Positions 1 to 58,631 of a stretch of DNA of 58,631 nt are shown here, one piece after another (positions within the stretch are counted from its first letter, which is position 1; every line of letters begins with the position of its first letter). This DNA comes from a virus (taxonomy: Duplodnaviria > Caudoviricetes). A model generated the notes under the pieces. The model did no database searches and had not been told where the DNA came from. It saw only the letters and a program-made list of their open reading frames with translations. A program made the translations under genes and the position numbers. Where the stretch lies: positions 1-58,631 of the IMG/VR virus record IMGVR_UViG_3300037510_000677, one strand, 5' to 3'.

Positions 1-133
1 TCAAGATAAAGGTACTGTTTATTACGATTGGGAAAAGTATTGCGATGACCAATATGACAAAGTCAGGATTCCTTTTAAAAACATCATGGATGCAGTTGGT
101 TGGACATGGCAGCTAAATCCTGGGGAATACAGG
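1..133 (+). repeat. Terminal direct repeat, left copy
   Basis: Identical to 58499-58631 except position 127 (A vs C). Confidence 0.97.
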
Positions 134-137
134 CCTG

Positions 138-383
138 ATGTTGAAAGTTAATAAGGGGAAATGCATTCTGGCATATAACCCATGCGTGAGCTTTTATGAT
201 GCATGGGCTATAAGCTATGGAGATGAATGCCTTTCCTGCATGGAAAAGTTTTTTAAATCTGAGGATAATAGTTTTGAATATTATTGGAATAAAATCATGA
301 GTGACATCAATTATGGACAATTGAAAAGCGCTCACTTTATTCTTTGCTTGCTTATTGAGCAAAAGCGAAATAATAAAGCATGA
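138..383 (+). CDS. Small hypothetical protein, cassette subfamily A
   Basis: Paralogue of 625..855 (CxxCMExF...FEYYWxKIxSD...AHFIL..LIE). Confidence 0.75.
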   Translation: MLKVNKGKCILAYNPCVSFYDAWAISYGDECLSCMEKFFKSEDNSFEYYWNKIMSDINYGQLKSAHFILCLLIEQKRNNKA

Positions 384-625
384 CAAGCATTAATTGGGTT
401 GGAGAAATTTTAGACACGTTAGTAAGTTTATCCAGTAAATACGGCAGATGGTTAAATGTTAAAGGGAGAAGACTTAGCTTTGCCATTTGGACAATCTGTT
501 GTATTTACTGGTCAATCAGGAATTTTAAATTGGACTTATATTCTCAAGCCCTATTTTGTCTCTTTTCTGTTGGTATTAATATTTATGGTTACTTCCATTG
601 GAAAAATAAAGGTATTGGGCAATAA
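380..625 (+). CDS. Small PnuC-like membrane protein
   Basis: Three hydrophobic segments; G-x-WLN...F-x-IW...INIYGYFHWK pattern; ATGA-coupled. Confidence 0.65.
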   Translation: MTSINWVGEILDTLVSLSSKYGRWLNVKGRRLSFAIWTICCIYWSIRNFKLDLYSQALFCLFSVGINIYGYFHWKNKGIGQ

Positions 626-855
626 TGAAGGCTAATGAAGAGTGTGAGTGGACATCAGGTTGCAACTATCTATGTAAAGATTTCTCAAATGCATGGCCTG
701 TTTCATGCTTTAAATGCATGGAAATCTTTATATATGAAGGAGACCACGATTTTGAATATTATTGGGGTAAAATAAAATCAGATTTTTCTAGATCTCTTTA
801 TAAAGATGCTCATTTTATTCTTCGAAAACTTATTGAAAGAGAAAGAAACAAATGA
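625..855 (+). CDS. Small hypothetical protein, cassette subfamily A
   Basis: Paralogue of 138..383. Confidence 0.75.
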   Translation: MKANEECEWTSGCNYLCKDFSNAWPVSCFKCMEIFIYEGDHDFEYYWGKIKSDFSRSLYKDAHFILRKLIERERNK

Positions 856-897
856 TAGCATGAAGGGTAATTTTACGTAAAATTCAAGGAGAATAGT

Positions 898-1281
898 ATG
901 AAAAGTTTTCAAGGTCACCAGGGAGATGTTTTCTTCCAAGACGTAACCCATGACAGCCATTTTTTAGACTTTATGGCTGGCGGATTGGGCGGATTAGAAT
1001 TAGTAAAGCCAGATGAGGATGGGCAAACCACGATCGTAAAGGGGGAAGCCACCCATCACCATCATCGGGCGCAATGTACTACCTATGAAGCTGCTAACAT
1101 GGGTAATTTTCAAGCATTTATTTGTGATGCTAACGAAGATGTTCATTTAGAGCATTATCATATGACTAAGAAGAAGCCGACGGGTGAACATAGCGTTGTG
1201 CCGTGGAAGAAAGCTAAGTACCTTGTTAGAACCCAACAACAAGCGGACTTAGAGGGTAATTTGTTTCCGGTCACTGATTAA
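898..1281 (+). CDS. Conserved His-rich phage protein (QGDV...GEATxHxH...EH family)
   Basis: HQGDV, GEATHHHH, EH and YLVRTQ motifs; AGGAG RBS. Confidence 0.8.
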   Translation: MKSFQGHQGDVFFQDVTHDSHFLDFMAGGLGGLELVKPDEDGQTTIVKGEATHHHHRAQCTTYEAANMGNFQAFICDANEDVHLEHYHMTKKKPTGEHSVVPWKKAKYLVRTQQQADLEGNLFPVTD

Positions 1282-1293
1282 TTTTTAGACACT

Positions 1294-1328
1294 AACCGCT
1301 GTTATTAGATAGGTAATAGCGGCGGTTA
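1294..1328 (+). terminator. Hairpin, possible terminator
   Basis: AACCGCTGTTATT...TAATAGCGGCGGTT imperfect inverted repeat after 898..1281. Confidence 0.4.
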
Positions 1329-1712
1329 ATGTTTTGGTGCTTTATGTCTTCTGATTTAAATAATCAACAAAAGAATGAAAATCAAATCATTAAAGATTTA
1401 TCTGCTGCTCAACGAGAAGAGATAGTTAAAGCGACAATGAGGTTTTCTTTTGGTAGTTCTAATTTTCCGGGGGCTTCGTTTAGACCTGGCTTAGCAGCTA
1501 TTTTTGGCAGAATTGGCATTGGCATTGGCAGAAGAAGAAAACGAAAACCAGGAGAAGTAGATTTTAATTTTGGTCACGGACATCCTTTAAACAGCGAAAG
1601 TTACAAAGAATTAAAAGATAAAATTAAAGATAAAATTTTTGCTGAAATTCAAAGGCCAACGCTTATTAGATGGTTTAAGAAAATATTATGCAAAGCAAAG
1701 AAAATCCTATAG
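1329..1712 (+). CDS. Cassette protein (subfamily B) carrying capsid-like peptides
   Basis: GHPL..SYKELKDKIKDKI helix; KATMRFSFGSSNF and RPGLAAIFG resemble the capsid termini; start may be 1344. Confidence 0.75.
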   Translation: MFWCFMSSDLNNQQKNENQIIKDLSAAQREEIVKATMRFSFGSSNFPGASFRPGLAAIFGRIGIGIGRRRKRKPGEVDFNFGHGHPLNSESYKELKDKIKDKIFAEIQRPTLIRWFKKILCKAKKIL

Positions 1713-1897
1713 TTTTTGATAGAATTATAGCTTCTGATATTGATGTGCGTTTTAAATTTTATTTTATTTCCCAAAATGAGTCAGCAGATATTGGCAGGTA
1801 CTTTAATCTTGAAGGGTATTTATGGTCTGATTTTAACAGCTGGAAAGAGCTTAAAGATAGAATCATTCAAGAAGTTCTTAAGAAAAATGCAAAGTAA
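1688..1897 (+). CDS. Small cassette protein, subfamily B
   Basis: EGYLWSDFNSWKELKDRII; N-terminus MQSKxxPI shared with the next gene. Confidence 0.75.
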   Translation: MQSKENPIVFDRIIASDIDVRFKFYFISQNESADIGRYFNLEGYLWSDFNSWKELKDRIIQEVLKKNAK

Positions 1898-2159
1898 AAA
1901 GCATCCCATAATGTATGATGAGTATGATGAGGTTATATTATTTTTTACTGGAACATTCTTTTATTTTGTCTCCTCGCAAAAAAATCTGTCAGATAATTAT
2001 AAGTATATTTGCATTGAAGGACATTTTCTGTCTGATTTTAAAGATTGGAAAGAATTTAAAGACAGAATCATACATTTTTATAAGATTTACCGCTTAAAAA
2101 TGATAAGAAAAATGTTGTTTTATCAGCTGTCTTTTGTTTATTTTTGCGCAGGTTACTGA
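1887..2159 (+). CDS. Small cassette protein, subfamily B
   Basis: Start re-called at ATG 1887 (MQSKKHPI); EGHFLSDFKDWKEFKDRII. Confidence 0.75.
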   Translation: MQSKKHPIMYDEYDEVILFFTGTFFYFVSSQKNLSDNYKYICIEGHFLSDFKDWKEFKDRIIHFYKIYRLKMIRKMLFYQLSFVYFCAGY

Positions 2160-2160
2160 A

Positions 2161-2376
2161 ATGAAAATTGAAGAAAAGCCATATTTTATAGACAGAATGA
2201 ATATGTGGTCATCAGGGACAATTATTTTTCTCTGTTCGCAAAATATGTCAGACTATCTTTTATATGCATCCCACGATGTAAAAGAATTCCCTCTTGAATA
2301 TATATTCAACGATCTTAAATCGCTAAAAAATAAAATCTTAAACAATTATATTCAAAAAATTAACCATGAAAAATGA
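2161..2376 (+). CDS. Small cassette protein, subfamily B
   Basis: Start re-called at ATG 2161; FNDLKSLKNKIL helix. Confidence 0.65.
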   Translation: MKIEEKPYFIDRMNMWSSGTIIFLCSQNMSDYLLYASHDVKEFPLEYIFNDLKSLKNKILNNYIQKINHEK

Positions 2377-2569
2377 AGAATTTTATAACGTAAATAGAGT
2401 GACTTTATTTTCTACAAGATTTATTTTTTACGGCGACGTAGACGGCAACGTATTTCATCGCACCAATCTGCCGTTTAGCCATCCTTTTGGCGACTTTTGT
2501 GGCACTTTTAAATCAATAAAGGATAGAATAGTAAAAGAAATGCTAACGCGGAATAACCTCAATCCTTGA
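2366..2569 (+). CDS. Small cassette protein, subfamily B
   Basis: HPFGDF..TFKSIKDRIV helix. Confidence 0.7.
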   Translation: MKNEEFYNVNRVTLFSTRFIFYGDVDGNVFHRTNLPFSHPFGDFCGTFKSIKDRIVKEMLTRNNLNP

Positions 2570-2719
2570 AGTATAAACAATCGAAGAGGAATCAGAAGAA
2601 TAATTCTGCTCGATAACCACGGGAGTTTGCCCGTATAACTTTGTTTGAGTGAAAGGCTTATTTTTATGACAGCCTGAAATTAAAATACAAAAAAATATCA
2701 ACAAAATAAGCCTTTTCAT
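2543..2719 (-). CDS. Small lipoprotein, 58 aa (not in ORF track)
   Basis: MKRLILLIFFCILISGC lipobox; GAGGA RBS. Confidence 0.7.
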   Translation of the reverse strand: MKRLILLIFFCILISGCHKNKPFTQTKLYGQTPVVIEQNYSSDSSSIVYTSRIEVIPR

Positions 2720-2728
2720 GCTTTATCC

Positions 2729-3082
2729 TCATTCAGTATAAGGTGGTGGTGGATTTTGAACGTTATTTCGATTGTTTAATCGAGCATTAACGCGGTTACT
2801 GGTCTTACTGGTATTGTTGGTAACGTTTTGGTTTGATGTATTTTTGCCAGGGAAATTTAAGTTTAACTTAGGCCCTCCGGTTGGGACTGGCGCAGACAAG
2901 TTAATATTTTGGCTGTCATCGGCATCATGGGATTGCCTTACATCAATAGGGACAATCAAATGCTGATTGACGCGATGGTATTCTGGGCCGTTATGAATAT
3001 GTTGCGGTGCTTTTTTACAGCCAGACACCAAACCTAGCGAAGTTAATAAAAGGACTGCTGTTTTATTAATTGTCATTTTCAT
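2729..3082 (-). CDS. Lipoprotein, Asn/Pro-rich
   Basis: MKMTINKTAVLLLTSLGLVSGC lipobox; AAGGAG RBS suits ATG 3076; ends PPPPYTE. Confidence 0.7.
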   Translation of the reverse strand: MKMTINKTAVLLLTSLGLVSGCKKAPQHIHNGPEYHRVNQHLIVPIDVRQSHDADDSQNINLSAPVPTGGPKLNLNFPGKNTSNQNVTNNTSKTSNRVNARLNNRNNVQNPPPPYTE

Positions 3083-3110
3083 CTCCTTTGGGTTTACGTT
3101 TTTAATAATT

Positions 3111-4829
3111 TTATCCATTAAAGTTAACTGGGCCGAAAAACTGCACATAAACGGTAGTAAAATCCGTTAAGGTGCTTGTCATGTTATAGGTAGTAACCTG
3201 GCAAGTGGCAGCATCCGTAATGGTTAGGGGGCCTATAATACCAAGTGCTCCCGATACTCCACCATTAACACCATAACTATCGATTGTAAACCCCGTTGCA
3301 AAAACTATTTCATACGTTCCAACTCCTGTTCTGGTAACGGACGTAATATTTGAATCCTGTATAATTGCCCCAGTATCTCCTGCAAAAACCACCCAAGCGT
3401 TTGGGATGGTAGCTGCTGTTATCCCACGGGAGGCAACCGTTGAGCTAAAGTTTAAATTGTAAGCGCCATCTGATAGCACTAACGCCCCTGCTGTTCCATC
3501 GCTGGTTGGTAAATCCCAGATATTATTAATGTTTGTGCGGGTAGAGGTAAACCCCCCATAATTTGCATTATTAACCGTGGAGACTCTAAGGCTATTGCCT
3601 GCCAAAATTGCGAAAGTGTCAGCGCATTGAACTTCCCCGGTGCCAGGGTTATTGGTATTAGCGTCTAACACTAGGTTGGTGGCTTGAGTTGAAATCGTTT
3701 GGTTATCAACGACCCCGATTTGAATGTAAGAGCCAATGTTACCCGCTGACAAGGATTTAGCCAGCGTTAGATTCCCCTCATCATCCACTTGGACGACGCT
3801 TGCAATGATCGTGCCCCCAGCATTCGCAAATTTCGCTAATTCATTTTCAGCAAACACCCCAGAGGTCGTTGCGCTGTTAATCCATTGTAGTTGACCGCCA
3901 GTCGTTTGAGCGCTTAAAACTTGCCCTGCTAACGGTTGCGCTAACGGCCACGTTAAGCCCAAATTAAAATTAATGTTCCCCGTTGCAAGGCTTATAAAGT
4001 TAGTATTGTTGGTGGCCATAAACCTGACAGCATCGCCAGAATTCACCTGCAAGGGAGAGTCTATAATCACATTGCCAGCATTAGGGTGAATCGTAAGATT
4101 GCTTCCCGTAATGGAAGACAAGGTCGTGCCGCTTAGCAACATGCTACCTGCTTGTACCGACGTAACAATTTGCACCGCTGGCACCAAGCCAATCTGAATA
4201 TTGCCGCCAGCACCCGTAGGGTTCGTAACTTGAATTTGATTGTTAGTGCCAACGATTTGTCTTAATTCCCAAGTGTCTGTGGCTGTTCTGGCTGCCAACC
4301 CAACCTCTGTCCCAAAATCTATTAAAGCCCCCAAATCCCCCCTAAAAGTAAAGGTAAAGGTGCCAGAAGAGGTAATAGGACTACCCTCTATATCCAAATT
4401 ATCAAAAGAATTATCATCGCCTGTCTCAGCTGCAACAGAAGTGACAGCCGTAAAGCCTCCACCCCAAGGGTTTACAATCCATTGTCCGCCAGCCGTAGTA
4501 TTATCAGTTAGAATAAAATACCCTATCGAAGGGCCAACCACCGTAGAAATCACATTGCCTTCATTGTCCAATAAATCAAAATCACGGTTAGACGGATTGT
4601 CGGCAATAAAAGATTGTCCAACGGACGTATTGGTCGCATCAGGCATTGTCACCGTCAAATTATCTACCGTTGGCGATATCCTCATGTAGGAAGAAACCAC
4701 GTTATTGCCATTCTGAAAATCAGTCGGCCATGATAAAGTGATGTCTTCAGAGAGCTCTATCGATTGATAGCTGATATAGGCAGGATAAACAATTTGTCCG
4801 CCGAAAACTTCAGTATAGGAATTTGACAA
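3111..4829 (-). CDS. Tail fibre / virion structural protein
   Basis: Gly/Thr/Asn-rich; LPxxDG..G.VL..DG modules; C-terminal AWVxF...SVTRTGVGTYxIxF domain. Confidence 0.75.
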   Translation of the reverse strand: MSNSYTEVFGGQIVYPAYISYQSIELSEDITLSWPTDFQNGNNVVSSYMRISPTVDNLTVTMPDATNTSVGQSFIADNPSNRDFDLLDNEGNVISTVVGPSIGYFILTDNTTAGGQWIVNPWGGGFTAVTSVAAETGDDNSFDNLDIEGSPITSSGTFTFTFRGDLGALIDFGTEVGLAARTATDTWELRQIVGTNNQIQVTNPTGAGGNIQIGLVPAVQIVTSVQAGSMLLSGTTLSSITGSNLTIHPNAGNVIIDSPLQVNSGDAVRFMATNNTNFISLATGNINFNLGLTWPLAQPLAGQVLSAQTTGGQLQWINSATTSGVFAENELAKFANAGGTIIASVVQVDDEGNLTLAKSLSAGNIGSYIQIGVVDNQTISTQATNLVLDANTNNPGTGEVQCADTFAILAGNSLRVSTVNNANYGGFTSTRTNINNIWDLPTSDGTAGALVLSDGAYNLNFSSTVASRGITAATIPNAWVVFAGDTGAIIQDSNITSVTRTGVGTYEIVFATGFTIDSYGVNGGVSGALGIIGPLTITDAATCQVTTYNMTSTLTDFTTVYVQFFGPVNFNG

Positions 4830-4932
4830 ACTAATAACCTCAGTTTGCCAACGGTTCGGCGGTAACCCGAATCCTTAGTTTATCCTAACGCTCTTTAGGG
4901 TTCCATGGATTAAAGCATTACAGGAGAGAAAA

Positions 4933-5472
4933 GTGGATAATAGTGTTCTTAATGTTATTTATGTCGTCGCCATGGGTATCGTCTGTATTGGTTTTGGGGT
5001 AGCGCTTGGGATTACCTATAAGAATAGAAAATTTCTTAAAGAGCAGGAAAGTTTTATCTCGTTTCCAAAAGCGATTAACGTGATTGAAAAAAAATCAAAA
5101 TGGCTGGATAACCCGGAGCATCTAGCGGTAGCTAAAAGTTTAGGGATTCAAGCAGACCTTTACATGACCAATTATTTCCTTGAAAACTACCTAAACGGTC
5201 TTTTGTATGCGGACAAATCAACCGACCACGTCCTAGAAAAAGGATTGCAGGTGACTTTACCTATCTATGGTAAATGGGACAGGTGGCATAAAGATTATAC
5301 TGGCGTGCAAAGTTATGAAAGGGGAAAATCTGTCTACTTTTTTAACATCCGGATAAAAAAACGGCATCTTGACCGCATTTTAGAAGACATTGAAATGAAT
5401 ATAACGACTAACTATCATTCATGGGAATCTAAAGCTTCTAAAAATTTAGCCAAGGTTCCACAAAGAACTTAA
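4933..5472 (+). CDS. Membrane-anchored hypothetical protein, antisense to the virion operon
   Basis: Single N-terminal TM helix; AGGAG RBS before GTG. Confidence 0.7.
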   Translation: MDNSVLNVIYVVAMGIVCIGFGVALGITYKNRKFLKEQESFISFPKAINVIEKKSKWLDNPEHLAVAKSLGIQADLYMTNYFLENYLNGLLYADKSTDHVLEKGLQVTLPIYGKWDRWHKDYTGVQSYERGKSVYFFNIRIKKRHLDRILEDIEMNITTNYHSWESKASKNLAKVPQRT

Positions 5473-7709
5473 TCTTTGCGCTCTTTTTGTTTAGAGGAAT
5501 CTTTGGCGGTTAAAGCGGCTGCTGGGATAAGGGAGCGTTTTGTAGATTTTTCTGCATCTTCTACAATTTTTTTCATAAAGCGGTCAAATTCAACCTGACT
5601 TTTGAAGTTAGTTTTAAGCATTTTTTTAGCCAACTCTTTATCCATTAAAGCCTCGCTTAAGATATCCATCATGGTATCAGCTCTTCTATTTAACCAATCT
5701 TCCATGTATTGGGTAGCAGGGCTTGGTTTACTTCTGGCTAATTTAACCAGGTGAGTTTTAGGGTTTAAGGTTAAGCCTTTTTCGTTTTCAAATTTAAATT
5801 CACGCCTTAATTGGTCAAGGCTTCTTAATCTTCCGGCAGTTGCAGAATTAATACCTTCCCCGGTTCTTTTTTCAGAGTGCTGGGTTCTGGCGGCTTTTCT
5901 GACTTCAAGTAAAATCTTCTTTTGCTCTGGGGTTAAGAGATTGGTTAACGCTTGATTATGGGTGTCCATAAAATTTCTTAATTTGGGATAAGAAATTTCT
6001 CTCACCGTTTCTTTTCCGATTTCCTTGGTGGTGGTTATCTTATCGTAGAGGTGTCGCATAGCGCCTTGTCTAATAGATTCCATGGTAGCGCTGTCTTTGC
6101 CTAAAGCTTTTTCTAAAGAAACGATATTTTCGTGTGAGCGCTCATTAAAGATTTCATTCATGATGCGCTTTTGCGGCAACGTATAATGGCCGTGGGACTT
6201 TTCTGCTATTTTCTTTAACGTAGGGTGTTTTTCTATTTCGGAAATGGGGGCTGATAATTCCCGGTAAAGGTTTCGGGTGGCAGCATCTTCGGTGTGCGCT
6301 AAATCTTCGCTCAAGGCCTCTTTGGCTTTTACGTAGAGACGTTTACGGGATGGGACTTTTGCGGTTGCTTCAATTTGCGCGGTTAAGGCTTTTTCTGCCT
6401 CAACTAATCTTCCAACGGTTGGGTAATAGCCTTCTGGTCTTGGATGGTCTTTTTCCCATTCCGTCATAATTCTTTTACGGGCATCTATTCCGTGCTCTTT
6501 TATTCTTTCTTTTTGGGCATTACGCGCGTTTATCCAGCGCTTTAATTCTGCTTTGTCTTTTGCCTTTAAGACAGGGTTTGTTTGTTTTTGGATATATTCG
6601 ATATCAGAGCGCAATTTCCCGGCAACGTTCTTGTTTTCTTCTAAAAATTTCTTTAAATTTTTAAGCTTAACTTCTGATTTATCTTTTCTTAATCTTTCAT
6701 AACTTTCTTCAACGGCCGATTGTCTTTTTTGTTTTAGCTCTCCTACCCTGGATTCAATGCCTTTTCGAATTGTTTCATTGTTTTCAAAGCTTTCTGTTTT
6801 AGCGCCACTTTTTCGTAAATGTTTGTTAAGTTTTCTGGTTTGGGTTTCGCTAAATTTTGGTAGTTGTGAGGCCATGTCTTCATATTGCAAACGATGAAGG
6901 TGGGATAACACAGGGCTTCTCGTTTCCCCAGCGGTTGAAGTAACAAAACCTGTTTTAGGAAAAGATTTAGGCTTTTCAAGGGCTGCAAGAGCTTCTAAGC
7001 GCTCTTCTTCAGGAAGATACTTTTGTAAAACTTCTGCCACTTCCTTTTGTTCTCGGGTTAGCCCGCTTTTATCTAATCCAACCTTTTGTTGAAGGGAGGT
7101 TGGGAGGGTTTTCTTTAAAGCGCCTTTAGCCGCTCTTCCAGCCGCTTTTGCAGCGATTGGCGCACCAATCCCTAATCCTAATGTTGCAACATCTGCCGCG
7201 AGCGGCGAAACGCCTGCCTGCTCTTGAAGAGCGCCGCTGGTAAGGCCGGCGGCGCCTGCTCTGGCGGCACTTGCCGCAATAGCAGCTGGCCCGCTAAAAG
7301 CCGATAATAATCCGGCGGGGGCGGCTCTTAAGCCGTGGCCTAATACTTTCATACCAGGGGTTTCGGCTTCTTGGGTGTCTAAGCCTAATTCTTCAGAGGC
7401 TTCACTTAACGGTCTTGGTCTTTCGCCTCTTAAGCTTTGTGCTTTTTCTGGCATCGCGGGTGCAAATAAGAAAGGAGATTCTTCCCTGGCTTGGAATAAA
7501 TCCGCAAGGCCCAAAGCGCCTTTGGCTAATTGTTCACCAATAAATCTTGATAGGTTAAACTTTTTCTTAGGTTCTTCTACCGATTCTTCTAGAGGTTCAC
7601 CTCTTTTTGCCAATTCCATTTCTAAAGACTCTAAGGAGGGTTCTAAAGATGCTTGGCTTTCACGGCGCATTAATTCTGCTTCTAATTCTTGTAAAGTGGG
7701 GCCGTTCAT
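5469..7709 (-). CDS. Large internal virion / DNA ejection protein
   Basis: 746 aa, helical, central Gly/Ala hydrophobic segment, GINSATA motif, ejection-cluster position. Confidence 0.65.
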   Translation of the reverse strand: MNGPTLQELEAELMRRESQASLEPSLESLEMELAKRGEPLEESVEEPKKKFNLSRFIGEQLAKGALGLADLFQAREESPFLFAPAMPEKAQSLRGERPRPLSEASEELGLDTQEAETPGMKVLGHGLRAAPAGLLSAFSGPAAIAASAARAGAAGLTSGALQEQAGVSPLAADVATLGLGIGAPIAAKAAGRAAKGALKKTLPTSLQQKVGLDKSGLTREQKEVAEVLQKYLPEEERLEALAALEKPKSFPKTGFVTSTAGETRSPVLSHLHRLQYEDMASQLPKFSETQTRKLNKHLRKSGAKTESFENNETIRKGIESRVGELKQKRQSAVEESYERLRKDKSEVKLKNLKKFLEENKNVAGKLRSDIEYIQKQTNPVLKAKDKAELKRWINARNAQKERIKEHGIDARKRIMTEWEKDHPRPEGYYPTVGRLVEAEKALTAQIEATAKVPSRKRLYVKAKEALSEDLAHTEDAATRNLYRELSAPISEIEKHPTLKKIAEKSHGHYTLPQKRIMNEIFNERSHENIVSLEKALGKDSATMESIRQGAMRHLYDKITTTKEIGKETVREISYPKLRNFMDTHNQALTNLLTPEQKKILLEVRKAARTQHSEKRTGEGINSATAGRLRSLDQLRREFKFENEKGLTLNPKTHLVKLARSKPSPATQYMEDWLNRRADTMMDILSEALMDKELAKKMLKTNFKSQVEFDRFMKKIVEDAEKSTKRSLIPAAALTAKDSSKQKERKD

Positions 7710-8828
7710 TTATGCACCTTGCGCTTTTTTAGCTCTTATCATTTCTTTGATTTGCTCGGTTGAATATTGGCTTAAATCTGGGCTAAAAGAAGTTTCTTCC
7801 TCTTCTTCGGGTTCTTCCATTCTTTCTAAATCAACCGGATCAATGAGTCTTCGGTATTTAAGGGTTAAAGAGGTAGCATCATGTTCAGTTTTAATGTGTT
7901 TCTTGATGTCTTCAAGTTTTGCTTTTAAATCAGGTAATCCTTCGTTAATGGAAGGGAGTACTTCTTTTTCTTCAAAGCGTTTTGCCATTCTTTCGCTGAC
8001 AACGCCGCCTTTTAAGGCGCGTTCTATTTCCAGGTTAAATTGTCTTAAAGCAGAATCAAGCTGTTTTCTGGCGGTTCTTTCTTTGGTTAATTTTTTTGAA
8101 CCTGAATAACTTAAAACATCTTTGGCCATATTCGTGTATTTCGAATGCAACGGATTAAAAGGGTCAAAGATACTGTCTTTGCTAAGCTTTTCAAATTCTG
8201 ACAAATGTTTTTCAATATTGCTGATTTCGCTTAAGAGAGAAGCTTCTGCGCGTTTCTTTTGGGTAAATTTTGAATACGATGATTTATCTAAGGGTGGAAG
8301 TTGGTCTAGATAAGCGTTACCCGTTTCAGGGATTTCTTCACCCTTCTTTCTGTCTGCTAATAAATCATGATAGCGTTTAGTTTCTTCAAATCTTTCTCTT
8401 TCAAAATCCATCTCTTCATCGTGACGGGCTTTTCTTTCTTCATAATCCATTAATTTTGCGGCCATATTTTCCCGTCTTTGATTTTCAGAATCAATAGCGG
8501 CTTGGGCATTTTTCATTAAAATATGGTTAATTCTTTGCGCATTATCTTCTTCTTCTTTGTAGGCTTCAGCTGCTGGAAGCAATCCCGGAATCATGCCTTG
8601 GATAGCTCCCCCAAAACCTGTTCCAGGTTCTGGATTTTGTTTATGAGCAAGAAAATTTAGCATGGCGAGTCCGCTTGCGCGTCTGGCTTGCTTGGGGTTC
8701 ATTTGCATGGATTGATGAGCGGCATCAATCCCCGCTTGAGCACCGCTTGAGATGGGGTCTTTGGTGCCTAACATTTCTTGATAGTAGAGGTACTTTTGCA
8801 AGGCAGGTGAGATGTTTTCGTCTATCAA
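7710..8828 (-). CDS. Internal virion / ejection protein
   Basis: Coiled-coil, amphipathic GLAML..GFGGAI segment; position. Confidence 0.6.
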   Translation of the reverse strand: MIDENISPALQKYLYYQEMLGTKDPISSGAQAGIDAAHQSMQMNPKQARRASGLAMLNFLAHKQNPEPGTGFGGAIQGMIPGLLPAAEAYKEEEDNAQRINHILMKNAQAAIDSENQRRENMAAKLMDYEERKARHDEEMDFERERFEETKRYHDLLADRKKGEEIPETGNAYLDQLPPLDKSSYSKFTQKKRAEASLLSEISNIEKHLSEFEKLSKDSIFDPFNPLHSKYTNMAKDVLSYSGSKKLTKERTARKQLDSALRQFNLEIERALKGGVVSERMAKRFEEKEVLPSINEGLPDLKAKLEDIKKHIKTEHDATSLTLKYRRLIDPVDLERMEEPEEEEETSFSPDLSQYSTEQIKEMIRAKKAQGA

Positions 8829-10249
8829 TCAAAATCCCCTTCTTCTGGGTAACGTTCCGGATCGAACATGTAATCCTCAAAGTATTGCATAACCTTTTGA
8901 GTCGGTGTAGGGCGTTTCTGGTAGGGAACGTAAACGGGCATCCCCGGTAGCCCTTCGCCTTGGGCTAAGCGGTTTAGGTAAGGATTCATAGCAATTAAGT
9001 CAGGTCTCTCCATTTGCCTTCTGATGATTTGCTGCACAATCGGGATATGCTTAACAGGTTTATGGGGGGCTGCTGGCGCCGGATGAGGTTGCGCTGGTGC
9101 AGCTGGCGCAAGCGGTGCAGGAGCTTTGGTTGCCTGCTTTGGAACAGGTTTAAATTCTGCTTCTGGGTCTTTGGATGCTTCAAACCCTAACCAATTAGGA
9201 AGCGGCAATAAATCCGGGTCTGGCCTTGATTCGCCTTTAATTTGGCTGACAAGAGATTGTGCAGCTGCAACCGTTTGAGGCGTTGGAGCCTCAGTTGTAA
9301 CCTTTTCTAAAAACTGAACGGCTTCTTCTGGCTTTTGCTGCTCAATTAAGTTTTTGGTATGTGCTTTAAGCGCAAGGCTTGATTCCTCCGGAGAAAAGAC
9401 CGACATTTTTTGGGGAGCAACGCCTTTAGCTTGTTCTTGCGTGTCATAAAGGTTTTCAAGTTTATTTTGAAGACCAAACAAAGCAACGTTTCTTTGATGT
9501 TCATCAGAAGGAATTTGCGTGTTAGCAAAGACGTCCGCCGTGGGGTCGTTTTGCAAGACTTTATTTCTTAAATCATCAATGTATTTTTGCCGGATAGAGG
9601 TCGCTTGGTCTAACGGAAGCCATAAAGACATTTCAACGGGTCTTCTTGCCTGAATGCGATTTTGCGCCTCTTCTTGCGGGCTAATTTGTGGAGCTGGCAT
9701 TGGTGCCTTTTGCAAGGGCTTATAAACAGGAGAAGGAATATTGATTGCTTTTAGTGGCTCTATGGCTTTTCCTTTGCCTTTTGCAGCAGATGATTTGATT
9801 TGCTCTTCTTCAAAGGGAAGATGCTTTTCATTTGCAAATGGAAAAGTTGGCTGCTCCTCCTCAATGCTCTCCAATCTTTTTAAAATTGCCTCATGAAGGC
9901 GACGGTCTTTTTGGATACTTAAGGTGTCTTTTAGTTCTTGATAGTTATTGGAAGAATTTATTGCATCTATGCTTTTTTTGTAATAGTTATCTGTTAATAC
10001 TTTATTGTAATTCTTGGGTGCTTTCTTGCCGGAGGTCTCTAAATTATAATAATAATCAAAATTTCTGCTTAGTTCTTTTCCAAGGTCAATTAAAGTTTGA
10101 AATAAGGGGTGTTCTTTTTCTTTGGAAGATGATGACTCAGGAGATTCAATTTCAGATGCTTCTTCAAGCTCTTCTTCCGGCTCAACCGATTTTGGTAAAC
10201 GCTTCTGCACGACTGGTTTTTTTAGGCTTTTTATAGGTCTTCTAAACAT
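8825..10249 (-). CDS. Hypothetical protein with basic N-terminus and Pro/Ala-rich C-terminus
   Basis: 474-aa ORF in the operon; low-complexity regions. Confidence 0.7.
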   Translation of the reverse strand: MFRRPIKSLKKPVVQKRLPKSVEPEEELEEASEIESPESSSSKEKEHPLFQTLIDLGKELSRNFDYYYNLETSGKKAPKNYNKVLTDNYYKKSIDAINSSNNYQELKDTLSIQKDRRLHEAILKRLESIEEEQPTFPFANEKHLPFEEEQIKSSAAKGKGKAIEPLKAINIPSPVYKPLQKAPMPAPQISPQEEAQNRIQARRPVEMSLWLPLDQATSIRQKYIDDLRNKVLQNDPTADVFANTQIPSDEHQRNVALFGLQNKLENLYDTQEQAKGVAPQKMSVFSPEESSLALKAHTKNLIEQQKPEEAVQFLEKVTTEAPTPQTVAAAQSLVSQIKGESRPDPDLLPLPNWLGFEASKDPEAEFKPVPKQATKAPAPLAPAAPAQPHPAPAAPHKPVKHIPIVQQIIRRQMERPDLIAMNPYLNRLAQGEGLPGMPVYVPYQKRPTPTQKVMQYFEDYMFDPERYPEEGDFD

Positions 10250-10264
10250 AGCTACTTCTTAAAA

Positions 10265-10783
10265 TTATGCTGATAACCTTCTGGTCATCTTTTGTTCTGG
10301 TTCTTTCTTTTTTCTAAAATCACCGTTGTTAAACATGATTAATAAGTTTGTGATTGAGGGAACCTTATGGGGTTTCTTTTCTTTTGGCTCTTTTGCGATA
10401 TCCTTCAAGCGCTCCTTAGCCATGTAAGTCATGTCAGCTTCCAGTATAGACTTTTTGTTCTTGCTAAAAACTTTGTAATCTTCGTAATCGTTTAAGCCAT
10501 TAGCATCGCTATGTAATCTCATCGCTATGCTCAATTCTTGCTTATTAGGGCACAATTTAAAGATAGAATGCAGTAAAATCATGTTTTCCATTCTTTCGGC
10601 AAATTCTTCGATGGTTTCATGAAAAATTGGGTCGCCAGGAACCGGGATAATCTTTTTAATCGCAAAGATTTTTCCTTCATGCTTGAAAGCATCCCATAGG
10701 CCATGACCAAACTTGTCTTTAGCAATTACCTCTTCTTCATGTAAAGCAATAGAGCCTGATTTCGTTAACTCTGCCCAAAACAT
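10265..10783 (-). CDS. Hypothetical protein, RRxS-tail paralogue 1
   Basis: WAELT...KFGxGLWD...HxGK.(F/Y)AIKK; ends RRLSA. Confidence 0.8.
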   Translation of the reverse strand: MFWAELTKSGSIALHEEEVIAKDKFGHGLWDAFKHEGKIFAIKKIIPVPGDPIFHETIEEFAERMENMILLHSIFKLCPNKQELSIAMRLHSDANGLNDYEDYKVFSKNKKSILEADMTYMAKERLKDIAKEPKEKKPHKVPSITNLLIMFNNGDFRKKKEPEQKMTRRLSA

Positions 10784-11302
10784 TTAAAACTCCGCTGATA
10801 ATCTTTTTGTTGGCCGCTCATTTTGGGTTTCTTTCTTTCTAAATAATCCGTCTTTAAACATCATTAATAAGGCTTTATTTTCCTTTGGTTGCTCTTTTTC
10901 CTTGATCTCAAAATTTCTTAAAGCATCTTGAAAAAGGTAAGCGCAATCTTGTTTAAATATCTCTTTTCTTTTTGAGCCAAAAAATAAGTAGGTATCAAAA
11001 TCATCAATTTTAAAATAGATGTTAATACCCATGTGTTGCTCTATTAGCTTTTCTTTTGTTTTGCATAATCTAAATTGAAGCTTAAGAATATTGATGGATT
11101 TTAACCTTTCTAGATATTCATCGGTTTTTTTGTAATAAACAGGGCCGCTTGGAATGGAAACAGGTTTTTTAATGGCATAGTTTTTGCCGCTATGGTTAAC
11201 GACATCCCATAAACCATTGCCAAATTTTGCGCTATTTTGCACATCTTCGTCATGAAAAATAAAAGTATCATTATTGGTTAATTCAGCCCAACGCATATAC
11301 AC
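10784..11302 (-). CDS. Hypothetical protein, RRxS-tail paralogue 2
   Basis: Same motifs; ends KRLSAEF. Confidence 0.8.
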   Translation of the reverse strand: MYMRWAELTNNDTFIFHDEDVQNSAKFGNGLWDVVNHSGKNYAIKKPVSIPSGPVYYKKTDEYLERLKSINILKLQFRLCKTKEKLIEQHMGINIYFKIDDFDTYLFFGSKRKEIFKQDCAYLFQDALRNFEIKEKEQPKENKALLMMFKDGLFRKKETQNERPTKRLSAEF

Positions 11303-11308
11303 CCCCCT

Positions 11309-12076
11309 TTAAAACTCTGCCGACATTCTTCTTGGCATCTCTGCTTCAGTTCTTTCTCTATCGATATTAATGTTTTGCGCTAAATTCATTTTAGAAAACG
11401 ATAATACCGGAGAAAATACCTCTTCTGTTTTAATATTTAATTTGTACTTATCCACCAAATTATAAGTTACTAGGCTGTTTTCAATTCTTTTAAGTTGAAT
11501 CTTTTCAAATTCAAGCTTAAGAGAAGCTATTTCTAGCCTATATTTTAAATCAGCTATTTCCCGTGCTTTTAAATCTTTATCTAAATTTTTAATGCCTTCT
11601 TGAGCTAAATTATTTCTATGGATATTAACGAGCTCAATAATGTAATCGCTATCATCTGCTACTTCTTTTAGTGTAGCGTAATTAAGTATTTTATCAGCTA
11701 CTTTTACCTGATACCATTTGCTTTCTGCTTTGGATGGAGGATCATAGGTAGGTTGATATCTGAATTCGACATTTAAATGACCAAGGCTTATAAAATAATC
11801 AATTTGAAGTTCTTTTCTATTTTTATATGCCTCAAGAGATTCAAATTCAACAGGAGTTGTTGTTAAGTATTCCCCCAAAAAAGAAGGCTTTCTAATAGCA
11901 TATAATTCATTTTCATGCAAAACCATATCCCATTTACCTGGCCCAAATTTTTTAGTGGGGTCAACCTTTTCTTTGCAAATAAGGTATTTCCTTTCTGCAA
12001 CACCAGAAACGTCAATTCTATAGGCTTCTGGCTTTCTTAATGACATACCAGAAACTTCTATGTAAAACATTGTCAT
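11309..12076 (-). CDS. Hypothetical protein, RRxS-tail paralogue 3
   Basis: KFGPGKWDMVLHENELYAIRKP; ends RRMSAEF. Confidence 0.8.
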   Translation of the reverse strand: MTMFYIEVSGMSLRKPEAYRIDVSGVAERKYLICKEKVDPTKKFGPGKWDMVLHENELYAIRKPSFLGEYLTTTPVEFESLEAYKNRKELQIDYFISLGHLNVEFRYQPTYDPPSKAESKWYQVKVADKILNYATLKEVADDSDYIIELVNIHRNNLAQEGIKNLDKDLKAREIADLKYRLEIASLKLEFEKIQLKRIENSLVTYNLVDKYKLNIKTEEVFSPVLSFSKMNLAQNINIDRERTEAEMPRRMSAEF

Positions 12077-12099
12077 GTTACTCTCCCTTAAGTTTTGCG

Positions 12100-12378
12100 T
12101 CAGCTTTTCTTAACATCTTGCTTTACGGTTTTATTATCTTCTGCCACATCAATAAGATTACACAAATCATTAATAGTTGCTACCGTTTTTTTAATTTGTG
12201 CCCGGTTAGCGTCCATAAGATTTTTCAATTCGGAAGGCTTAACGTTGTCAACGTTAGTTAGTAATTTTGCCTGTTCAGCTGAAAGATTAAGCAAGATTTT
12301 AGCTTGCTGATTAAGGCCAAGCATGGATGCCATTTCAACGGATGGCGTGTGGGGGTCTACTTTAAATTGCGTGAACAT
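12100..12378 (-). CDS. Hypothetical protein
   Basis: AGGAG RBS, in operon. Confidence 0.65.
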   Translation of the reverse strand: MFTQFKVDPHTPSVEMASMLGLNQQAKILLNLSAEQAKLLTNVDNVKPSELKNLMDANRAQIKKTVATINDLCNLIDVAEDNKTVKQDVKKS

Positions 12379-12387
12379 AGCATCTCC

Positions 12388-13308
12388 TTAACTTGCATAT
12401 AAACTATAAAAATACGGCGGAATTCTTCCTCCGCGTTTTTTACCCATTGCTGCCCGTAAACCATAAATGCCTGCAGCAATATTACCTAATTGACCAATGG
12501 TATTAAGTTGAGGTGTACCGCTGGTTTGATAGGTCGTACTGGTTTGCGAAGGCGCAATAGGGGCTCCATGCAGGATACTACTAAACTCTGCTAATTTTCT
12601 ATAGGGCTCTTCTTCTTGTTTTAATTCTTCTTGATGTTTAATGTCTCTCAAGGCTTGCTCTTGTTGCTGTTGGTAACGTCCTTGCTCCATAAGCGCTTGC
12701 ATATCAGCTAAACTGCCTGCTTGTAATCTTGCACCAATATCGCCTGTTTCTCTAGCCGCTTCTAATTGGCGCGCTGCATCAGCGCTGCTAATTTGCGCAG
12801 CTTGTTGGTAACCGCTTGCTAAAGCTTGCTGTTGTTTGGCTAAGATTTCATTTTGCAAATCTCTTGCCATTCGTTCTGCCATCTTTGCATGCCGTGAACT
12901 GCCATGTTGTCCTAACTTTACAAAATGCGCTTCAATCTCTGGTAAAATACGCTCTTTAAAAGTTCTTCCGCCTTCTTCAGAAATACGGTTAACAACTGAT
13001 TGCATGTAAGGGTTTAAATATTGCTGATAGCGTTCTGGGAAAGATTTACCGCTTTTCCCTATCATGTGTTCGGCGCGGTTTAAATAAGGCACATGACGGC
13101 CTACATTTCTTCCCATGCGATGGGCTTGCCTGATATCTTCAGGAATTGGAGCAAGACGACGTTCAGGCCTTCCTGGTTGCACTGTCCTTTGGCTAAGCTT
13201 TTGGGCATCTTCTGCTAATTTTTCATAATATTGGGCAAGCCAATCTGGGATTTCAGTTTGAACATGGCTGATTGCTGGTTTTGCCCAATCCTTTAGATCT
13301 CTTGCCAT
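12388..13308 (-). CDS. Internal virion / DNA pilot-like ejection protein
   Basis: Gln-rich; QYLNPYMQSV, GQHGSSR and GYQQA motifs typical of podovirus ejection proteins. Confidence 0.7.
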   Translation of the reverse strand: MARDLKDWAKPAISHVQTEIPDWLAQYYEKLAEDAQKLSQRTVQPGRPERRLAPIPEDIRQAHRMGRNVGRHVPYLNRAEHMIGKSGKSFPERYQQYLNPYMQSVVNRISEEGGRTFKERILPEIEAHFVKLGQHGSSRHAKMAERMARDLQNEILAKQQQALASGYQQAAQISSADAARQLEAARETGDIGARLQAGSLADMQALMEQGRYQQQQEQALRDIKHQEELKQEEEPYRKLAEFSSILHGAPIAPSQTSTTYQTSGTPQLNTIGQLGNIAAGIYGLRAAMGKKRGGRIPPYFYSLYAS

Positions 13309-14609
13309 TATCTTGTCCTCATGTAACGTTCAATAGGTTTTGATTTAGGTGGCAAAAACGTTTTAACGCCTTTTTGTTTGCGCAAATTCTTTCGTATGGT
13401 ATCAAACATTTTAGCGCCTTTGTTGTTGTCACCCTTACCTATCATGTTAACAATTTCAGGCTCAATAACATACTCCCCGGTTGATAATTTTGCACGGATG
13501 TTTTGACTGGTTGGTGGGTTTCTTACAATCCCGCTCGTTAAAAATTTACGCTCTAGCTCTTGAAGCTTTTCTGCTCCATGGTCACTATTCCCATCCCCTA
13601 AAAGCGAAACAGTAGTAGCATCCATAACGTAACTTCCCGGTTTTAATTCGGTTTCAACATCGTCTGCTTGACCACCGGAAGCGCCTTTAATGTACCCTCT
13701 GGCATGACTACCCTCAACATTGCCAATATGCTGCATGTGTCCGCCGTGGGCAGCATATTCATATTCAACCTCTGGTTCTGGTTCAAAATAAGAGTACCCA
13801 AGCCCTCGTCTTTCCATGTCTTCAGGGTCTGCACGTCTTAACACCCAAGGCTTAGCAAACTTAGTTTTCTTTTCTTTGCTTTTTCTTTTTTCCCGGGCAC
13901 TTTCGTATTGTTCTTCTGCGGTTGGCCCTTTAGGATTTTTGGTTCTGCCCAAGAATTGCCCTGCGGCCGCTACCCCTAAGAGAGCAGGGTCTATCAAGCC
14001 TTTCCAATTAAAACCTGCGTCTGGCAATTCTTCTTCGCCTGCCGAATACCCTGCAATCTGTTTGGGCTTAGCCATCATGGGAGCGGCTTTTGCGGCAAGT
14101 GAGGCACCCGATGCAGCTTTGCTACCAATTCCTAAGCTTTCTAAAAAGCCAGGATGCTGCATGCCTAAGGCTGAGCCCATCTTGCTGGTTGGGTCTACGC
14201 CGAAGAATTCCCCCCCTTTAGGCAGCATGTAGGACATTGCAGCTCCGGTGAGAGCGCCACCTAAAGCTCGATCAAGAGGATGCTTTTTAGAAGACATCGC
14301 GCCCCCTAATCCGCCGCCAATAATGCTTCCCATGGGGCCGCCAAACATATTACCCACAACGCTTCCCACTAATGGAAAGGCTTGTTTGGGATGGCGCACC
14401 ATTTTACCGACAGGCCTAATAAGGGCTTTTTCAAAGGCTTTACCAAGCTTTCCGAAGAGTCCAAACTCTGGCAAACCTGTGTGGGGGTTTTTACTCATCC
14501 CATAGTGTTTTGCCAGATAATCGGCTTCAGCGGGGTTGATATGCGCTAAAACGGTATCTCCGCCTGTTCCTTGTCGTCTTACTTGGGTAGCTGCGCGTTT
14601 TAGGTTCAT
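13308..14609 (-). CDS. Internal virion protein
   Basis: GDTVLAHINPxEA...NPxTGLPEF and G.SGGQADDV...LSTGEYV motifs; Gly-rich hydrophobic segments. Confidence 0.7.
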   Translation of the reverse strand: MNLKRAATQVRRQGTGGDTVLAHINPAEADYLAKHYGMSKNPHTGLPEFGLFGKLGKAFEKALIRPVGKMVRHPKQAFPLVGSVVGNMFGGPMGSIIGGGLGGAMSSKKHPLDRALGGALTGAAMSYMLPKGGEFFGVDPTSKMGSALGMQHPGFLESLGIGSKAASGASLAAKAAPMMAKPKQIAGYSAGEEELPDAGFNWKGLIDPALLGVAAAGQFLGRTKNPKGPTAEEQYESAREKRKSKEKKTKFAKPWVLRRADPEDMERRGLGYSYFEPEPEVEYEYAAHGGHMQHIGNVEGSHARGYIKGASGGQADDVETELKPGSYVMDATTVSLLGDGNSDHGAEKLQELERKFLTSGIVRNPPTSQNIRAKLSTGEYVIEPEIVNMIGKGDNNKGAKMFDTIRKNLRKQKGVKTFLPPKSKPIERYMRTR

Positions 14610-14618
14610 ATTGACCTC

Positions 14619-15473
14619 TTAGTAGTCATATCCAAAGTGACCGCCGTACGCTGCGGTTGCGGTTTGTCCTGCGTTCATTGGCAGTTGTGGAGCTTGTGGT
14701 TGTTGTGGAATTTGGGGTGGTGCATATTGAGCTAAGCGTTGAACGCCTTGATTAGCCAGGTTTCCAGCCATGTCTAGACCCATATTGCCAACATGCGTTA
14801 ACCCTTTGTTCAGCATGCCGCTTGCCATTTGGCCGTAATCTTGGCCAAAGCGGTTACCAATGGCGTTTCCGACTTTATTAGCGGCCATCCCTGCGAGGGT
14901 GCCGATATGCGGTTTTGCCATTTCCATTCCTTTGCTAATCAATCCGGGCAGGTGTTGAGAAGCCATGCTTGCGCCTCTTTTAAAGAGGTTAGAAATGAAT
15001 CCGCCAAAGCCAAAATGCGGCATGTAAGCGTGTCCGCCGTGAGCCATGTGCATAGGATGAATAGCGCTTGATAAGTGGCCGTAGATATCGCCTGCGCCTG
15101 TTGGGCCGCCAAAGGCGTAGTTTTCATGGTGTGGTGCAAAATGCGCCAATCCGCCATGGTAGTAATTTTGAGTCATCATGTTATTGTCTCCTTGATTCAT
15201 GGGTTGTTGGTAAGAGCTGTTCATCATGGGGGAATTCATGCCCATAGCGTTTTGGCGTTTTGGTATCATTCCAAGACCGCCTAAATTGGTGAAATCGCGT
15301 TTGTAATCGTTATAATTTTGATATCCCATCTTTTGATATCCGGTTTGATTAATGTTTCCGATGGGAGTAGTAATGCCTTGTAAAAAGTTATTACCTAATT
15401 CTTGCAACACAGGTTCACCTGTTTGCTTATTTCTTAATCCTTGTTCTAATAAATCGGCACCTAAACTAAACAT
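14619..15473 (-). CDS. Gly/Met/Gln-rich virion-associated protein
   Basis: Repeated aromatic/Met-A-x-GG motifs; position. Confidence 0.65.
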   Translation of the reverse strand: MFSLGADLLEQGLRNKQTGEPVLQELGNNFLQGITTPIGNINQTGYQKMGYQNYNDYKRDFTNLGGLGMIPKRQNAMGMNSPMMNSSYQQPMNQGDNNMMTQNYYHGGLAHFAPHHENYAFGGPTGAGDIYGHLSSAIHPMHMAHGGHAYMPHFGFGGFISNLFKRGASMASQHLPGLISKGMEMAKPHIGTLAGMAANKVGNAIGNRFGQDYGQMASGMLNKGLTHVGNMGLDMAGNLANQGVQRLAQYAPPQIPQQPQAPQLPMNAGQTATAAYGGHFGYDY

Positions 15474-15481
15474 ATTTCACC

Positions 15482-15709
15482 TTAATAACTTGCCATTGTT
15501 TTAAACACGTCTTCCGCCCATTTTTGCCAGTCGTTATATCGGTTAGGAGAAGGCGCACCGTTGTCAGAAAAAGATTGCTCCTCTACCAATAAAGAGCCCC
15601 AGTATTTCCAATTGTTAGCATCCGTTAAGAGCGGGATATTGTCGGTTGGAAAATCAATCACTAAAGAGGCTGCCCAGGTTTTTAAATCGGTTCTTTTGGG
15701 TATCATCAT
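15482..15709 (-). CDS. Small Trp-rich conserved phage protein
   Basis: W..W...W.KWA pattern directly after the nozzle gene. Confidence 0.7.
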   Translation of the reverse strand: MMIPKRTDLKTWAASLVIDFPTDNIPLLTDANNWKYWGSLLVEEQSFSDNGAPSPNRYNDWQKWAEDVFKTMASY

Positions 15710-17281
15710 TTAAGCGCCCTCACCCGGTTGTGACTGGCTAGCATCACCAATTTCCATTTGCATGAGGTTTTGACCAAACTCAAAATTGCCCCCAATAACA
15801 TTGCTTTCAAAGCGCAACGTCATTTCCCGTCGCTGTTCCCAAAGGTCGATTTTTACGGTAGATTCCGCTAAAGGGTAGGCAGACGTTACGACGGGAGATC
15901 TGGCGTATTGCCTGCCATTAACTAAAAATGTCATATCGCCTGATTGGATAATGTCAGGCTCAAAGCGATATAACGTAATCCATGCGTCTAATTGCGCTTG
16001 TTGACGATTTGGGTCTTGTGCAACCCAGGAAAGCGCACCACTCTCGATATAAGCATTAATCGCCGTTAGGCTCCCTAAAACATTCTTATCCGTCCCCACT
16101 TCATGCTGCCAAATAGGGTAGTGCGCAGGCGTATCCTCATTGGCAACATTGTCGGCCCAAATCGGATTAGCAAAGGTTTGGTCATAGTAACCACAAGACC
16201 TTGCAATATTGGTGTCATACCATTTACTTTCGCGCACATTAAAAATAATGGCGCTATCGCATTCAGTGCTGTTCTTGGAAGGATAATGCCACCAGATTTC
16301 ACCCCATCGCGGAACCTTGGTAGCCCACACTTTTTGACGTTGTGCAAAGTTTAAGTTCTTAAAAAAATAATCCAACGACATGTCATTGGGTAATTCATTC
16401 ACCACTCCGTTGTAGTATAAAAATCTGTCTACACCACACCAGTAATAAATGTTGTCGTATTCCACAATTGAATTTGACGACAAAATAGAACTTTCACCCG
16501 CAACGGTATCAAAAGCAAATTCAACGGAACTCGTACCAACTTGCGTGACACGGATTAACCTGTCTAAACTCCAAATAAGGCCTGCTGGCGAAGAATTTCC
16601 ACCACGGGTCGGAAGACCAGCAACAAGCTTATAAGAAGCAATACGCGCATCTCCCATGATAGTGGTCGGGTCATTGGCTTCACTCCAAAAAACATGCCCA
16701 TCGTTATCGAGCATAAAAAGATAAGGTTGTAAAACAACGATTCCACCAGACACACTCGTTCCTGTTGGAACTAATGGCGTGTCTGCATTAATATCGCCAT
16801 AATAAATCGGGCGTTGTGCCGCACTCGTAATCGAATATAAATTGGGAGCGGCAAACGCAATCAACGTGCTGGAATTACTAACCGTTGAAAACATGACATC
16901 AAACGACCATTCGTTATTGCCATCAACCAAAAAATCCGTTGGCGTACGAGTTGCTAAACAGCCAATTTGATTTCCAGAGGCATCAATCGGAAGCACATAC
17001 AAGCGGGAAGAATCCCCAATAATAACGTTGTAATTTCCCGCATTTGGCGTTACATACATTCCCCGTGGAATATTGGTAACCCCAATAGGGTCAGCACAAC
17101 CAATACTGCCATCAAAAATGCCGGGATTAATTTGGCTATAACCGCCCATCTTTTTAGGTAAACTTCGGTAAAACCGTGTCCATTGACCGTCTATCCAATT
17201 AGGGCGTGCAAATTTTGTGCCATCCCGCAAAATGCCAGGTTGCATCAATAAGCTATAAATCTTGCCGTTGTAATCTGACAT
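15710..17281 (-). CDS. Tail nozzle / stabilisation protein (P22 gp10-like)
   Basis: PGIxRDGT..W.DG.W.RF...PKKMGG start; YWxG.DRFxxYNGxV; WGEIWWHYP. Confidence 0.75.
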   Translation of the reverse strand: MSDYNGKIYSLLMQPGILRDGTKFARPNWIDGQWTRFYRSLPKKMGGYSQINPGIFDGSIGCADPIGVTNIPRGMYVTPNAGNYNVIIGDSSRLYVLPIDASGNQIGCLATRTPTDFLVDGNNEWSFDVMFSTVSNSSTLIAFAAPNLYSITSAAQRPIYYGDINADTPLVPTGTSVSGGIVVLQPYLFMLDNDGHVFWSEANDPTTIMGDARIASYKLVAGLPTRGGNSSPAGLIWSLDRLIRVTQVGTSSVEFAFDTVAGESSILSSNSIVEYDNIYYWCGVDRFLYYNGVVNELPNDMSLDYFFKNLNFAQRQKVWATKVPRWGEIWWHYPSKNSTECDSAIIFNVRESKWYDTNIARSCGYYDQTFANPIWADNVANEDTPAHYPIWQHEVGTDKNVLGSLTAINAYIESGALSWVAQDPNRQQAQLDAWITLYRFEPDIIQSGDMTFLVNGRQYARSPVVTSAYPLAESTVKIDLWEQRREMTLRFESNVIGGNFEFGQNLMQMEIGDASQSQPGEGA

Positions 17282-17913
17282 TAATCCGAATCCCTCTTAG
17301 AACCTCTATCAAAGATTCTTTCACTGTCTTGATGTTTTAAGCTTGCAAGGGAACGGTCATATAAGTTTTGCCAAATGGGTAACCGTGTATCATTCTTTAA
17401 ATAAGGCATGGCTTCTAATAACGTCGCATACAAAAGCGCATCCGGCGCATAATTGGTTAACCAATTGGTTTGCACAGTAGGACTTAAAGGTTGTGGCAAT
17501 TCTAAATACGCCCATTCAAAGGGATAATCGGCATCAGGCGTTGGAGCTATCAAAATATTAGAATAGCCGTAATCCGAATAAAATTTAGGAACACCGGTTT
17601 CAGTTCTGTTGGGCCAATATTTAACTAAATATTCATAAACCCTTAAAACAATAGGAGAGCGCACATCATCGTTAATGCCGCTTCCAAAGTTCATCGAGAT
17701 ATTTCTTCGCCATCTCCCAGGCTTTGGGTAAACAGCAGTACCGGGAATAAATTTCCCCACCACATATTGTTCTAACCCAACGGTTTCGCATTCCCGGCAA
17801 ATTCTTTGTTCGGCATTTGAAATGAAAGTAGGTATCTCATCAACAGTGCTGGTATCTGCTCTGTTAAGATACTTAATCATTTGTGCCGTTAAAGAATTAT
17901 AAGTCATGCTCAT
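17281..17913 (-). CDS. Head-tail adaptor / tail tubular protein A-like
   Basis: MTYNSL...IPTFISNAEQRI...APTPD...TNWLTNYAPDALLYATLLEA.PYLKND. Confidence 0.75.
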   Translation of the reverse strand: MSMTYNSLTAQMIKYLNRADTSTVDEIPTFISNAEQRICRECETVGLEQYVVGKFIPGTAVYPKPGRWRRNISMNFGSGINDDVRSPIVLRVYEYLVKYWPNRTETGVPKFYSDYGYSNILIAPTPDADYPFEWAYLELPQPLSPTVQTNWLTNYAPDALLYATLLEAMPYLKNDTRLPIWQNLYDRSLASLKHQDSERIFDRGSKRDSD

Positions 17914-18822
17914 TTACAGCAATCCTTGTCCTTCTAAAATTCTTTCCAATCGAGTAACTTTTGCGCTTAACTCTTGAATGGCTTTTGTTAAAGGGGCAAT
18001 AAAGGATGAATAACTTAAGCCATCAACCCCTTTACCGTTAGCAGGATGAACGCCGCCAAAGTTTTCTGGCATCACTTCTAAAACATCTTCATAGATAAAA
18101 CCGTGATGAATGGCAGTCGTATCAATATCGGCATTAGGAATTTCTTTCCAATTCCAGCATTTTGGTTGAAGGCTATTGATAAAATCTAAACCTACATTTG
18201 AATGACTAATTTTGTCTTTGCACTCAGCCGATGAGGTTTGAATAACAGGGTTAACGGCATAAACAGCACCCCATCGATTGGTGGAGCTGCCGCAATTAAC
18301 AGCGCCATCACTAACGGGAATGGGAGCGCTTGCAAAAGGAACATCTAACTGAACATTGCCATCACCAGACATGCAATCAATAGCGGTGTACCCGGATGAT
18401 GTGCCGCCTCCTGAAATAAAACGAATCATTCCAGCGCCATTGCCGATAAAAGCACTATCCCCCATCACCCACTGAACATTGGTTCCAGGAGAGTTGTAGT
18501 TTAAAAACATACAAGCACCGCTCCCGATATTTGATGGCCCACCTGCAAACCCCATTCCATCCAAAACTAAGGCTGGATTAGAGGCGTCCCCTGATTGAGT
18601 AATGGAGACAATTGGGCCAGAAGACACCAAAGAGGCGCTGCCAAAAAATCCAAAATTAGAATAAGTATTTAGCCAAGGATTAGAATCATATCCAAGTTGA
18701 TTACTACTAACATTAAGAGGGATTACGTCTCCATTCAGGGTAAAAGTACCATTTATTTGAGTATCCCCATTCATGGTTGCTATAACCGCTGAATTTGCAA
18801 CTACGTTTCCTAAATAAGACAT
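17914..18822 (-). CDS. Tail fibre with C-terminal intramolecular chaperone (peptidase S74-like)
   Basis: TSS..KD.I....GLDFINSLQP..W...GFI.EDV...SYSSFIAPLTKAIQEL. Confidence 0.8.
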   Translation of the reverse strand: MSYLGNVVANSAVIATMNGDTQINGTFTLNGDVIPLNVSSNQLGYDSNPWLNTYSNFGFFGSASLVSSGPIVSITQSGDASNPALVLDGMGFAGGPSNIGSGACMFLNYNSPGTNVQWVMGDSAFIGNGAGMIRFISGGGTSSGYTAIDCMSGDGNVQLDVPFASAPIPVSDGAVNCGSSTNRWGAVYAVNPVIQTSSAECKDKISHSNVGLDFINSLQPKCWNWKEIPNADIDTTAIHHGFIYEDVLEVMPENFGGVHPANGKGVDGLSYSSFIAPLTKAIQELSAKVTRLERILEGQGLL

Positions 18823-18833
18823 AATGATTCACC

Positions 18834-21800
18834 TTAAATAATGTAATATTGCGTTCCGTTACTATAAAAACTGAAAGAGGCATAAGCCACATTAATGACA
18901 GCACTTAAGCTCCCATCAATGTTTGCTCCCCCATCAACCGTTACCGTAATGTTGTTTACATTTGCAGCGCCTGATTCATCTTTAACAATGAAGATTTGAC
19001 CTGTGTTATCAGCACTTGGAGCTGGTAATACAACCGAGACAGGAGATGCTGTACCTGTTACGCCAATAATGTAATCAGTGACTAAAACGCTATAAGGTGA
19101 GTCGCCAGCAGCAATTGGCGTTCTGTTAACAATTTGTCCGCCCACAACATGTAACATCGCTTTAGGAGCTGTGGTACCAATCCCAACATTAACTTGATTA
19201 TCTCCGGTGCCACCAAGCACTAAAGAATTATCAGTATCAACGATTGCGCTAAACCCAACAGCTGTTGCATTGAGTAAATTATCATTTCCACAATCTGCAT
19301 TAGTGCCTAGCAAAGTACAGTTAATGTAAGAATTTTTAGAGCCACCAGCGCCAGCGCCAAGAGCAGTATTATTATTGCCACCGCCACCACTATCGCCTAA
19401 AAGACGTAAAGCTTGAGTCCCGATTGCAGTATTACTGGTATCAGAAATAAGGCTATTTAGAGCTCTATAGCCAAAGCCACAATTGCCATTTCCAGTATCA
19501 ATTGCTGTTAAACAGTCATACCCAAGGCCAGTGTTGTTAACGCCGCTTAATGTTGCATTGCCAGTAAATGAACCTGGAAATCCTGCCAACATGTTATTAC
19601 TTGTAAACGCTAAAGCGCTTAAGAACCCATAAGAATCGCCATTTGTATCGATATAATTAAGGCGACCCGTGTTGTTGTAAAGCGCAATATCATCTGTGTT
19701 TGCAGGGGTTGCTGGTAGAGCACCAGAAGAAGCCATTCTTACAGCACACACACTAGAAATGTTTGCAAGGTCTAAGGTATAAGCAGGAGAGCCTGTACCG
19801 ATACCGACATAAGCGCCTGCACCAAGAACGAGAGCATTATCGACAGAAACTTTTGCGTTATAGCCGATGGCTGTTGCATTGGTTAAGCCATTAACTGTTG
19901 CGTCAGTTGAAGCACCAAGCAAAGTGCAGCCAATATAGGAAGGCCAAGTATTCCCAGATGTATATCCTAGCGCTGTATTATTAATACTAGAGCCGCTATC
20001 ATTTAAACCACCAAAGGCACTAGTGCCAATCGCGGTATTATGATCGTCTTCTACTGAAGAAGATAAAGCGAAACTTCCGTAGGCTGCATTACCGCTTCCT
20101 GTCGTTAGAGAAAATAAGACATTTCTCCCACCCGCTCCGGTATTATTATTACCAGAGTCTATTGACGGCATACAGCTAATGCCTGCACCAAAATTATTAA
20201 ATCCTGTTAAGGTATTATTACCAGTACCATCTCCAATGAATAAATTATAGTTAGGTGCATCTTCAGACCCTTGAGAATCAATCGTAATTGTTCCGTTCGC
20301 ATTAACAACAATTTTTGGAAAATAATAAGCACCAGCCGCTAACGACAACAAACTCAAAATATTCGCTTTCGATGAATCATCGAACTCTAGCATTGCAGAG
20401 CCGCCATCGTTGTAAAACAAGACATTCCCGCTTGATGCAATAGCGGTGGGTGGAGCAGAGGTTGGCGCTAAATTAATCGCTGTAACATTTGTGCCATCCC
20501 CTAAATCTAGGGTATATTGCGGGTCAAATTGACCGCCTAATCCTGTTAAAGATGAGGTATCACCAATAATGGTTTGATTATCATTAGCTACCGTTACGTT
20601 ATAACCAATAGCAATAGAATTTGTTAGGCTAGATGCGGCAGCGTCAGAACCTGCACTATCACCAATAAAAATACAGTGAGTATAACTAGTACTATCAAGA
20701 ACTCTAGGGTCCCCAGCGCTATTACCAATATAGATACTTCCTAATGAATAAGTAATTAGATTAGGAGCCGCATAATGTCCCATAATGACGTTATTATTGG
20801 CTACCGATAATCCAGTGCCACACCCAAATCCATAAACGGAATTTCCATCACCTGCACCGCTTCCAATATAGGTAAAGGGCTCCATGCAATGAAAGCCAAT
20901 AATGGTATTTCTTGCTGAATATTGCGCAGGGTCGTCGTCCGGAGGAGGCGTTAAGAAAATATCTGGAATTGAGATATTGCTAAAGGTATTAACATCGCCT
21001 GTAATTGCCGGAACGTAAGAACCAAATTGTATAAAATTATCAATATCAGGAAGACCGCCCGAACTAAGGGTGCCTCCTAGTAACGCAAGCTTTCTATAAC
21101 TTGCCGAGCTGGTTATTTGCTCTGCAACCGGAGCTGAAATTGTCCCAACGCCCGTAATAGGATTAGGGTCGGTAGAAGCTTTTAACGGTGCATCAATCGT
21201 AATGCTAATAGCGCCTGCGCTACCCGTGAAGAAATCAACCCAACCAGAACCATCGATATAACCTTTAAAAACATCGTTTTCATTGTCATATAAAATCATC
21301 CCCCCGGTTGGTTGCGCTAACGCATTAACCGCGGTTTCATTCATTCTTGATAACAACAAACATCCGGTGGTTGATTGCAATTCAACCAATGCAGAATAAC
21401 TTGAGCTTGCAATGCTTTCATAACTGGTTGCAAGATTGCCTAAAAATAAGGTTGCCGTTTGTGTGTTACCGCTAAAAGTATTATTAATATAAACTTGTGG
21501 CAAATAAGCGTTAGCTGGTGTTGCAGGAGAAGAGTCACTTACCAACATCGCTCCAAAGTTATTGGTAAAGCCTAAAAGTCCTAAATCGGTGATAAGCTTT
21601 ACAGTATCAATGGTTGCAATAGCAATTCTTGGGGGCGCGACATCTGCAATCGGTACACCGCTATCCGCTAAGGTTCCAGGCGTTGCTCCAAAAATAACGA
21701 TATCGCCTGCAATCCCTGGCGCTATCGGGCTAATTCCAGAAATAGCAACCCATTCATCATCAACATACATCATCATGGATTGTAGGGTATTGTCGTAACA

Positions 21801-22082
21801 AATCATCCCATTCGTTGGAAGAAAAGTAGTTGCTGTACGCTGCGCTTCTGTCATTCTTGAAACAAGTAAGGCTGCGGTTACCGAATTAATTTCTAGCGCT
21901 GCTGAAACCGGTGAATAAAAAACACCGCTTGTGTTAAGCGCTTGGGTTAATCCCGGAGGAAGAACGTCGCTCCCTAATTGCATTTGATAACCAGGGTTTG
22001 GGCCTACGGTATAACTTAAGCCTGTGTCGGCAATAAGAAAGGCACTGTTAGTGATGTTGGGAGCTCTAAGGTTAATTGACAT
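18834..22082 (-). CDS. Long tail fibre with YadA-like NTAxG beta-roll repeats
   Basis: Many NxAxGxxAL repeats; NVGIGTTAPKAMLHVVG. Confidence 0.8.
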   Translation of the reverse strand: MSINLRAPNITNSAFLIADTGLSYTVGPNPGYQMQLGSDVLPPGLTQALNTSGVFYSPVSAALEINSVTAALLVSRMTEAQRTATTFLPTNGMICYDNTLQSMMMYVDDEWVAISGISPIAPGIAGDIVIFGATPGTLADSGVPIADVAPPRIAIATIDTVKLITDLGLLGFTNNFGAMLVSDSSPATPANAYLPQVYINNTFSGNTQTATLFLGNLATSYESIASSSYSALVELQSTTGCLLLSRMNETAVNALAQPTGGMILYDNENDVFKGYIDGSGWVDFFTGSAGAISITIDAPLKASTDPNPITGVGTISAPVAEQITSSASYRKLALLGGTLSSGGLPDIDNFIQFGSYVPAITGDVNTFSNISIPDIFLTPPPDDDPAQYSARNTIIGFHCMEPFTYIGSGAGDGNSVYGFGCGTGLSVANNNVIMGHYAAPNLITYSLGSIYIGNSAGDPRVLDSTSYTHCIFIGDSAGSDAAASSLTNSIAIGYNVTVANDNQTIIGDTSSLTGLGGQFDPQYTLDLGDGTNVTAINLAPTSAPPTAIASSGNVLFYNDGGSAMLEFDDSSKANILSLLSLAAGAYYFPKIVVNANGTITIDSQGSEDAPNYNLFIGDGTGNNTLTGFNNFGAGISCMPSIDSGNNNTGAGGRNVLFSLTTGSGNAAYGSFALSSSVEDDHNTAIGTSAFGGLNDSGSSINNTALGYTSGNTWPSYIGCTLLGASTDATVNGLTNATAIGYNAKVSVDNALVLGAGAYVGIGTGSPAYTLDLANISSVCAVRMASSGALPATPANTDDIALYNNTGRLNYIDTNGDSYGFLSALAFTSNNMLAGFPGSFTGNATLSGVNNTGLGYDCLTAIDTGNGNCGFGYRALNSLISDTSNTAIGTQALRLLGDSGGGGNNNTALGAGAGGSKNSYINCTLLGTNADCGNDNLLNATAVGFSAIVDTDNSLVLGGTGDNQVNVGIGTTAPKAMLHVVGGQIVNRTPIAAGDSPYSVLVTDYIIGVTGTASPVSVVLPAPSADNTGQIFIVKDESGAANVNNITVTVDGGANIDGSLSAVINVAYASFSFYSNGTQYYII

Positions 22083-22088
22083 AGATAA

Positions 22089-22514
22089 TCATCCAAAATA
22101 AGTTTGGTTAAGAAGTTGATAACTAAGGGTTGGCCCTGGCACGTTATCGGCAGGCGGCACAAATCCGGTTGGTGTTGCGGTTTCAAAAGTTTGTTCGTTT
22201 AAAATCACGTATGACACTTGATAATTTGGCGCAGGAGGAGACGCAGGAGTGCTGGTCACCATTTGGTCTAATCGGGGATTTTGAACAGGAACCGGGTCAG
22301 GTTGTAAAATAGGGGGACGCAATTGTTCATTGGGAACATCTGCATATTCAGGTCCTACTAAAAACCCTGTCCACACCAATGCGTTACCGCGCCATTCCAT
22401 TTGCTTGACAAGCTTGTCTCTGGGGTAAATAAATTGCGTTTTATCGCAAATACCAGCCGCTTTCGGGTGGTCTGGGTCAAGAAAATAATGTCTACCCTTT
22501 GGCAAATAACTCAT
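22089..22514 (-). CDS. Conserved small virion-module protein
   Basis: AAGICDKTQF...EW.G...V.PEY.D.PNEQL...DP..VQNPR; start re-called at ATG 22514. Confidence 0.65.
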   Translation of the reverse strand: MSYLPKGRHYFLDPDHPKAAGICDKTQFIYPRDKLVKQMEWRGNALVWTGFLVGPEYADVPNEQLRPPILQPDPVPVQNPRLDQMVTSTPASPPAPNYQVSYVILNEQTFETATPTGFVPPADNVPGPTLSYQLLNQTYFG

Positions 22515-23569
22515 GACCTTGACCATCCTTGCATGTAATCACCAAAGATACGAAGCGGCACCCGCTCACGGTCTTCTTCATGAGCCAAGCTGAATTCTTT
22601 AGCGGCTTGCGCTTCTAAATAAGGCACTTTGTCGCTTGCGTATTTTTGAGCAAGCTTAAACGCCAACTCTGCGGCCAAGACTTCTAAAAAACGTGCAGGC
22701 ACTTCAGGGTTGTTAACCATTTGTCCAATGTCTTGAATCTGCTCGGTATAAGAAAAGAAAAAGCAGTTGTATTGCGGACTTGGCGTTGGCCATAAATACA
22801 AAACCGGATTGATTTGCCTATCTACCCAATACAAGGTTGGCTGTGAACTGGTTGGCACACTCTTGTAAGGGTATGACATGTATTCAGATTCCGACACGCG
22901 CGTCATAATCGTGTCGTTGACATTATTGTTAAAGTAAAGTTCGCTAATGTTTAAAGTAGCACCACTCGTTTCTCTAATTCTAAAAGCGGTTCCGTATTTA
23001 GGACTTTGAATGGTAAACCATTGGATAATACCCGCTGGGTAAGATTGCTCGGGTAAAACACTCAAGGTTATCCAATTGATGTTATCAACCGAATACTCCA
23101 AAGCTAATGTATAGTTTCTGGTAACAAAAGATTGAACCCCAACCAAGGTAATAATGTAATTAGGATTTGTCCACGCATAGGAAATGTACCCATCAGGGGC
23201 GTTTTGAGTGCAGGCTGTGTTCGGGTTACCATCGAACGCGTTGGCTGCTATTCCTCCTGCACTCGTAAACGCAGTCCCATTCAAATTACGCACCGATTGC
23301 CGATTTAAGCCTTCTAAAATATCAATGATATAAAGGGGCAATTGATACTGATTTTGATAGGGAATCATCATCATCATGGCACTTCGTCTTAACCATAAAT
23401 TAAGACCGCGGTTAGGCCATGACTGCAAAATAAAATTCAGTGAACGTTGGGCTGAGGTGATTTTGGTTTCATCTAACTGCGCAGGAATAAAGCCAATGCG
23501 CTCGAACGCATCGTCTATAAATTCCCTGCTTTCGGGGCTGCTAAAAAGATAAGTGCCAGAGGTTGCCAT
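22511..23569 (-). CDS. Tail tubular / adaptor protein with inserted carbohydrate-binding-like domain
   Basis: MATSGTY.F...AFERIG...SAQRSLN...WPNRGLNLW; AFDGNPNT insert; YLWPTP. Confidence 0.75.
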   Translation of the reverse strand: MATSGTYLFSSPESREFIDDAFERIGFIPAQLDETKITSAQRSLNFILQSWPNRGLNLWLRRSAMMMMIPYQNQYQLPLYIIDILEGLNRQSVRNLNGTAFTSAGGIAANAFDGNPNTACTQNAPDGYISYAWTNPNYIITLVGVQSFVTRNYTLALEYSVDNINWITLSVLPEQSYPAGIIQWFTIQSPKYGTAFRIRETSGATLNISELYFNNNVNDTIMTRVSESEYMSYPYKSVPTSSQPTLYWVDRQINPVLYLWPTPSPQYNCFFFSYTEQIQDIGQMVNNPEVPARFLEVLAAELAFKLAQKYASDKVPYLEAQAAKEFSLAHEEDRERVPLRIFGDYMQGWSRS

Positions 23570-23581
23570 TTCATCTCCTTA

Positions 23582-23773
23582 TCAACGCCCGCGGTTAATC
23601 CGCTTTAAAGTGTTTGCAAGGTTTGCTCTTTTAGCGAGTTTTGGATTTGAAGAGTGCATCGCTTTTTCAAGTTTTTGTTGCGGAATCTTTTCCCCCCCTG
23701 GAACTTTTAGCGCTTTATGGAGAGCCCCAGGATGCTTAATAGCGCCAGAAATCCATCTACGCTTAGCTTCCAT
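23582..23773 (-). CDS. Small basic conserved phage protein
   Basis: WI..AIKHPGALHKAL.VP.GEKIP..KL.KA...KRANLA.TL. Confidence 0.8.
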   Translation of the reverse strand: MEAKRRWISGAIKHPGALHKALKVPGGEKIPQQKLEKAMHSSNPKLAKRANLANTLKRINRGR

Positions 23774-24507
23774 TAGAGAATGCCTTGCTGAATAAAGTTA
23801 AAAACCGCTTGTCCGTTTAAATCGTCCGATTGTGCTGTCACCACCATGCAGTAATAACGACACACATCCCGTAAAGTTGCTTGATAAGAAGTTCCAGCAT
23901 TAGCTGTGCCATCGTTAATAACAGTGGTAAAGGCTTCTGCGTTATCGCTTTGCGGAATAACAATGCCTTCAGTAACCCCTGTAAAACTTAATAAATTGTT
24001 GTTTAAGCCAAGGGTTGTTGGGTCATTGCTGGTATAGCAAAAATCAAGATCTAAACTTCCGGCATTCCCTGCAATGGTGTATTGCACACTCAAAGCATTC
24101 GCCGTGTTGTGATAGTTGTATAAAATCCAATCGGTTCTACCCGTGGTACCCATGCCAGCAGTAACACCGCTTCCTCCAACAGCAGCACTCGTTGTAATCG
24201 AAGTGACACTGTTAAAAAGTTGGTCTGTTTCAACCGTTGCATTAGTGTTAGGGCCTGCTAGCGTTTCAGAAACCACTTGACCGTTTAAGGTTCCGGTAAT
24301 GGTAAAGTTAACCCCTCTTAAATCAGGGCCGCCTAATGCACTGGTAAGACTTGCAACACGCGCCATCTTATAAAAAATGGCCCCTAAGCCTAAGGTTCTA
24401 TTAACCAGTGAACCATTAATGACCAAACTTCCGGCACCGCCTAAGGTTTGGGAAGTCGCAACCCCGTTTTTAGTTGCGATAGGCCATGTAATGGTTACTG
24501 GTTTCAA
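23773..24507 (-). CDS. Virion structural protein
   Basis: Beta-rich, FTITGT.NG..VSETLAGPN motif; TTG start. Confidence 0.7.
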   Translation of the reverse strand: MKPVTITWPIATKNGVATSQTLGGAGSLVINGSLVNRTLGLGAIFYKMARVASLTSALGGPDLRGVNFTITGTLNGQVVSETLAGPNTNATVETDQLFNSVTSITTSAAVGGSGVTAGMGTTGRTDWILYNYHNTANALSVQYTIAGNAGSLDLDFCYTSNDPTTLGLNNNLLSFTGVTEGIVIPQSDNAEAFTTVINDGTANAGTSYQATLRDVCRYYCMVVTAQSDDLNGQAVFNFIQQGIL

Positions 24508-24516
24508 GATGTTTCC

Positions 24517-24744
24517 TTAGTCAGCTTTTGTTTCAGCGTCTTGTTCAGCTTTCAATGTTGCTAACGTATCTTGGTAAGCTTGTAAGGCTCCGTCCAAAAT
24601 CTTTAGGTTGCCGTTTAGGTTTTCTTTTCCGGTCATAAACTTTTCAATATCAGCACTAATCGTGGCTAAGCCTGTTTTGTGCTGTTGAATTTGTTTTTGA
24701 ACTTCTTCAATTTTTGCTTCTAATGAAGCGATTGCTTTACTCAT
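24517..24744 (-). CDS. Short coiled-coil protein (fibre assembly factor?)
   Basis: Heptad pattern, GALQA; follows fibre gene. Confidence 0.6.
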   Translation of the reverse strand: MSKAIASLEAKIEEVQKQIQQHKTGLATISADIEKFMTGKENLNGNLKILDGALQAYQDTLATLKAEQDAETKAD

Positions 24745-24764
24745 CTTTTATCTCCCGTGAGTTT

Positions 24765-26723
24765 TTAAGTTAAATTTAAAACGTAATATGAAATGAACCA
24801 CTTGACCGTACTGTCGCCAGCTGTAAAGTCTCCACCCGTATTACTAATGAAAATTCCTAGGTTTACCGTGTCTGTTGCCAAGTTGTTGGTTAAAGTGCCG
24901 CCAGCTGCAATAACGTGGTTAGCCGTAGAAGATATTAAGAAGCCTGCCGCAATGGTTCCAGAAGCATGAGTGCCGCCAGCATTTGCCGTATCGCCATATT
25001 GGAGCGAAATACCACCGCCGCCTGAATATTGCGTTGTGCCGTAAACAATCTCATACCAAGAATCAAGAACCACGATTAAGGTGTTAGCACCTTGCGCAGC
25101 AATTAACTCCACTGGGTCAGTACTCATGAAGAGCAAATCTGCCGAGCTTAACGTGCCACTTGCAAGCTGAACCGTGTTTGACCATTGAAGTGTGGTAACG
25201 TTGCCGGCAATCGAGGCAACCGTTGCGGTTTGCCCAACCGTACCTGTTGCATTTGGATACTGAAGGTTATAACTTGAACCGCCTGTTGGTGGCCCATATA
25301 AGCCAACATAGTTTGCTGAGGTGTTATCAAATACCCGGACTTTTCCAAAACCTCCGCTAGAGGCAACCGCTAAGCTTCCCGTTCCTTTACAGAACAAGTA
25401 AGCATCAACGTTTGTATCGGTTCCCGTTAAAGACACTCTTGCTGCTGCTGCAGCACCACTAGCTCCCGCTTGACCGCCGCCTAACACGAAATAGTTAGTA
25501 GCAACCCCTTGGGTAACAGGCGTAATGCCTAATTGTTGGAAACCTGCAATTGAAAAGAAAATCGAATCCGTGGCTGCATTGCTGTAATACATCCCGCTAT
25601 TGTTAACAGAGTTAAACGAATAGGTAGGTGCATTGACAGAACCATCCGATAAACGGATAACGCTTGCCGCAGCAGCGGATGTAATAATCCCAGTGCCACC
25701 AATCGTTACTTGCGAATTTTGCGTTAACTGTCCACCCGTTGTGTTCCAGGTAGCAATAGCATTTTGAGTGGTTGCCCCTCCAACGCTTACATTGCCAGCT
25801 GCAACAAACGATAAAACACCAGCCCCATTCGTTGATAAAACGGTGCCATTTGCGCCATCGGCTGTTGGAAGTGTAAAGGTAACGGTTGCCCCAGCATTAC
25901 CGCCTAAAAGGCCCGTATAATGCGTTTGAGCAGCATTCCAAAACTTAACCAATCCGCCTTCTGCGCCCGCTTGCGCAGGTAAAACGCTAACGCCGCCAGC
26001 CCCAGAAGGAAGCAGCCCAATATCAATATCAGCGTCTGCCCCTTGGGTGTAGAAGAAGGGCATAGAGCCTGTAGCAGCCCCAACGACTGTTAAAAAGTTA
26101 ACAGCATTATTGGCGGAGTTAACCTCAAATTGCGTGCCACCTTGTGCAGCAAAATCAAGAATGTAACCGCCTGAACTAAAAATCCCGGTGGTTAAATCAC
26201 CCGTAAAGGTGTAAGAAGGCGCGTTAACACTGCCGTTATCATTAGAGATATAAGCATTGTTTGGAATAGTGACGACACCGGTGTCACTAATTAAAACCGT
26301 TGAGTTTTCAAGCGCTGTTCCAAGAGCATTGCCCCAGCGGACAATCCCGTTTACCGTCGAAGCCGCTGGTCCTACAACAAATCCCCCAGGAGGAGCTGCT
26401 GCAAAGGTTACCCAATTGCCTGCTTGATAAAATTGGAAAGCATCTAAATCTGTGTCATAAACTTGAAAGCCTTCCGTTACATTCAGCGCATCTTTTTGCG
26501 CAGTCGTCATTCTAGCGTTTAACAAACCACCTAACGTGGATTGCAGCTCTAAAGCAACAGACACTGGCACCGTTTGACCGTTTACAACAACCGTTGTAAG
26601 GCGTGGAGCACCATCGCTGCCCCACGCTGGTAAACCATTACCAGCAGGAGCCGTATTAACGCTGTCAGCAATTAACTGACCTGTTAGACCTACCCCAGAT
26701 GGGGCCGCTAAATTAATAGCCAT
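24765..26723 (-). CDS. Fibre protein (head or tail fibre)
   Basis: RMTTAQKDAL...YDTD module, duplicated GSVNAPxYxF, TLPTADG. Confidence 0.75.
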   Translation of the reverse strand: MAINLAAPSGVGLTGQLIADSVNTAPAGNGLPAWGSDGAPRLTTVVVNGQTVPVSVALELQSTLGGLLNARMTTAQKDALNVTEGFQVYDTDLDAFQFYQAGNWVTFAAAPPGGFVVGPAASTVNGIVRWGNALGTALENSTVLISDTGVVTIPNNAYISNDNGSVNAPSYTFTGDLTTGIFSSGGYILDFAAQGGTQFEVNSANNAVNFLTVVGAATGSMPFFYTQGADADIDIGLLPSGAGGVSVLPAQAGAEGGLVKFWNAAQTHYTGLLGGNAGATVTFTLPTADGANGTVLSTNGAGVLSFVAAGNVSVGGATTQNAIATWNTTGGQLTQNSQVTIGGTGIITSAAAASVIRLSDGSVNAPTYSFNSVNNSGMYYSNAATDSIFFSIAGFQQLGITPVTQGVATNYFVLGGGQAGASGAAAAARVSLTGTDTNVDAYLFCKGTGSLAVASSGGFGKVRVFDNTSANYVGLYGPPTGGSSYNLQYPNATGTVGQTATVASIAGNVTTLQWSNTVQLASGTLSSADLLFMSTDPVELIAAQGANTLIVVLDSWYEIVYGTTQYSGGGGISLQYGDTANAGGTHASGTIAAGFLISSTANHVIAAGGTLTNNLATDTVNLGIFISNTGGDFTAGDSTVKWFISYYVLNLT

Positions 26724-26735
26724 AAAGCCTCCAAA

Positions 26736-27647
26736 TTAGGGTCCATTGCTACCGTAAGCTGCTCGGAAGTTAGATACCCCAAAACTGTATCTTTCCACAG
26801 CTTTTGCAAGTAAGTTGTCGGTACTAAATTCTGTGTAAACGTCAGTTTTAACTGGTGTTCTAACATAATGTTTAAACCCATCTGGCGCATCTGTGAGCAG
26901 GTACCAAGCATTAGGTTGGTATGGTGTCAGGTATTGGTTAACCCGGTAACCTTGTGGAACCATCTGCAAGTTGTAGAGCGCATTGATGTCATTTAGTTGC
27001 GTACCAACGCGGAAAGAAGATTGGAGCAATCTTTCAGCGGTAAATTGTCCTTGTGGAGGTACAATCAATTTCAAAGGTTTAGTTTGGATGATAAGGCCTG
27101 CTTGGTCTTTGAATTGCTGAACCGTCACAATCGCGGCTTCTAAAGAAGCTTCAGATAAGTCCGCTTGTACAACGGGGGTATTAGCAACAACGCCACCTGC
27201 TGTAATCGGGTGATTCAAAGAAAACAATGGCTGACCGTCACCAATTGGGAAGGCTGCATTAAAGCCATTGTTAAGAATTGAAGCGCCTAAAATTTCCTTG
27301 GTCTGAGCTAAGGATTTCTTTAAAGCTCTAACCATTAATGGGAATTTTGACTTGTAAAGGTTGTCTTCCATTGCTTGTTGCGTAATCGCAAAGCTTAATC
27401 CGACGAACTTATGAACATAAGAAGTCGTGATAGCTTGTTGCATGGAATCAACTGCGGTTGGCGCACCTTCTGGACGAATTTGCGCAAGCCCTAGCATCTT
27501 CATTTCTTCTTCGATTTCAACCGCTTTATCTGAGTGGTAGACTTCGAAAATTTCCGACCATTGTGATGGGTACTGTGGATAGTCCCCGAAAACTGCGGCT
27601 AATCCAGGTCGTAAGAGATTAGCGATTTGAGTAGTATTAATTGCCAT
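26736..27647 (-). CDS. Major capsid protein (Mu gpT-like, HK97 fold)
   Basis: LRPGLAAVFG..Y, EDNLY, GDGQPLFS..HP, LIVPP, KAVERYSFG. Confidence 0.88.
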   Translation of the reverse strand: MAINTTQIANLLRPGLAAVFGDYPQYPSQWSEIFEVYHSDKAVEIEEEMKMLGLAQIRPEGAPTAVDSMQQAITTSYVHKFVGLSFAITQQAMEDNLYKSKFPLMVRALKKSLAQTKEILGASILNNGFNAAFPIGDGQPLFSLNHPITAGGVVANTPVVQADLSEASLEAAIVTVQQFKDQAGLIIQTKPLKLIVPPQGQFTAERLLQSSFRVGTQLNDINALYNLQMVPQGYRVNQYLTPYQPNAWYLLTDAPDGFKHYVRTPVKTDVYTEFSTDNLLAKAVERYSFGVSNFRAAYGSNGP

Positions 27648-27650
27648 TTC

Positions 27651-28367
27651 TTATACCCCTACCGTGCCAGTGCCACCCTTGTATGGATGGTTGTTGATAA
27701 TGACTAGAACGTTATTGAAAACGCCTGTGATGATTCCCCCGTTATTGGCGTAAGGAACCTGGGTTGGAGTTGGATTTGGCTCAAAATCAACGATTTTTAA
27801 GGCTCTGGTAGCATTCCCTGTAGCAATTGTTGCTTGGTCTAAAAAGACTGCTGATTTGCCCGTTGTGGTCGAGCCCGTTAATGGATTTGAAGGTGGTGTA
27901 TAAGCGCCGCCCGGGCCATTAACTGCATTAAAAGAGTTAGGATTTGCACCGATTGCCCAGTTTGCATTGCTGTTAAGGTCTGCAATGGTTGCACCGATTG
28001 CATTAGCAGGATTTCCATTAATAGAAACCTGAATGCTATAGATGATATTTGGGTCGTCAGTTACAAAAGCGGTTGCATAGCCGCCAGCTTGCACAGCAGT
28101 TCCTGCTGTCCAATAAGCTGAAAAATTATAATTGCCATTAACGTCGTACCATTCAACGCCTTGGAAGGAACCTAAAATAGGATTACCATCACCAGCGGTT
28201 GCAATTCCGATAACGCCGTTAGCAAGAAGTGTTACGGGGTCTCCGGTGAAAAGAGAAGTACCGTATGCAGAAGTAATTCGATATTGACGCGTTTGGTTGT
28301 TCCAAGTGGAACCGCCTAGATAATAGCGAGGCTGCAGACCAAACGGCGCATTAACGCCATAAGCCAT
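27651..28367 (-). CDS. Capsid-associated / decoration protein
   Basis: APFGLQP...Y.I.S.YGT.LFTGDPV...DDPN; start re-called at ATG 28367 with GGAG RBS. Confidence 0.7.
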   Translation of the reverse strand: MAYGVNAPFGLQPRYYLGGSTWNNQTRQYRITSAYGTSLFTGDPVTLLANGVIGIATAGDGNPILGSFQGVEWYDVNGNYNFSAYWTAGTAVQAGGYATAFVTDDPNIIYSIQVSINGNPANAIGATIADLNSNANWAIGANPNSFNAVNGPGGAYTPPSNPLTGSTTTGKSAVFLDQATIATGNATRALKIVDFEPNPTPTQVPYANNGGIITGVFNNVLVIINNHPYKGGTGTVGV

Positions 28368-28444
28368 GGAAAAATCTCCAATGTCTGCTATCTGTGAAGA
28401 TAAATAGCAATAAATTTTGAACAATTACGCTTTCGCGTATCCGC

Positions 28445-28578
28445 TCTGATTTATGGCTCAGACAACCGGAGGGTTTTCCCTCGACCGCTTAGCAGCTCAG
28501 GCCCGCTGTTGCATGATTTATGGCTCACACAAAACCTGAGAGTTTCCTCTCGGCCGTTTAAAGACTCATGCCCGTCTT
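28445..28578 (-). ncRNA. Tandem structured RNA motif (two three-hairpin units) in the capsid leader
   Basis: Units 28510-28578 and 28445-28508 show compensatory stem changes and conserved loops GGGC(A/C)TGA and GCCATAAA. Confidence 0.65.
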
Positions 28579-28682
28579 GGTCGGCGTTTTTAATGAAGGA
28601 GTAGAAGGTCGCAGAAAATAAGGTAAAAACTGCGAACCTTTAAATCTCTTGCAGTACGCCGGAAACTGCCCGAGATTCTTTT

Positions 28683-28710
28683 ATTGTATCAACCGAAATG
28701 AACCTTACAA
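28683..28710 (-). promoter_or_regulatory. Sigma70-like promoter for the capsid genes
   Basis: TTGTAA-N16-TACAAT. Confidence 0.5.
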
Positions 28711-28716
28711 GTGCAT

Positions 28717-29241
28717 TTAACCAAAAGTTGATTTTTTATTTCCCTGACTCCATCCGGTCTCATTAACAATGGGTCTTGCTGGCATCGTGGGGTCTCCCAT
28801 CATGGTTTTTAACGCTGGCAATCCTTCGACTTGATCTCTCATCCAAGCCTTGGATTTTTCTACCCAGTTTTCGGTAAAGACTCTTGGCCTTTCACAAAGA
28901 ATAGCGCCTTTATAAAAGATGCATCCAGCAAATTGATTATGAATTTTGACATCTTTGTTAAAGAAGTAATCAGGATGTCTGTCAGCAGGAACTGTTGTCC
29001 ACCCTCTTCGCATGGTGTCAGACCAGTTACCTTGGTCAAATTCATCACGAATAAAGGCGCGTTTCCATGCATATTCCCAACCCCAGGGGATAATTTCTTG
29101 CGGAATATCTAGCGGATTACCAAAGGCCATGTTTTGAACTTTGTTAAGCTCTGCAATGCGTTCTTCTAATCTTCTTCTGTCATCTGCGCGGCTGTCTCGT
29201 TGTTCTCTTTCGCCGCGAATTAAATCTCTATCTTTAGACAT
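28717..29241 (-). CDS. Conserved head-module protein
   Basis: LDIP...GWEYAW.R...GW..VPADRHP...ILCERP; lies between scaffold and capsid genes. Confidence 0.75.
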   Translation of the reverse strand: MSKDRDLIRGEREQRDSRADDRRRLEERIAELNKVQNMAFGNPLDIPQEIIPWGWEYAWKRAFIRDEFDQGNWSDTMRRGWTTVPADRHPDYFFNKDVKIHNQFAGCIFYKGAILCERPRVFTENWVEKSKAWMRDQVEGLPALKTMMGDPTMPARPIVNETGWSQGNKKSTFG

Positions 29242-29242
29242 G

Positions 29243-30256
29243 TTATACCCCTTTGAATTTTATGTTTTGTCTAACGGTTGCGTTTTCTTTTCTGTCTCGT
29301 AATTGCGCTTTAACGTAAGCTTCCGGAGAAATCTTTAAATCTCTAATCATTTGCTTTTCATCGGTGCTTAAGCGATAAGTCTCTCTTCCCCCGCCTTGAT
29401 GGGAATTCCTAGCAGGCGCAACGGGAGTTCTATTGTTTTGAACGCGAGGAGCTGACCTCGTGTTTGGGTTTCTGGTCATGCTTTGTCTCGTTTGGTGAAC
29501 GTAATTGTTAAGGTGGTCTAGGTATTCCGGTGAACCAATCATGTGAGCAAGACCGTTTTGCGCAAGGTTTGCATTCCATTGACTGGTATAGTTGTCTACC
29601 AATTGCGTTAATCTCGCATCATGATGCGGAGAATTTGGCATCACCCAATCAGCGTTGTCGTTTAACCAGTTATCAATCATCGGCGCATTGGATTCGTACG
29701 GGTCAGGAGGCGTTTGCTGGGCAAAGCGTTCCTGCTGTCTTTGCCTTACGGCTTCTTGTGATTTCCAACTCTTAACCGCTTCTGCTGCATTAACGGCTCT
29801 GGCAAGCTCTAGTGTTGCTTCAGCTTCTTCTTGCGGGTCGCCTGCTTCTTTTGCTGCAGCTAATCTTTGCTTTGCAACCGCTAAATTTGTTTCAACCGTT
29901 GCATCGTAATGAGCCACTGCTGCTTGAGAAGAAAGTTCTGCTTGGGCTCTTGTTTGTTCTAGTTCTTCTCTAACACGCGCAAGTTCACCTAAAGCTTGAT
30001 ACTTTTCACGCTGAATTTGATTCAAGCGAGTTTTTAAAGAATCCCGAGCTTTAGGTTCTCGGTATTCTTCTTCCTCTTCTTCTTCAGGTTCCTCTCGTTT
30101 AACTTCTACTTCGTCTTTATTTTCTGGCTCTATAGCAACTTCATCGGGAACGCCTGTGACAACGGCTTCTTCAACAGGAAGCGCATCCCCTTCAATGTCT
30201 GGCATTTCTGGTAATTCATAGGAAGATATTTGATATTCTGATTGTTCTTGTTTCAT
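29243..30256 (-). CDS. Scaffolding protein
   Basis: Acidic N-terminus, coiled coil, W...N.W, PVAP and LS.DEK.M...L.ISPEAY C-terminus. Confidence 0.75.
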   Translation of the reverse strand: MKQEQSEYQISSYELPEMPDIEGDALPVEEAVVTGVPDEVAIEPENKDEVEVKREEPEEEEEEEYREPKARDSLKTRLNQIQREKYQALGELARVREELEQTRAQAELSSQAAVAHYDATVETNLAVAKQRLAAAKEAGDPQEEAEATLELARAVNAAEAVKSWKSQEAVRQRQQERFAQQTPPDPYESNAPMIDNWLNDNADWVMPNSPHHDARLTQLVDNYTSQWNANLAQNGLAHMIGSPEYLDHLNNYVHQTRQSMTRNPNTRSAPRVQNNRTPVAPARNSHQGGGRETYRLSTDEKQMIRDLKISPEAYVKAQLRDRKENATVRQNIKFKGV

Positions 30257-30265
30257 GGTGTTTCC

Positions 30266-30919
30266 TTAGTCTCTACGAACATCTTGGGGGTCTTGTACAA
30301 CAGCTAAAATCCTGTCATCAGGAAGAATCATGAAAGGAATGTCTTTGTAGGTTATTAATGTGCCTTCGTGGCGGGGGATGATGACAAAGTCACCGGGTCT
30401 ACACCAAACCATGTTGGAGCTATTGCGTTTAAAATGACCTGTCTTGTAAGCATCTGGGCCTAATTTCATGACCAAGCCAACACAGCTTGACCATTTGTCA
30501 TTGGAGGTATAAATATTTGAAAGCAAAATGCTTACCGTTGTGCCGTCTTCGCGTTGAATGGTGTGATAGTCTTCAGGGCGGGTATAAATCTTGACTAAAA
30601 TTTGATAACCGCAAGGTCTTGGGGGTTCAAATCCCAGTTCCTTTATAATTAATTCGTCAACTTCTTTTGCTTCATGCGGTTCGATGTAGCTTAATGAGTG
30701 CTCAATAGCGCTGACATCGTTATCAAACGTATGATTGTTAGGATAAAGATTTTTGGCTTTTTCTCTAATTAATGAAAGTCTTTCTTCTTTTTCTGCTTTA
30801 TCTTGAATGGATTTTTGTAATTCTGCTTCGGTTTTATATCCTTGCGGCATCGTAAGATGGGCAGGGAGTTGAATTAAATTACCAGGGACTGAGTCGCCCC
30901 CTATTGTCTGTATCGTCAT
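30266..30919 (-). CDS. GroES/Cpn10-like co-chaperonin with N-terminal extension
   Basis: P.GYQILVK...GLVMKLGPDAY...WCRPGDFV...G......F.ILPDDRILAVV. Confidence 0.8.
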   Translation of the reverse strand: MTIQTIGGDSVPGNLIQLPAHLTMPQGYKTEAELQKSIQDKAEKEERLSLIREKAKNLYPNNHTFDNDVSAIEHSLSYIEPHEAKEVDELIIKELGFEPPRPCGYQILVKIYTRPEDYHTIQREDGTTVSILLSNIYTSNDKWSSCVGLVMKLGPDAYKTGHFKRNSSNMVWCRPGDFVIIPRHEGTLITYKDIPFMILPDDRILAVVQDPQDVRRD

Positions 30920-31145
30920 TTTTATCTCCGTTGTTTTCTTCTTCTTGTGGTTCTTCTAATTCTTCTTGGAATAATTCTTTGTAAACTTTTTTAATAATGT
31001 TTTGTGCGATGCGAACGCCAAAAAGCTTTCCTTGCAAAAACTTAAATTCTTCTAGTTGAGAGAAGGTGCTAGAGCACAATCCCTCAACAAGGTCTTTTTC
31101 TGTTTCTTTTAAACGACTTCTTACATCGTCTATTAATCTTGACAT
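30879..31145 (-). CDS. Small conserved head-module protein
   Basis: EFKFLQGKLFGV pattern, between portal and GroES-like genes. Confidence 0.7.
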   Translation of the reverse strand: MSRLIDDVRSRLKETEKDLVEGLCSSTFSQLEEFKFLQGKLFGVRIAQNIIKKVYKELFQEELEEPQEEENNGDKNDDTDNRGRLSPW

Positions 31146-31934
31146 TTAACAGCTCTTAATCTTCTTTAAAGGTTTAGGTTTGCCGCTAAGGGTTGCTTCT
31201 CCATGACGAATTTTGGCGACACCGCCTGCTGCTAATTTCACAGGTTTCACCTTGACGCCATGCTCACCGCGCATTGGCCAATGAGTGTCTCCTCCCATCG
31301 AGCCGCGTAAATTGCCAGAGCCTGACTTGGAATTTCCACCCATGGTTTGACTAACGCTTGGGCCTTGCGGATCTGCGTAACCGCCCGCATTAAAACGCTT
31401 TAAGTGTCCGCCTGCTTTTAACTTGACGGACTTTACTTTAACCCCGTGTTCGCCTTTCATTGGCCAATGGGTATCGCCCCCTTTGGAGCCTCTTAAATTG
31501 TCATGCCCTGCTTTAACTGGGCCCCCTGAGGCGTAGCAATGTTTTAGATGGCCTTCGCCTTTCTTCATCATGTGCACACGTCTGGTTGGGTGACGGGCAA
31601 CACCGCCTTTCTTTAGGTGTTCAGCATCTTCGAACTTAACCGTTTTCATGGCTGGTGTTTTTGCACGCGTTGGAATGTGTAAATCGGTTTGCTCTTTGCT
31701 CATGGCATGGGTTTTTGGAGTACTTCCGCCCATGACCTTTGCTGCATGGTGACGAGGAGCGGGGTTGCCCTCGATTGCGTGACCGCCATTTTTAAAAGGA
31801 CGCATATTGGTTCTGCCAGGACTTGACATGCTCATGGTTTGTGCTGGATGGTCTGCTGCTCTTAATTCATGAGCAAACATCTTTTCTGCGTTTGAACGCA
31901 TAGAATCATTTCCGCTAAAGCCAGGTTTAAACAT
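31146..31934 (-). CDS. Basic low-complexity protein with xxxGG repeats
   Basis: Start re-called at ATG 31934; FKNGG/LKKGG/YASGG/LKAGG/FNAGG/LAAGG; 31-aa internal duplication. Confidence 0.7.
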   Translation of the reverse strand: MFKPGFSGNDSMRSNAEKMFAHELRAADHPAQTMSMSSPGRTNMRPFKNGGHAIEGNPAPRHHAAKVMGGSTPKTHAMSKEQTDLHIPTRAKTPAMKTVKFEDAEHLKKGGVARHPTRRVHMMKKGEGHLKHCYASGGPVKAGHDNLRGSKGGDTHWPMKGEHGVKVKSVKLKAGGHLKRFNAGGYADPQGPSVSQTMGGNSKSGSGNLRGSMGGDTHWPMRGEHGVKVKPVKLAAGGVAKIRHGEATLSGKPKPLKKIKSC

Positions 31935-34416
31935 TAGGTTTCTCCGCCTTGTGTTGAGGTTTACGTATATTGGCAATGACTAAGTCGACTTCGTTTTTCT
32001 CCTCAGCCATTTCTTGCTCGGCTTCTATCTTGGCCTTATCGCCCTCGAATCGAAGCTGTGTCTTAAAGGCTTCCACTTCTGCCTTCTCTTGTGATATTTC
32101 CTTATCTGCTTCAACACGCGCCATCGTTTCTTGTGATTTTAATTGAGCGGCTTCGCGTCTTTGTTCAATGTCTGCCATCATGACTTTTTGCGGTATGATT
32201 TGAGCCTCTTGTGCTTCCATTTGTTGTAATTGTTCTTGCTCCATCTGCTGCTTGGCTTCTTCAGCATTCATCAATGAAACTTGATTTTGAATTTCTGGTA
32301 TTTGTAATAATTGTTCTTCGGGTACATTAAACTGCTGCGCCAACATTGGGTTTTGACTTAAGATTTGTTTTGCAACTTTATTGGCGTAATGCGATTGAAT
32401 ATGGGATTCCATTTGCATCATAAACATAGGATTTGTTTGCATAAAAACAGGATTATTGGAAACCTGCTGCACAAATCTACGATGAAGTAAGATATGTGAA
32501 TCATCATCTTGAAAATAAGCTGTCCTAATCGGCTGATTTTGAAATAAAAGGACATTTTCAGAATTAGCGTCTAAGGCTTGAGGTTGCGGGACAGGCTTTA
32601 ACAGCTTATCGATGTTATCAATCCCCATCGCGGTATACATCATGCGATAGGCTTCTCTTAAGTCATGCATCTCTGGGGCGGCTTGAGCAAGCTTTAAAAA
32701 CGCTTCTGCCCTTAATAACCGATGCGTGCTGGTTAAGACATTGGGGTCTGATACCGGAACGATATTAATTCTGTCGCTAAAATCTTGCTTCATGATGGCA
32801 GATTCTTTACCGGGCACCATGAAGGGATAAGGTTCTGGGGGAAGCACGTCTGCAAAGAGGTCAAACAAAAGCTTGAATTCGTACTTTTGCGAATTATGCA
32901 TTGACATTAGGGATGCTGATTGCAACCGGGTTGCAATCTCAATCATAGAAAGCGTTGTACCAACGGGGGTGTTTTGCCCCTGCTCTGGTATCTGCTCTTC
33001 GGTAGCTGCCAAAAGACTTAAGGTCTCTTGTTTTAGCTCCGTTCGCAAAGCTGCCAAGACTTGAGATGGTTCTGCATAAGGCATCGGCATGATGCAGTCG
33101 CTTATTGGCATCCCGCCCGTTTCGACTTCATGCCATTCTGCAGGCCCAATGGCTTTATCATTGGTTTCTGCTCTCAAGCTCTTGGTCTTAAGCCCCCCTG
33201 GGAAATTTTTTAAAGTACCAGCGTCTAATTGCTGTCTTAGGACACTAGTTAAGGTAATAGAGTTAGAGCCCACTAAATGGGCAAGCCCAATGCCATAAAG
33301 TCCAAAGCCTGGTAAGAACTTATATTGGACAAAGTATTCGCGTCTTTTAAAGTTTGGGTCGCCTTCTTTCCAGTTGCGCCTGATGGCAACAACCTTTTTA
33401 AGCGCCTCGCAAATTGTGACGATGTAAGGGCATGGCAATTCGTTGCGTTTAGTGTCTTCATCGCTTCGTAAATCCTTTTCATCAAGTTCTACGTGGCATT
33501 CATACATTTTGAAAAGGCTTTTGTTTTCGCTGGTACCCTTGTCTAACCCCTCTAGATTTTCTGATTTCTTATTAATAGAGGATGGTTCATCATCTTCATC
33601 ATTGGCGTTTTCAGGGAGCGTGCACTTAACAAATTCCCCCCGGCTTTGTCTTAATAAAAAATCTTTACGGGTAATGTAGTAAACTTGAGTCACGCGGTTA
33701 GAGGCCAACAAGGATTCAGTGTTAATGTTGACGATAAAGTCTTGCGGTTTAACAAAGCGGCCAATGGGAAGATTGGTTAAGGGGTCTTGGTAGACCTTCC
33801 TAAAACCAGAGCCCATGAAGATGGTATAAAGGATAGCTTCGTCAAAATCGGGATAATAATCTTTATCAAGCTCTGTTAAATAGTAGTTCATGAAGAGTTT
33901 AACGCGGTCAGCTTCGTCTTCAGTTGCTTCTGTGGGGGTTCCAATGATTTCCACTCTAACTGGCCCAGCGGGCGGTAAAAGCTCTTTTTTAAAGACGGAG
34001 TAGTTACGGTATAGGGCAGTTGCTAACGTCGTGTCATAAGCCGCACAGGCCTGAAAAAAGGGGATATTGCGAAACTCTTCTACCTTAAGGCCAAGATAGT
34101 TCATGGCTAAGACGATTGTCTTTTCCCATTTGTCCCGGCTTGCCATGTCGTCTTTGATTTCATCAATCAGACGGGAGGCCAAAGCGCTCAAGGAAGGCGA
34201 CTTTAAAGATAGAGCTAAGTTCGCGTAGAAGTCGTCCTCGGGGGGTAAAACATCAGAATCACCACCCGAGTCTTCACTGACGACCTCATAAACCGTTGAA
34301 CCGTCCGGTAGTTCGGCAGTGGCTTGAATGTCTTCTAAAGGAATACCAGTATCGTCCTCAATGGGAGGAAGGATGTCGATTTCTACTTCATCTTCTTCTG
34401 GGAATTGAAACGCCAT
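31927..34416 (-). CDS. Portal protein
   Basis: F.ANLA...SR..WE; GSGFRKVY.D; YFVQYKFLPGFGLYGIGL.HL; RQ.LDAGTL.N.PGG; PVSDPN; Gln-rich tail. Confidence 0.9.
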   Translation of the reverse strand: MAFQFPEEDEVEIDILPPIEDDTGIPLEDIQATAELPDGSTVYEVVSEDSGGDSDVLPPEDDFYANLALSLKSPSLSALASRLIDEIKDDMASRDKWEKTIVLAMNYLGLKVEEFRNIPFFQACAAYDTTLATALYRNYSVFKKELLPPAGPVRVEIIGTPTEATEDEADRVKLFMNYYLTELDKDYYPDFDEAILYTIFMGSGFRKVYQDPLTNLPIGRFVKPQDFIVNINTESLLASNRVTQVYYITRKDFLLRQSRGEFVKCTLPENANDEDDEPSSINKKSENLEGLDKGTSENKSLFKMYECHVELDEKDLRSDEDTKRNELPCPYIVTICEALKKVVAIRRNWKEGDPNFKRREYFVQYKFLPGFGLYGIGLAHLVGSNSITLTSVLRQQLDAGTLKNFPGGLKTKSLRAETNDKAIGPAEWHEVETGGMPISDCIMPMPYAEPSQVLAALRTELKQETLSLLAATEEQIPEQGQNTPVGTTLSMIEIATRLQSASLMSMHNSQKYEFKLLFDLFADVLPPEPYPFMVPGKESAIMKQDFSDRINIVPVSDPNVLTSTHRLLRAEAFLKLAQAAPEMHDLREAYRMMYTAMGIDNIDKLLKPVPQPQALDANSENVLLFQNQPIRTAYFQDDDSHILLHRRFVQQVSNNPVFMQTNPMFMMQMESHIQSHYANKVAKQILSQNPMLAQQFNVPEEQLLQIPEIQNQVSLMNAEEAKQQMEQEQLQQMEAQEAQIIPQKVMMADIEQRREAAQLKSQETMARVEADKEISQEKAEVEAFKTQLRFEGDKAKIEAEQEMAEEKNEVDLVIANIRKPQHKAEKPNV
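33092..33120 (-). repeat. 29-nt portal segment duplicated exactly at 39557-39585
   Basis: atgcagtcgcttattggcatcccgcccgt occurs at both loci. Confidence 0.95.
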
Positions 34417-34538
34417 TGCCTAACCTAAACGGGTAAAAGCCTGTTATGCTGGCGCATAACGCTGACGCTATTTGTGAAGATGAATAGCAATAATCAGATT
34501 AAATAAATCAAGCAAGCTCAACAAGGGGGGTTGAATAA

Positions 34539-34763
34539 ATGAATAAATGGCTGGATTTGAAAACGCTTTCGCAGCTACTCTTGGTATTAAACATTCTGAT
34601 GGTGTCAGGAGCCTGGGCATTGGCCTTTATGGTTGCAATACTGACTAATATAGGTATCTTGTGGCTTAAGGTGGATTGGGCGGCATTGTTTTCCTTTTTG
34701 GTGATTGGGGGAATAGGGTTGATTCCGACGGGTTGTTTTTGGGAAGCGATGAATGAGGATTAG
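34539..34763 (+). CDS. Small membrane protein
   Basis: Two or three hydrophobic segments; GGGGG RBS; first gene of the plus-strand array. Confidence 0.65.
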   Translation: MNKWLDLKTLSQLLLVLNILMVSGAWALAFMVAILTNIGILWLKVDWAALFSFLVIGGIGLIPTGCFWEAMNED

Positions 34764-35054
34764 ATGATGTTCGTAAGTAAATTTCCATCAGGATTGTCTG
34801 CATTATTTGCATATGGACTCGGTGATGACAATCACGGCAAAGGTCATAACCCAACGATAAGCTCTTGGCGAGAATGTTTAGACTATATTACTTATAATTG
34901 TATTTATGGTAAAAACATCCAACACACCTATTGTAAGACAGAATTTGAGTGCTTAAACATTATATCCGAAATTTTTAGGGTGTTAGACCGGGGCAGATAC
35001 AAGGAATGCAAAGATTTTATTATTGAGATGGTTAGAGAAAGGATTGAGGGGTGA
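34764..35054 (+). CDS. Cassette protein, KDFI family
   Basis: YKECKDFIIEMVRER. Confidence 0.75.
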   Translation: MMFVSKFPSGLSALFAYGLGDDNHGKGHNPTISSWRECLDYITYNCIYGKNIQHTYCKTEFECLNIISEIFRVLDRGRYKECKDFIIEMVRERIEG

Positions 35055-35473
35055 AAAAATATTTATTTAGAGCTTATTGCGTACCGGAAAACAAATGGTA
35101 TTATCGAAACATTGACGTGCAAAATTCATTTGGACAAGATGAATTCTTAGATGAAGAATCATTTAGCTTATTTTCTGGGTTAGTAGACGGCAATGGCGTA
35201 AAAATATTTGAGGGCGATGTGGTTTCGGTTTTTTCGGGATTTGGCGAAAACAATCATCAAATAAGAAGAATAGCTTTAGTTGTATTTGAAAATAGCTTTT
35301 TCAAACTTAAGTTACCGCGATGTCTGCTTCCTTATACCCTTGAGCAATATTGTAATAGTATGTCTAATTTAATATCGATTATAGGTAATATATATGAAGG
35401 AAGATTTAAACATTTAGAATCTATAATTCTAGCTGATGATAATTATAAGATATACGAGGAGGATTGGGTATGA
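35051..35473 (+). CDS. YopX-family protein
   Basis: FRAY...FSGLVDGNGVKIFEGDVV...V.F....F...IIGNIYE. Confidence 0.85.
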   Translation: MKKYLFRAYCVPENKWYYRNIDVQNSFGQDEFLDEESFSLFSGLVDGNGVKIFEGDVVSVFSGFGENNHQIRRIALVVFENSFFKLKLPRCLLPYTLEQYCNSMSNLISIIGNIYEGRFKHLESIILADDNYKIYEEDWV

Positions 35474-35483
35474 GAGCTGAAGG

Positions 35484-35666
35484 ATGAAGCGCATTACAAT
35501 AAGCGATTATTATCATGCGCGCGATTTATATTTAAATCATGGAGAAGATGATGATGTTTTCAATATTATATGTGATATTTTTCAAACATTACATTGGGAA
35601 AGCCCTAAAGAATGCAAAAATATTATCCTTAAAAAGATAAGGAAAACTAATGACGATAAGAAATAA
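35484..35666 (+). CDS. Cassette protein, KDFI family
   Basis: NIICDIF..L....KECKNIIL; paralogue of 34764..35054. Confidence 0.7.
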   Translation: MKRITISDYYHARDLYLNHGEDDDVFNIICDIFQTLHWESPKECKNIILKKIRKTNDDKK

Positions 35667-35901
35667 AAAATACTTGATAGTGCTTTTAGCATTTTTAATG
35701 CTGAGCGGCTGCGCAACGCATGAAGCAATACCGCCTGATAAGCTGCCAGGATTTTTTACTGGACTTTGGCATGGCTTTATAATAATATACTCGGTTATCG
35801 CCCATCTTTTTAATGAAAACATACGAATATATTCTACCTATAATAACGGTGGATGGTATGATTTTGGATTTTTCATTGGAATTTGTGTTTTTTTTAGTTA
35901 G
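35650..35901 (+). CDS. Conserved membrane lipoprotein
   Basis: LSGC lipobox; GFFxGLWHG...NNGGWYDFGF. Confidence 0.8.
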   Translation: MTIRNKKYLIVLLAFLMLSGCATHEAIPPDKLPGFFTGLWHGFIIIYSVIAHLFNENIRIYSTYNNGGWYDFGFFIGICVFFS

Positions 35902-35910
35902 GGAAGCAGT

Positions 35911-36009
35911 ATGAACTGGAATAAAGAAAAGTGTATGAGTTTTTTAGTTAAAGTGGTTACCGTTGTAGCGTGTATAGCGCTTTTTATTTTGCTTAAGAAG
36001 TATTCGTGA
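35911..36009 (+). CDS. 32-aa single-TM peptide (not in ORF track)
   Basis: MNWNKEKCMSFLVKVVTVVACIALFILLKKYS fills the gap exactly. Confidence 0.5.
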   Translation: MNWNKEKCMSFLVKVVTVVACIALFILLKKYS

Positions 36010-36300
36010 ATGACAGAAGAAATACACCCAACAATAAAGAGGTTGATTAATGAGGGAAAGTTGAGTGTTGGTCAGTTTTATAATGAAGATAAAAAATCTG
36101 CTGACTGGTGCTATTTTGTTAGGGATTTTTATGTCTTGTGGGAGCTATTTTCGGCCGGATTAATATCGGAAAGCCAGAGAGAAAAAATGAGCAGCGTGCT
36201 TTGTGCAACCACAAGAGTAATATTAGTCAAGAAGGATTTTATAATGCAACAGATAATAATAAGCATCTATGAACATCGAGAAATCGATGACAAAAGCTAA
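36010..36300 (+). CDS. Cassette protein, KDFI family
   Basis: VKKDFIMQQI. Confidence 0.7.
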   Translation: MTEEIHPTIKRLINEGKLSVGQFYNEDKKSADWCYFVRDFYVLWELFSAGLISESQREKMSSVLCATTRVILVKKDFIMQQIIISIYEHREIDDKS

Positions 36301-36526
36301 AATATTTGACGGCTCACTTGATTTTGCAATATTTAATTGGTATTGGCATGATTGTTATCTTTCGTCAATATTCCGCGAGATTATTCATGGAATAAAACAG
36401 GAAGATGAAGTGTTAAAAAGTAGGGAAATATTAAATTTTTTCAGCTTTATATTTCATAACAAGCCCAAGGAAGCAAAGGATTTTATAATGGAGCAAGTAA
36501 GGAAGAATGATGCAGGGCGAAATTGA
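36287..36526 (+). CDS. Cassette protein, KDFI family
   Basis: PKEAKDFIMEQVRK; start re-called at ATG 36287. Confidence 0.7.
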   Translation: MTKAKIFDGSLDFAIFNWYWHDCYLSSIFREIIHGIKQEDEVLKSREILNFFSFIFHNKPKEAKDFIMEQVRKNDAGRN

Positions 36527-36845
36527 TAACTTTATTGCAGAGCTGAAGGGAATAGCTGAATATAGTAGCGCTTCATCAATGCTATCGCCTTTCCACAAAC
36601 GTGTTGGGATCAATTATGGCTTAGAATTGCAAAGGCTTTATCTTTATGATGCTTATTGTATTAAGAATTCAACAGGACTATTAACGCTGTACAGGCTATA
36701 TAATCGCATACGGGACAAGCATGACCTTTATTTGTTAATTTTTATTGGGCTTGAGCTTAGAGGTCGCATCTATGAAAGCAGAAATACAAGAAAACTTATA
36801 AAAGATTATATAATGCAGGTAATTAGGGATAAGCAAAATGGTTAA
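36507..36845 (+). CDS. Cassette protein, KDFI family
   Basis: RKLIKDYIMQVIRDK. Confidence 0.75.
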   Translation: MMQGEIDNFIAELKGIAEYSSASSMLSPFHKRVGINYGLELQRLYLYDAYCIKNSTGLLTLYRLYNRIRDKHDLYLLIFIGLELRGRIYESRNTRKLIKDYIMQVIRDKQNG

Positions 36846-37116
36846 AAGCGACAACTTTTATAGCGATGAATATTGCATTATAAGTAATCCGTATGAATAT
36901 GAGTATATCTATAGGCTTTATGAATTTAACAAAATTGGATGTGATTTTAAAGGAAAAGGTTTGGGTGATACTTTCTGGGATGAAAACCCGGTTTCAAATT
37001 TTTTAGATTTACTAATTCATCCGCGGTCATTAAGAAATTTTCTTCTTAGAGGTTCATCTTATAAAAACGCTAAAGATATTATAATGAACGCTGCCGCAAA
37101 GAAGGCGGCAAGATGA
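36838..37116 (+). CDS. Cassette protein, KDFI family
   Basis: YKNAKDIIMNAAAKK. Confidence 0.75.
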   Translation: MVKSDNFYSDEYCIISNPYEYEYIYRLYEFNKIGCDFKGKGLGDTFWDENPVSNFLDLLIHPRSLRNFLLRGSSYKNAKDIIMNAAAKKAAR

Positions 37117-37346
37117 TTTTTGAATACGTAATTTTAGAATCTGCAAGTGACATTAATTGCAACCTTTTTGCGTATACTTATGATGATTACGAATATTGGG
37201 AAAACTCAAATGATGAGCTTGCCTGTGATTTTTGTCGTAATATTTTATGGTATGCAGGAGGAGACTACTCGGTTTTAAAAAACTTTATTCTTGAAAGCAT
37301 AGAAAGAAAAATTAAACTGAATAACAAAAATGAACCAAATCCTTGA
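37113..37346 (+). CDS. Cassette protein, KDFI family
   Basis: YSVLKNFILESIERK. Confidence 0.7.
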   Translation: MIFEYVILESASDINCNLFAYTYDDYEYWENSNDELACDFCRNILWYAGGDYSVLKNFILESIERKIKLNNKNEPNP

Positions 37347-37719
37347 TTTGCTGCTTAATCATCTAACATGGGTATTGTTATTAACAATTGCTGTTCTTCC
37401 GTATTTTCATTTAATTAAAATACATAAGTATTGGGGTGATGGGTTGCACAGTTATGATTTTGACCGCTGGTTTTTTTATAGATTCCTATCAGATGATATC
37501 GTATATTTTAGATTGATTCCTGAAGGACATTTAGTAAAAAAACCCAAAATAGCAAGAAAATTTATTACCACAGACAGGATTTCGATGCTTCACAAATTCT
37601 TATGGCATATTGAGACTAATAGCTCGGCGCTCGCAAGAAAGATGATTATGAATGAAGTTAACTATTTAACCGCCATTAACCGCAAAGCACAAGACTTCCC
37701 CCCCCCTAATACCCGTTAG
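37330..37719 (+). CDS. Cassette protein with N-terminal TM segment
   Basis: KFLWHI...ALARKMIMNEV. Confidence 0.7.
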   Translation: MNQILDLLLNHLTWVLLLTIAVLPYFHLIKIHKYWGDGLHSYDFDRWFFYRFLSDDIVYFRLIPEGHLVKKPKIARKFITTDRISMLHKFLWHIETNSSALARKMIMNEVNYLTAINRKAQDFPPPNTR

Positions 37720-38123
37720 ACGCAATCTTTCATCTTAGCCTCATACATTCTTTTAATAAATTCTACCATAAGAGTGTAGGCGTTTTTCCCCATGACGGGT
37801 GTATTCCTAGCCACATAAAACTTCAAGTTAAAGAAATGACATTTAAAGCTTTGGCAGTATATTTTTAAACCCATCATTTCCTTGTCCGTAATAAGTGGAA
37901 AATTTGAAGTTTTAGAGTCAAATAAAGCATTAAAAGTTTCAAAATCAACATTCACCGATACGCCAAATATGTAGCCTTTGTCATTCTCTTCTTGCCATGT
38001 TAATAGTCGATGATCTATCTCAAAAAAAGAGGTTGTTATAAAATGAAATTGTTCGTCTTCCTCGGAATGGTTATCTACCTTTAAATACCATAAGGGATCT
38101 GTAAGTATCGTTATTAAGCTCAC
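37716..38123 (-). CDS. Cassette protein (divergent member)
   Basis: Start re-called at GTG 38123 after AGGAGG; junction identical to that of 38453..38746. Confidence 0.7.
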   Translation of the reverse strand: MSLITILTDPLWYLKVDNHSEEDEQFHFITTSFFEIDHRLLTWQEENDKGYIFGVSVNVDFETFNALFDSKTSNFPLITDKEMMGLKIYCQSFKCHFFNLKFYVARNTPVMGKNAYTLMVEFIKRMYEAKMKDCV

Positions 38124-38194
38124 TTCAGCGCCTCCTTTAAATACCATAATGGCTCTGTAAGTGATGGCACATTTTCGTCATCATTCTGATTCAT
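38120..38194 (-). pseudogene. 24-codon chimeric cassette remnant
   Basis: MNQNDDENVPSLTEPLWYLKEALK; LTEPLWYLK matches the downstream gene, KEALK matches the end of 38743..39015. Confidence 0.6.
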
Positions 38195-38468
38195 TTGTAA
38201 TTCTTTTCCTAACAGCATCTAATATATGGTCTCTTAAAAGAGTGTGACCATTTCTGCAAGATAGATAATTTAATATTAACAAAAAATGGATAGCAAAAGA
38301 CAGGCCCTTCTCGATTGACACCATCCAACCGTGACCAGAAATAAAAGATAGCTCACATGGCTGTGCCTTCAAACCCATAGGTCTTGTAAGGCTTTTTAAT
38401 GTTACACAATCTATGTTATCTAAACCAATCATAGATATAAAATATTCATCATTTAAGCTTTCTGACAT
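38181..38468 (-). CDS. Cassette protein, KDFI family
   Basis: HTLLRDHILDAVRKR. Confidence 0.7.
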   Translation of the reverse strand: MSESLNDEYFISMIGLDNIDCVTLKSLTRPMGLKAQPCELSFISGHGWMVSIEKGLSFAIHFLLILNYLSCRNGHTLLRDHILDAVRKRITNESE

Positions 38469-38746
38469 TTTTGAACTTCCTTCATAATTATGTCTTTTGC
38501 TTGCTTAATCTTTCCTTCTCTACGCAATAAAGTAATATCGTGTAAAAATTTAAAGACAAAATTACCTCTAATAGCTTCCAGGTTTGTTGATGTAAATTTA
38601 TATAATTTTTTATTAATGCAGCGGGAACGAACTGACCATTTTGAAATAAATACATAACAATCATCCAATTCTTGAAAGATAATGCCTTCTGACAACAAGA
38701 ATACACCATCCACCGGGTCGTCCAGGTTTATCCTTATTAAGCTCAC
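38453..38746 (-). CDS. Cassette protein, KDFI family
   Basis: FKFLHDI...IKQAKDIIMKEVQK. Confidence 0.75.
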   Translation of the reverse strand: MSLIRINLDDPVDGVFLLSEGIIFQELDDCYVFISKWSVRSRCINKKLYKFTSTNLEAIRGNFVFKFLHDITLLRREGKIKQAKDIIMKEVQKCQKA

Positions 38747-39015
38747 TTCAGCGCCTCCTTTTTAATCATCTGCATTACTCGCTGTGCATCATAATGACTT
38801 AAGGCATGTAAAAGCTGAAAAACAAAAATTTTTATATCTCCTTCAAAAACAAAATGATTGTAGTCAACAAAACCAACAAATTTTTGGACTTCTGCCCATG
38901 ACCAAATAATAGGGCCGCTCCAATAAAAACCATAATCAAACTTAAAGTGATATGGAATTTGCAAGCTTTTATAATCTACATTATTGATTATAAACCTTTT
39001 TATAATTATTGACAT
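38743..39015 (-). CDS. Cassette protein
   Basis: FQLLHAL...RVMQMIKKEALK. Confidence 0.7.
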   Translation of the reverse strand: MSIIIKRFIINNVDYKSLQIPYHFKFDYGFYWSGPIIWSWAEVQKFVGFVDYNHFVFEGDIKIFVFQLLHALSHYDAQRVMQMIKKEALK

Positions 39016-39404
39016 CTTTTAGTCTCGATTTCTTTCAAGATAAAATCTTTGTCTTGTTTGTTAGACCATACAGAAAGCCAAAACATAAATAAAAACTTTC
39101 CAGCAAAAGACGACCTGTAATCAATATAATCTTTGTAATTTTTAATTAAATCGGCATTTTGTTTATGTGCAAGACATACCCATCTTTTGACCAGTTTAAC
39201 GTTCCTTCTATCTATTGGAATTAATTTATCCAAACTAACCACGCATAAATATACGCAATCATAGTCTATGTAGACATCAAAAACAAAACCCTTTTCTTTA
39301 AATTCATTGATGCACGGTATCGCACGGTATCTCTCAAAATTTTTGCTAATATGATATATTCTCTGGTTTCTTAGAGCCAAATCATCAATACTCAAAGTCT
39401 TCAT
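39006..39404 (-). CDS. Cassette protein, KDFI family
   Basis: GKFLF...NKQDKDFILKEIETK. Confidence 0.75.
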   Translation of the reverse strand: MKTLSIDDLALRNQRIYHISKNFERYRAIPCINEFKEKGFVFDVYIDYDCVYLCVVSLDKLIPIDRRNVKLVKRWVCLAHKQNADLIKNYKDYIDYRSSFAGKFLFMFWLSVWSNKQDKDFILKEIETKRCQ

Positions 39405-39684
39405 TTTCTACCCCCAGTTTTACCAAGCGCTTCTTTTCTGCCTCGCGCATAATCTTGTTTTTAATGTATTCCATGCTAAGATTAACACTCATGCAGTGTA
39501 AAAAATCTAACACGAATATTTGGCATATCTCGTTGAAAGTTCCATGATAAATGTCAATGCAGTCGCTTATTGGCATCCCGCCCGTAACGTTACTTGGCGT
39601 TCCTGTGCAAAAAACATGATGATCTAAATATTTATAAAAAATAGCGCCATTCGTTAATATTATCGGCTTATCTCCTTCTGTCAT
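39385..39684 (-). CDS. Cassette protein carrying portal peptide TGGMPISDCI
   Basis: LDFLHCM...EYIKNKIMREAEKK; exact portal-derived 29-mer in frame. Confidence 0.8.
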   Translation of the reverse strand: MTEGDKPIILTNGAIFYKYLDHHVFCTGTPSNVTGGMPISDCIDIYHGTFNEICQIFVLDFLHCMSVNLSMEYIKNKIMREAEKKRLVKLGVENEDFEY

Positions 39685-39866
39685 TTTATACCACCCTTCT
39701 TGACTCTATCCATAATTATGTCTTTTAAGGCTTTGTAATCTATTTGATGTGGCCAATGTAATTGGTCTAAAAACATTAATGTACCACTATAAGATTTCCA
39801 TACCGAACAAATTTGGGTGCCGACATAGATATACCTTAACGTTATCGGCTTGTCATTTTCCGTCAT
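39681..39866 (-). CDS. Cassette protein, KDFI family
   Basis: MTENDKPI N-terminus shared with neighbour; YKALKDIIMDRVKK. Confidence 0.75.
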   Translation of the reverse strand: MTENDKPITLRYIYVGTQICSVWKSYSGTLMFLDQLHWPHQIDYKALKDIIMDRVKKGGIK

Positions 39867-40078
39867 TTTCTAGCCTCTTTGATAAAATTCATAATAGCAT
39901 GCCGCTTTCTTTCGGGTGCAAGCCAACTTGATGCTATTACAAAGGGTAATTCTTCTTGTGGAGTTAGGTTATCATCAGCTATATCCCGAAATCTAAACTC
40001 TCCATCTTTAGTTTTTATTATTTTTTCCCATCTTATTTCCCGAGGACCTATAACTAAACGCACATCAATTATCTCCAT
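39863..40078 (-). CDS. Cassette protein
   Basis: RKRHAIMNFIKEARK; coupled to neighbours. Confidence 0.65.
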   Translation of the reverse strand: MEIIDVRLVIGPREIRWEKIIKTKDGEFRFRDIADDNLTPQEELPFVIASSWLAPERKRHAIMNFIKEARK

Positions 40079-40391
40079 TTCTGCGCCTCTCTATTTCTCT
40101 TTTAATCCAGTTAACCTTTAACTTAAATGAAAATCTGTTGTCCAAAATCACAAAAGGAGTCTGCTCTCTTTCTGGTAAAGAATTAAACCATTCTCTTTGT
40201 ATAAAATTCCATTGGTCTTGTTAAAATCTTATTGCATAATTACTCCACGCTTCGCACCAGCCAAATCCTTCAATTGGTTTCGACATCATTATGGGCTCAT
40301 GATACCAATTGAAATTCGAATCGTAATAACTAAAAAAAGTTACCGAGTCACCGAAGTACAAATACCCCCTTCTAATTAGATAATGCTTCAT
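40065..40391 (-). pseudogene. Cassette gene interrupted by an in-frame TAA at 40221-40223
   Basis: 56 codons, TAA, then 51 more in-frame codons ending KLKVNWIKREIERRRNGDN. Confidence 0.55.
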
Positions 40392-40395
40392 TGCC

Positions 40396-40647
40396 TTACC
40401 AACCCTCCATATTTTTCACCTTCTTGATTTCCTGCATAATAAAATCTTTAATCATTTTTTGCCGTCCTTCCCAGATTAAATCAAAAAGCTTCATGACAGG
40501 TGTAATTTTTAATACTCTGCCTACAATGAAAAAACCTCTATTATTTGTGAAATAAAAGTATATCCTCGGTAAAATATCATCACTAAAGCCCAAATGCCCT
40601 TCTTCGAGCAGATAATAATCTTGTGACCAAAATGTTTCGTCATTCAT
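40396..40647 (-). CDS. Cassette protein, KDFI family
   Basis: MKLFDLI...QKMIKDFIMQEIKK. Confidence 0.75.
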   Translation of the reverse strand: MNDETFWSQDYYLLEEGHLGFSDDILPRIYFYFTNNRGFFIVGRVLKITPVMKLFDLIWEGRQKMIKDFIMQEIKKVKNMEGW

Positions 40648-41009
40648 CGCCCTGATTTCCTGTCAATCTCTTCCATAATAAAATCTTTCAATATTTTAGC
40701 AGAAAATGCACCAATAAATTTATCTTGATTAATCTGTGTAAGAAATTTCATAATAAATGTTGGCGGCGATTCTAATTCAATTCTTTGATAATAAGAATTT
40801 CCATTATTATAGGCAGGATTATATTCCTTAAAATAAAAATAAAATTTATTTACATCACTATTTTTTACGCCTGCATTTCCTTTTTCTAAAAATCCTATAT
40901 GTATTGCTAAGTAGCTACCACATTCGGATTCTCTTATTATTTCAGGTCTTTTCTTATTAGGCGTTCTACATTTAAAACAAGCACAATTATCACCATGTAT
41001 TGTAGTCAT
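40644..41009 (-). CDS. Cassette protein, KDFI family, with N-terminal HxxxCxCxxC
   Basis: MKFLTQI...AKILKDFIMEEIDRK; overlaps the terL stop. Confidence 0.75.
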   Translation of the reverse strand: MTTIHGDNCACFKCRTPNKKRPEIIRESECGSYLAIHIGFLEKGNAGVKNSDVNKFYFYFKEYNPAYNNGNSYYQRIELESPPTFIMKFLTQINQDKFIGAFSAKILKDFIMEEIDRKSGR

Positions 41010-42681
41010 CTGATGTTACCCCATAAAATCCATGTTTTGGCCTTAATATTGAATTAACGACTTTAGGATTTTTACGATGATTAAGCAAGCCGTTTTGTTG
41101 TAGATACAATATCACTTGCGTCATCGTATCTACCACGTCTCTGCTTTCCCCCGCTGGGAATAACTCGCACTGCCTTAGCAGTTCTTTAGCGCTCGGTCTA
41201 AGCTTCTTGAAATCTGGCGGTAATGCTGGAACGTAAATCAAACCATTCTGTATTAACGGTGTAGCCAAGACTACCCGTTGTGTTTTGTCCCCAAACTTAG
41301 TTGGGTCAAACTTATGCGCCTCAATCCCTGCTCTCCTTAAGTCCTGCACTAACGATATACCATTTGCTTTAGCTTCTACAAGCATCATATCAACGCGATG
41401 TCTGCCATCTACTTCCACCTGCTTGTTACCGTCTTCTCCCCCGTCATCCCGGTAATCTTTGGAAATACGCTGACAGAGTTCGCGTAGGTAAGGGTATTCA
41501 AGCCTTCCTCGCCAAAGGCTAAGAAGGATAAGGCAGGGGATAGATTCGTCTTGATTATTCTCAAGGTTAAAATATCCCCAGGTGGTAATAGCAGAATAAG
41601 CTCCTTCCTCGCTCTCACCGTAAGCCGTGTCTAAAGAAGCAATAACGCGTAAGGATTGAGGGGGATTCTCTTTCTTCCACCAGCTGAACCAATCCACCTT
41701 GATAATGCCGCCCCCTTGTGGGGTTGGACGCTGCTGTAATTGACCGCTTATCGCATAACTACTGCCTAAGTCAGCTTTAAGCTCTTCTAATTCTGGGGTG
41801 CCAATCTTATTTGGCCATAGCAGGTCTCCACTGTTAATACGGGGGTCTTGCCATCTTTCTCCATTGGTAAAAGAGAGAGGTACCGTAATAGAGCGTCTGG
41901 CTGGTTCAAACTCCATGGGAAGGATTAAGCGTACCCACTGCTTTGTCGTATCTTTGGACATCACATATCCGCTAATATCAGCTTCATGGAGGCGCTGCTG
42001 TACGATGATTCTGCCGCCTGTCTTCTTGTCGTTAAGACGGGTAGACCAGACGTGAGACCACCACTCTAAAGCGTTCTCGCGCTTAGCTTCAGACTCTCCA
42101 TCTTTCGCATTGTTTGGGTCATCACAGACAATAATGTCTCCCCCTTCCCCCGTTGCAACCCCTCCTACCGAGGTAGCAATGCGATAGCCTAGCCTGTCGT
42201 TTTCAAAGCGCAGCTTCTCGTTTTGGTCATGGGCCAGCTGAAACACGTGCCCCCAATTCTCTTGGTACCAAGGAGACATGATGAGGCGACGACAGCGGGT
42301 AGAGTCACGCGTTGCAAGCTTTTGGGCGTAAGAGGCAAACAGAAACTTCTTCCAAGGGTATTTAATCCAGGCATAGGCTGGGAACATGACAGAGACGATC
42401 GTGGATTTACTCGTGCGAGGAGGGACGTTGATTAAGAGATTACGGATTTGACCGCTTAATACCGCTTCCAAGTGCTCGCAAATAGCCTGGATGTGCCAGC
42501 CATCGACAAACTCTACCCCCCCTTCTATTTGCGGCCATCCATGCTTTACGAATTCATAGAGCGATGAAGACGCAATCTCTGACTCCATATATTTTTTTAC
42601 AGAGCAGAAAAAGCCAAATGTTGATTCTATTGTAGGTAGATCAAGTAGAGAGGGTGCTGTAGGTGGTGGTAATTGTAGCAT
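40990..42681 (-). CDS. terL: Terminase large subunit
   Basis: Walker A LLINVPPRTSKS, Walker B IIVCDDP, QQRLH..D, RNase H-like SLDTA...VEAKANG...DVVD. Confidence 0.95.
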   Translation of the reverse strand: MLQLPPPTAPSLLDLPTIESTFGFFCSVKKYMESEIASSSLYEFVKHGWPQIEGGVEFVDGWHIQAICEHLEAVLSGQIRNLLINVPPRTSKSTIVSVMFPAYAWIKYPWKKFLFASYAQKLATRDSTRCRRLIMSPWYQENWGHVFQLAHDQNEKLRFENDRLGYRIATSVGGVATGEGGDIIVCDDPNNAKDGESEAKRENALEWWSHVWSTRLNDKKTGGRIIVQQRLHEADISGYVMSKDTTKQWVRLILPMEFEPARRSITVPLSFTNGERWQDPRINSGDLLWPNKIGTPELEELKADLGSSYAISGQLQQRPTPQGGGIIKVDWFSWWKKENPPQSLRVIASLDTAYGESEEGAYSAITTWGYFNLENNQDESIPCLILLSLWRGRLEYPYLRELCQRISKDYRDDGGEDGNKQVEVDGRHRVDMMLVEAKANGISLVQDLRRAGIEAHKFDPTKFGDKTQRVVLATPLIQNGLIYVPALPPDFKKLRPSAKELLRQCELFPAGESRDVVDTMTQVILYLQQNGLLNHRKNPKVVNSILRPKHGFYGVTSDDYNTW

Positions 42682-43135
42682 TGTCCTTTATTAAGGCTTC
42701 TTGTTGTTCTTTTGCTGTTATATAAGTTAGAAATTTCTTCAAGTCTCCTTTTTGATGGAGATCTAGTAAACCCTCCAATGCCTTTTTAGCATGTAAGAGC
42801 TGAACAAAATTCTTAGGGTCTGAAAACATTGATACTGCTTCTTGGTCTTCGTCTTCAATGGTTGTAACTTCAATTTCCTGTTTAGGTTTACCAAAGCCTC
42901 TGTCACATAAGAAATTAACTAGCCAAAGCGCTTCTTTGGTTAAAGGACTACCATACACAGCTTCTCTTACTAAGCGCTGGGAAAGCATAATGAGGTCGTC
43001 TATCATCCCAACACAAGCAGATTGGCACTTACCTTTAAACTGCTTTATAAGTGCGTGCTCTTCTTTAGATAGACCAGAAGGGTTGCCAGATTTGCCAGGC
43101 GGTATTCTATGTTGATGGCCTTTATGAAACGCCAT
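42641..43135 (-). CDS. terS: Terminase small subunit
   Basis: PGKSGNPSG N-terminus, DRGFGKPKQ; directly upstream of terL; start re-called at ATG 43135. Confidence 0.8.
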   Translation of the reverse strand: MAFHKGHQHRIPPGKSGNPSGLSKEEHALIKQFKGKCQSACVGMIDDLIMLSQRLVREAVYGSPLTKEALWLVNFLCDRGFGKPKQEIEVTTIEDEDQEAVSMFSDPKNFVQLLHAKKALEGLLDLHQKGDLKKFLTYITAKEQQEALIKDNATITTTYSTLST

Positions 43136-43422
43136 ATATCCCCCTTGTATAGTTCTTATTATTCTTAATTTCATATTGCTACCAATATGTTATCTACAGC
43201 TTAATAACTTATATGCCCGGATAAAAGGTGGGTAGGATAATCTAATTTAATAGTTCGTTTGACGAATTTTTATTTCCTTGGTTTTCCCCCGCGCGTAAAG
43301 AATTTGAATGAGCTTAAAAAACATCAACTTTAATTCTTTAGTTGTTCACCTGTGGTGTTTTCAAAGTTATAAATGCGTATAGAAAAGTAACGTATTCTTA
43401 ACTAAGTAATTTATAAAACTCC

Positions 43423-43460
43423 CTACCAAAACCTGTTTTTTTAAAATGGGGTTTTGGTAG
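43423..43460. terminator. Inverted repeat, possible terminator of the LRR-deaminase unit
   Basis: CTACCAAAACC...GGTTTTGGTAG 11-bp arms. Confidence 0.4.
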
Positions 43461-43654
43461 TAGATAGGGAAGATTATGATTCATTTGGTTAAAATTAAAG
43501 GTAACTTTACATTTCTTATGGTTATTTTTAAATGAGGCTAAGATTAAACATGCTATAGTCTCCACTACTTCTCAAAAATTAAGATCTAGTAGATATTCAA
43601 CCGTCACAATTCATTAGGATAAGATAATAGGATTAACTAAGTTATTTTGATTTA

Positions 43655-44728
43655 TTACATATTTGCTAATTCAGGATAGGCTTGATAAATCGCTGGTATT
43701 TGTTGTTGAGCGCCAGCATTATCTGGCAAAAGATTGGCGAACAGTCGTGCAGGTGTATTGTTGTTGTGCGCAAAATTGGCGTTATAGACAAAAGGGTGGT
43801 TAATGGCTGGGTTATCATTTATACGCCATCCCCTCCATTCTCCTCCATTGTTTGTAATATTATTCCTTAACCCATTCATCCTGTTTAGCACAGAGCGTGC
43901 TGCGCGATACTGTCTCCCTAAGTCTTGGCTTTGATTTACTCCCGTTGGGACAGAGTAAATAAATTCGCTGTTGGGGTGATCTGCAAAATGTCTAGAAAAA
44001 TAATTGGTGCAACTATCGTCACCTGCATGAGGGCCATTTGGATGAACGCAAGGTATCCTTTCTGAAAATCCTTTAATAGAAGCCAATTCATTTAAGGGGT
44101 AACGATATTCTTCAGCAACGTCTGAATTAGGATTTGTAATTAGTCTTTGGGAATTGTTAGCTATTTGCATGAATTGGTCTGCATTATTTACAGGAAGAGC
44201 ATGATTATGATTGCCAAATTCTTGGACTGTTGCTTGATTAAGTAAGTTGTTTGGAACAATCGGATATAAATCATGCGCATTCATAAAACTATGATAAATT
44301 GCAGGAATATCGTCAGCGTTTAATCTATCCTGAATTCTTTTAACATGAGCTTTTTTAACCATATTGGTAAGAGCGTCTCTATAGGCAAATCTCTCTCCAT
44401 GTAATGGCCTATTTCCTTCTCCAGCAACTAAATTATGACTGGTTCCTGCTCCATAAACCGGATCTTCGCCGTCTCCAATATTAAACTCCATGCTTCCAAC
44501 GTTTCTATTAAAGCCAGGGTCATCTATTGTCTCTCTCTCATTTAAAGCTGCTGTAATAAGCGCTTCTTCTGTTGGGTTTAACAAAGCACCTGCATATCTT
44601 CGCCGGGAAAGGTTAATGTTAGAGTCATTATCTACCAGATCTATGTACTCATCATGAGAGCGGCTATTTGGTGGAACCCAATCTGCATATCTTTTCTTTA
44701 ACGTGTTGTATCGTTCAATTAATGGCAT
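43655..44728 (-). CDS. Nucleic-acid deaminase-fold toxin/effector (XOO_2897-like)
   Basis: RNVGSMEF strand, H110-G-E112, FSERIPC227, C240, FIYS: zinc-binding HxE/PCxnC signature. Confidence 0.72.
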   Translation of the reverse strand: MPLIERYNTLKKRYADWVPPNSRSHDEYIDLVDNDSNINLSRRRYAGALLNPTEEALITAALNERETIDDPGFNRNVGSMEFNIGDGEDPVYGAGTSHNLVAGEGNRPLHGERFAYRDALTNMVKKAHVKRIQDRLNADDIPAIYHSFMNAHDLYPIVPNNLLNQATVQEFGNHNHALPVNNADQFMQIANNSQRLITNPNSDVAEEYRYPLNELASIKGFSERIPCVHPNGPHAGDDSCTNYFSRHFADHPNSEFIYSVPTGVNQSQDLGRQYRAARSVLNRMNGLRNNITNNGGEWRGWRINDNPAINHPFVYNANFAHNNNTPARLFANLLPDNAGAQQQIPAIYQAYPELANM

Positions 44729-44730
44729 CG

Positions 44731-45777
44731 TTAATCCTCTTCCCTTTTAGAAAATTTCATCTTTGACCTTTTGCTAGATTCCCCCGTTTCATCAGCTGCC
44801 TTCTTTTTAGACTCAAATGCTTTTAACATCATTCCAGTTGGGTGAGCTAATGTTCCATTCGTTAACATTTGGATGCCGCTTTCTCTAAAGTGCTCTATAA
44901 ACACAGACGTAATCCTTGTATATTCCATGTTTAATTTCTTTAATGACGGCATCTGCCTTAAGGCCATAACCGCTTTATCATCAATATGGTTATGGCTTAG
45001 GTCAAGCTCAACCAAACTGGTCATGTTGCTATAATCCATCAATCCGTCAGAAAATATAGAGTTTTTTCCTAAATTAAGCACCTCTAGAATGGAATTATTG
45101 GCAAAAGCTAAAGCCCCCTCTGAACCAATGTTGTTTTTATATAAATTAAGCTTCTTCAATGACGGATGAGTCGCTAAAATTTTTGCCCCCTCATCTCCAA
45201 TCTGATTTTCCCCAAGATTCAAAGAGGTTAAATTCTTCATCTTCATAAAATAGGGCACTATCTCTGCTCCTGCCGGATTAGGCCATGCAAATGATTCAGG
45301 TAATCTCATGAATTGCTTGCCAACCCATACTTCCTCTAATGTATCGTTAAATGGAAGAGCAGCTAGCCCTTCCTTGGTGATAAGATTATCTATCATCGAT
45401 AGGGACTTGATGCTTCGATTATTGCGAATAATGTCATAAATATCCTTGTCTTCAACAAAACAGCTTGAAACACTCAATTTAACGATTTTTTCGTTCCGAG
45501 CCAGGATATGACCCCTATCTTTAATCGAAAACCCATATAAACATAATTCTTTTAGATTTAGCTCAGATAGCAATAGAACGCCATTATCGCTTGGAACATA
45601 ATCTTCACCATTAATATAGAGATAATTAATGTGTGTGTTGGTCTTCAATGCATCAAGTAGCCCCTCTAAATCCGATTCTTCCGATATATTTAAAAATAAT
45701 TTACCATCATCAGGCTCATCTTCAGTGCCCGTATACTCATTGCTCCTAATCCGCTGTAACAATGCTTCATCTATCAT
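44731..45777 (-). CDS. Leucine-rich repeat protein (RNI-like)
   Basis: Repeats such as LTSLNLGENQIGDEGA, LKKLNLYKNNIGSEGA, LVELDLSHNHIDDKAV. Confidence 0.92.
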   Translation of the reverse strand: MIDEALLQRIRSNEYTGTEDEPDDGKLFLNISEESDLEGLLDALKTNTHINYLYINGEDYVPSDNGVLLLSELNLKELCLYGFSIKDRGHILARNEKIVKLSVSSCFVEDKDIYDIIRNNRSIKSLSMIDNLITKEGLAALPFNDTLEEVWVGKQFMRLPESFAWPNPAGAEIVPYFMKMKNLTSLNLGENQIGDEGAKILATHPSLKKLNLYKNNIGSEGALAFANNSILEVLNLGKNSIFSDGLMDYSNMTSLVELDLSHNHIDDKAVMALRQMPSLKKLNMEYTRITSVFIEHFRESGIQMLTNGTLAHPTGMMLKAFESKKKAADETGESSKRSKMKFSKREED

Positions 45778-46006
45778 GTCTTCGCTCCATTCTTCTCTTA
45801 AGCATCAATTCATTATCAATTAAATATTTATTTGGTAAAAGGTATAATGCATAAGTTAGTTTAATATATACCAAATAATAATAAATATTTCAAAATATAA
45901 TAAAATAATTCTTGATTTTTATCAAATTATGATTTAGGGTGATTAAGGAAAGCAGTAAGGAGTGGCTTAAGGGGTTTATAGACCCCTTTTATTAAGGAGA
46001 CGGAAA

Positions 46007-46171
46007 ATGGTTGACATAACCCAGTTGATCAAGAAGTTAAAGCTTAGTAAACCATGGCAGGAGACGCGAGACATATTGCAGCACATTGTTGATTGCGCCG
46101 ATGGTGATATGTTGGAAGAGGCCAGAAATATTATTACCGAATATGATTTTATTAAAAGGAGAGAAGGATGA
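46007..46171 (+). CDS. Hypothetical protein, 54 aa (not in ORF track)
   Basis: TAAGGAG RBS; ATGA overlap with 46168. Confidence 0.6.
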   Translation: MVDITQLIKKLKLSKPWQETRDILQHIVDCADGDMLEEARNIITEYDFIKRREG

Positions 46172-46386
46172 AGAATGAACTCGTTATAAAGGAAAGAAAT
46201 CGAAGGATTAAAATTTTAGATGACATGTTGGAAATCATTTGGGAGCTTAGGGAAAAAGATTCTAACCTTGGAGCAGATGAAGCGTTGGAAATAATCAAAG
46301 CAAAGAATATTGGCGGATTTGGAAAACAGGCGGACTCTCTTTTAAGAACAGGGTCGTTAATCAATATAAGCCTCGTTAACATTTAA
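46168..46386 (+). CDS. Hypothetical protein
   Basis: AGGAG RBS, coupled start. Confidence 0.6.
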   Translation: MKNELVIKERNRRIKILDDMLEIIWELREKDSNLGADEALEIIKAKNIGGFGKQADSLLRTGSLINISLVNI

Positions 46387-46522
46387 CAGATGACTTTTTA
46401 TCAATTAACAGTCAAATAAGAATGTTGTTTATTATCAATACCTTAAATCGTGGAGGAACATTGAAACAATTAACAAATCAATTAAAGATAGTCATAAGCA
46501 TTCAATAATTGATAAGTATAAC

Positions 46523-46550
46523 TTGATTTTTTAAAACAATAAATTATAAT
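46523..46550 (+). promoter_or_regulatory. Sigma70-like promoter
   Basis: TTGATT-N16-TATAAT followed by palindrome AATTAGG-N6-CCTAATT. Confidence 0.45.
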
Positions 46551-46615
46551 AATTAGGGTTTTTCCTAATTGATGAAAAATCAATAGATGAAACGTGCATA
46601 AGGAGATGGAATGAA

Positions 46616-46819
46616 ATGTTATTTACTTCAGCAGGATGTACCTATAAAAAGTTATATGAAACAGTTAATAAATCAAGCATGGTGTCTGACTGGGTTAAGA
46701 AAGCCTTAAGAGACTTAAACGACCAGCCTGTGCATCAAGCGCTTGGTGATTTGAAGCTTATAAAGGCTATTCTTGAAAAGAAGATGTTAGAAAGGGGCGA
46801 TACAGCTGATTATTGTTAA
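46616..46819 (+). CDS. Hypothetical protein
   Basis: SDWVKKAL...PV..ALGD...I pattern; RBS. Confidence 0.65.
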   Translation: MLFTSAGCTYKKLYETVNKSSMVSDWVKKALRDLNDQPVHQALGDLKLIKAILEKKMLERGDTADYC

Positions 46820-46843
46820 TAAAAAGAAATAATAGAGGTAAAC

Positions 46844-47101
46844 ATGACGTGTTACGATGCAATTGGCATTTCGGGTGTTATTTTAACATTATTGGCCTAC
46901 ATAATGGTTCAAATTGGATTACTAAACCCTTCTAGCGAAAGCGAAGACAGGTTTTGGTATTCATTGCTCAATTTTGGTGGGTCATTTTTTATTCTGGTAT
47001 CCCTAATGCGGGAATGGAATACTGCTGCCGTTATGATGGAGGTTGCCTGGTTAATCGCTAGCACCTATGGGGTGGTAAAATATTATATTGATAATAGGTA
47101 G
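46844..47101 (+). CDS. CBU_0592-like three-TM membrane protein
   Basis: D.IG..GV.L.L.AY...Q.G.......YSLLN..GS..IL.SL...WN..A..ME..W. Confidence 0.75.
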   Translation: MTCYDAIGISGVILTLLAYIMVQIGLLNPSSESEDRFWYSLLNFGGSFFILVSLMREWNTAAVMMEVAWLIASTYGVVKYYIDNR

Positions 47102-47249
47102 GAATAAATAAGCGCATTTGAGAATTACACGCCTTATAATCAATAGTAGTTAATTATAAAAGCCCCCAAATGCGCTTATCTAAGCATCATTCAAATAAAA
47201 CCACCCGTGAAGAAGCATATATGAAAGATGCTTAGATAAAAGATTTTCC

Positions 47250-47444
47250 CTAATTTAATCTCTTGTAGCAAGATAAAGAAGATTCACTTACAAGAACAAC
47301 ACTACCATTAGAATATTTTGTCTTCCAGATTTTATCTGGCCCATTTTCAGTGTATGCCATGACCGAACTATCTTCCTCAACTAAAGTTAAAGTTTCACCC
47401 TCATAAGGTTCGAATTTATCGCCAACTTTGAACACTTTAATCAT
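47250..47444 (-). CDS. Hypothetical protein
   Basis: In minus-strand operon with RBS. Confidence 0.6.
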   Translation of the reverse strand: MIKVFKVGDKFEPYEGETLTLVEEDSSVMAYTENGPDKIWKTKYSNGSVVLVSESSLSCYKRLN

Positions 47445-47449
47445 TTCCC

Positions 47450-47668
47450 TTATCCTTGTTGAGACAATACATCCATCTCTTCTTTAATCTGCTCCATTTC
47501 GCTTAAATCAGACTTTTTGCAAGCAGGAACCTTAACCACTTCTATCTCTATCTCGCAACTGTGAAACGATTGCCATTCATCATTACGATAAACATAACGA
47601 TAATGCCTATTGCCAACTATTTCTTCCTTTAAATCCCCCTCAACAGGAGTTCTATAGGGTACTTTCAT
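47450..47668 (-). CDS. Hypothetical protein
   Basis: AAGGAG RBS. Confidence 0.6.
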   Translation of the reverse strand: MKVPYRTPVEGDLKEEIVGNRHYRYVYRNDEWQSFHSCEIEIEVVKVPACKKSDLSEMEQIKEEMDVLSQQG

Positions 47669-47856
47669 ACTTGCTCCTTTGCCGTCAACAAATCATACTT
47701 TCGTCTTATATTCCATAGTTTAGCATTTAGCGGAAAAACAACAGCTATCCCGAAATCACTAGATGGCTCCGTTAATTCCGCTTCATGCTCGATCGTTTCG
47801 CAAATGAATTTAAATTCAGCCCTAGTAAGAGATAGATTTATCACCGATTAAAGTCC

Positions 47857-48330
47857 TTATTCATTGTTCTCTAACCAGCTTATTAAGTCTCTCTTGCCAA
47901 AGATGTTAACAACCTCACATCCTCTATTAATCAATAGCCTTACCAATTCGTTGTCTTCAGCGTCAGCCCCCCATTTGAATACCGTAATAATTACAAAGTT
48001 TTCATTACTGCAAGATTCCCTGGGCTGGAATCCATCAGCATTGCTGATTTTTTTTATCAACAATTCAACAGGCCTGGCAACCACAATGAAGTCATCGCCG
48101 CTCAGTAAATTAAGGTAACTTTGACGTTTAGAGATTTCACTAAAGACAAAGTTACTTAATTCAGTTAAAAAAGAAAGTAGAGTCTTACTCTTTTTCGATT
48201 TCTTCTGCGTCTGGCCACTCTGTTCCTTTTTCGTTTTTAACTTCTTCAACGATAAGGTCGTTTTCTTCTTTGGCGTAGCGGCCGTGTTTTTTGCTGTCTT
48301 TTTCACAATCTTCTTCTTTGGAACACTCAT
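47857..48330 (-). CDS. Protein with histone-H1-like Lys-rich N-terminus
   Basis: PKKKIVKKTAKNTAATPKKK. Confidence 0.6.
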   Translation of the reverse strand: MSVPKKKIVKKTAKNTAATPKKKTTLSLKKLKTKKEQSGQTQKKSKKSKTLLSFLTELSNFVFSEISKRQSYLNLLSGDDFIVVARPVELLIKKISNADGFQPRESCSNENFVIITVFKWGADAEDNELVRLLINRGCEVVNIFGKRDLISWLENNE

Positions 48331-48550
48331 TTTTATTTCCCTTTAAAACTCTTTCAAATAAATTGCAAACAATTTCCATAGAAACCTCTACAATCGCGCG
48401 CGTTTGAGACACCAACATCGCAACATCGCGTAACGTAACTTTTTCTACTTTATTGCTCTTTGCAGCTGATTTTTTCTTAACAACCTTTTTTGGCTGAGCC
48501 TTCTTGGGTTTAACCTTGCCGTTAAGAGTTTTCTTTTTTACCTTCTTCAT
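48185..48550 (-). CDS. Protein with Lys-rich N-terminus
   Basis: GGAGG RBS before ATG 48550; KPKKAQPKKVVKKKSAAK. Confidence 0.6.
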   Translation of the reverse strand: MKKVKKKTLNGKVKPKKAQPKKVVKKKSAAKSNKVEKVTLRDVAMLVSQTRAIVEVSMEIVCNLFERVLKGNKNECSKEEDCEKDSKKHGRYAKEENDLIVEEVKNEKGTEWPDAEEIEKE

Positions 48551-48574
48551 TTTTTCCTCCAATTACTAATAAAG

Positions 48575-48651
48575 CGGAAGCAGGGAGGGAATTTGCCCCC
48601 ATTATCGATGTATGCCGATGGGATCCTGCCTACACCAAAGTCACCGCTTCC
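48575..48651 (-). ncRNA. Degenerate tRNA-sized element
   Basis: GGAAGCG/TGCTTCC closing stem, 77 nt, degenerate T-arm; no canonical anticodon arm. Confidence 0.35.
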
Positions 48652-48661
48652 ATAAACTAAT

Positions 48662-48785
48662 GGGCCCGAGGAGGAATCGAACCTCCGCCGAGGCCACATA
48701 GCCCATGTAAATTACCAGCAGCTGTTGAAGACAACAAAGCTGATTTACATACTACCTGCCACTTCTACCACTAAATTATCGTGCC
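48662..48785 (-). ncRNA. tRNA-like RNA with a long hairpin replacing the anticodon loop
   Basis: Acceptor GGCACGA/TCGGGCC, D-loop AGTGGTA, T-arm GGAGG-TTCGATT-CCTCC, about 50 extra self-complementary nt. Confidence 0.7.
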
Positions 48786-48797
48786 ACTAAACTTTTG

Positions 48798-49025
48798 TTA
48801 AACATTAGATGCTTCTTTGGCCGATAGCCACGCTGAAACTTCTAACGCTTTCCATCCCACTACATCACCCTCTTTTCTCACCGGAAAAGGAAACTTTGCC
48901 TGTAAGACTAATTCAGTTAATTCAACAATGCTTTTCTTGGTAATATTCATCACTTCAAAAGGAAAAAGAATCTTATCCTTGTTTAGTATGCTGCCGACCT
49001 TAGAAAACTCATCATATAAATTCAT
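48798..49025 (-). CDS. AlpA-like DNA-binding protein
   Basis: EV..IT..S..........FP.PV......VGW...EV.AWL. Confidence 0.75.
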   Translation of the reverse strand: MNLYDEFSKVGSILNKDKILFPFEVMNITKKSIVELTELVLQAKFPFPVRKEGDVVGWKALEVSAWLSAKEASNV

Positions 49026-49384
49026 TTCTTACCCTTTCCTTCCAGCTTTATTCGGCCGCCCACTTTGGATGACTTCTTTTCTAAGAAAATTTGGGGGTTG
49101 GCATCAATAATATTGCCTTGAACCAATTTTGCCCCCTCTAAAAACTCAATCTTTGGCTTTTGACCCAACATGTGGTGGTAAGCCAGTTCAGTTTTAGAAG
49201 CAGAAATAACCGACTCATAAAGCTTAGCCGTAACACCCGCCTCTTCTACGCTTAACTGTCCATTATTTAAACGCTTAATAGTAGCTAAAGCATGATCACG
49301 CAATTGCTCAATATTTGAAATATCTGGCAAATTAATCTCTTTTGTTTTTGCGGCTCGCATATAATTTTTCCTCTCGTTTTCCAT
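49022..49384 (-). CDS. Hypothetical protein
   Basis: NIEQLRDH...TIKRL.NG......A......VI.ASK.EL pattern. Confidence 0.7.
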   Translation of the reverse strand: MENERKNYMRAAKTKEINLPDISNIEQLRDHALATIKRLNNGQLSVEEAGVTAKLYESVISASKTELAYHHMLGQKPKIEFLEGAKLVQGNIIDANPQIFLEKKSSKVGGRIKLEGKGKK

Positions 49385-49751
49385 TTCTTACAAATCTTCT
49401 CAACATCATCGATGCCCTTTTTAGAACAACCAAGTGTTCAGGAATATTCTTTATATCAGCTTTATAATCTAGTTTCAACGACTTTTTTAATAAAGAAAGC
49501 ATATAATAATCATCGAGGTTTTTAATCCTTTCCTTTTGCGCTTTTTTATTGTGTTCGTTTGTTTTTCTTTTAACTTCTTCATTGAAAGAATACCTTTTTT
49601 GACGAGATTGACGATGACATGCTTTACAAACAGTGCATACTCTATTAGTTGACGATATCGAATAATATAAATCTTTATTTGGGTCAAGCTTGCCATGAAC
49701 TTTGCAGAATTCTTTTATTTTGATGTTTTCAGTTGAAATATCAGAAATCAT
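49332..49751 (-). CDS. Zn-finger-like protein
   Basis: CKVHG...CKACH; L.D.Y.......IPE.LV.LKR. Confidence 0.7.
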   Translation of the reverse strand: MISDISTENIKIKEFCKVHGKLDPNKDLYYSISSTNRVCTVCKACHRQSRQKRYSFNEEVKRKTNEHNKKAQKERIKNLDDYYMLSLLKKSLKLDYKADIKNIPEHLVVLKRASMMLRRFVRNGKREEKLYASRKNKRD

Positions 49752-49821
49752 TGCAGTTCCTTTTTCAATTTAGCTTCCCTTACAAATCTTCTTAACATCA
49801 TTAGCATTTGGTATCATCTGG

Positions 49822-49995
49822 CTAGTCTTTTCTTCCATGTAAAGGGCATTGTAAATTAAAAATATACATCCCGTTATTGTCATATCCTTTGCCAAAATTA
49901 TTGTCAATAATTGGACAAAGACAGCCATTTTCAACGGCTATGTTGCTGCCAGGTGGATATTTTTTAACTAAATCAGGATCAACTTTTGAGTTCAT
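49822..49995 (-). CDS. 57-aa Cys/His protein (not in ORF track)
   Basis: PPGS..AV.NGCLCPIIDN..GKG...CPLHG. Confidence 0.7.
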   Translation of the reverse strand: MNSKVDPDLVKKYPPGSNIAVENGCLCPIIDNNFGKGYDNNGMYIFNLQCPLHGRKD

Positions 49996-50255
49996 TTATA
50001 TTTTATTTCCTTGGCATAAAGTTTACTATTTATTTTAAACAAGTCTTTTTCTCTTGAATAATCAATACAAAATTCTATAGTGCCAATTATGCTAATAAGA
50101 AGAAATATTATTGCACTGCCTATAGCTACAAATCCTGCTAACAACACTACCACCTCTTCAATATTTTTTTTGACAACAATACCTTTTTTAACAAGATACC
50201 AAAGGCTTATAGCAAAAATTACCGCTGAAACTAACAATACCTCTACCATAAACAC
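49992..50255 (-). CDS. Two-TM membrane protein
   Basis: Hydrophobic segments, coupled to neighbours. Confidence 0.6.
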   Translation of the reverse strand: MFMVEVLLVSAVIFAISLWYLVKKGIVVKKNIEEVVVLLAGFVAIGSAIIFLLISIIGTIEFCIDYSREKDLFKINSKLYAKEIKYK

Positions 50256-50491
50256 CCCCTAAAGTTGCATAACAACATACTACCAGCAGCAAGTAGTATA
50301 AAAGAAAATATCTCCCTTTTATACAAAAGAAGATAAAGCATCATGAATTTATCTGTCGAAGAGCTTGGAACAAAATGGAAGTGATCATTGTTAGACTGAT
50401 ACCAATAGGCGTGATAGATAAACTTTATTAATAAGTATACCCATAAAACCATGGAAGCCGTCATAAATAATATCGAAAAATAACGTACCAT
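50243..50491 (-). CDS. Two-TM membrane protein
   Basis: Hydrophobic segments. Confidence 0.6.
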   Translation of the reverse strand: MVRYFSILFMTASMVLWVYLLIKFIYHAYWYQSNNDHFHFVPSSSTDKFMMLYLLLYKREIFSFILLAAGSMLLCNFRGCLW

Positions 50492-50494
50492 GAT

Positions 50495-50839
50495 TTAACG
50501 GCCTTCCAGTTCTTGTATTCTAAGGGTTGCCTTGGCTAAGGCCCGTTCAAGCTTAATAACATAATCATCTTGAACAGTTCTATAAAACCTATTTTCTTTA
50601 TCAGCTGATTCTGCCATCGAACTAGAAGCACTATTGCTGCCCTTCTTAAGCTCTAAGCCCAATTCTTTTTTAATAGGAGCAATTAAATTATAAAGATACC
50701 ACAAAGGAACGTTATACTCTTCCGATAACCTCTGATGCATCCCTCTTTCAAGTATTTTACCCTTTCCCTTAATAAGCTCCTCTTTCAAGAGTGCAACCAG
50801 CTCTTCTTTTTTATCATCAGCAATTAACTTAGATGCCAT
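50495..50839 (-). CDS. Possible HTH DNA-binding protein
   Basis: RLSEEYNVPLWYLYNL helix-turn-helix-like segment plus coiled coil; AAGGAG RBS. Confidence 0.6.
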   Translation of the reverse strand: MASKLIADDKKEELVALLKEELIKGKGKILERGMHQRLSEEYNVPLWYLYNLIAPIKKELGLELKKGSNSASSSMAESADKENRFYRTVQDDYVIKLERALAKATLRIQELEGR

Positions 50840-50865
50840 GTTATCTCCTTATTCATATCCATTAG

Positions 50866-50937
50866 CGTCCCTGCCCGGAATCGAACCGAGCTTTTCAGGA
50901 TGAAAACCTGGTGTCCTAACCGATAGACGACAGGGAC
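50866..50937 (-). tRNA. tRNA-Glu (TTC)
   Basis: Cloverleaf: GTCCCTG/CAGGGAC acceptor, anticodon loop TTTTCAT, T-loop TTCGATT; CCA not encoded. Confidence 0.93.
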
Positions 50938-51064
50938 AAAAAGCTGCCAGCCACTACGTTACTACAGCTAGCAGAAATGCAGTTGTGCTATGCACCTGCG
51001 CACACTACTTCATCTAATTTAAAATATCAAGCATTTATAGTTATTATTTTTTAAAATTTGGTAG

Positions 51065-51092
51065 TTGTAACTCTTGCAAACTGTTGTATAAT
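51065..51092 (+). promoter_or_regulatory. Sigma70-like promoter
   Basis: TTGTAA-N16-TATAAT. Confidence 0.5.
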
Positions 51093-51133
51093 AACTAATG
51101 TTGTTATTCTAAATAGGTTAAGGGAGAAATGAA

Positions 51134-51277
51134 ATGACAAGAGTTAGACAGTTTGTTAAAAATGCGGCTGACTTTTGGGTTAAGCTGGTTGAAAGCTATG
51201 CTGAAAGAAGTCATCAGTATGTCTGGGAGCATGTTTTTAGGACGGCTGAGGAATTTGAATTGCGGACGGTTAACTGA
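51134..51277 (+). CDS. 47-aa protein in its own transcription unit (not in ORF track)
   Basis: AGGGAG RBS, upstream promoter, downstream terminator. Confidence 0.6.
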   Translation: MTRVRQFVKNAADFWVKLVESYAERSHQYVWEHVFRTAEEFELRTVN

Positions 51278-51325
51278 GCGTGATAGAGTAGGATTCCTTC
51301 ATTCATATAGTCCTTAAGCACTTTA

Positions 51326-51350
51326 CCCCGGCGCAAGCCGGGGGTTTTTT
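51326..51350 (+). terminator. Rho-independent terminator
   Basis: CCCCGGC-GCAA-GCCGGGG followed by a T-tract. Confidence 0.85.
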
Positions 51351-51393
51351 ATGCGATTCCGCTGAATATAATTTGATTATAATTAGCGGAATC

Positions 51394-51972
51394 TTAAATT
51401 AAGTCGGTGACATTTTGTAACCGACTGACAACTTTCTTATCTAACCAACGATAATATTGCCGTAAAGCCATCAACGATGAAGCAGGTAATTCTGGCTCAT
51501 CCAAACCTGCAATTGCCTTCCTCAGTAAGACTGATGGGAAAAAAGCTTCACCTAAGTAATCATCCATACTCTCTACCCATTTTGAAATGCGATCACGATT
51601 TTCTCCTGATTCAGCTTTCCATCGCTTTACAGTGGCGAATTCTTCACAAGCATTGGCAGCCATTTTATCAAGCTGATAGGGAGGATTAAAAACCTCCATA
51701 TTTTCGATTTCTGAGGCCGTTGGTATCTCAGACATGGTGTAAGATGGGTAAGACAAACAAAACATCAATATGACCGCAAAACTTTCGTTTTTACCCCGTC
51801 CAGCTTCTAGGAGTAATTTGATTTTTTCTAAAACCAATTCTTTTCCGTGATTATTTATTTCTCTTGCTAACAGGTTAATGCTTAGATCATGTTCAGGAAG
51901 ACGATTTGAAATCTTGCCGATAAGGCGATGGAGAAATTCGTTTTGAGGAGGTGGATTGAGAGACTGTTCCAT
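51394..51972 (-). CDS. Hypothetical protein next to the origin
   Basis: 192-aa ORF starting beside the AT-rich origin region. Confidence 0.65.
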   Translation of the reverse strand: MEQSLNPPPQNEFLHRLIGKISNRLPEHDLSINLLAREINNHGKELVLEKIKLLLEAGRGKNESFAVILMFCLSYPSYTMSEIPTASEIENMEVFNPPYQLDKMAANACEEFATVKRWKAESGENRDRISKWVESMDDYLGEAFFPSVLLRKAIAGLDEPELPASSLMALRQYYRWLDKKVVSRLQNVTDLI

Positions 51973-52020
51973 TTCTTTTTTTAGTTAGAATGTTTTAAAA
52001 AAAATCTTAAACCGCCTTGT

Positions 52021-52311
52021 TATTATATAAATATTTTAGATATATATTATATATATATCGACCTATCAGGAAACTTTTTTGGACTACTTATGTATACAGG
52101 TATTTTGTCCACAGGATATCCACAGAAAAAATTTAGCAGTTTAGCCAAAGGCTGTTTGGCGACTGAAGACCTATCAGGAAACTTTTTTGGACTACTTATG
52201 TATACAGTAGTTATTGTTTTTTAATATGAACAGATTGTTAACAAGGTTTTCACAGGATATCCACAGAGTTATCCACAGGATATTTGAACTATCCGGAAAT
52301 TCCGGATAGTT
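52021..52311. promoter_or_regulatory. Putative replication origin
   Basis: AT-rich tract 52021-52058; exact 40-bp repeats 52060-52099 and 52168-52207; DnaA box TTATCCACA 52269-52277 plus variants at 52105, 52116, 52257. Confidence 0.75.
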
Positions 52312-52492
52312 GAGCAAACGGTTGTAATTTAATTTACGCGTGCCATAATCGGAGATGTTGTTCAGCCGATTATTGCGCCCTCTTGTGGTTCCCATCTTCA
52401 AATGAAGCCAAGGGGGCGCATGGCACACCCGCTCCTGTCTAGATAAGACCTATAGGTGGGTTAATCTAAAAAGATATAAAGATGTAAAGATA

Positions 52493-52831
52493 TCAAATCT
52501 TATTTTTGTCAGGAATTTTATCTGTTTCTTTCTTCAAGGCATCAATAGCTTCTATTACTTTATTGTTTTCTTTTTTCATGTGCTCTAGGTAATCCACAAT
52601 CTCTTTTATTTCGTCATTATCCTTGTCATTTGCATCAATCAAAGGCTTTCCTTCTTGGATTAATTTTTCGATTTTGGTGCCCATTATTTTTAATATTTGA
52701 AGCTTACTTATTAACGAGGCATTAAAAGTTGAAGAAGATTCAGCATTTATGTCGTTTATTAACATTTGGGTTTGATTTAAAAACTGCTTCCTAAGCACCA
52801 GCTTGGTAAAATTATTAAATTGACTAAACAT
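52493..52831 (-). CDS. Hypothetical coiled-coil protein
   Basis: AAGGA RBS, 112 aa. Confidence 0.6.
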   Translation of the reverse strand: MFSQFNNFTKLVLRKQFLNQTQMLINDINAESSSTFNASLISKLQILKIMGTKIEKLIQEGKPLIDANDKDNDEIKEIVDYLEHMKKENNKVIEAIDALKKETDKIPDKNKI

Positions 52832-53072
52832 TTTGATTTCCTTTGTTGATTTTTCTAACTTACAAATGGTTTATTGCACAAGGATTATATACGAATACAG
52901 AATGATTTTGTGGAGTTGCATTTAAAATAAAAGGCTAGTAGTATCACGTTCTAATTAGGGTAAACCCTGATTAATAAAATATCGCAGGAAGCTATATGTA
53001 CATTGGATGTAACCTGTCCTTATAGAAAACCTGCATTGTTAGGTCATTTAACTTTGTCCTTTCGATGCTTTT

Positions 53073-53540
53073 ATGAATTTTTCTTTACAGAAGAAGATAT
53101 TAACTTACTGTGGAACTGAGCTTACTGTTTCAGAGAAGCTGTTTTTGTCTGCATTAGCCTCTTTTGGAGATGAAAGCGGAGAGAACATTTCCCCCAGTCT
53201 TTCGGAATTGGCTAAAAGGGCTTCCCTTTGGAAAAGTCAGGTAATAACGCTTTTAAAATCTCTTCTTGAAAAGAATTTCATTGTAAAAGCTATCCGCCGC
53301 AAAACCTTTGGGACTAATCTTACCAACCATTACTTTATCAATCTAAAGAAATTGATAAACCTTGGTAAAAAGGTTATCTCAATTATTCCAAAATCTCAAG
53401 AAAAAACAAACGAAGAAAAAGAAGTTAACAGAAAGCAATCGTTAGGGGCTGTTTTTAAGAAATTATTTAAGAGAATTAGCGGGCCTTCTAAGCTGAAATA
53501 CCGCCAGCGATATGCTACCCTGACTGGACAAAGCCCTTAA
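53073..53540 (+). CDS. Winged-HTH (HTH_36-like) replication initiator-type protein
   Basis: LT.SEKL.L.ALA.F.DE.G...PSLSELA..A.L....V...LK.L.E...I....R......TN.Y.I. Confidence 0.8.
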   Translation: MNFSLQKKILTYCGTELTVSEKLFLSALASFGDESGENISPSLSELAKRASLWKSQVITLLKSLLEKNFIVKAIRRKTFGTNLTNHYFINLKKLINLGKKVISIIPKSQEKTNEEKEVNRKQSLGAVFKKLFKRISGPSKLKYRQRYATLTGQSP

Positions 53541-53547
53541 CATAATT

Positions 53548-53742
53548 TTGGAGTTGAAGATGAGCATAGAAGACAAAGGTTGGGAGCAAGAATTAAGCCC
53601 CTATGAAAAAAGTCAATTAAGAAATGAAGCGCTTAAACTGGCATTAGAGAATCAATGTTATACAAACGAAACATGGAGCCAGATTCATGAAAGATCGCTT
53701 TGTTTTTATAAAACACTAATCGGTATTGATAAACTTGATTAA
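53548..53742 (+). CDS. Hypothetical protein
   Basis: LRxEALKLA pattern; start may be ATG 53560. Confidence 0.6.
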   Translation: MELKMSIEDKGWEQELSPYEKSQLRNEALKLALENQCYTNETWSQIHERSLCFYKTLIGIDKLD

Positions 53743-53748
53743 TTTTAT

Positions 53749-53783
53749 TAACCGCCCCGGCTTGCATTCAGGGCGGTTATTTA
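53749..53783 (+). terminator. Hairpin terminator
   Basis: TAACCGCCC...GGGCGGTTA followed by TTTAT. Confidence 0.6.
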
Positions 53784-53840
53784 TATCTATCAACCAAAGT
53801 AACTTAAGGAGGTTAAAATTTAGCATAAGGTGAATAACGC

Positions 53841-54404
53841 ATGCAAGACTTTTTATTAGGTGTCTTTTTTGTCCTTCTATTGCTGTTGGCTTATTCTGCG
53901 ATGGCGGTTCCCCCTCCCGGTGGTAAACATTTAATTGTTGAGTACAACGATTGCAACCCTGAAAAGCTTAATAGCTTGCAGCAGGTTGATAATGCGCTCC
54001 AAGAAGCAGCCAGGTTAGGGAGGTTTAATATCGTAACTTCTGGCTATAAAGTCTTTAAGCCACAGGGTATTACTTATTACCTGTTGTTATCTGAATCACA
54101 TATTTCCATTCATACGTGGCCTGAGTCTTCTTATGCAGCGGTTGATATTTTTACGTGTGGAAAAGGTGATTTAACCCCCCTGGCGAGGGTAATAGGCAAA
54201 AGATTAGAATGTGAGCATGTCGAAAATCTTTTAATAGAAAGAGGCGACGGCATCGTTATACAACAAGAAGAAAGAACAAACAATGATGAAATACGCTCTG
54301 GTAGTTATCATTCCACGCGCTTACAGTCTGATGAGAGAAGAGAAGAACGGAGAGGTTCTGTATTACCGTGGGCTATCCATCGAAAAAGAATTGGAAGTCT
54401 TTAA
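53841..54404 (+). CDS. speD: Pyruvoyl-dependent S-adenosylmethionine decarboxylase-family proenzyme with N-terminal signal peptide
   Basis: GKHLIVE, F.PQGIT..LLLSESHISIHTWPE..YAAVDIFTCG (E|S autocleavage site). Confidence 0.9.
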   Translation: MQDFLLGVFFVLLLLLAYSAMAVPPPGGKHLIVEYNDCNPEKLNSLQQVDNALQEAARLGRFNIVTSGYKVFKPQGITYYLLLSESHISIHTWPESSYAAVDIFTCGKGDLTPLARVIGKRLECEHVENLLIERGDGIVIQQEERTNNDEIRSGSYHSTRLQSDERREERRGSVLPWAIHRKRIGSL

Positions 54405-54645
54405 TCACTTAACTTCTAGAAACGGTACGGAAGAGAAGATCAATGATAAGGTAACCCATCATAAGATATTTTATGATGCAACTAAATTAAAACTGTTGGA
54501 TTTAGACAGGATGTTGTATACTTCGGTTGAAGATGTAAAAAAAGAAAGAAAATGCTACTCTTATGATGATTTTGTCTGGCAACCTATCTGGAAGCCTTAT
54601 GCTGAAAAAAAAGTGAGAACAGAAGATGCCTTTGATACCTGGTAA
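54283..54645 (+). CDS. Hypothetical protein
   Basis: 120-aa ORF overlapping the speD tail. Confidence 0.55.
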   Translation: MMKYALVVIIPRAYSLMREEKNGEVLYYRGLSIEKELEVFNHLTSRNGTEEKINDKVTHHKIFYDATKLKLLDLDRMLYTSVEDVKKERKCYSYDDFVWQPIWKPYAEKKVRTEDAFDTW

Positions 54646-54847
54646 TACCCGTTCTATTATTGAAGCCAACATCGAAGAGATGATAAAAGCAGGGCATTCA
54701 AGGCAGCAGGCAATTGCAGCAAGTTATGAAAACGCAAGAAGACATCCAACATTACCTACCGCTCAACCAAACAAAACCACAAACGCCCTTAAAGTTTCTG
54801 AACCTGTTAAAAGAGGAAGGGGTCGCCCCCGTAAAAATCCGGCGTAA
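54626..54847 (+). CDS. Small conserved phage protein with AT-hook
   Basis: MPL..G.....I..NI.E..KAG....QA.A.....AR; KRGRGRPRK. Confidence 0.75.
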   Translation: MPLIPGNTRSIIEANIEEMIKAGHSRQQAIAASYENARRHPTLPTAQPNKTTNALKVSEPVKRGRGRPRKNPA

Positions 54848-55202
54848 GCCAGCTTTAAAAGAATCTCAATTCCAAGCAAATGTTTTTACATGGCTAACCT
54901 TACAATACCCTCACGTTAGGAAATTAACGTTTGCGGTTCCTAATGACAGCAGGAGAGACAAAAAGCATGGTGCTCGCTTAAAAAGAAGCGGGATGACAGC
55001 AGGAGTCTCCGACATCATCTGTCTTTGGCCTAATAAAAAATACCATGGATTAGTCGCCGAATTAAAAATTGGCAAAAATAAGCTAACAGATTTACAAAGC
55101 GAATTTCTTGAAAACGCTAAACAAGCAGGCTACAGCACGAATGTGTGGTATAGTCTTGATGAGGCCATGGAAGGTTTTAAAAAATATTTAAACCCTTCCT
55201 AA
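54726..55202 (+). CDS. VRR-NUC domain nuclease
   Basis: ESQFQ...FAVPN...LKRSGMTAGVSD...ELK..KNKLT..Q..F; start uncertain. Confidence 0.85.
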   Translation: MKTQEDIQHYLPLNQTKPQTPLKFLNLLKEEGVAPVKIRRKPALKESQFQANVFTWLTLQYPHVRKLTFAVPNDSRRDKKHGARLKRSGMTAGVSDIICLWPNKKYHGLVAELKIGKNKLTDLQSEFLENAKQAGYSTNVWYSLDEAMEGFKKYLNPS

Positions 55203-55209
55203 GCAGGGG

Positions 55210-55545
55210 TTAGTGTCTAATGTCTCCCTCTCTTGGCGAAATAGACTCTAAAAAATAATGATTCATTATCAACGAAGTTCTTCGATTTAACTCTAAATGC
55301 GATTTTAATTCCGACAGGTCTTTTCCAGACATGTCGTCATTAATTACCTTTTCTATCGCCGCCACATGCTTTTGCATCACTTCCGCTATAATTGCTATCT
55401 GATAAGACTTAAGTTTTAAATCAATTGACGGCAAAATAGCTTCATTTTTTAAAATCTCACAAAGTCTAATCGAAAGTGCTATTGCCTTGTCCTTTTCAGA
55501 CTCTTTGGTGTCTACTTTTTCTGGTTCTTTGTTTTCAATGTCCAT
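55210..55545 (-). CDS. Hypothetical protein
   Basis: AGGA RBS, 111 aa. Confidence 0.6.
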   Translation of the reverse strand: MDIENKEPEKVDTKESEKDKAIALSIRLCEILKNEAILPSIDLKLKSYQIAIIAEVMQKHVAAIEKVINDDMSGKDLSELKSHLELNRRTSLIMNHYFLESISPREGDIRH

Positions 55546-55560
55546 TGTTCGTCCTATCCT

Positions 55561-56022
55561 CTAAAAAGGAATATCATCAAAATTTTCTGTTGCTGGCGCG
55601 TTTAAGGGAACAGAAGGTTTATCTTTTACAACATCCCCCTCCACCACTAGCTTATAAAAAGCCAAAGGCACATAGCATCTGATTTTGTTTTGCACCCCGT
55701 ACTTTTCATCATGCTTTGTGTCGATAAGGCAGCCTGCGCATTTGTTTTTTATAATCTCTTGATTAAAGCCCCTTTCCCTTCCTGTCCAGATACCTTTAAC
55801 ATAAAAAGAGTTTTCAAAGTTTCTTAACCTGTCCAAATAGCCTGCATTAATAAAATCATCAATGTAAGACGTTTGCCCTTCTGAATCAACAACAAATAAG
55901 CTAACCAACAACAATGCATTGCCGTTCTTATCGACCATGAGAGAGCCGTCTTTCTTATGGACAGCCGTCTTTCTAATTTCGCAATAACCAAACCCATTGC
56001 TTAAGGTAACTCTTTCTTTCAT
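55561..56022 (-). CDS. ssDNA-binding protein (DUF669-like)
   Basis: Beta-rich, ends with SSB-type DDIPF tail. Confidence 0.7.
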   Translation of the reverse strand: MKERVTLSNGFGYCEIRKTAVHKKDGSLMVDKNGNALLLVSLFVVDSEGQTSYIDDFINAGYLDRLRNFENSFYVKGIWTGRERGFNQEIIKNKCAGCLIDTKHDEKYGVQNKIRCYVPLAFYKLVVEGDVVKDKPSVPLNAPATENFDDIPF

Positions 56023-56099
56023 GTTTACAATTTTCCTTATGTCTACTATAGTTCTGGTTCAGGAATTCTCCATTCCGTAAGGCTTCGAAATTCGAAGCC

Positions 56100-56345
56100 T
56101 TATTTTTTAGCCTTAGCCTTAGCCTTGCTTTGCGGCTTTTGGGTAACATTACCACAATCATCTTCTTCTGGCTTATAATCTCTGACAATGCCTTCAATTA
56201 AATACATTCTAGCTAAAGAAGTAACCGTTCGGCCATTTTTCTTAGCTAAATAATCCAGTAATTCCCGGTGAAAAGGCGTTATACACACAAAAACATGACT
56301 TGATAGCATCTCGTCTTTTTTCTTTTTCTTGGCCCCCACCTTCAT
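56100..56345 (-). CDS. Ribbon-helix-helix type regulator
   Basis: VFVCIT.....LL..LAK..GRTVTSLAR.YL..G; divergent from the ERF operon. Confidence 0.65.
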   Translation of the reverse strand: MKVGAKKKKKDEMLSSHVFVCITPFHRELLDYLAKKNGRTVTSLARMYLIEGIVRDYKPEEDDCGNVTQKPQSKAKAKAKK

Positions 56346-56435
56346 AAACTCCCCTTCTTTGTTAATTGATCCAAAATAATATTTGTTTTTTACAATAATT
56401 ATTTGTTATTATAATGTCAAGAGGAGGGATAGTAA

Positions 56436-56597
56436 ATGTTTAACATATTGGAAGTTAGAGAATTATATGATATCGATGATGAAGTTGCGGCGTTGGTCAG
56501 AGAAGAAGAGCTCATCCAGGAGTTGTTGATGCAGGAGATGGCTAAAGCCAACGACGAGAGTATTGATTTATTTTTTGAAGATGCGAGGGGATTGTAA
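56436..56597 (+). CDS. 53-aa acidic protein (not in ORF track)
   Basis: GAGGAGGG RBS; 16 D/E versus 4 K/R. Confidence 0.65.
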   Translation: MFNILEVRELYDIDDEVAALVREEELIQELLMQEMAKANDESIDLFFEDARGL

Positions 56598-56598
56598 G

Positions 56599-57237
56599 AT
56601 GATGGAGTATCAAAATAAGTCTGCGAGTATTCAGGAGCTGGCTAAAGCGCTGTGTGAATTTCAAAAAAACATTAGAGATGTGCAAAAAGACGCGCATGCC
56701 CATAAACATGATTATGCGACACTGGGGGCGATTTTAGCGTTGGCGCGTCCGTTGTGGACGGAGCATGGGTTTTCGGTATTACAATTGGGGGTAGATCATG
56801 CTACTGAAGAGAGTATTATTGTGTTGGAAACGATGTTGTTGCATGTGTCTGGGCAATGGATTTCTTCAAGGTTTCGGTTTAAGGTGCCTCCTTTAAAGAA
56901 TTATGCCCAAGACGCAGGGCTTATTATTAGTTACATGAGGCGGTATTCTTTGGCGGCGCTCCTTGGGATTACACAGGTAGACAATGATGCTGAGATAGAA
57001 ACAAAGGGGAGCAGTGATAAAAAGAAAAGAGAAATGGTTGATATTGAGACCGGAGAGGTTTATAAAATGCTTGTCTCTCCTGAAACGGTTAGCCAATTAA
57101 GAATAGAAATGCAAAAGAAAGGGGATGAGATACAAGGTAAAATGTATGAATGGTTAGGAAAGCAGGGTAAAGATCGGTTAGAAGAGCTAACTGAATCCCA
57201 AGCAAAAGAATGTTTAGTAAGGTTGAGAAGTGTATGA
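56599..57237 (+). CDS. erf: ERF-family ssDNA-annealing recombinase
   Basis: ELAKAL..FQ, YATL, LET.LLHVSGQWISS, Q..G..ISYMRRYSL.A.LGI...DND. Confidence 0.9.
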   Translation: MMEYQNKSASIQELAKALCEFQKNIRDVQKDAHAHKHDYATLGAILALARPLWTEHGFSVLQLGVDHATEESIIVLETMLLHVSGQWISSRFRFKVPPLKNYAQDAGLIISYMRRYSLAALLGITQVDNDAEIETKGSSDKKKREMVDIETGEVYKMLVSPETVSQLRIEMQKKGDEIQGKMYEWLGKQGKDRLEELTESQAKECLVRLRSV

Positions 57238-57506
57238 TGAAGATTTTAACGCTTAAGAAAAATGAATATATTAGAATTGATGCCATATTTCCGGAGCCCA
57301 ATAAGTTTTCTTTTATTGAAGATGAGGATTTGTTTCCTATTTTCGCAGGATATTTGAAAGTTGAAAATGAGTGGCTTTCAGCTTGTATTACAAGAGATTA
57401 TGGCAAAGCGTTTGAGATGCTTTATGATCAGAATTTAAGACATAAGGTTTATAAAAAGAATGGTGTTTATGTAAAAGTTAATGAGTTGGTGAAAATGGTT
57501 GAATAA
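57234..57506 (+). CDS. Hypothetical protein
   Basis: ATGA-coupled to erf. Confidence 0.6.
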   Translation: MMKILTLKKNEYIRIDAIFPEPNKFSFIEDEDLFPIFAGYLKVENEWLSACITRDYGKAFEMLYDQNLRHKVYKKNGVYVKVNELVKMVE

Positions 57507-57747
57507 TGGAGATAATTTTAAGGAGGAGCTGATGAGTAATACGTATGTTAAAATTCAATTAAAAAAAGATGCTAAGGTAATGGATTGCATTAAGTTACTA
57601 GAGCATATTGCTGGAACTGGCTTGATAAGCGGGGAGCCGTCTATCCTTTTAGATAAAGGCGGACTGCTGTCAGACAATAATAATTTTGTTAGAGCTTTTT
57701 TTGCAAAGCAATTAAGTGGTTCGTTAATTCAAGGGGGTATGTCGTGA
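57499..57747 (+). CDS. Hypothetical protein
   Basis: In operon; start may be the internal ATG after AGGAGG. Confidence 0.55.
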   Translation: MNNGDNFKEELMSNTYVKIQLKKDAKVMDCIKLLEHIAGTGLISGEPSILLDKGGLLSDNNNFVRAFFAKQLSGSLIQGGMS

Positions 57748-58631
57748 GCGCAGTTGTAGAAAATAAAATGACTGAAAAGTTTGATGTTGTAAAATTCGTT
57801 AGGGAAAACTGGGGGCCAGAGTCGAATGAAAAATTTAGGTTGGCTGATGTTTTGACGGTAAACAATATCCAAATCGAATTAGACTTATTAATACGGTCTC
57901 TCTTTACAGGGGATTTGGATTTTGTTGTGGATAGTAATAAGTTAACCGTTGAAGAGGTGTTAAAGGTTCCTAATGCAGAATTAAGAACTCATTTAATTAG
58001 AAATTGGAAAGCAGCTTTCCCAGAAAGCGGCAGCACTGGGTTTCCGCGCTTTATTGCTGATGGCGGCGGTGAATTATACATGTCGCCTCAAGGAGAAGAT
58101 GATTACCAAGATGGGGAAATTTATAAATTAGAGGTAGAGGCAAACGGTCAAAAACGTGTTGGATTTGCCTTAAAGTTAAACAATCAAACGATAGAGCCGG
58201 GAGCGGAAAATTTAAGCGCTGCTGAAAGGCTTGAGAGAGGATTAACTGAAAATGGCGTAAAGATTTATGTTTTATGCCTTTTAGACATGCAGGTAAATGG
58301 CGAGAGCGTTCCTTGCGGGGAATATTTTGTACCAAAAGGCGCTGTCAAAAATGACGTGGAAATGAGCTTTGAGGAGATGACGGGTTTATTAATCCCCAGT
58401 GTTCGCACCATTTTAGAGGCGGCCAGATTTAAACGCGGAGAAGCGGCAATCGTTGAAAAAGGCGCTGTTACATGGATGAAAAAAGAAGAAGCGCAAAATC
58501 AAGATAAAGGTACTGTTTATTACGATTGGGAAAAGTATTGCGATGACCAATATGACAAAGTCAGGATTCCTTTTAAAAACATCATGGATGCAGTTGGTTG
58601 GACATGGCAGCTAAATCCTGGGGACTACAGG
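57744..58631 (+). CDS. DUF6745-like protein (301 aa) spanning the circular junction; stop at 149-151
   Basis: Open frame from GTG 57744 to the window end; VLKVPNAELR and DAVGWTWQL...YRPDVES motifs. Confidence 0.75.
   Translation, partial: MSAVVENKMTEKFDVVKFVRENWGPESNEKFRLADVLTVNNIQIELDLLIRSLFTGDLDFVVDSNKLTVEEVLKVPNAELRTHLIRNWKAAFPESGSTGFPRFIADGGGELYMSPQGEDDYQDGEIYKLEVEANGQKRVGFALKLNNQTIEPGAENLSAAERLERGLTENGVKIYVLCLLDMQVNGESVPCGEYFVPKGAVKNDVEMSFEEMTGLLIPSVRTILEAARFKRGEAAIVEKGAVTWMKKEEAQNQDKGTVYYDWEKYCDDQYDKVRIPFKNIMDAVGWTWQLNPGDYR
58499..58631 (+). repeat. Terminal direct repeat, right copy
   Basis: Matches 1-133 with one mismatch (58625). Confidence 0.97.

What the first reader, a model, noticed from the sequence alone, without database searches (positions are those of the whole stretch)
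1428..1508. Small early protein contains both ends of the phage's own major capsid protein, joined C-terminus first
Seen: KATMRFSFGSSNFPGAS matches the capsid C-terminal KAVERYSFGVSNFRAAY (26754-26804; 10/17 identical). One residue later, RPGLAAIFG matches the capsid N-terminal RPGLAAVFG (27585-27611; 8/9 identical). In the second block the DNA differs mainly at synonymous sites, pointing to protein-level selection or capture from a relative. Established: some defence systems sense capsid proteins (e.g. CapRel-SJ46). Inference: a capsid-epitope decoy, or an assembly inhibitor of competing phages, displayed on the shared-helix scaffold.
Basis: partly seen in the sequence, partly recalled or inferred. 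Interest (0 to 1): 0.85.

Follow-up and report, generated by a model that had tools for sequence, protein, structure and literature searches.

The report
Orphan phage gene with capsid-like peptides
A small orphan gene of a soil phage really does carry two short peptides resembling the two ends of the phage's own capsid protein, most likely as a copied patch rather than a proven decoy, and chance is not excluded.

Summary
ORF 1344..1712 (+, 122 aa) contains KATMRFSFGSSNFPGAS (10/17 identical to capsid residues 282-298), one residue, then RPGLAAIFG (8/9 identical to capsid residues 13-21). The capsid (26736..27647, -) is an HK97-fold, Mu-gpT-like protein, and both motifs are its most conserved terminal segments.

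Significance is moderate. Each block alone lies within chance range. Two adjacent blocks against one protein give about 0.004 per genome, less if adjacency counts.

There is no DNA-level signal: synonymous sites are saturated, and no closer donor was found.

The ORF is an orphan. It shares only a helix with four neighbouring paralogues that lack the peptides, carries slippage repeats and folds poorly. Expression could not be tested.

Two clear precedents exist. An exact 29-nt piece of the portal gene sits in another small gene of this genome. A related phage has an orphan 111-aa ORF stitched from three pieces of its own capsid gene.

My reading:
- Short copied patches in fast-evolving accessory genes: about 0.4.
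- Chance resemblance: about 0.35.
- A selected capsid mimic (decoy or assembly modulator): about 0.25, with no direct support.

The parts
1344..1712 (+). Small orphan ORF, 122 aa plus stop (alternative ATG at 1329)
   Evidence: Only itself found among 5.8e9 clusters, 1.84e9 representatives and IMG/VR. AF2 pLDDT 49.8.
1428..1478 (+). Block 1, KATMRFSFGSSNFPGAS, resembling the capsid C-terminal strand (residues 282-298)
   Evidence: 10/17 identical, score 49. 27/51 nt, pS 0.96. Up to 11/17 identical to relatives' capsids.
1482..1508 (+). Block 2, RPGLAAIFG, resembling the capsid N-arm motif (residues 13-21)
   Evidence: 8/9 identical to the phage's own capsid. 9/9 to four IMG/VR capsids, best DNA identity 23/27.
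1512..1530 (+). ATTGGC x3.2 tandem repeat encoding GIGIG, just after block 2
   Evidence: TRF
1609..1637 (+). 12/13-nt x2.3 tandem repeat that duplicates KDKI inside the family helix
   Evidence: TRF; alignment
1293..1328 (+). Terminator-like hairpin directly upstream of the ORF start
   Evidence: dG -24.7 kcal/mol, z -5.2, 0 of 200 shuffles fold as well.
1688..2569 (+). Four tandem paralogues of about 67-90 aa sharing the K-E-L-K-D-R-I helix; none has the capsid-like blocks
26736..27647 (-). Major capsid protein gene, 303 aa, HK97 fold. Motifs at 26754-26804 (C-terminal strand) and 27585-27611 (N-arm).
   Evidence: Pfam Mu-like_gpT 41.6 bits and Phage_capsid_4 40.6 bits. phrog_371. AF2 pLDDT 80.6. 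Foldseek hits to HK97-type capsids.
39557..39585 (-). Exact 29-nt copy of portal-gene segment 33092-33120 (peptide TGGMPISDCI) inside small family gene 39385..39684
   Evidence: (D12). The segment is conserved in relatives' portals, so the direction is portal to small gene.
31927..34416 (-). Portal protein gene, donor of the 29-nt patch
   Evidence: phrog_1216, 3.9e-18
34764..41009 (.). Two clusters of small genes (16 counted) ending in the K-D-F-I-M-x-x-I helix, lying between the portal and terminase genes
   Evidence: Only this genome's own proteins found in 5.8e9 clusters.
56563..57237 (+). Erf-type single-strand annealing protein, a possible agent of short-patch recombination (inference)
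   Evidence: Pfam ERF 65.7 bits; phrog_2324 5.1e-33

Best explanation
The ORF is a lineage-specific, fast-evolving accessory gene. It lies at the end of the rightward replication and recombination gene block and is a bloated relative of the four small genes that follow it. Its middle part is a mosaic. Short stretches templated on a capsid gene, the C-terminal strand and then the N-arm motif, were stitched in out of order by template switching or short-patch recombination, and replication slippage added GIGIG and KDKI. The donor would be an unsampled relative's capsid gene, not the resident copy. On this reading the capsid-like peptides are a by-product of how such genes are built. Any binding to capsid partners is incidental and unproven.

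Shown: the resemblance, the orphan status, the slippage repeats, and that the same kind of copying happens in this genome and in a relative. Inferred: that this particular patch arose that way, and the mechanism.
For: 1. The same genome holds an exact 29-nt copy of a conserved portal-gene segment inside another small gene.
2. Relative G001 (capsid 74% identical) has a 111-aa orphan ORF with a good ribosome-binding site. It is built from three out-of-order pieces of its own capsid gene: residues 153-185, 42-59, and 43-58 again. DNA identity is 77% over 70 nt and 87% over 45 nt, E 9e-9.
3. DNA-detectable transfers from a structural gene into a small gene occur in 2 of 6 whole genomes compared.
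4. The ORF is 2nd of 15,881 real ORFs against the capsid profile, right after the G001 ORF.
5. Natural capsid variants cover the blocks almost fully. RPGLAAIFG occurs exactly in 4 IMG/VR capsids. KATERFSFGISN (L112) matches the first 12 residues of block 1 at 10/12.
6. Two slippage repeats lie in the same ORF.
7. Both mosaic ORFs are orphans.
8. The genome encodes an Erf annealing protein.
Against: - Unlike the two precedents, this patch has no DNA-level similarity beyond what the shared residues force (pS 0.96 and 0.77).
- No sampled capsid is a good donor: best 32/51 and 23/27 nt. None combines both motif variants.
- GC3 of the blocks is not distinctive.
- The first half of block 1 can also be aligned with the paralogues' own R-F-x-F strand.
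- The 9-mer of block 2 is not capsid-specific: 115 of the first 118 metagenome matches were not in an ORF of capsid-like length by my crude test.
- If the patch came from the phage's own ancestor, keeping 18/26 residues with saturated synonymous sites would instead imply selection.
Confidence: 0.4

Rival explanations
1. Chance resemblance. The ORF is simply a diverged paralogue with an insertion rich in G, A, F and S. Two short matches to the capsid fell next to each other by coincidence and were noticed because a very large scan was read.
For: - Each block alone is within the null range. Shuffled small ORFs against large proteins give 5-9 HSPs of 45 or more per genome, with maxima of 50-55.
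- A certainly unrelated VRR-NUC domain scores 61 against the capsid.
- HMMER with the capsid family profile gives only 7.3 bits, E 0.34.
- In the profile test the margin over the next ORFs is only about 3 bits.
- There is no DNA-level signal, and RPGLAAIFG-like 9-mers are common in unrelated metagenome contexts.
- R-F-x-F occurs in the paralogues.
Against: - Two hits to the same protein from a 122-aa ORF: 0 of 3000 shuffles and 0 of 76 shuffled proteomes for partners of 130 aa or less.
- About 0.004 per genome by two independent estimates, and lower with adjacency.
- Both blocks fall on the capsid family's conserved terminal motifs. They match 6 of 7 conserved N-arm positions and 6 of 8 conserved C-terminal positions.
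- The same phage group demonstrably makes such mosaics.
Confidence: 0.35
2. Selected mimic. The protein displays the capsid's N-arm motif and P-domain strand so as to bind something that normally binds them. That partner could be scaffold, protease or a neighbouring subunit, giving control or poisoning of assembly. It could also be a host sensor of capsid protein, giving a decoy.
For: - If the blocks descend from the resident capsid lineage, 18/26 identical residues with saturated synonymous sites imply purifying selection.
- The matches concentrate on family-invariant positions.
- The ORF lies in the early/replication-side gene block.
- Capsid proteins are known triggers of bacterial immunity: CapRel-SJ46 (PMC9712102, listing and start of abstract seen) and Avs7/Dsr1 (PMC13581612, passages seen).
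- Phage-encoded blockers of virion assembly exist: Tab (PMC10884400, abstract seen).
Against: - There is no homologue anywhere, so no evidence of conservation.
- The analogous G001 ORF is also an orphan, and its patches evolve at dN/dS of 0.4-0.5 against a constrained capsid. That means near-neutral evolution on its own branch.
- The invariant E285 of the capsid motif is M in the ORF.
- The block region is modelled at pLDDT below 50.
- A strong terminator-like hairpin sits directly upstream, with no promoter-like site between.
- There are no PADLOC, Pfam or PHROG matches.
Confidence: 0.25

Closest known systems
Phage genome mosaicism by illegitimate or relaxed (Rad52/Erf-type) recombination and template switching
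   Same: Short, sharply bounded stretches are copied between unrelated genes, and an Erf-type annealing protein is encoded. The link between Rad52-like recombinases and mosaicism is recalled from the literature and was not read here.
   Different: The patches are tiny (about 27-70 nt) and lie within genes. They are taken from the phage's own virion genes and, in G001 and possibly here, several pieces of one donor gene are stitched out of order. I found no description of this in my searches.
Capsid-sensing bacterial immunity (CapRel-SJ46, Avs7/Dsr1) and phage counter-measures
   Same: These systems show that capsid protein surfaces are recognised inside the cell, which is the premise of the decoy reading (PMC9712102, listing and start of abstract; PMC13581612, passages).
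   Different: No capsid-peptide decoy is described in the papers I saw. Nothing here shows a sensor, binding or early expression.
Phage- or satellite-encoded assembly interferers (Tab tail-assembly blocker; Sid and CpmB size determinants, the latter recalled)
   Same: These are small proteins encoded by mobile elements that act on virion assembly (Tab: PMC10884400, abstract).
   Different: There is no sequence or fold relation, and none of them is known to me to be built from pieces of the target protein.
G001 mosaic ORF (L083:19216-19548) in a related phage
   Same: It is a small orphan ORF in a tandem family of accessory genes that contains out-of-order pieces of the phage's own capsid protein.
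   Different: G001's pieces are longer, come from other parts of the capsid (E-loop and an A-domain helix) and are still recognisable at DNA level. The two ORFs are not homologous to each other.

Membership tests
HK97-fold major capsid protein, Mu gpT-like (for gene 26736..27647) | Matches the family profiles above curated cut-offs | tested here: met
   PF10124 at 41.6 bits (cut-off 20.1) and PF25209 at 40.6 bits (cut-off 27). phrog_371 at 3.7e-19.
HK97-fold major capsid protein, Mu gpT-like (for gene 26736..27647) | HK97 fold | tested here: met
   AF2 model pLDDT 80.6. Foldseek probability 1.00 to HK97, T5, D3 and Mu capsids, TM 0.5-0.6.
Capsid-derived sequence (homology of blocks 1 and 2 to a capsid gene) | Protein similarity beyond chance | tested here: inconclusive
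   0 of 3000 shuffles. Rank 2 of 15,881 real ORFs, but only about 3 bits clear of the tail. HMMER E 0.34.
Capsid-derived sequence (homology of blocks 1 and 2 to a capsid gene) | DNA similarity beyond what the shared residues impose, or an identifiable donor | tested here: not met
   pS 0.96 and 0.77. Best relatives 32/51 and 23/27 nt.
Capsid-derived sequence (homology of blocks 1 and 2 to a capsid gene) | Blocks present in homologues of the ORF | not testable with these tools
   No homologue exists in the databases searched. The in-genome paralogues lack the blocks.
In-genome small-protein family with the C-terminal K-D-F-I-M / K-D-R-I-I helix | Significant match to the family's C-terminal helix profile | tested here: inconclusive
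   Pan-family profile: 7.4 bits, E 0.77. Local four-member profile: 9.5 bits, E 0.18, but 0 of 2000 shuffles reach it. The ORF is adjacent, on the same strand, and shares a 19-nt DNA repeat at 84% identity (D4).
Anti-defence decoy of a capsid sensor | Binds or blocks a host sensor; expressed before the capsid; conserved | not testable with these tools
   The host is unknown (soil metagenome), no RNA run is listed and there is no homologue. PADLOC gave no hit.
Assembly inhibitor or modulator acting on the capsid protein | Physical interaction with capsid or scaffold | not testable with these tools
   One co-folding job was run and returned no verdict; see Tried and rejected.

The most novel reading that the evidence does not exclude
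Phages of this group repeatedly build small early proteins by grafting peptides of their own virion proteins onto a constant handle. The handle is the C-terminal helix here and the N-terminal MxKFLDNGIILCDxP in G001. The grafts are capsid N-arm plus P-domain strand here, a portal segment in gene 39385..39684, and capsid E-loop plus A-domain helix in G001. Some of these self-peptide displays would be kept by selection, either as decoys for host sensors of virion proteins or as timers or poisons of head assembly.
Probability: 0.15. Interest if true: 0.8.

Novelty: new variant of a known kind. Interest (0 to 1): 0.42.

Why it matters
If the patch reading holds, it shows one concrete way in which orphan phage genes are assembled. 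Short pieces of the phage's own highly conserved virion genes are recycled into disposable accessory genes. It also gives a simple computable signature, out-of-order matches of small ORFs to the phage's own capsid or portal, that could be surveyed across viromes. If the mimic reading holds, it would be a new class of counter-defence or assembly control made from self-peptides. If it is chance, the case is a useful calibration: in a 58-kb phage, single 9-20-residue matches scoring up to 61 occur between unrelated proteins.

Tried and rejected
- Homologue searches for the ORF found only itself: word-indexed search of 5.8e9 clusters, full HMMER over 1.84e9 representatives, an IMG/VR peptide-pattern scan, five whole related genomes, PDB sequences, Pfam, PHROGs and PADLOC, and the ESM Atlas, whose best scores were 0.75 and therefore leads only.
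- Donor search. I compared codon-by-codon with 81 capsid genes. Three degenerate-pattern scans of IMG/VR gave 4, 2 and 8 hits. No DNA match better than 32/51 and 23/27 was found.
- GC content. The blocks are GC-richer (0.43-0.48 against 0.27 in the flanks). GC3 is 0.30, against 0.26 in the flanks and 0.38 in the capsid gene. The difference is therefore due to amino-acid composition, and I rejected it as evidence.
- Co-folding of the capsid (alignment A2) with residues 15-75 of the ORF gave 'no answer', with scores 0.00 and 0.00 and controls not run. This is no evidence either way.
- AF2 of the ORF gave pLDDT 49.8, so its secondary structure is not interpretable.
- Adjacency of capsid residues 13-21 and 282-298 in 3D was not testable. 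Model coordinates are not exposed, and the N-arm pLDDT is about 50.
- Expression. No RNA holder is listed. Contigs from three other soil runs cover parts of 900-3100 with zero differences, so there is no population variation to analyse.
- Capsid-profile scans for further mosaic ORFs. None was found in 1.0 Mb around 84 capsid genes. One weak second hit (E 0.0047, G007) appeared among 10 further whole records. Other high-ranking short ORFs looked like chance when aligned.
- The apparent capsid-like segment of ORF 54714..55202 overlaps the C-terminal end of its VRR-NUC domain match (residues 82-146; segment 140-159), so I read it as that ORF's own sequence and rejected it as a patch.
- Repeats at 38078-38162 and 38106/38729 briefly looked like a repeat-spacer unit. 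They are shared 5' regions and ribosome-binding sites of minus-strand genes, which I judged from reading the sequence.
- Literature. Four searches found no report of small phage proteins built from capsid peptides. Supplements were not consulted.

Full report
WHAT IS THERE. The window is a complete virus record of 58,631 bp (CheckV 100%) with a 133-nt terminal direct repeat. It comes from soil metagenomes. ORF 1344..1712 (+) encodes 122 aa. Residues 29-45, KATMRFSFGSSNFPGAS, match residues 282-298 of the protein encoded at 26736..27647 (-) at 10 of 17 positions. One residue later, residues 47-55, RPGLAAIFG, match its residues 13-21 at 8 of 9.

The large protein is the major capsid protein:
- Pfam Mu-like_gpT and Phage_capsid_4 are above their cut-offs, and phrog_371 matches.
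- It is 40-45% identical to annotated capsid proteins of Pelagibacter, Synechococcus, Planktothrix and Roseobacter phages.
- An AF2 model (pLDDT 80.6) matches HK97-type capsids.

In an alignment of 64 relatives' capsids, both motifs are among the best conserved parts of the termini. P14 and G15 are invariant, and L16, A18, F20 and G21 nearly so. R286 and G290 are invariant, and K282, E285, Y287, S288, F289 and S292 nearly so. The C-terminal motif is a long, confidently modelled strand (279-291). The N-arm is modelled with low confidence.

IS IT MORE THAN CHANCE? Shuffling the small protein never reproduces the summed score: 0 of 3000 shuffles, maximum 80 against 94. The capsid is by far its best partner among 333 ORFs.

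The genome-wide picture is more sober.
- In an all-against-all scan of 104 crude genes the pair ranks 5th. Shuffled proteomes yield a pair with sum >=94 in 63% of 76 trials, though only between long, compositionally biased proteins. There were 0 of 76 with a partner of 130 aa or less.
- Single HSPs of 45-57 are routine in shuffled controls across the six genomes compared. The phage's VRR-NUC nuclease reaches 61 against capsid residues 244-263, in a segment that overlaps the end of its domain match and is taken to be its own sequence.
- The fairest test used a position-specific profile of the whole capsid family against 15,881 real six-frame ORFs under 250 aa from six genomes and 84 loci. The ORF is 3rd by best segment, 4th by second segment and 2nd by their sum (45.6 bits; the next are 42.2, 41.4, 41.4). 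The result is the same when the window's own capsid is left out of the profile.
- With motif windows fixed after the fact the ORF is first of 15,881 for both, but that choice is circular.
- 527 of the 15,881 ORFs are from this genome. Taking that share, the shape of the tail, and an independent rate calculation, I estimate about 0.004 per genome for such a double hit. The figure is about tenfold lower if one also counts that the two blocks abut.

That is suggestive, not decisive, for an item selected from a very large scan.

NO DNA-LEVEL SIGNAL, NO DONOR. Block 2 differs from the resident capsid gene at 7 of 27 nt, 6 of them synonymous. Block 1 matches at only 27 of 51 nt, with pS 0.96. Because the blocks were picked for amino-acid identity, this pattern is what chance, convergence, ancient descent under selection, or capture from a codon-divergent relative would all give. 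It does not by itself indicate selection.

Among 81 capsid genes the best DNA identities are 30/51 and 22/27. Pattern scans of IMG/VR found four capsids with exactly RPGLAAIFG (best 23/27 nt; their C-termini read KATQRYSFGVSDF and similar). They also found capsids with KATERFSFGISN or KATERFSFGITN (32/51 and 30/51 nt) and with SNFRGA (up to 30/51). Natural variation of the family therefore covers the ORF's blocks almost completely. No sampled capsid combines both variants or is close in DNA. A scan of metagenome contigs showed that RPGLAAIFG-like 9-mers also occur in many unrelated contexts.

WHAT KIND OF GENE CARRIES THE BLOCKS. The ORF has no homologue anywhere, including five complete relatives whose capsids are 60-74% identical. 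It is followed on the same strand by four tandem paralogues of about 67-90 aa. MAFFT aligns its N-terminal QQKNENQIIKD and its KELKDKI helix with theirs, which leaves about 30 extra residues that include block 2 and the end of block 1.

Statistically only the helix is supported: 9.5 bits, E 0.18, with 0 of 2000 shuffles reaching it. The paralogues lack the capsid-like peptides.

The ORF also contains an ATTGGC x3 repeat (GIGIG) and a 12-nt duplication (KDKI KDKI). Both available models are poor (pLDDT 0.47 and 49.8). A strong terminator-like hairpin (dG -24.7, z -5.2) ends 15 nt before its ATG, with no promoter-like site in between. Expression could not be examined.

The helix belongs to a larger set of small genes. 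I listed 23, and 19 share a clear K-D-F-I-M-x-x-I motif. They occupy 34.7-41.0 kb and 1.3-2.6 kb, and they are absent from five relatives and from the protein databases.

THE PRECEDENTS THAT SHAPE MY READING.
1. Gene 39385..39684, a member of that family, contains an exact 29-nt copy (peptide TGGMPISDCI) of portal-gene positions 33092-33120. The segment is conserved in relatives' portals, so the portal is the donor.
2. Relative G001 has a 111-aa ORF with a strong ribosome-binding site. It is one of three tandem genes sharing the N-terminus MxKFLDNGIILCDxP. Its remainder is stitched from capsid residues 42-59, 153-185 and 43-58, out of order, with DNA identity of 87% over 45 nt and 77% over 70 nt to its own capsid gene (E 9e-9) and dN/dS of about 0.4-0.5. 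It too is an orphan.
3. DNA self-comparison shows such inter-module patches in 2 of 6 genomes. A capsid-profile search found nothing comparable in 10 further whole records except one weak hit, and nothing in the flanks of 84 capsid genes.
4. The phage encodes an Erf annealing protein and a VRR-NUC nuclease.

INTERPRETATION. Accessory genes in this phage group demonstrably acquire short, sometimes multiple and out-of-order, pieces of the phage's own virion genes. The finding fits that pattern in architecture: two pieces of one donor gene, out of order, abutting, in an orphan gene that also shows slippage. It differs in lacking any DNA trace.

I therefore rank the readings as follows:
- A copied patch from an unsampled relative's capsid gene, with no demonstrated function: about 0.4.
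- Chance: about 0.35.
- A selected capsid mimic, meaning a decoy or assembly modulator: about 0.25.

The mimic gains weight only if the patch descends from the resident lineage. In that case, retaining 18 of 26 residues with saturated synonymous sites would require selection. Against it stand the orphan status of both mosaic ORFs, the near-neutral evolution of G001's patches, the replacement of the invariant E285, and the poor fold.

Capsid proteins are established immune triggers (PMC9712102, listing and start of abstract; PMC13581612, passages). Phage-encoded assembly blockers exist (PMC10884400, abstract). I found no report of a protein built from capsid peptides.

LIMITS.
- 3D adjacency of the two capsid segments, binding, expression and population variation could not be tested.
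- My gene calls for the proteome tests were crude, taking the longest non-overlapping ORFs.
- The per-genome probability is an estimate, not an exact figure.

Noticed in passing
window 34764-41009 and 1344-2569 (also 138-383, 625-855): About 23 small genes (60-132 aa), roughly a tenth of the genome, end in a shared helix K-D-F-I-M-x-x-I preceded by an F-L-x-x-L helix, and are otherwise very diverse. They are absent from five complete relatives, and only this genome's own proteins turn up in 5.8e9 protein clusters.
   Followed up: partly
window 33092-33120 and 39557-39585: An exact 29-nt copy of a conserved portal-gene segment (peptide TGGMPISDCI) sits inside small family gene 39385..39684. It has sharp borders and a GC content of 0.59, against 0.37 for the recipient gene.
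   Followed up: yes
L083:19216-19548 (G001:39216-39548): A related phage has an orphan 111-aa ORF stitched from three out-of-order pieces of its own capsid gene. It belongs to three tandem genes sharing the N-terminus MxKFLDNGIILCDxP and contains an internal exact 21-nt repeat.
   Followed up: yes
window 44731-45777 (-): A 348-aa leucine-rich-repeat protein (LRR_6 77 bits, LRR_4, LRR_8), which is unusual in a phage.
   Followed up: no
window 53841-54404 (+): An S-adenosylmethionine decarboxylase homologue (AdoMet_dc, 104.9 bits) lies in the replication-side gene block, next to a DnaD/O-like initiator, a VRR-NUC nuclease and Erf.
   Followed up: no
window 54714-55202 (+), residues 140-159: A segment overlapping the C-terminal end of the VRR-NUC domain match (YSTNVWYSLDEAMEGFKKYL) scores 61 against capsid residues 244-263. 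I read this as a chance match, and it is useful as a negative control.
   Followed up: yes
window 52060-52099 and 52168-52207: An exact 40-nt direct repeat with copies 108 nt apart, in a region of short ORFs; its function is unknown.
   Followed up: no
L023:5274-5864 (G007:11359-11523 region): A 197-aa ORF about 4 kb upstream of that phage's capsid gene has a weak resemblance to the capsid N-arm and E-loop (profile positions 19-71; E 0.0047 per genome; gapped score 62; DNA identity 44%).
   Followed up: partly
G001:41200-46300 (L083-L084): A dense array of mutually similar ORFs rich in Gly, Tyr and Asp (GYGDG-type repeats) gives dozens of DNA self-matches. This is another lineage-specific gene expansion.
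   Followed up: no
window 138-383 and 625-855 (+): Two Cys-rich paralogues (FEYYW..K..SD...AHFIL motif) flank a small hydrophobic ORF at the start of the record.
   Followed up: no

Follow-up and report, generated by a model that had tools for sequence, protein, structure and literature searches.

A tandem, covarying structured RNA with pseudoknots in the capsid-gene leader of uncultured tailed phages

Why should a phage place some hundreds of nucleotides of structured, non-coding RNA directly in front of the genes for its capsid shell? The question is raised by an uncultured soil phage, the IMG/VR record IMGVR_UViG_3300037510_000677 (Duplodnaviria; Caudoviricetes), the 58,631 nucleotides of which were analysed as a whole and are referred to here as the window. 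A 350-nt non-coding gap (28368-28716), in which the longest open reading frame does not exceed 31 amino acids, separates the ORF 28717-29241(-) from an ATG at 28367. A preliminary description, made from the letters of the window, had noticed in this gap a tandem, strand-specific and covarying structured RNA of no known family, drawn as three simple hairpins per unit and tentatively likened to a riboswitch, to a protein-binding element acting on capsid output or to the multimerising pRNA of phi29. Homologous leaders collected from related phages support the tandem structured RNA itself, and lead to a different fold and to a different view of its possible function.

The leader and the genes that it serves

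The promoter-like element mentioned in the preliminary description is present at 28710-28683 (Table 1) and is, according to a consensus scan, the sole one of the minus strand between 24 and 32 kb; transcription of the leader would begin near 28676. Comparable promoter-like sites occur upstream of the units in two related leaders (L113 and L201). Six cultured distant relatives possess just 14-78 nt at the leader position, which suggests that the long leader accompanies the internal promoter, i.e., a new 5' end of the mRNA; none of the six thus offers a cultured model system.

We propose that the leader is the 5' UTR of the message that encodes the capsid shell, with a decoration-like gene first and the major capsid gene second; about 25 kb of structural genes are located downstream on the same strand. 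From structural modelling, the 238-aa product of the first gene is likely a capsid decoration or cement-type protein: its AlphaFold model has a pLDDT of 78, Foldseek ranks highest the auxiliary chains of reconstructed capsids, with E-values of only 0.015-0.26, and the ESM Atlas leads to cement families (0.81). The protein has no Pfam family and belongs only to PHROG 37556, of unknown function, and a single-protein search for loci encoding it confirmed none. Six sequencing runs are listed for the record, including one RNA library, the single match of which, a 174-nt contig identical to 27075-27247, lies inside the capsid gene and leaves the leader without cover. A search of genome contigs for a host returned four MAG contigs only, none of which gives a host.

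Table 1. Coordinates of the leader features and of the genes that follow, in window positions
Feature	Span	Strand	Details
Promoter-like site, TTGTAA-16-TACAAT with TG extension	28683..28710	-	9/12 consensus matches
Upstream hairpins, two	28605..28678	-	28678-28642 and 28640-28605; MFE fold
Unit A, PK1	28552..28578	-	P1 28578-28574 with 28565-28561; loop 28573-28566
Unit A, PK1 linker and strand	28560-28556; 28555-28552	-	linker UAAAC; strand GGCC predicted to pair with loop GGC, 3 bp
Unit A, hairpin P3	28538..28551	-	GAGAG-GAAA-CUCUC; directly abuts the PK1 strand; U-rich tail after it
Unit A, probable PK2	28510..28536	-	GGUU 28536-28533; H3 28531-28510, loop GCCAUAAA
Unit B, PK1	28483..28508	-	P1 28508-28505 with 28496-28493; loop 28504-28497
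Unit B, PK1 linker and strand	28492-28487; 28486-28483	-	strand GGUC predicted to pair with loop GGCC, 4 bp, one G-U
Unit B, hairpin P3	28469..28482	-	GAGGG-AAAA-CCCUC
Unit B, probable PK2	28445..28467	-	GGUU 28467-28464; H3 28462-28445, loop GCCAUAAA
Downstream hairpins, two	28388..28446	-	28446-28419 (GAAA loop) and 28403-28388; MFE fold
Shine-Dalgarno and start codon, first capsid-module gene	28365..28379	-	GGAG 28379-28376; start codon 28367-28365
238-aa beta-rich protein, first gene served by the leader	27651..28367	-	AlphaFold, Foldseek, ESM Atlas
Major capsid protein (Mu gpT-like / Phage_capsid_4)	26736..27647	-	

Fold and covariation of the units

Two units of about 65 nt (64-69), A (28578-28510) and B (28508-28445), lie in the leader; unit A begins about 100 nt past the presumed transcription start. 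They form a direct repeat with a 69-nt period and 84% column identity, and differ in a compensatory manner in all three stems of the preliminary description, every quoted string of which was found in place on the minus strand. All four hairpins said to flank the units also occur in the MFE fold of the leader. The alleged strand preference holds as well: folding of the whole leader gives -113 kcal/mol for the minus strand, with a z of -4.88 and none of 100 shuffles as good, versus a z of -2.46 for the plus strand, with 2 of 100 shuffles as good. Single units folded without pseudoknots are unremarkable (z of -1.4 and -0.86).

The three simple hairpins are not supported by the relatives, which display H-type pseudoknots instead, and the supposed GGCC...GGTT outer stem, which is not conserved, is better read as two separate pseudoknot strands. 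In the predicted fold, the 5' part of each unit consists of PK1, a compact H-type pseudoknot shown by covariation, in which the loop of a 4-5 bp helix P1 pairs over 3-4 bp (helix P2) with a strand located past an A-rich linker. In the window, PK1 comprises 8 coaxial base pairs (5+3 in unit A, 4+4 in unit B), abutted by hairpin P3. A second, smaller pseudoknot, PK2, probably follows, in which GGU would pair with the first bases of the H3 loop, the remainder of which is A-rich; the probable partner in the window is the GCC of that loop, and the helix is less certain than PK1. Two side observations concern the hairpins: P3 of unit A also appears as a weak terminator-like site in a consensus scan, and a similar GCGGAUA-plus-tetraloop hairpin was seen by eye after the last unit of leader L112.

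The covariation was assessed in 30 units from 18 leaders that were fetched via the capsid protein, the units and their registers being placed by hand with the pairing in view. In this hand-placed set, pairing holds for 117 of 120 cells of P1 and for 118 of 120 cells of P2, the helix that closes the pseudoknot; P1 occurs as 19 distinct helices and P2 as 15, e.g., GACC/GGUC, GACA/UGUC, UACC/GGUA, GCGA/UCGC and GCAA/UUGC. Shuffling of the partners yielded on average 69.7 (P1) and 75.6 (P2) paired cells, and none of 2000 shuffles reached either observed value. Together, P1 and P2 contain 9 G-U pairs. A register-free test detected a 4-bp complement of the loop in the own tail of 28 of the 30 units, as compared with 172 of 660 pairings with tails of units possessing a different P2. 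A hairpin begins 0-1 nt past P2 in 26 of the 30 units (shuffled tails: mean 5.8, maximum 13).

Two alignments made with MAFFT only point in the same direction. In A4 (7 units), 90.5% of the positions are paired, versus 13-43% with slid partners, and five of nine pairs are altered on both sides; in A7 (12 units), which spans P3, PK2 and H3, the proportion reaches 80.4% versus 25-47% with slid partners, with a covariation score of 0.508 versus 0.238 in shuffles (0 of 500 as high). The PK2 helix contributes 3 bp to A7, of which just two changed on both sides. A larger MAFFT alignment (A6, 25 units) and the CM-made A5 placed loop bases in inconsistent columns, and neither was used for the counts.

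A structural descriptor, composed after the data had been inspected, matched 43 times in the 18 leaders, versus 3 times in the reverse complement, 11 times in the reversed sequence and 0-7 times in each of 20 shuffles. It is the tightened successor of a loose pseudoknot descriptor, which was dropped with 100 matches against 96 in the reverse complement and 101 in the reversed sequence. Some matches, judged to be false or to represent other features, do not figure among the 30 units, namely L240:139 (a plain 7-bp hairpin), L110:1699-1779, L117:1071 and L197:271, as was L245:1145, which is PK2 viewed from its other helix. Units found later stand outside the counts: three in L281, two each in L287, L290, L292 and L294 (by eye), and two in L300.

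Nearly all conserved nucleotides are explained by the fold, either as paired strands or as A-rich linkers; the latter occur on the sense strand only and contain 50% A over 213 nt. Loops L2 and L1 display 16 and 13 forms, respectively, in the 30 units. One conserved feature is left unexplained by the fold, the GAG with which P3 opens in 9 of the 30 units.

Distribution among related phages

Among relatives whose capsid protein is at least 68% identical, each of the 15 non-redundant leaders contains one unit or more, the number of tandem copies per leader ranging from one to four, and the element is kept with compensatory change across lineages of 57-79% capsid-protein identity. The exact loop motifs of the window occur in none of 80 relatives, so that conservation resides in the structure and not in the strings; phage records searched with blastn contained no match to the leader. 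Model R1, which is close to its seed sequences and detects near relatives only, matched only this leader in two complete relatives (G001 and G002) and a 58%-complete one (G003), bar one match with an E-value of 0.7 in G002; a further match at window 26573-26598 (17.6 bits), inside the ORF 24765-26723, was judged to be due to chance. A DNA-pattern scan returned eight loci with 4/4 P1 pairs, and all seven of those examined precede homologues of the decoration-like and capsid genes. Across the leader set and these scans, the motif was found only ahead of such gene pairs. A conserved 14-mer with at least 107 single matches across IMG/VR was also treated as chance.

At least 580 IMG/VR loci encode relatives of the capsid protein (580 of 600 among the pattern matches listed). 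Sister clades differ in the tandem element at the leader position. An AT-rich sister clade possesses the same architecture, with 10 descriptor matches versus none in the reverse complement and a mean of 0.1 in shuffles. In the largest sister clade (37 of 72 leaders), the pseudoknots are replaced by tandem plain hairpins with a conserved 8-nt loop, UYACGUAY, kept over 104 hairpins with 12 different 4-bp stems. A 174-aa protein encoded upstream, the N-terminus of which is rich in Arg, keeps its place in both the pseudoknot and the hairpin clades and is absent from the AT-rich clade, and its presence therefore does not track the type of element.

Comparison with known RNAs and possible functions

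As anticipated in the preliminary description, the motif matches no catalogued family. At the gathering score, a scan of the whole window with Rfam 15 recognized only a tRNA at 50866-50937, and at E <= 10 the segment 28300-28780 gave three chance-level rows (E 1.6-8.3). No described equivalent was found in the literature, including passages of PMC5737381 and PMC10690425; the latter, a catalogue of candidate structured RNAs from IMG/VR phages, reports five that usually precede a family of major capsid proteins, and the present motif may be one of these. Some other tandem elements were considered and discarded. The ToxI antitoxins of type III toxin-antitoxin systems consist of near-identical short tandem repeats adjoining an endoribonuclease toxin gene; a ToxI-like element was rejected, with units just 84% identical, a 69-nt period and decoration-like and capsid genes as neighbours. 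CRISPR-like repeats (here the repeats are not identical and there is no partner gene) and a CsrA sponge (GGA is not kept in the loops) were rejected as well.

The explanation that we prefer, with a probability of roughly 0.4 and by analogy with described systems, is that the array consists of cis-acting pseudoknot obstacles that would shield the capsid mRNA from 5'-end-dependent decay. Acting in cis and without any small-molecule ligand, the coaxially stacked pseudoknots would physically bar the way from the 5' end to the ribosome-binding site and would protect the message from scanning by RNase E or from an RNase J-type 5'-3' exonuclease, which would in turn raise the yield of the proteins required by the phage in the greatest numbers. 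In favour of this reading, almost all conserved bases are accounted for by the fold, and L1 and L2 vary. According to passages of PMC9943677, H-type pseudoknots in the 5' UTR impede scanning by RNase E, whereas hairpins do not stop it. The obstacles described there resemble PK1 as compact coaxial pseudoknots located ahead of the coding region, on the side of the 5' end, and the smallest one tested equals in size the 8 coaxial base pairs of the window. They differ in being heterologous viral and telomerase pseudoknots in engineered E. coli reporters, and the passages describe no natural phage leader array of this kind; protection by the array of the window is proposed by analogy.

Another precedent is provided by the xrRNAs of flaviviruses and plant viruses, in which an apical loop pairs with downstream sequence and tandem copies occur; such pseudoknotted viral RNA, in tandem, blocks the bacterial RNase J1 mechanically, as stated in passages of PMC5760640. 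These same passages place xrRNAs in the 3' UTRs of eukaryotic RNA viruses and describe a ring fold with a three-way junction, whereas the window motif, which has no sequence or model match to xrRNAs, shares with them, as judged from sequence, the loop-to-downstream pairing and the tandem copies. It is a doubtful extension of the analogy that the modules could be phage counterparts of xrRNAs, i.e., self-sufficient tandem devices that would halt RNase J or scanning RNase E mechanically and confer a privileged lifetime on the capsid message; they would then form a natural class so far undescribed for phages and widespread in soil and freshwater viromes.

One point against the obstacle reading is that the largest sister clade carries plain hairpins at the same site, which, by the passages of PMC9943677 cited above, would not stop RNase E. 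These hairpins resemble protein-binding or kissing sites and favour another, somewhat less probable possibility, that the array serves as operator and is bound by an RNA-binding protein, either from the phage (possibly in autogenous control by the capsid module) or from the host (e.g., ribosomal). The tandem modules would be cooperative sites through which the size of the protein pool sets how well the capsid mRNA is translated or how long it lasts. The tandem arrangement in one to four copies, the confinement of the motif to this leader, the purine-rich GAG start of P3 and the UYACGUAY loop of the sister clade, of a kind usually recognised by proteins, all agree with an operator. In a folding model restricted to nested pairs, the Shine-Dalgarno region is predicted to be mostly paired in 16 of the 18 leaders, a hint of regulation rather than simple protection; yet its partner is inconsistent, being the 3' arm of P3 in just 4 of the 18 MFE folds and lying elsewhere in the others; in the MFE fold of the window it is the CCCUCC arm of P3 in unit B. 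The leader of T4 gene 32 contains a single pseudoknot, from which binding of the gene's own product, an ssDNA-binding protein, is nucleated. It resembles the present leader as a pseudoknot ahead of a highly expressed phage gene under post-transcriptional control, and differs in having one pseudoknot where two double-pseudoknot modules precede capsid genes here; its autogenous control is mentioned in the passages of PMC10690425. Against an operator, a Pfam scan of 36 window ORFs revealed no candidate RNA-binding protein, the helices vary freely in the pseudoknot clades with conserved bases that the fold explains, and three types of element at one site would require repeated co-evolution of the protein.

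The remaining explanations have less in their favour. Antitermination of the put type, in which nascent modules would bind the host RNA polymerase and confer resistance to pausing and termination across the structural operon, is unlikely. As described in the passages of PMC9378689, putL and putR of HK022 are cis-acting RNAs of about 70 nt, located immediately behind the promoter or some 270 nt further on, and the ~65-nt modules just past a promoter-like site recall them in size and position; the 25 kb of same-strand structural genes would also suit antitermination. Those passages depict put as a V of two long stem-loops, of which the first forms a triplex, bound to the zinc-binding domain of the beta-prime subunit of RNA polymerase; put serves early promoters, is not tandem, and the word pseudoknot is absent from this text, whereas the window harbours short interleaved helices, in a tandem duplication that has no role in the put mechanism. 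Furthermore, terminator-like sites are not enriched downstream (17 versus 11.5 +/- 3.5 expected), and no terminator follows the capsid gene.

It is very improbable that each PK1 is a metabolite aptamer of the preQ1-I type (RF00522) in a tandem riboswitch, although tandem aptamers are known and the small H-type architecture is similar, with a P1 of about 5 bp, a short P2 and an A-rich third loop. PreQ1-I riboswitches possess conserved ligand-contacting loop nucleotides, whereas the loops of the units are either paired or not conserved and show no such pocket. All Rfam models remain unmatched at a meaningful E-value, with no match at E <= 10 for RF00522 in the whole record or for the fluoride riboswitch RF01734; no expression platform overlaps the units, and the gene context is capsid and not metabolic. 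Hardly any weight is given, finally, to an element that acts as DNA (iterons or repeats bound by proteins), a functionless recent duplication or a pRNA-like multimerising RNA. The direct repeat with its 69-nt period would suit such readings, as would the GGC/GCC complementarity of loops 1 and 3, which does exist in the window; but relatives do not keep it, and among 12 full units it is present over 3 Watson-Crick base pairs in three and over 4 bp in none, and the pRNA-like idea, which had rested on it, is therefore not supported. The interleaved covarying helices, unlike palindromic DNA sites, also argue against this group, together with the G-U pairs of P1 and P2, the A-rich linkers restricted to the sense strand and the compensatory conservation across lineages.

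Irrespective of its function, the array represents a well-supported structured RNA, without catalogued family, which recurs at one and the same site throughout a large clade of uncultured phages. Should the pseudoknots protect the message, they would offer a natural case of a principle so far derived from engineered reporters, the blocking of RNase E by pseudoknots and not by hairpins, and would constitute a phage analogue of xrRNAs as well as a compact part for mRNA stabilisation in bacteria. An array serving as operator would rather suggest that the stoichiometry of the capsid shell is controlled post-transcriptionally. The occurrence of different tandem elements at the same site in sister clades provides a natural experiment in element replacement.

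Genomic setting and collection of the leaders

The window is a complete IMG/VR virus record of 58,631 bases, and the sequencing runs that contain its DNA are labelled as soil metagenome. The soil metatranscriptome run X6 yields a single 174-nt contig, identical to positions 27075-27247 in the capsid gene, for which DNA carry-over is possible. The intergenic gap that harbours the leader is devoid of any ORF longer than 31 aa, and its promoter-like site is the sole one on the minus strand within 24-32 kb. The 238-aa protein encoded next to the gap is beta-rich (AlphaFold model, pLDDT 78) and may be tentatively regarded as decoration-like from its predicted structure, the top Foldseek rows being auxiliary chains of capsid reconstructions, at E 0.015-0.26 only, and the ESM Atlas lead pointing to cement proteins (0.81). 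The 174-aa protein on the other side, with an Arg/Glu-rich N-terminus and no family match, is syntenic in the pseudoknot clade and the hairpin clade, where it directly precedes the leader, another gene occupying this place in the AT-rich clade.

Features of the phage record
Feature	Position	Strand	Remarks
Intergenic gap with leader	28368-28716	minus	350 nt
ORF at one side of the gap	28717-29241	minus	174 aa
Putative decoration-like protein gene	27651-28367	minus	238 aa; other side of the gap
Major capsid gene, Mu-gpT-like	26736-27647	minus	directly after the 238-aa gene
Promoter-like site	28710-28683	minus	TTGTAA-16-TACAAT with TG extension; consensus scan
Unit A	28578-28510	minus
Unit B	28508-28445	minus
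P3 hairpin of unit A	28538-28551	minus	U-rich tail; terminator-like in consensus scan
GCGGAUA with GNRA-type tetraloop hairpin	28419-28446	minus	after the last unit
Leucine-rich-repeat protein gene	44731-45777	minus	LRR_6, E 2.8e-22
tRNA gene	50866-50937	minus	52.5 bits against Rfam tRNA
S-adenosylmethionine decarboxylase-like protein gene	53841-54404	plus	E 3.6e-30

Since searches at the DNA level yielded no relatives, leaders were retrieved via the capsid protein, a route blind to the RNA. Relatives were encoded by 580 of the 600 pattern matches listed in IMG/VR and by 128 of 216 matches in metagenomes, the best 80 of each being retained. In 95 of the 161 sequences the 238-aa protein's start was located by a regular expression on its conserved N-terminus, one additional start (leader L117) being placed by hand, and 72 leaders were left once duplicates and short flanks were removed.

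Architecture of the tandem module

All strings quoted in the preliminary description occur in the window, and its tandem units, with 84% column identity between A and B, do differ by compensatory stem changes. The proposed preference for the minus strand agrees with folding against shuffles (z -4.88 on the minus, -2.46 on the plus strand); a single unit does not stand out in this respect when folded with pseudoknots left aside. Two pairings, on the other hand, had to be abandoned: GGCC, taken for the outer stem of the second hairpin, is instead the 3' strand of the first pseudoknot, and pairing between loops 1 and 3 is not kept by relatives: of 12 units, none shows a 4-bp match and three show a 3-bp match in the count of a script whose automatic assignments of hairpin H3 in L196 and L199a differ from the reading by eye.

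The order that recurs by eye in the leaders consists of a hairpin of 4-5 bp (P1), an A-rich linker ending most commonly in AAAC (13/30 units), four bases complementary to the loop, and an adjoining hairpin (P3). The loop/tail pair co-varies across phages (GACC/GGUC, GACA/UGUC, UACC/GGUA, GCGA/UCGC, GCAA/UUGC, AAGG/CCUU, ACCG/CGGU, GGUA/UACC), unit A having GGC/GCC and unit B GGCC/GGUC. Judged from this complementarity, P1 and the loop/tail helix P2 form an H-type pseudoknot, PK1. For 30 units placed by hand in 18 leaders, their registers being chosen in sight of the pairing, 117 of the 120 P1 cells are paired (19 distinct helices), as are 118 of the 120 P2 cells (15 distinct helices), compared to means of 69.7 and 75.6 when partners are shuffled among units, none of 2000 shuffles equalling the observed values. 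Because of this manner of placement, placement-independent controls were added. Independently of register, a 4-bp complement to the loop occurs in the unit's own tail in 28/30 units, versus 172/660 pairs with tails of another P2 type. In A4, an alignment of seven units by MAFFT only, P1 and P2 are 90.5% paired versus 13-43% with slid partners, and both sides change in 5/9 pairs. A fixed descriptor written after the data were seen (P1, A-containing linker, P2, adjoining hairpin) matches 43 times in the 18 leaders, 3 times in their reverse complement, 11 times in the reversed sequence and 0-7 times in 20 shuffles; a looser descriptor was devoid of discrimination and was dropped. The P3 hairpin, with 23 distinct stems, begins 0-1 nt past P2 in 26/30 units (shuffled-tail mean 5.8).

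In L111 (1753-1775), CGUUUUU follows P3 of the second unit; such U-tailed P3 hairpins could serve as an occasional, not a general, attenuator. An extra UACC/GGUA unit, seen by eye and kept outside the counts, lies about 70 nt upstream of the GACC-type unit in L287, L290, L292 and L294, its P1 reading by eye AGAG/CUCU in L287 versus CGAG/CUCG in L290.

Past P3, the unit continues with GGU(U) and hairpin H3, whose loop opens with GCC, ACC or CCC and is A-rich towards its end, e.g., GCCAUAAA in the window. In A7, another MAFFT-only alignment (12 units), P3, GGU/loop start and the H3 stem were counted and are jointly 80.4% paired versus 25-47% when slid, with a covariation score of 0.508 versus 0.238 for shuffles (0/500 reach the observed value). 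The 3-bp helix GGU/GCC is 83% paired in A7, both sides changing in 2/3 pairs, and variants were noticed by eye in L245 (GGG/CCC and AGU/GCU) and in L196 and L199 (GGUU/AACC). GGU and the H3 loop thus probably form another H-type pseudoknot, PK2, which is smaller than PK1 and less securely established. The GCGGAUA and tetraloop hairpin recurs with a different stem in L112 (~1623-1650), there too behind the last unit, and several leaders show by eye CAGAU(U/A)A some 15-20 nt before the Shine-Dalgarno sequence.

Distribution and novelty

Within the best-80 relative sets, all 15 non-redundant leaders with a capsid-protein identity of at least 68% possess at least one PK1 unit. Assigned by eye, 18 of the 72 leaders carry units of the window type and 9, the AT-rich clade, PK1 followed by GGUU-H3 without P3; assigned by script, 37 display two or three simple hairpins that share a conserved UYACGUAY loop and 8 neither element. 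In the AT-rich clade (57-61% capsid-protein identity), the descriptor matches 10 times, versus no match in the reverse complement and a shuffle mean of 0.1. The hairpin clade contains 104 UYACGUAY hairpins with 12 distinct 4-bp stems, arranged in tandem ~60-200 nt before the decoration-like gene (L119-L155, L210-L248 and others); the 8-nt loop includes a palindrome of 4-6 nt, the hairpins come after a UCGAYG-like flank, and in L128 they follow a strong terminator and a TTGACA box (box by eye). They may represent an RNA motif in its own right that is bound by a protein or engages in kissing contacts.

R1, an RNA model close to its seed sequences, matches only this leader in the relatives' genomes G001 and G002 (complete) and G003 (58% complete), with one exception at E 0.7 in G002. 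A PK1-based DNA pattern retrieved 27 IMG/VR stretches, 8 of them with 4/4 P1 pairs; the seven examined of these eight all precede decoration-like and capsid homologues, three being contigs already collected. Six cultured distant relatives (34-45% identity) share the gene order, with merely 14-78 nt at the leader site.

The motif had not been recognized as a known family, and Rfam 15 gave no match for the leader region at gathering score and nothing above chance level at E <= 10, nor did the PreQ1 and Fluoride models alone over the whole record at E <= 10. Literature searches, including passages of PMC5737381 and PMC10690425, returned no description of it. Passages of the latter, a 2023 catalogue of structured-RNA candidates from IMG/VR, mention five upstream of a major capsid family, with which the motif may overlap. 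In kind, it would belong to the cis-acting pseudoknotted leader RNAs, a type already known.

Possible role of the array

The conserved bases of the module are almost all engaged in the fold itself (paired strands, A-rich linkers) and the PK1 loops L1 and L2 vary, which argues against a ligand pocket and in favour of a role of shape; a riboswitch, less supported than protection or an operator, is accordingly very improbable. According to passages of PMC9943677, H-type pseudoknots in 5' UTRs impede RNase E scanning with an effect proportional to the coaxial base pairs, ordinary stem-loops being bypassed, and passages of PMC5760640 describe a pseudoknotted viral RNA, tandem there, which mechanically blocks the bacterial RNase J1. 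In the window, PK1 offers 8 coaxial pairs with P3 abutting and PK2 8-10 pairs, two modules separate the ribosome-binding site from the inferred 5' end, and the long leader co-occurs with an internal promoter, i.e., a new 5' end.

The main rival, possible but rather doubtful, is an operator for a protein: the sister clade possesses hairpins with a conserved loop, the start of P3 is purine-rich and folding models leave the Shine-Dalgarno region mostly paired, whereas the 36 window ORFs compared with Pfam include no RNA-binding candidate and the partner of the Shine-Dalgarno sequence differs between leaders. Put-like antitermination, less supported than both protection and an operator, is unlikely, and an element acting at the DNA level or by multimerisation, equally below these two, is as improbable as the riboswitch. 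The role of shape, the published pseudoknots, the pair counts of the window and the new 5' end point to a protective array, a reading to which we assign a probability of roughly 40%: acting in cis, the array would protect the capsid mRNA and, in doing so, would raise the output of capsid-shell proteins.

Follow-up and report, generated by a model that had tools for sequence, protein, structure and literature searches.

Organization of the terL–Portal Junction

The stretch of DNA analyzed here, hereinafter the window, has a length of 58,631 nt; it corresponds to a complete virus record of IMG/VR, the ends of which overlap by 133 nt. The features discussed below are as follows:

625-2569 (625-855, 2134-2376, 2366-2569 and a profile-matched ORF, 1688-1897), plus strand: looser members of the cassette family, with weak leave-one-out scores (E from 0.44 to 10)
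31927-34416, minus strand: portal gene, 829 aa (PHROG_1216, AlphaFold2 model, Foldseek)
33062-33150, minus strand: imperfect hairpin on the coding strand of the portal gene, whose loop and part of whose 3' arm are the copied 29-mer
33092-33120, minus strand: donor copy of the 29-mer, encoding portal residues 433-442 (TGGMPISDCI) in a motif conserved among 44 aligned portals
34764-41009, both strands: cassette made up of two convergent arms (plus arm 34764-37719, minus arm 37716-41009) with about 17 small genes that are paralogous to one another, delimited by BLASTP links and alignments
39385-39684, minus strand: recipient gene P0001, a 99-aa ORFan and member of the cassette family (translation; leave-one-out profile)
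39520-39548, plus strand: weak sigma-70-like site TTGGCA-17-CATGAT (9 of 12 positions), whose end lies 8 nt ahead of the 29-mer on the antisense strand
39557-39585, minus strand: recipient copy of the 29-mer, encoding residues 34-43 of the small protein and spanned by an independent contig
40990-42681, minus strand: large terminase subunit gene, terL (PHROG_38, E = 7e-83), directly upstream of the minus-strand arm of the cassette

The terL gene is located upstream of the portal gene, on the same strand, in 59 of the 59 relatives that have both genes, and the same order was found in the window. The gap between the two genes is shorter than 1 kb in 49 of these 59 relatives and longer than 2 kb in 7, and it reaches 6.57 kb here, where it is filled by the cassette. 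Judging by this comparison of sequences, the terL–portal junction of this phage group is a site of variable insertions.

Together with the looser members, the tightly packed, low-GC genes of the cassette form a phage-specific family of about 20 small paralogues. Their C-termini share a motif of the xKDFIMxE[IV]xxK type, which follows a hydrophobic helix. In a leave-one-out profile test, 13 of the 20 members were recovered with E < 1e-3 and the other 7 gave weak scores; P0001 was recovered by the profile of the other 19 with an E-value of 8.6e-7. No match to the family was found in Pfam and PHROG, and the ESM Atlas gave no usable neighbor. A search of 5.8 billion proteins with the family profile returned only proteins of the same genome, five of them at E <= 0.01. 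Among the ORFs of 82 relatives' loci, no members of the family were found (best E = 0.5).

The recipient protein P0001 has no relatives outside the genome among the 5.8 billion clustered proteins. An exhaustive HMMER pass over 1.84 billion representatives gave three further matches at E <= 0.001. The matched proteins (1410, 2543 and 666 aa) align in 18 stretches, 5 stretches and 4 stretches, in that order, and were judged to be tandem-repeat sequences that accumulate score and not relatives. The N-terminus of P0001 (MTEGDKPI) resembles that of the product of its upstream neighbor (MTENDKPI). Modeling of P0001 using AlphaFold2, with the family as the alignment, led to a model with N-terminal strands and two confident C-terminal helices (residues 52-66 and 71-89, pLDDT 84-90), and it is these helices that carry the family motif. 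Residues 26-50, which include the patch encoded by the 29-mer, had a pLDDT below 50 and form the linker between the N-terminal strands and the C-terminal helices.

A 29-nt Segment Shared by Two Genes

The sequence ATGCAGTCGCTTATTGGCATCCCGCCCGT (29 nt) occurs exactly twice in the window, at positions 33092-33120 and 39557-39585, in both cases on the plus strand as written, and no further match with up to three mismatches was found in the whole window. Both copies are located inside minus-strand ORFs and are read in the same frame, so that TGGMPISDCI is found as residues 433-442 of the 829-aa product of ORF 31927-34416 and as residues 34-43 of the 99-aa product of ORF 39385-39684. A preliminary description of this DNA, made without database searches, had reported the exact identity, the shared strand and frame and the common decapeptide, and all of this was confirmed by re-reading the sequence. 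The local context is ...EVE-TGGMPISDCI-MPMPY... in the portal protein and ...SNV-TGGMPISDCI-DIYHG... in the small protein. Read on the coding strand, the 29-mer continues with C in the portal gene but with T in the P0001 gene, and isoleucine is encoded in both cases; since this difference is synonymous, the shared unit comprises ten whole codons with 29 of 30 nt identical. Outside this unit the identity of the flanks drops abruptly, to 14 of 45 bases on one side and 8 of 45 on the other. The distance between the two copies is 6,465 nt.

The same description had considered chance identity of this length negligible, and our estimates agree. None of 100 dinucleotide shuffles gave two matches of the 29-mer, and the self-BLASTN E-value of the segment was 3.5e-8. 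The entire genome contains only three exact repeats of at least 18 nt, namely a local intergenic repeat of 40 nt, the 29-mer itself and 28 nt common to the 5' ends of two cassette genes; among unrelated sequences, the next longest exact repeats measure 17 nt. Chance was therefore ruled out. A decayed duplication of the portal gene was ruled out as well, because the flanks are at random identity and the similarity of the proteins ends with the ten residues.

The patch is richer in GC than its surroundings, as had also been noted: its GC content is 59%, compared with 35% for the remainder of the small gene and 44% for the portal gene. The third codon position is G or C in 7 of the 10 codons of the patch, and the corresponding fraction (GC3) is 0.38 in the rest of the small gene and 0.30 in the 16 other family genes pooled. 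A patch with 59% GC and a GC3 of 0.7 within a gene of 35% GC shows no amelioration, and its arrival is therefore recent. For the GC-rich 21 nt and the 26 nt that flank the patch, a search for a second template found none, and no allele or orthologue of the P0001 gene lacking the patch was found in the collections searched.

The Portal Gene as the Donor

The label of portal gene, given to the donor from the sequence alone, was confirmed using both profile and structure comparison. Residues 190-629 matched PHROG_1216 with an E-value of 3.9e-18, and 7975 homologues were found at E <= 1e-10, the best with 57-58% identity over the searched region. A Pfam search with the portal sequence gave no match, and the domain PF23899 is carried by some of the homologues. 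Only chance matches to arginyl-tRNA synthetase (E of about 0.2) were obtained in a sequence search of solved structures. An AlphaFold2 model was built from 44 aligned sequences with a mean pLDDT of 79.6. The model agrees with the portal fold, which is characterized by stem helices, a clip, a tunnel loop and a long wing helix, and Foldseek matched it best to the portal of SU10 (7z44, E = 7e-19), followed by the portals of N4 and T7.

The copied peptide is located within a conserved block of the portal proteins, E[VI]ETGGxPIxDCIMxMPYxEPS. T433 and G435 reach a conservation of 90% or more in the portal alignment, in which P446 never varies; by manual count of the alignment columns, T-G-G stands at the motif position in 33 of the 43 aligned homologues. 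The identical decapeptide was found in none of these 43, which points to the portal allele of the same phage, and not to a generic portal, as the source. Since the peptide belongs to a motif conserved across portals and the small protein is without relatives outside the genome, the portal gene is the donor, and transfer from the small gene to the portal gene is ruled out by the conservation of the motif. The preliminary description had proposed a recent capture of a fragment of a structural gene, and this direction and age are supported by the motif conservation and by the GC content of the patch.

In the portal model, residues 433-442 form a turn and a short helix (438-441) between two long helices (378-404 and 452-470); a low-confidence loop and then a long helix come after. 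In the canonical portal topology, the segment between the two stem helices is the clip domain. Residues 433-442 were provisionally assigned to the clip by their position in the model and by this topology. The clip is the exposed end of a portal, which contacts the terminase and, later, the adaptor.

Presence of Both Copies in Independent Metagenomes

The record comes from a metagenome assembly, and a chimera of assembly or sequencing could in principle have placed a piece of the portal gene in the cassette gene. Parts of the record were found in four soil-metagenome runs from four studies, none of them listed as an RNA run. The run of the probable source (X1) contains every sampled word of the record, yet none of its contigs could be aligned here; such a result can stem from filtering and was given no weight. 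In one of them (run X2), whose sample and study differ from those of the probable source, a 216-nt contig covers positions 39408-39623 with no differences and extends past the cassette copy by 149 nt on one side and 38 nt on the other. The portal copy is bridged by a 346-nt contig of another run (X3; 32935-33280). Three contigs, drawn from two sources (JGI/IMG and Logan), encode exactly the same 99-aa protein, and the patch is identical in all contigs aligned over 32000-41000, which represent one haplotype only. One low-coverage X2 contig (depth 2) stops at position 33120, precisely where the portal copy has its last base; this coincidence would suit a chimera, but nothing was read into the end of so shallow a contig. 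In addition, a de Bruijn chimera swaps the flanks at a repeat and would not insert an in-frame 29-mer between flanks that continue one ORF. The preliminary description had proposed a check with spanning reads; here a spanning contig came from an independent run, and an assembly chimera is very unlikely as the origin of the patch.

A One-Off Copy

Each of 27 small cassette or accessory proteins, along with 30 shuffles of it, was searched by ungapped short-query BLASTP against every protein of the phage outside the family. Only P0001 (1 of 27) exceeded its shuffles, with 39.8 bits against a maximum of 25.7. At the DNA level, no repeat of at least 18 nt other than the 29-mer joins the cassette to a structural gene. 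The loci of 82 relatives (768,814 nt, partial genomes) contained 21 exact non-local repeats of at least 20 nt, none of which touches a portal gene.

Two weaker resemblances were examined and rejected. The peptide LAHKQN, shared by ORF 39006-39404 and gene 7710-8828, is at chance level (23.7 bits against a shuffle maximum of 29.0); in the DNA, 39156-39174 and 8634-8652 agree in 18 of 19 nt with a BLASTN E-value of about 1.2, and no capsid annotation was obtained for gene 7710-8828. The peptide RPGLAA[IV]FG, shared by 1329-1712 and 26736-27647 (20 of 27 nt), lies within the shuffle range, with 30.4 bits against a maximum of 31.9.

The patch is therefore a one-off. The preliminary description had gone further, citing a capsid case alongside this one and suggesting that the family acquires self-epitopes. 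The likeliest candidate for the capsid case, although its identification is not certain, is LAHKQN, with the chance-level score given above. That description had itself named a one-off insert without comparable captures in relatives as the observation that would refute the idea; this is what was found, with one protein of 27 above its shuffles and no portal-derived repeat of at least 20 nt in the 82 loci, and the generalization to a self-epitope family fails.

Discussion

The results allow us to propose, as the reading that we consider reasonably likely, that 30 nt of the portal gene were inserted recently, by a templated event, into a tolerant linker, probably with a neutral effect. Ten codons of the phage's own portal gene, with 29 nt still identical, would have been copied recently into the variable linker of P0001. 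As to the mechanism, we infer that a nascent strand or DNA end within the cassette gene briefly took the portal region as its template and then returned, in the course of replication or recombinational repair, the route being illegitimate recombination of the microhomology-mediated template-switch type. The insertion could have survived because it brought a whole number of codons with no stop in frame and fell where the protein is predicted with low confidence and the family shows no conservation. The patch would then have no function of its own and would be a recent, probably neutral footprint of reshuffling in the variable halves of the genes. The phage encodes recombination proteins, namely an ERF-family annealing protein (E = 5.9e-18) and a VRR-NUC nuclease (E = 1e-5). 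One observation runs against neutrality: a random insertion would share both strand and frame in about one case in six, or one in five among the stop-free frames. We regard this coincidence as mild evidence that the peptide itself might matter.

Phage genomes are mosaic owing to illegitimate recombination at variable hotspots, and the classical joints exchange whole genes or modules between phages. The recipient gene likewise lies in a hotspot of accessory genes, between terL and portal, where inserts of more than 2 kb were found at the junction in 7 of 59 relatives; unlike the classical joints, a piece of only 30 nt was moved within one genome and into the middle of a gene. Template switching at microhomology is an established process that gives templated insertions (PMC8421209). 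The present case resembles such insertions of the MMBIR type in that a short stretch was copied exactly from the same genome, with sharp borders and no homology past the patch. It differs in that the template lies 6.4 kb away, whereas the templates of the yeast signature are described within 100 bp (PMC8421209). In addition, the process is described there in yeast and human cells, and here the genome is that of a phage and the patch is coding and in frame. The hallmark of the mechanism is microhomology at both junctions, as scored against the sequence before the insertion, and every allele found here carries the patch. No phage example of a templated insertion was found in a literature search of open-access papers and preprints. 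Thus, the instance is new and its kind is known, namely a short patch of templated or illegitimate recombination in a mosaic phage genome. The probability not assigned to this or to the other readings discussed here falls to unlisted routes, such as an exchange with a near-identical co-infecting genome.

The shared frame leads to the question of whether the small protein displays the turn and helix of the portal clip functionally, either by decoying or competing for a host sensor that recognizes this portion of the portal, or by competing for a partner of the portal clip, such as the terminase or the head–tail adaptor. We consider this unlikely, together with its corollary that the family would be an anti-defense or assembly-modulating arsenal with variable recognition halves. 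Besides the common strand and frame and the identical decapeptide, the idea draws on the predicted location of the segment between two stem helices in the clip, the exposed end in known portal structures, and on the membership of the recipient gene in an expanded, fast-diverging ORFan family at a variable hotspot. The statement of the preliminary description that Avs4 detects phage portal proteins is in print (PMC13581612). Portals are in fact described as sensed by several defenses, Avs4, Avs11 and RAZR (PMC13581612, PMC13017515), so that the copied peptide comes from a documented trigger, and sensors that read short motifs, Lit and CapRel, are described as well (PMC13581612). However, the same source describes Avs proteins as fold readers that act over extended interfaces (PMC13581612). 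A decoy for them would present the recognized portal fold over such an interface, and P0001 shares ten residues only, in a linker with a pLDDT below 50; the idea of an Avs4 decoy therefore fits poorly with fold-based recognition. The route of evasion from portal sensing described for RAZR escapers is also different and consists of point mutations in the portal itself (PMC13017515). A decoy built from a portal fragment, or a fragment of a portal gene in an accessory phage gene, was not found in the open-access papers and preprints searched. Moreover, by imitating the clip of its own phage the protein might just as well disturb packaging, the event is a one-off with no above-chance self-peptide in any other member and no capture in the relatives' loci, and the shared frame is a coincidence of one in five to one in six only. 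A more elaborate version appears to us quite improbable. Here, the family of about 20 members would be a modular arsenal, in which a partner common to all members is bound by the constant C-terminal helical hairpin, and bait peptides are offered by the N-terminal halves, which vary. The decapeptide of the portal clip would be a fresh bait that mimics the exposed end of the portal and either blunts a motif-reading host sensor or tunes the contact of the terminase or adaptor with the portal. New specificities would arise as genes of the same phage donate templated micro-insertions, this one being the first caught before divergence erased it. If the patch did function as a mimic of the portal clip, it would represent a new kind of counter-defense or assembly control; the shared frame is the one observation here in favor of this.

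A role at the level of nucleic acid, which the preliminary description had also mentioned, seems to us improbable. The 29-mer would then be a shared RNA or DNA site, for example a common binding site in two mRNAs, a decoy target for a sequence-guided host system, or the start of an antisense transcript; in the last version, a plus-strand transcript starting just upstream would pair perfectly with the portal mRNA through its 5' end. Pairings of guides with their targets have lengths of this order (29 nt), and the sigma-70-like site ending at 39548 is suitably placed for such a transcript, but promoter-like sites occur in this AT-rich region at chance frequency (20, compared with 17.0 +/- 4.2 in shuffles). 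No plus-strand terminator follows, the sole terminator-like site in 37500-41200 being on the minus strand (38898-38885). In the portal context, where the segment provides the loop and 3' arm of the hairpin, the predicted RNA fold has an energy of -31.8 kcal/mol and a z-score of -2.27, with 3 of 200 shuffles as stable; this was one of five folds tried and is a weak signal. The cassette context gave no significant fold (z = +0.81 and -0.04). A search against Rfam returned nothing but one tRNA (tRNA-Glu). The ORF runs without interruption and lies tightly packed among its neighbors in an operon-like array, as expected of plain coding sequence. Exact-match scans found no other carrier of the 29-mer in viral and metagenome contig collections, and its 24-nt core was absent from 185,579 species genomes, a scan that mismatched or partly overlapping spacers would escape. 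The proposed check for CRISPR spacers thus gave no spacer matching the 29-mer or its core by exact match.

Two known systems place short repeated segments in or beside variable phage genes, namely diversity-generating retroelements (DGRs) and virus-borne CRISPR mini-arrays, and 29 nt is near the size of a spacer. Unlike the mini-arrays, the unit has no flanking direct repeats and no matching spacer by the exact-match scans, which argues against a mini-array or a solitary spacer. A DGR is ruled out, as the record contains no reverse transcriptase (RVT_1) and the two copies are 100% identical, with no adenine-specific differences.

Returning to the templated insertion, its context may be worth more than the patch itself. 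About 11% of the genome, located between terL and portal, is an expanded family of small proteins without relatives in 5.8 billion proteins, and this ORFan family is the more unusual feature of the region. As for the patch, it appears to be a clean templated micro-insertion in a phage genome, dated by its identity, in which codons of an essential structural gene were kept in frame in an accessory gene. Few such events can be seen, since they are soon obscured by divergence. If this reading is right, the patch shows a way for the variable halves of fast-evolving small phage genes to gain sequence.

Organization of the Record and Accessory Genes

The ends of the record carry a direct repeat of 133 nt with 99% identity (1–133 and 58,499–58,631), which suggests that the record is either circularly closed or terminally redundant; the collection nevertheless lists it as 'linear'. 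The following accessory genes were found:

44,731–45,777, leucine-rich-repeat protein (LRR_6, E-value 2.8e-22)
50,865–50,937, tRNA-Glu(UUC), the sole tRNA noted
53,841–54,404, S-adenosylmethionine decarboxylase (E-value 3.6e-30)
54,714–55,202, VRR-NUC nuclease
56,563–57,237, ERF-family annealing protein

Several repeats are grouped near 52 kb, and the 40-nt and 17-nt repeats are located in a stretch that is poor in genes:

52,060–52,099 and 52,168–52,207, exact 40-nt direct repeat with a spacing of 108 nt
52,110–52,126 and 52,251–52,267, 17-nt repeat
52,287–52,311, 25-nt palindrome

An origin or a regulatory function is possible for this stretch.

Portal Gene and Its Upstream Region

The portal gene, the donor of the 29-nt segment copied into a small cassette gene, contains an imperfect hairpin at 33,062–33,150 on its coding (minus) strand, with a folding energy of −31.8 kcal/mol and a z-score of −2.27. 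The copied 29-mer corresponds exactly to the loop and part of the 3′ arm of this hairpin. A structure of this kind in the donor sequence might have helped the strands to come apart; as one among five folds tried, the hairpin is weak evidence. A 27-nt repeat with 93% identity was also revealed, with one copy (34,467–34,493) directly upstream of the portal start and the other (28,387–28,413) around the position where the structural gene 27,651–28,424 starts; it may represent a common late promoter or leader.

A second peptide, RPGLAA[IV]FG, is common to the products of the genes at 1329–1712 (residues 52–60) and 26,736–27,647 (residues 13–21), where it matches at 8 of 9 residues and, in the DNA, at 20 of 27 nucleotides. 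Its score of 30.4 bits is inside the range of the shuffled controls (maximum 31.9), so this match probably arose by chance.

Small ORFan Family and the terL–Portal Junction

Approximately 20 small paralogous ORFan genes occupy about 11% of the genome. Their proteins vary in the N-terminal half and share a conserved C-terminal helix with a motif of the form xKDFIMxE[IV]xxK. Searches of 5.8 billion proteins, of Pfam and of PHROGs gave no relatives. The genes and the repeats among them are located as follows:

34,764–41,009, main cassette in the terL–portal junction, arranged as two convergent arms
625–2569, looser family members at the other end of the record
38,106–38,138 and 38,729–38,761, 33-nt repeat, 97% identical, 28 nt exact
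38,078–38,106 and 38,134–38,162, 29-nt repeat close to the former

In the family genes 37,716–38,147 and 38,453–38,746, the 33-nt repeat covers the ribosome-binding site together with the first codons. Both repeats may be recombination joints or common translation signals inside the cassette.

Among the 59 related phages holding both terL and portal, 7 (loci L016, L025, L026, L037, L045, L052 and L072) also had a terL–portal spacing of 2.2–5.9 kb, and no member of the small-protein family was found in the inserts of these 7 relatives. Because additional DNA of this size recurs at the same place, the terL–portal junction is a recurrent insertion hotspot in these phages.
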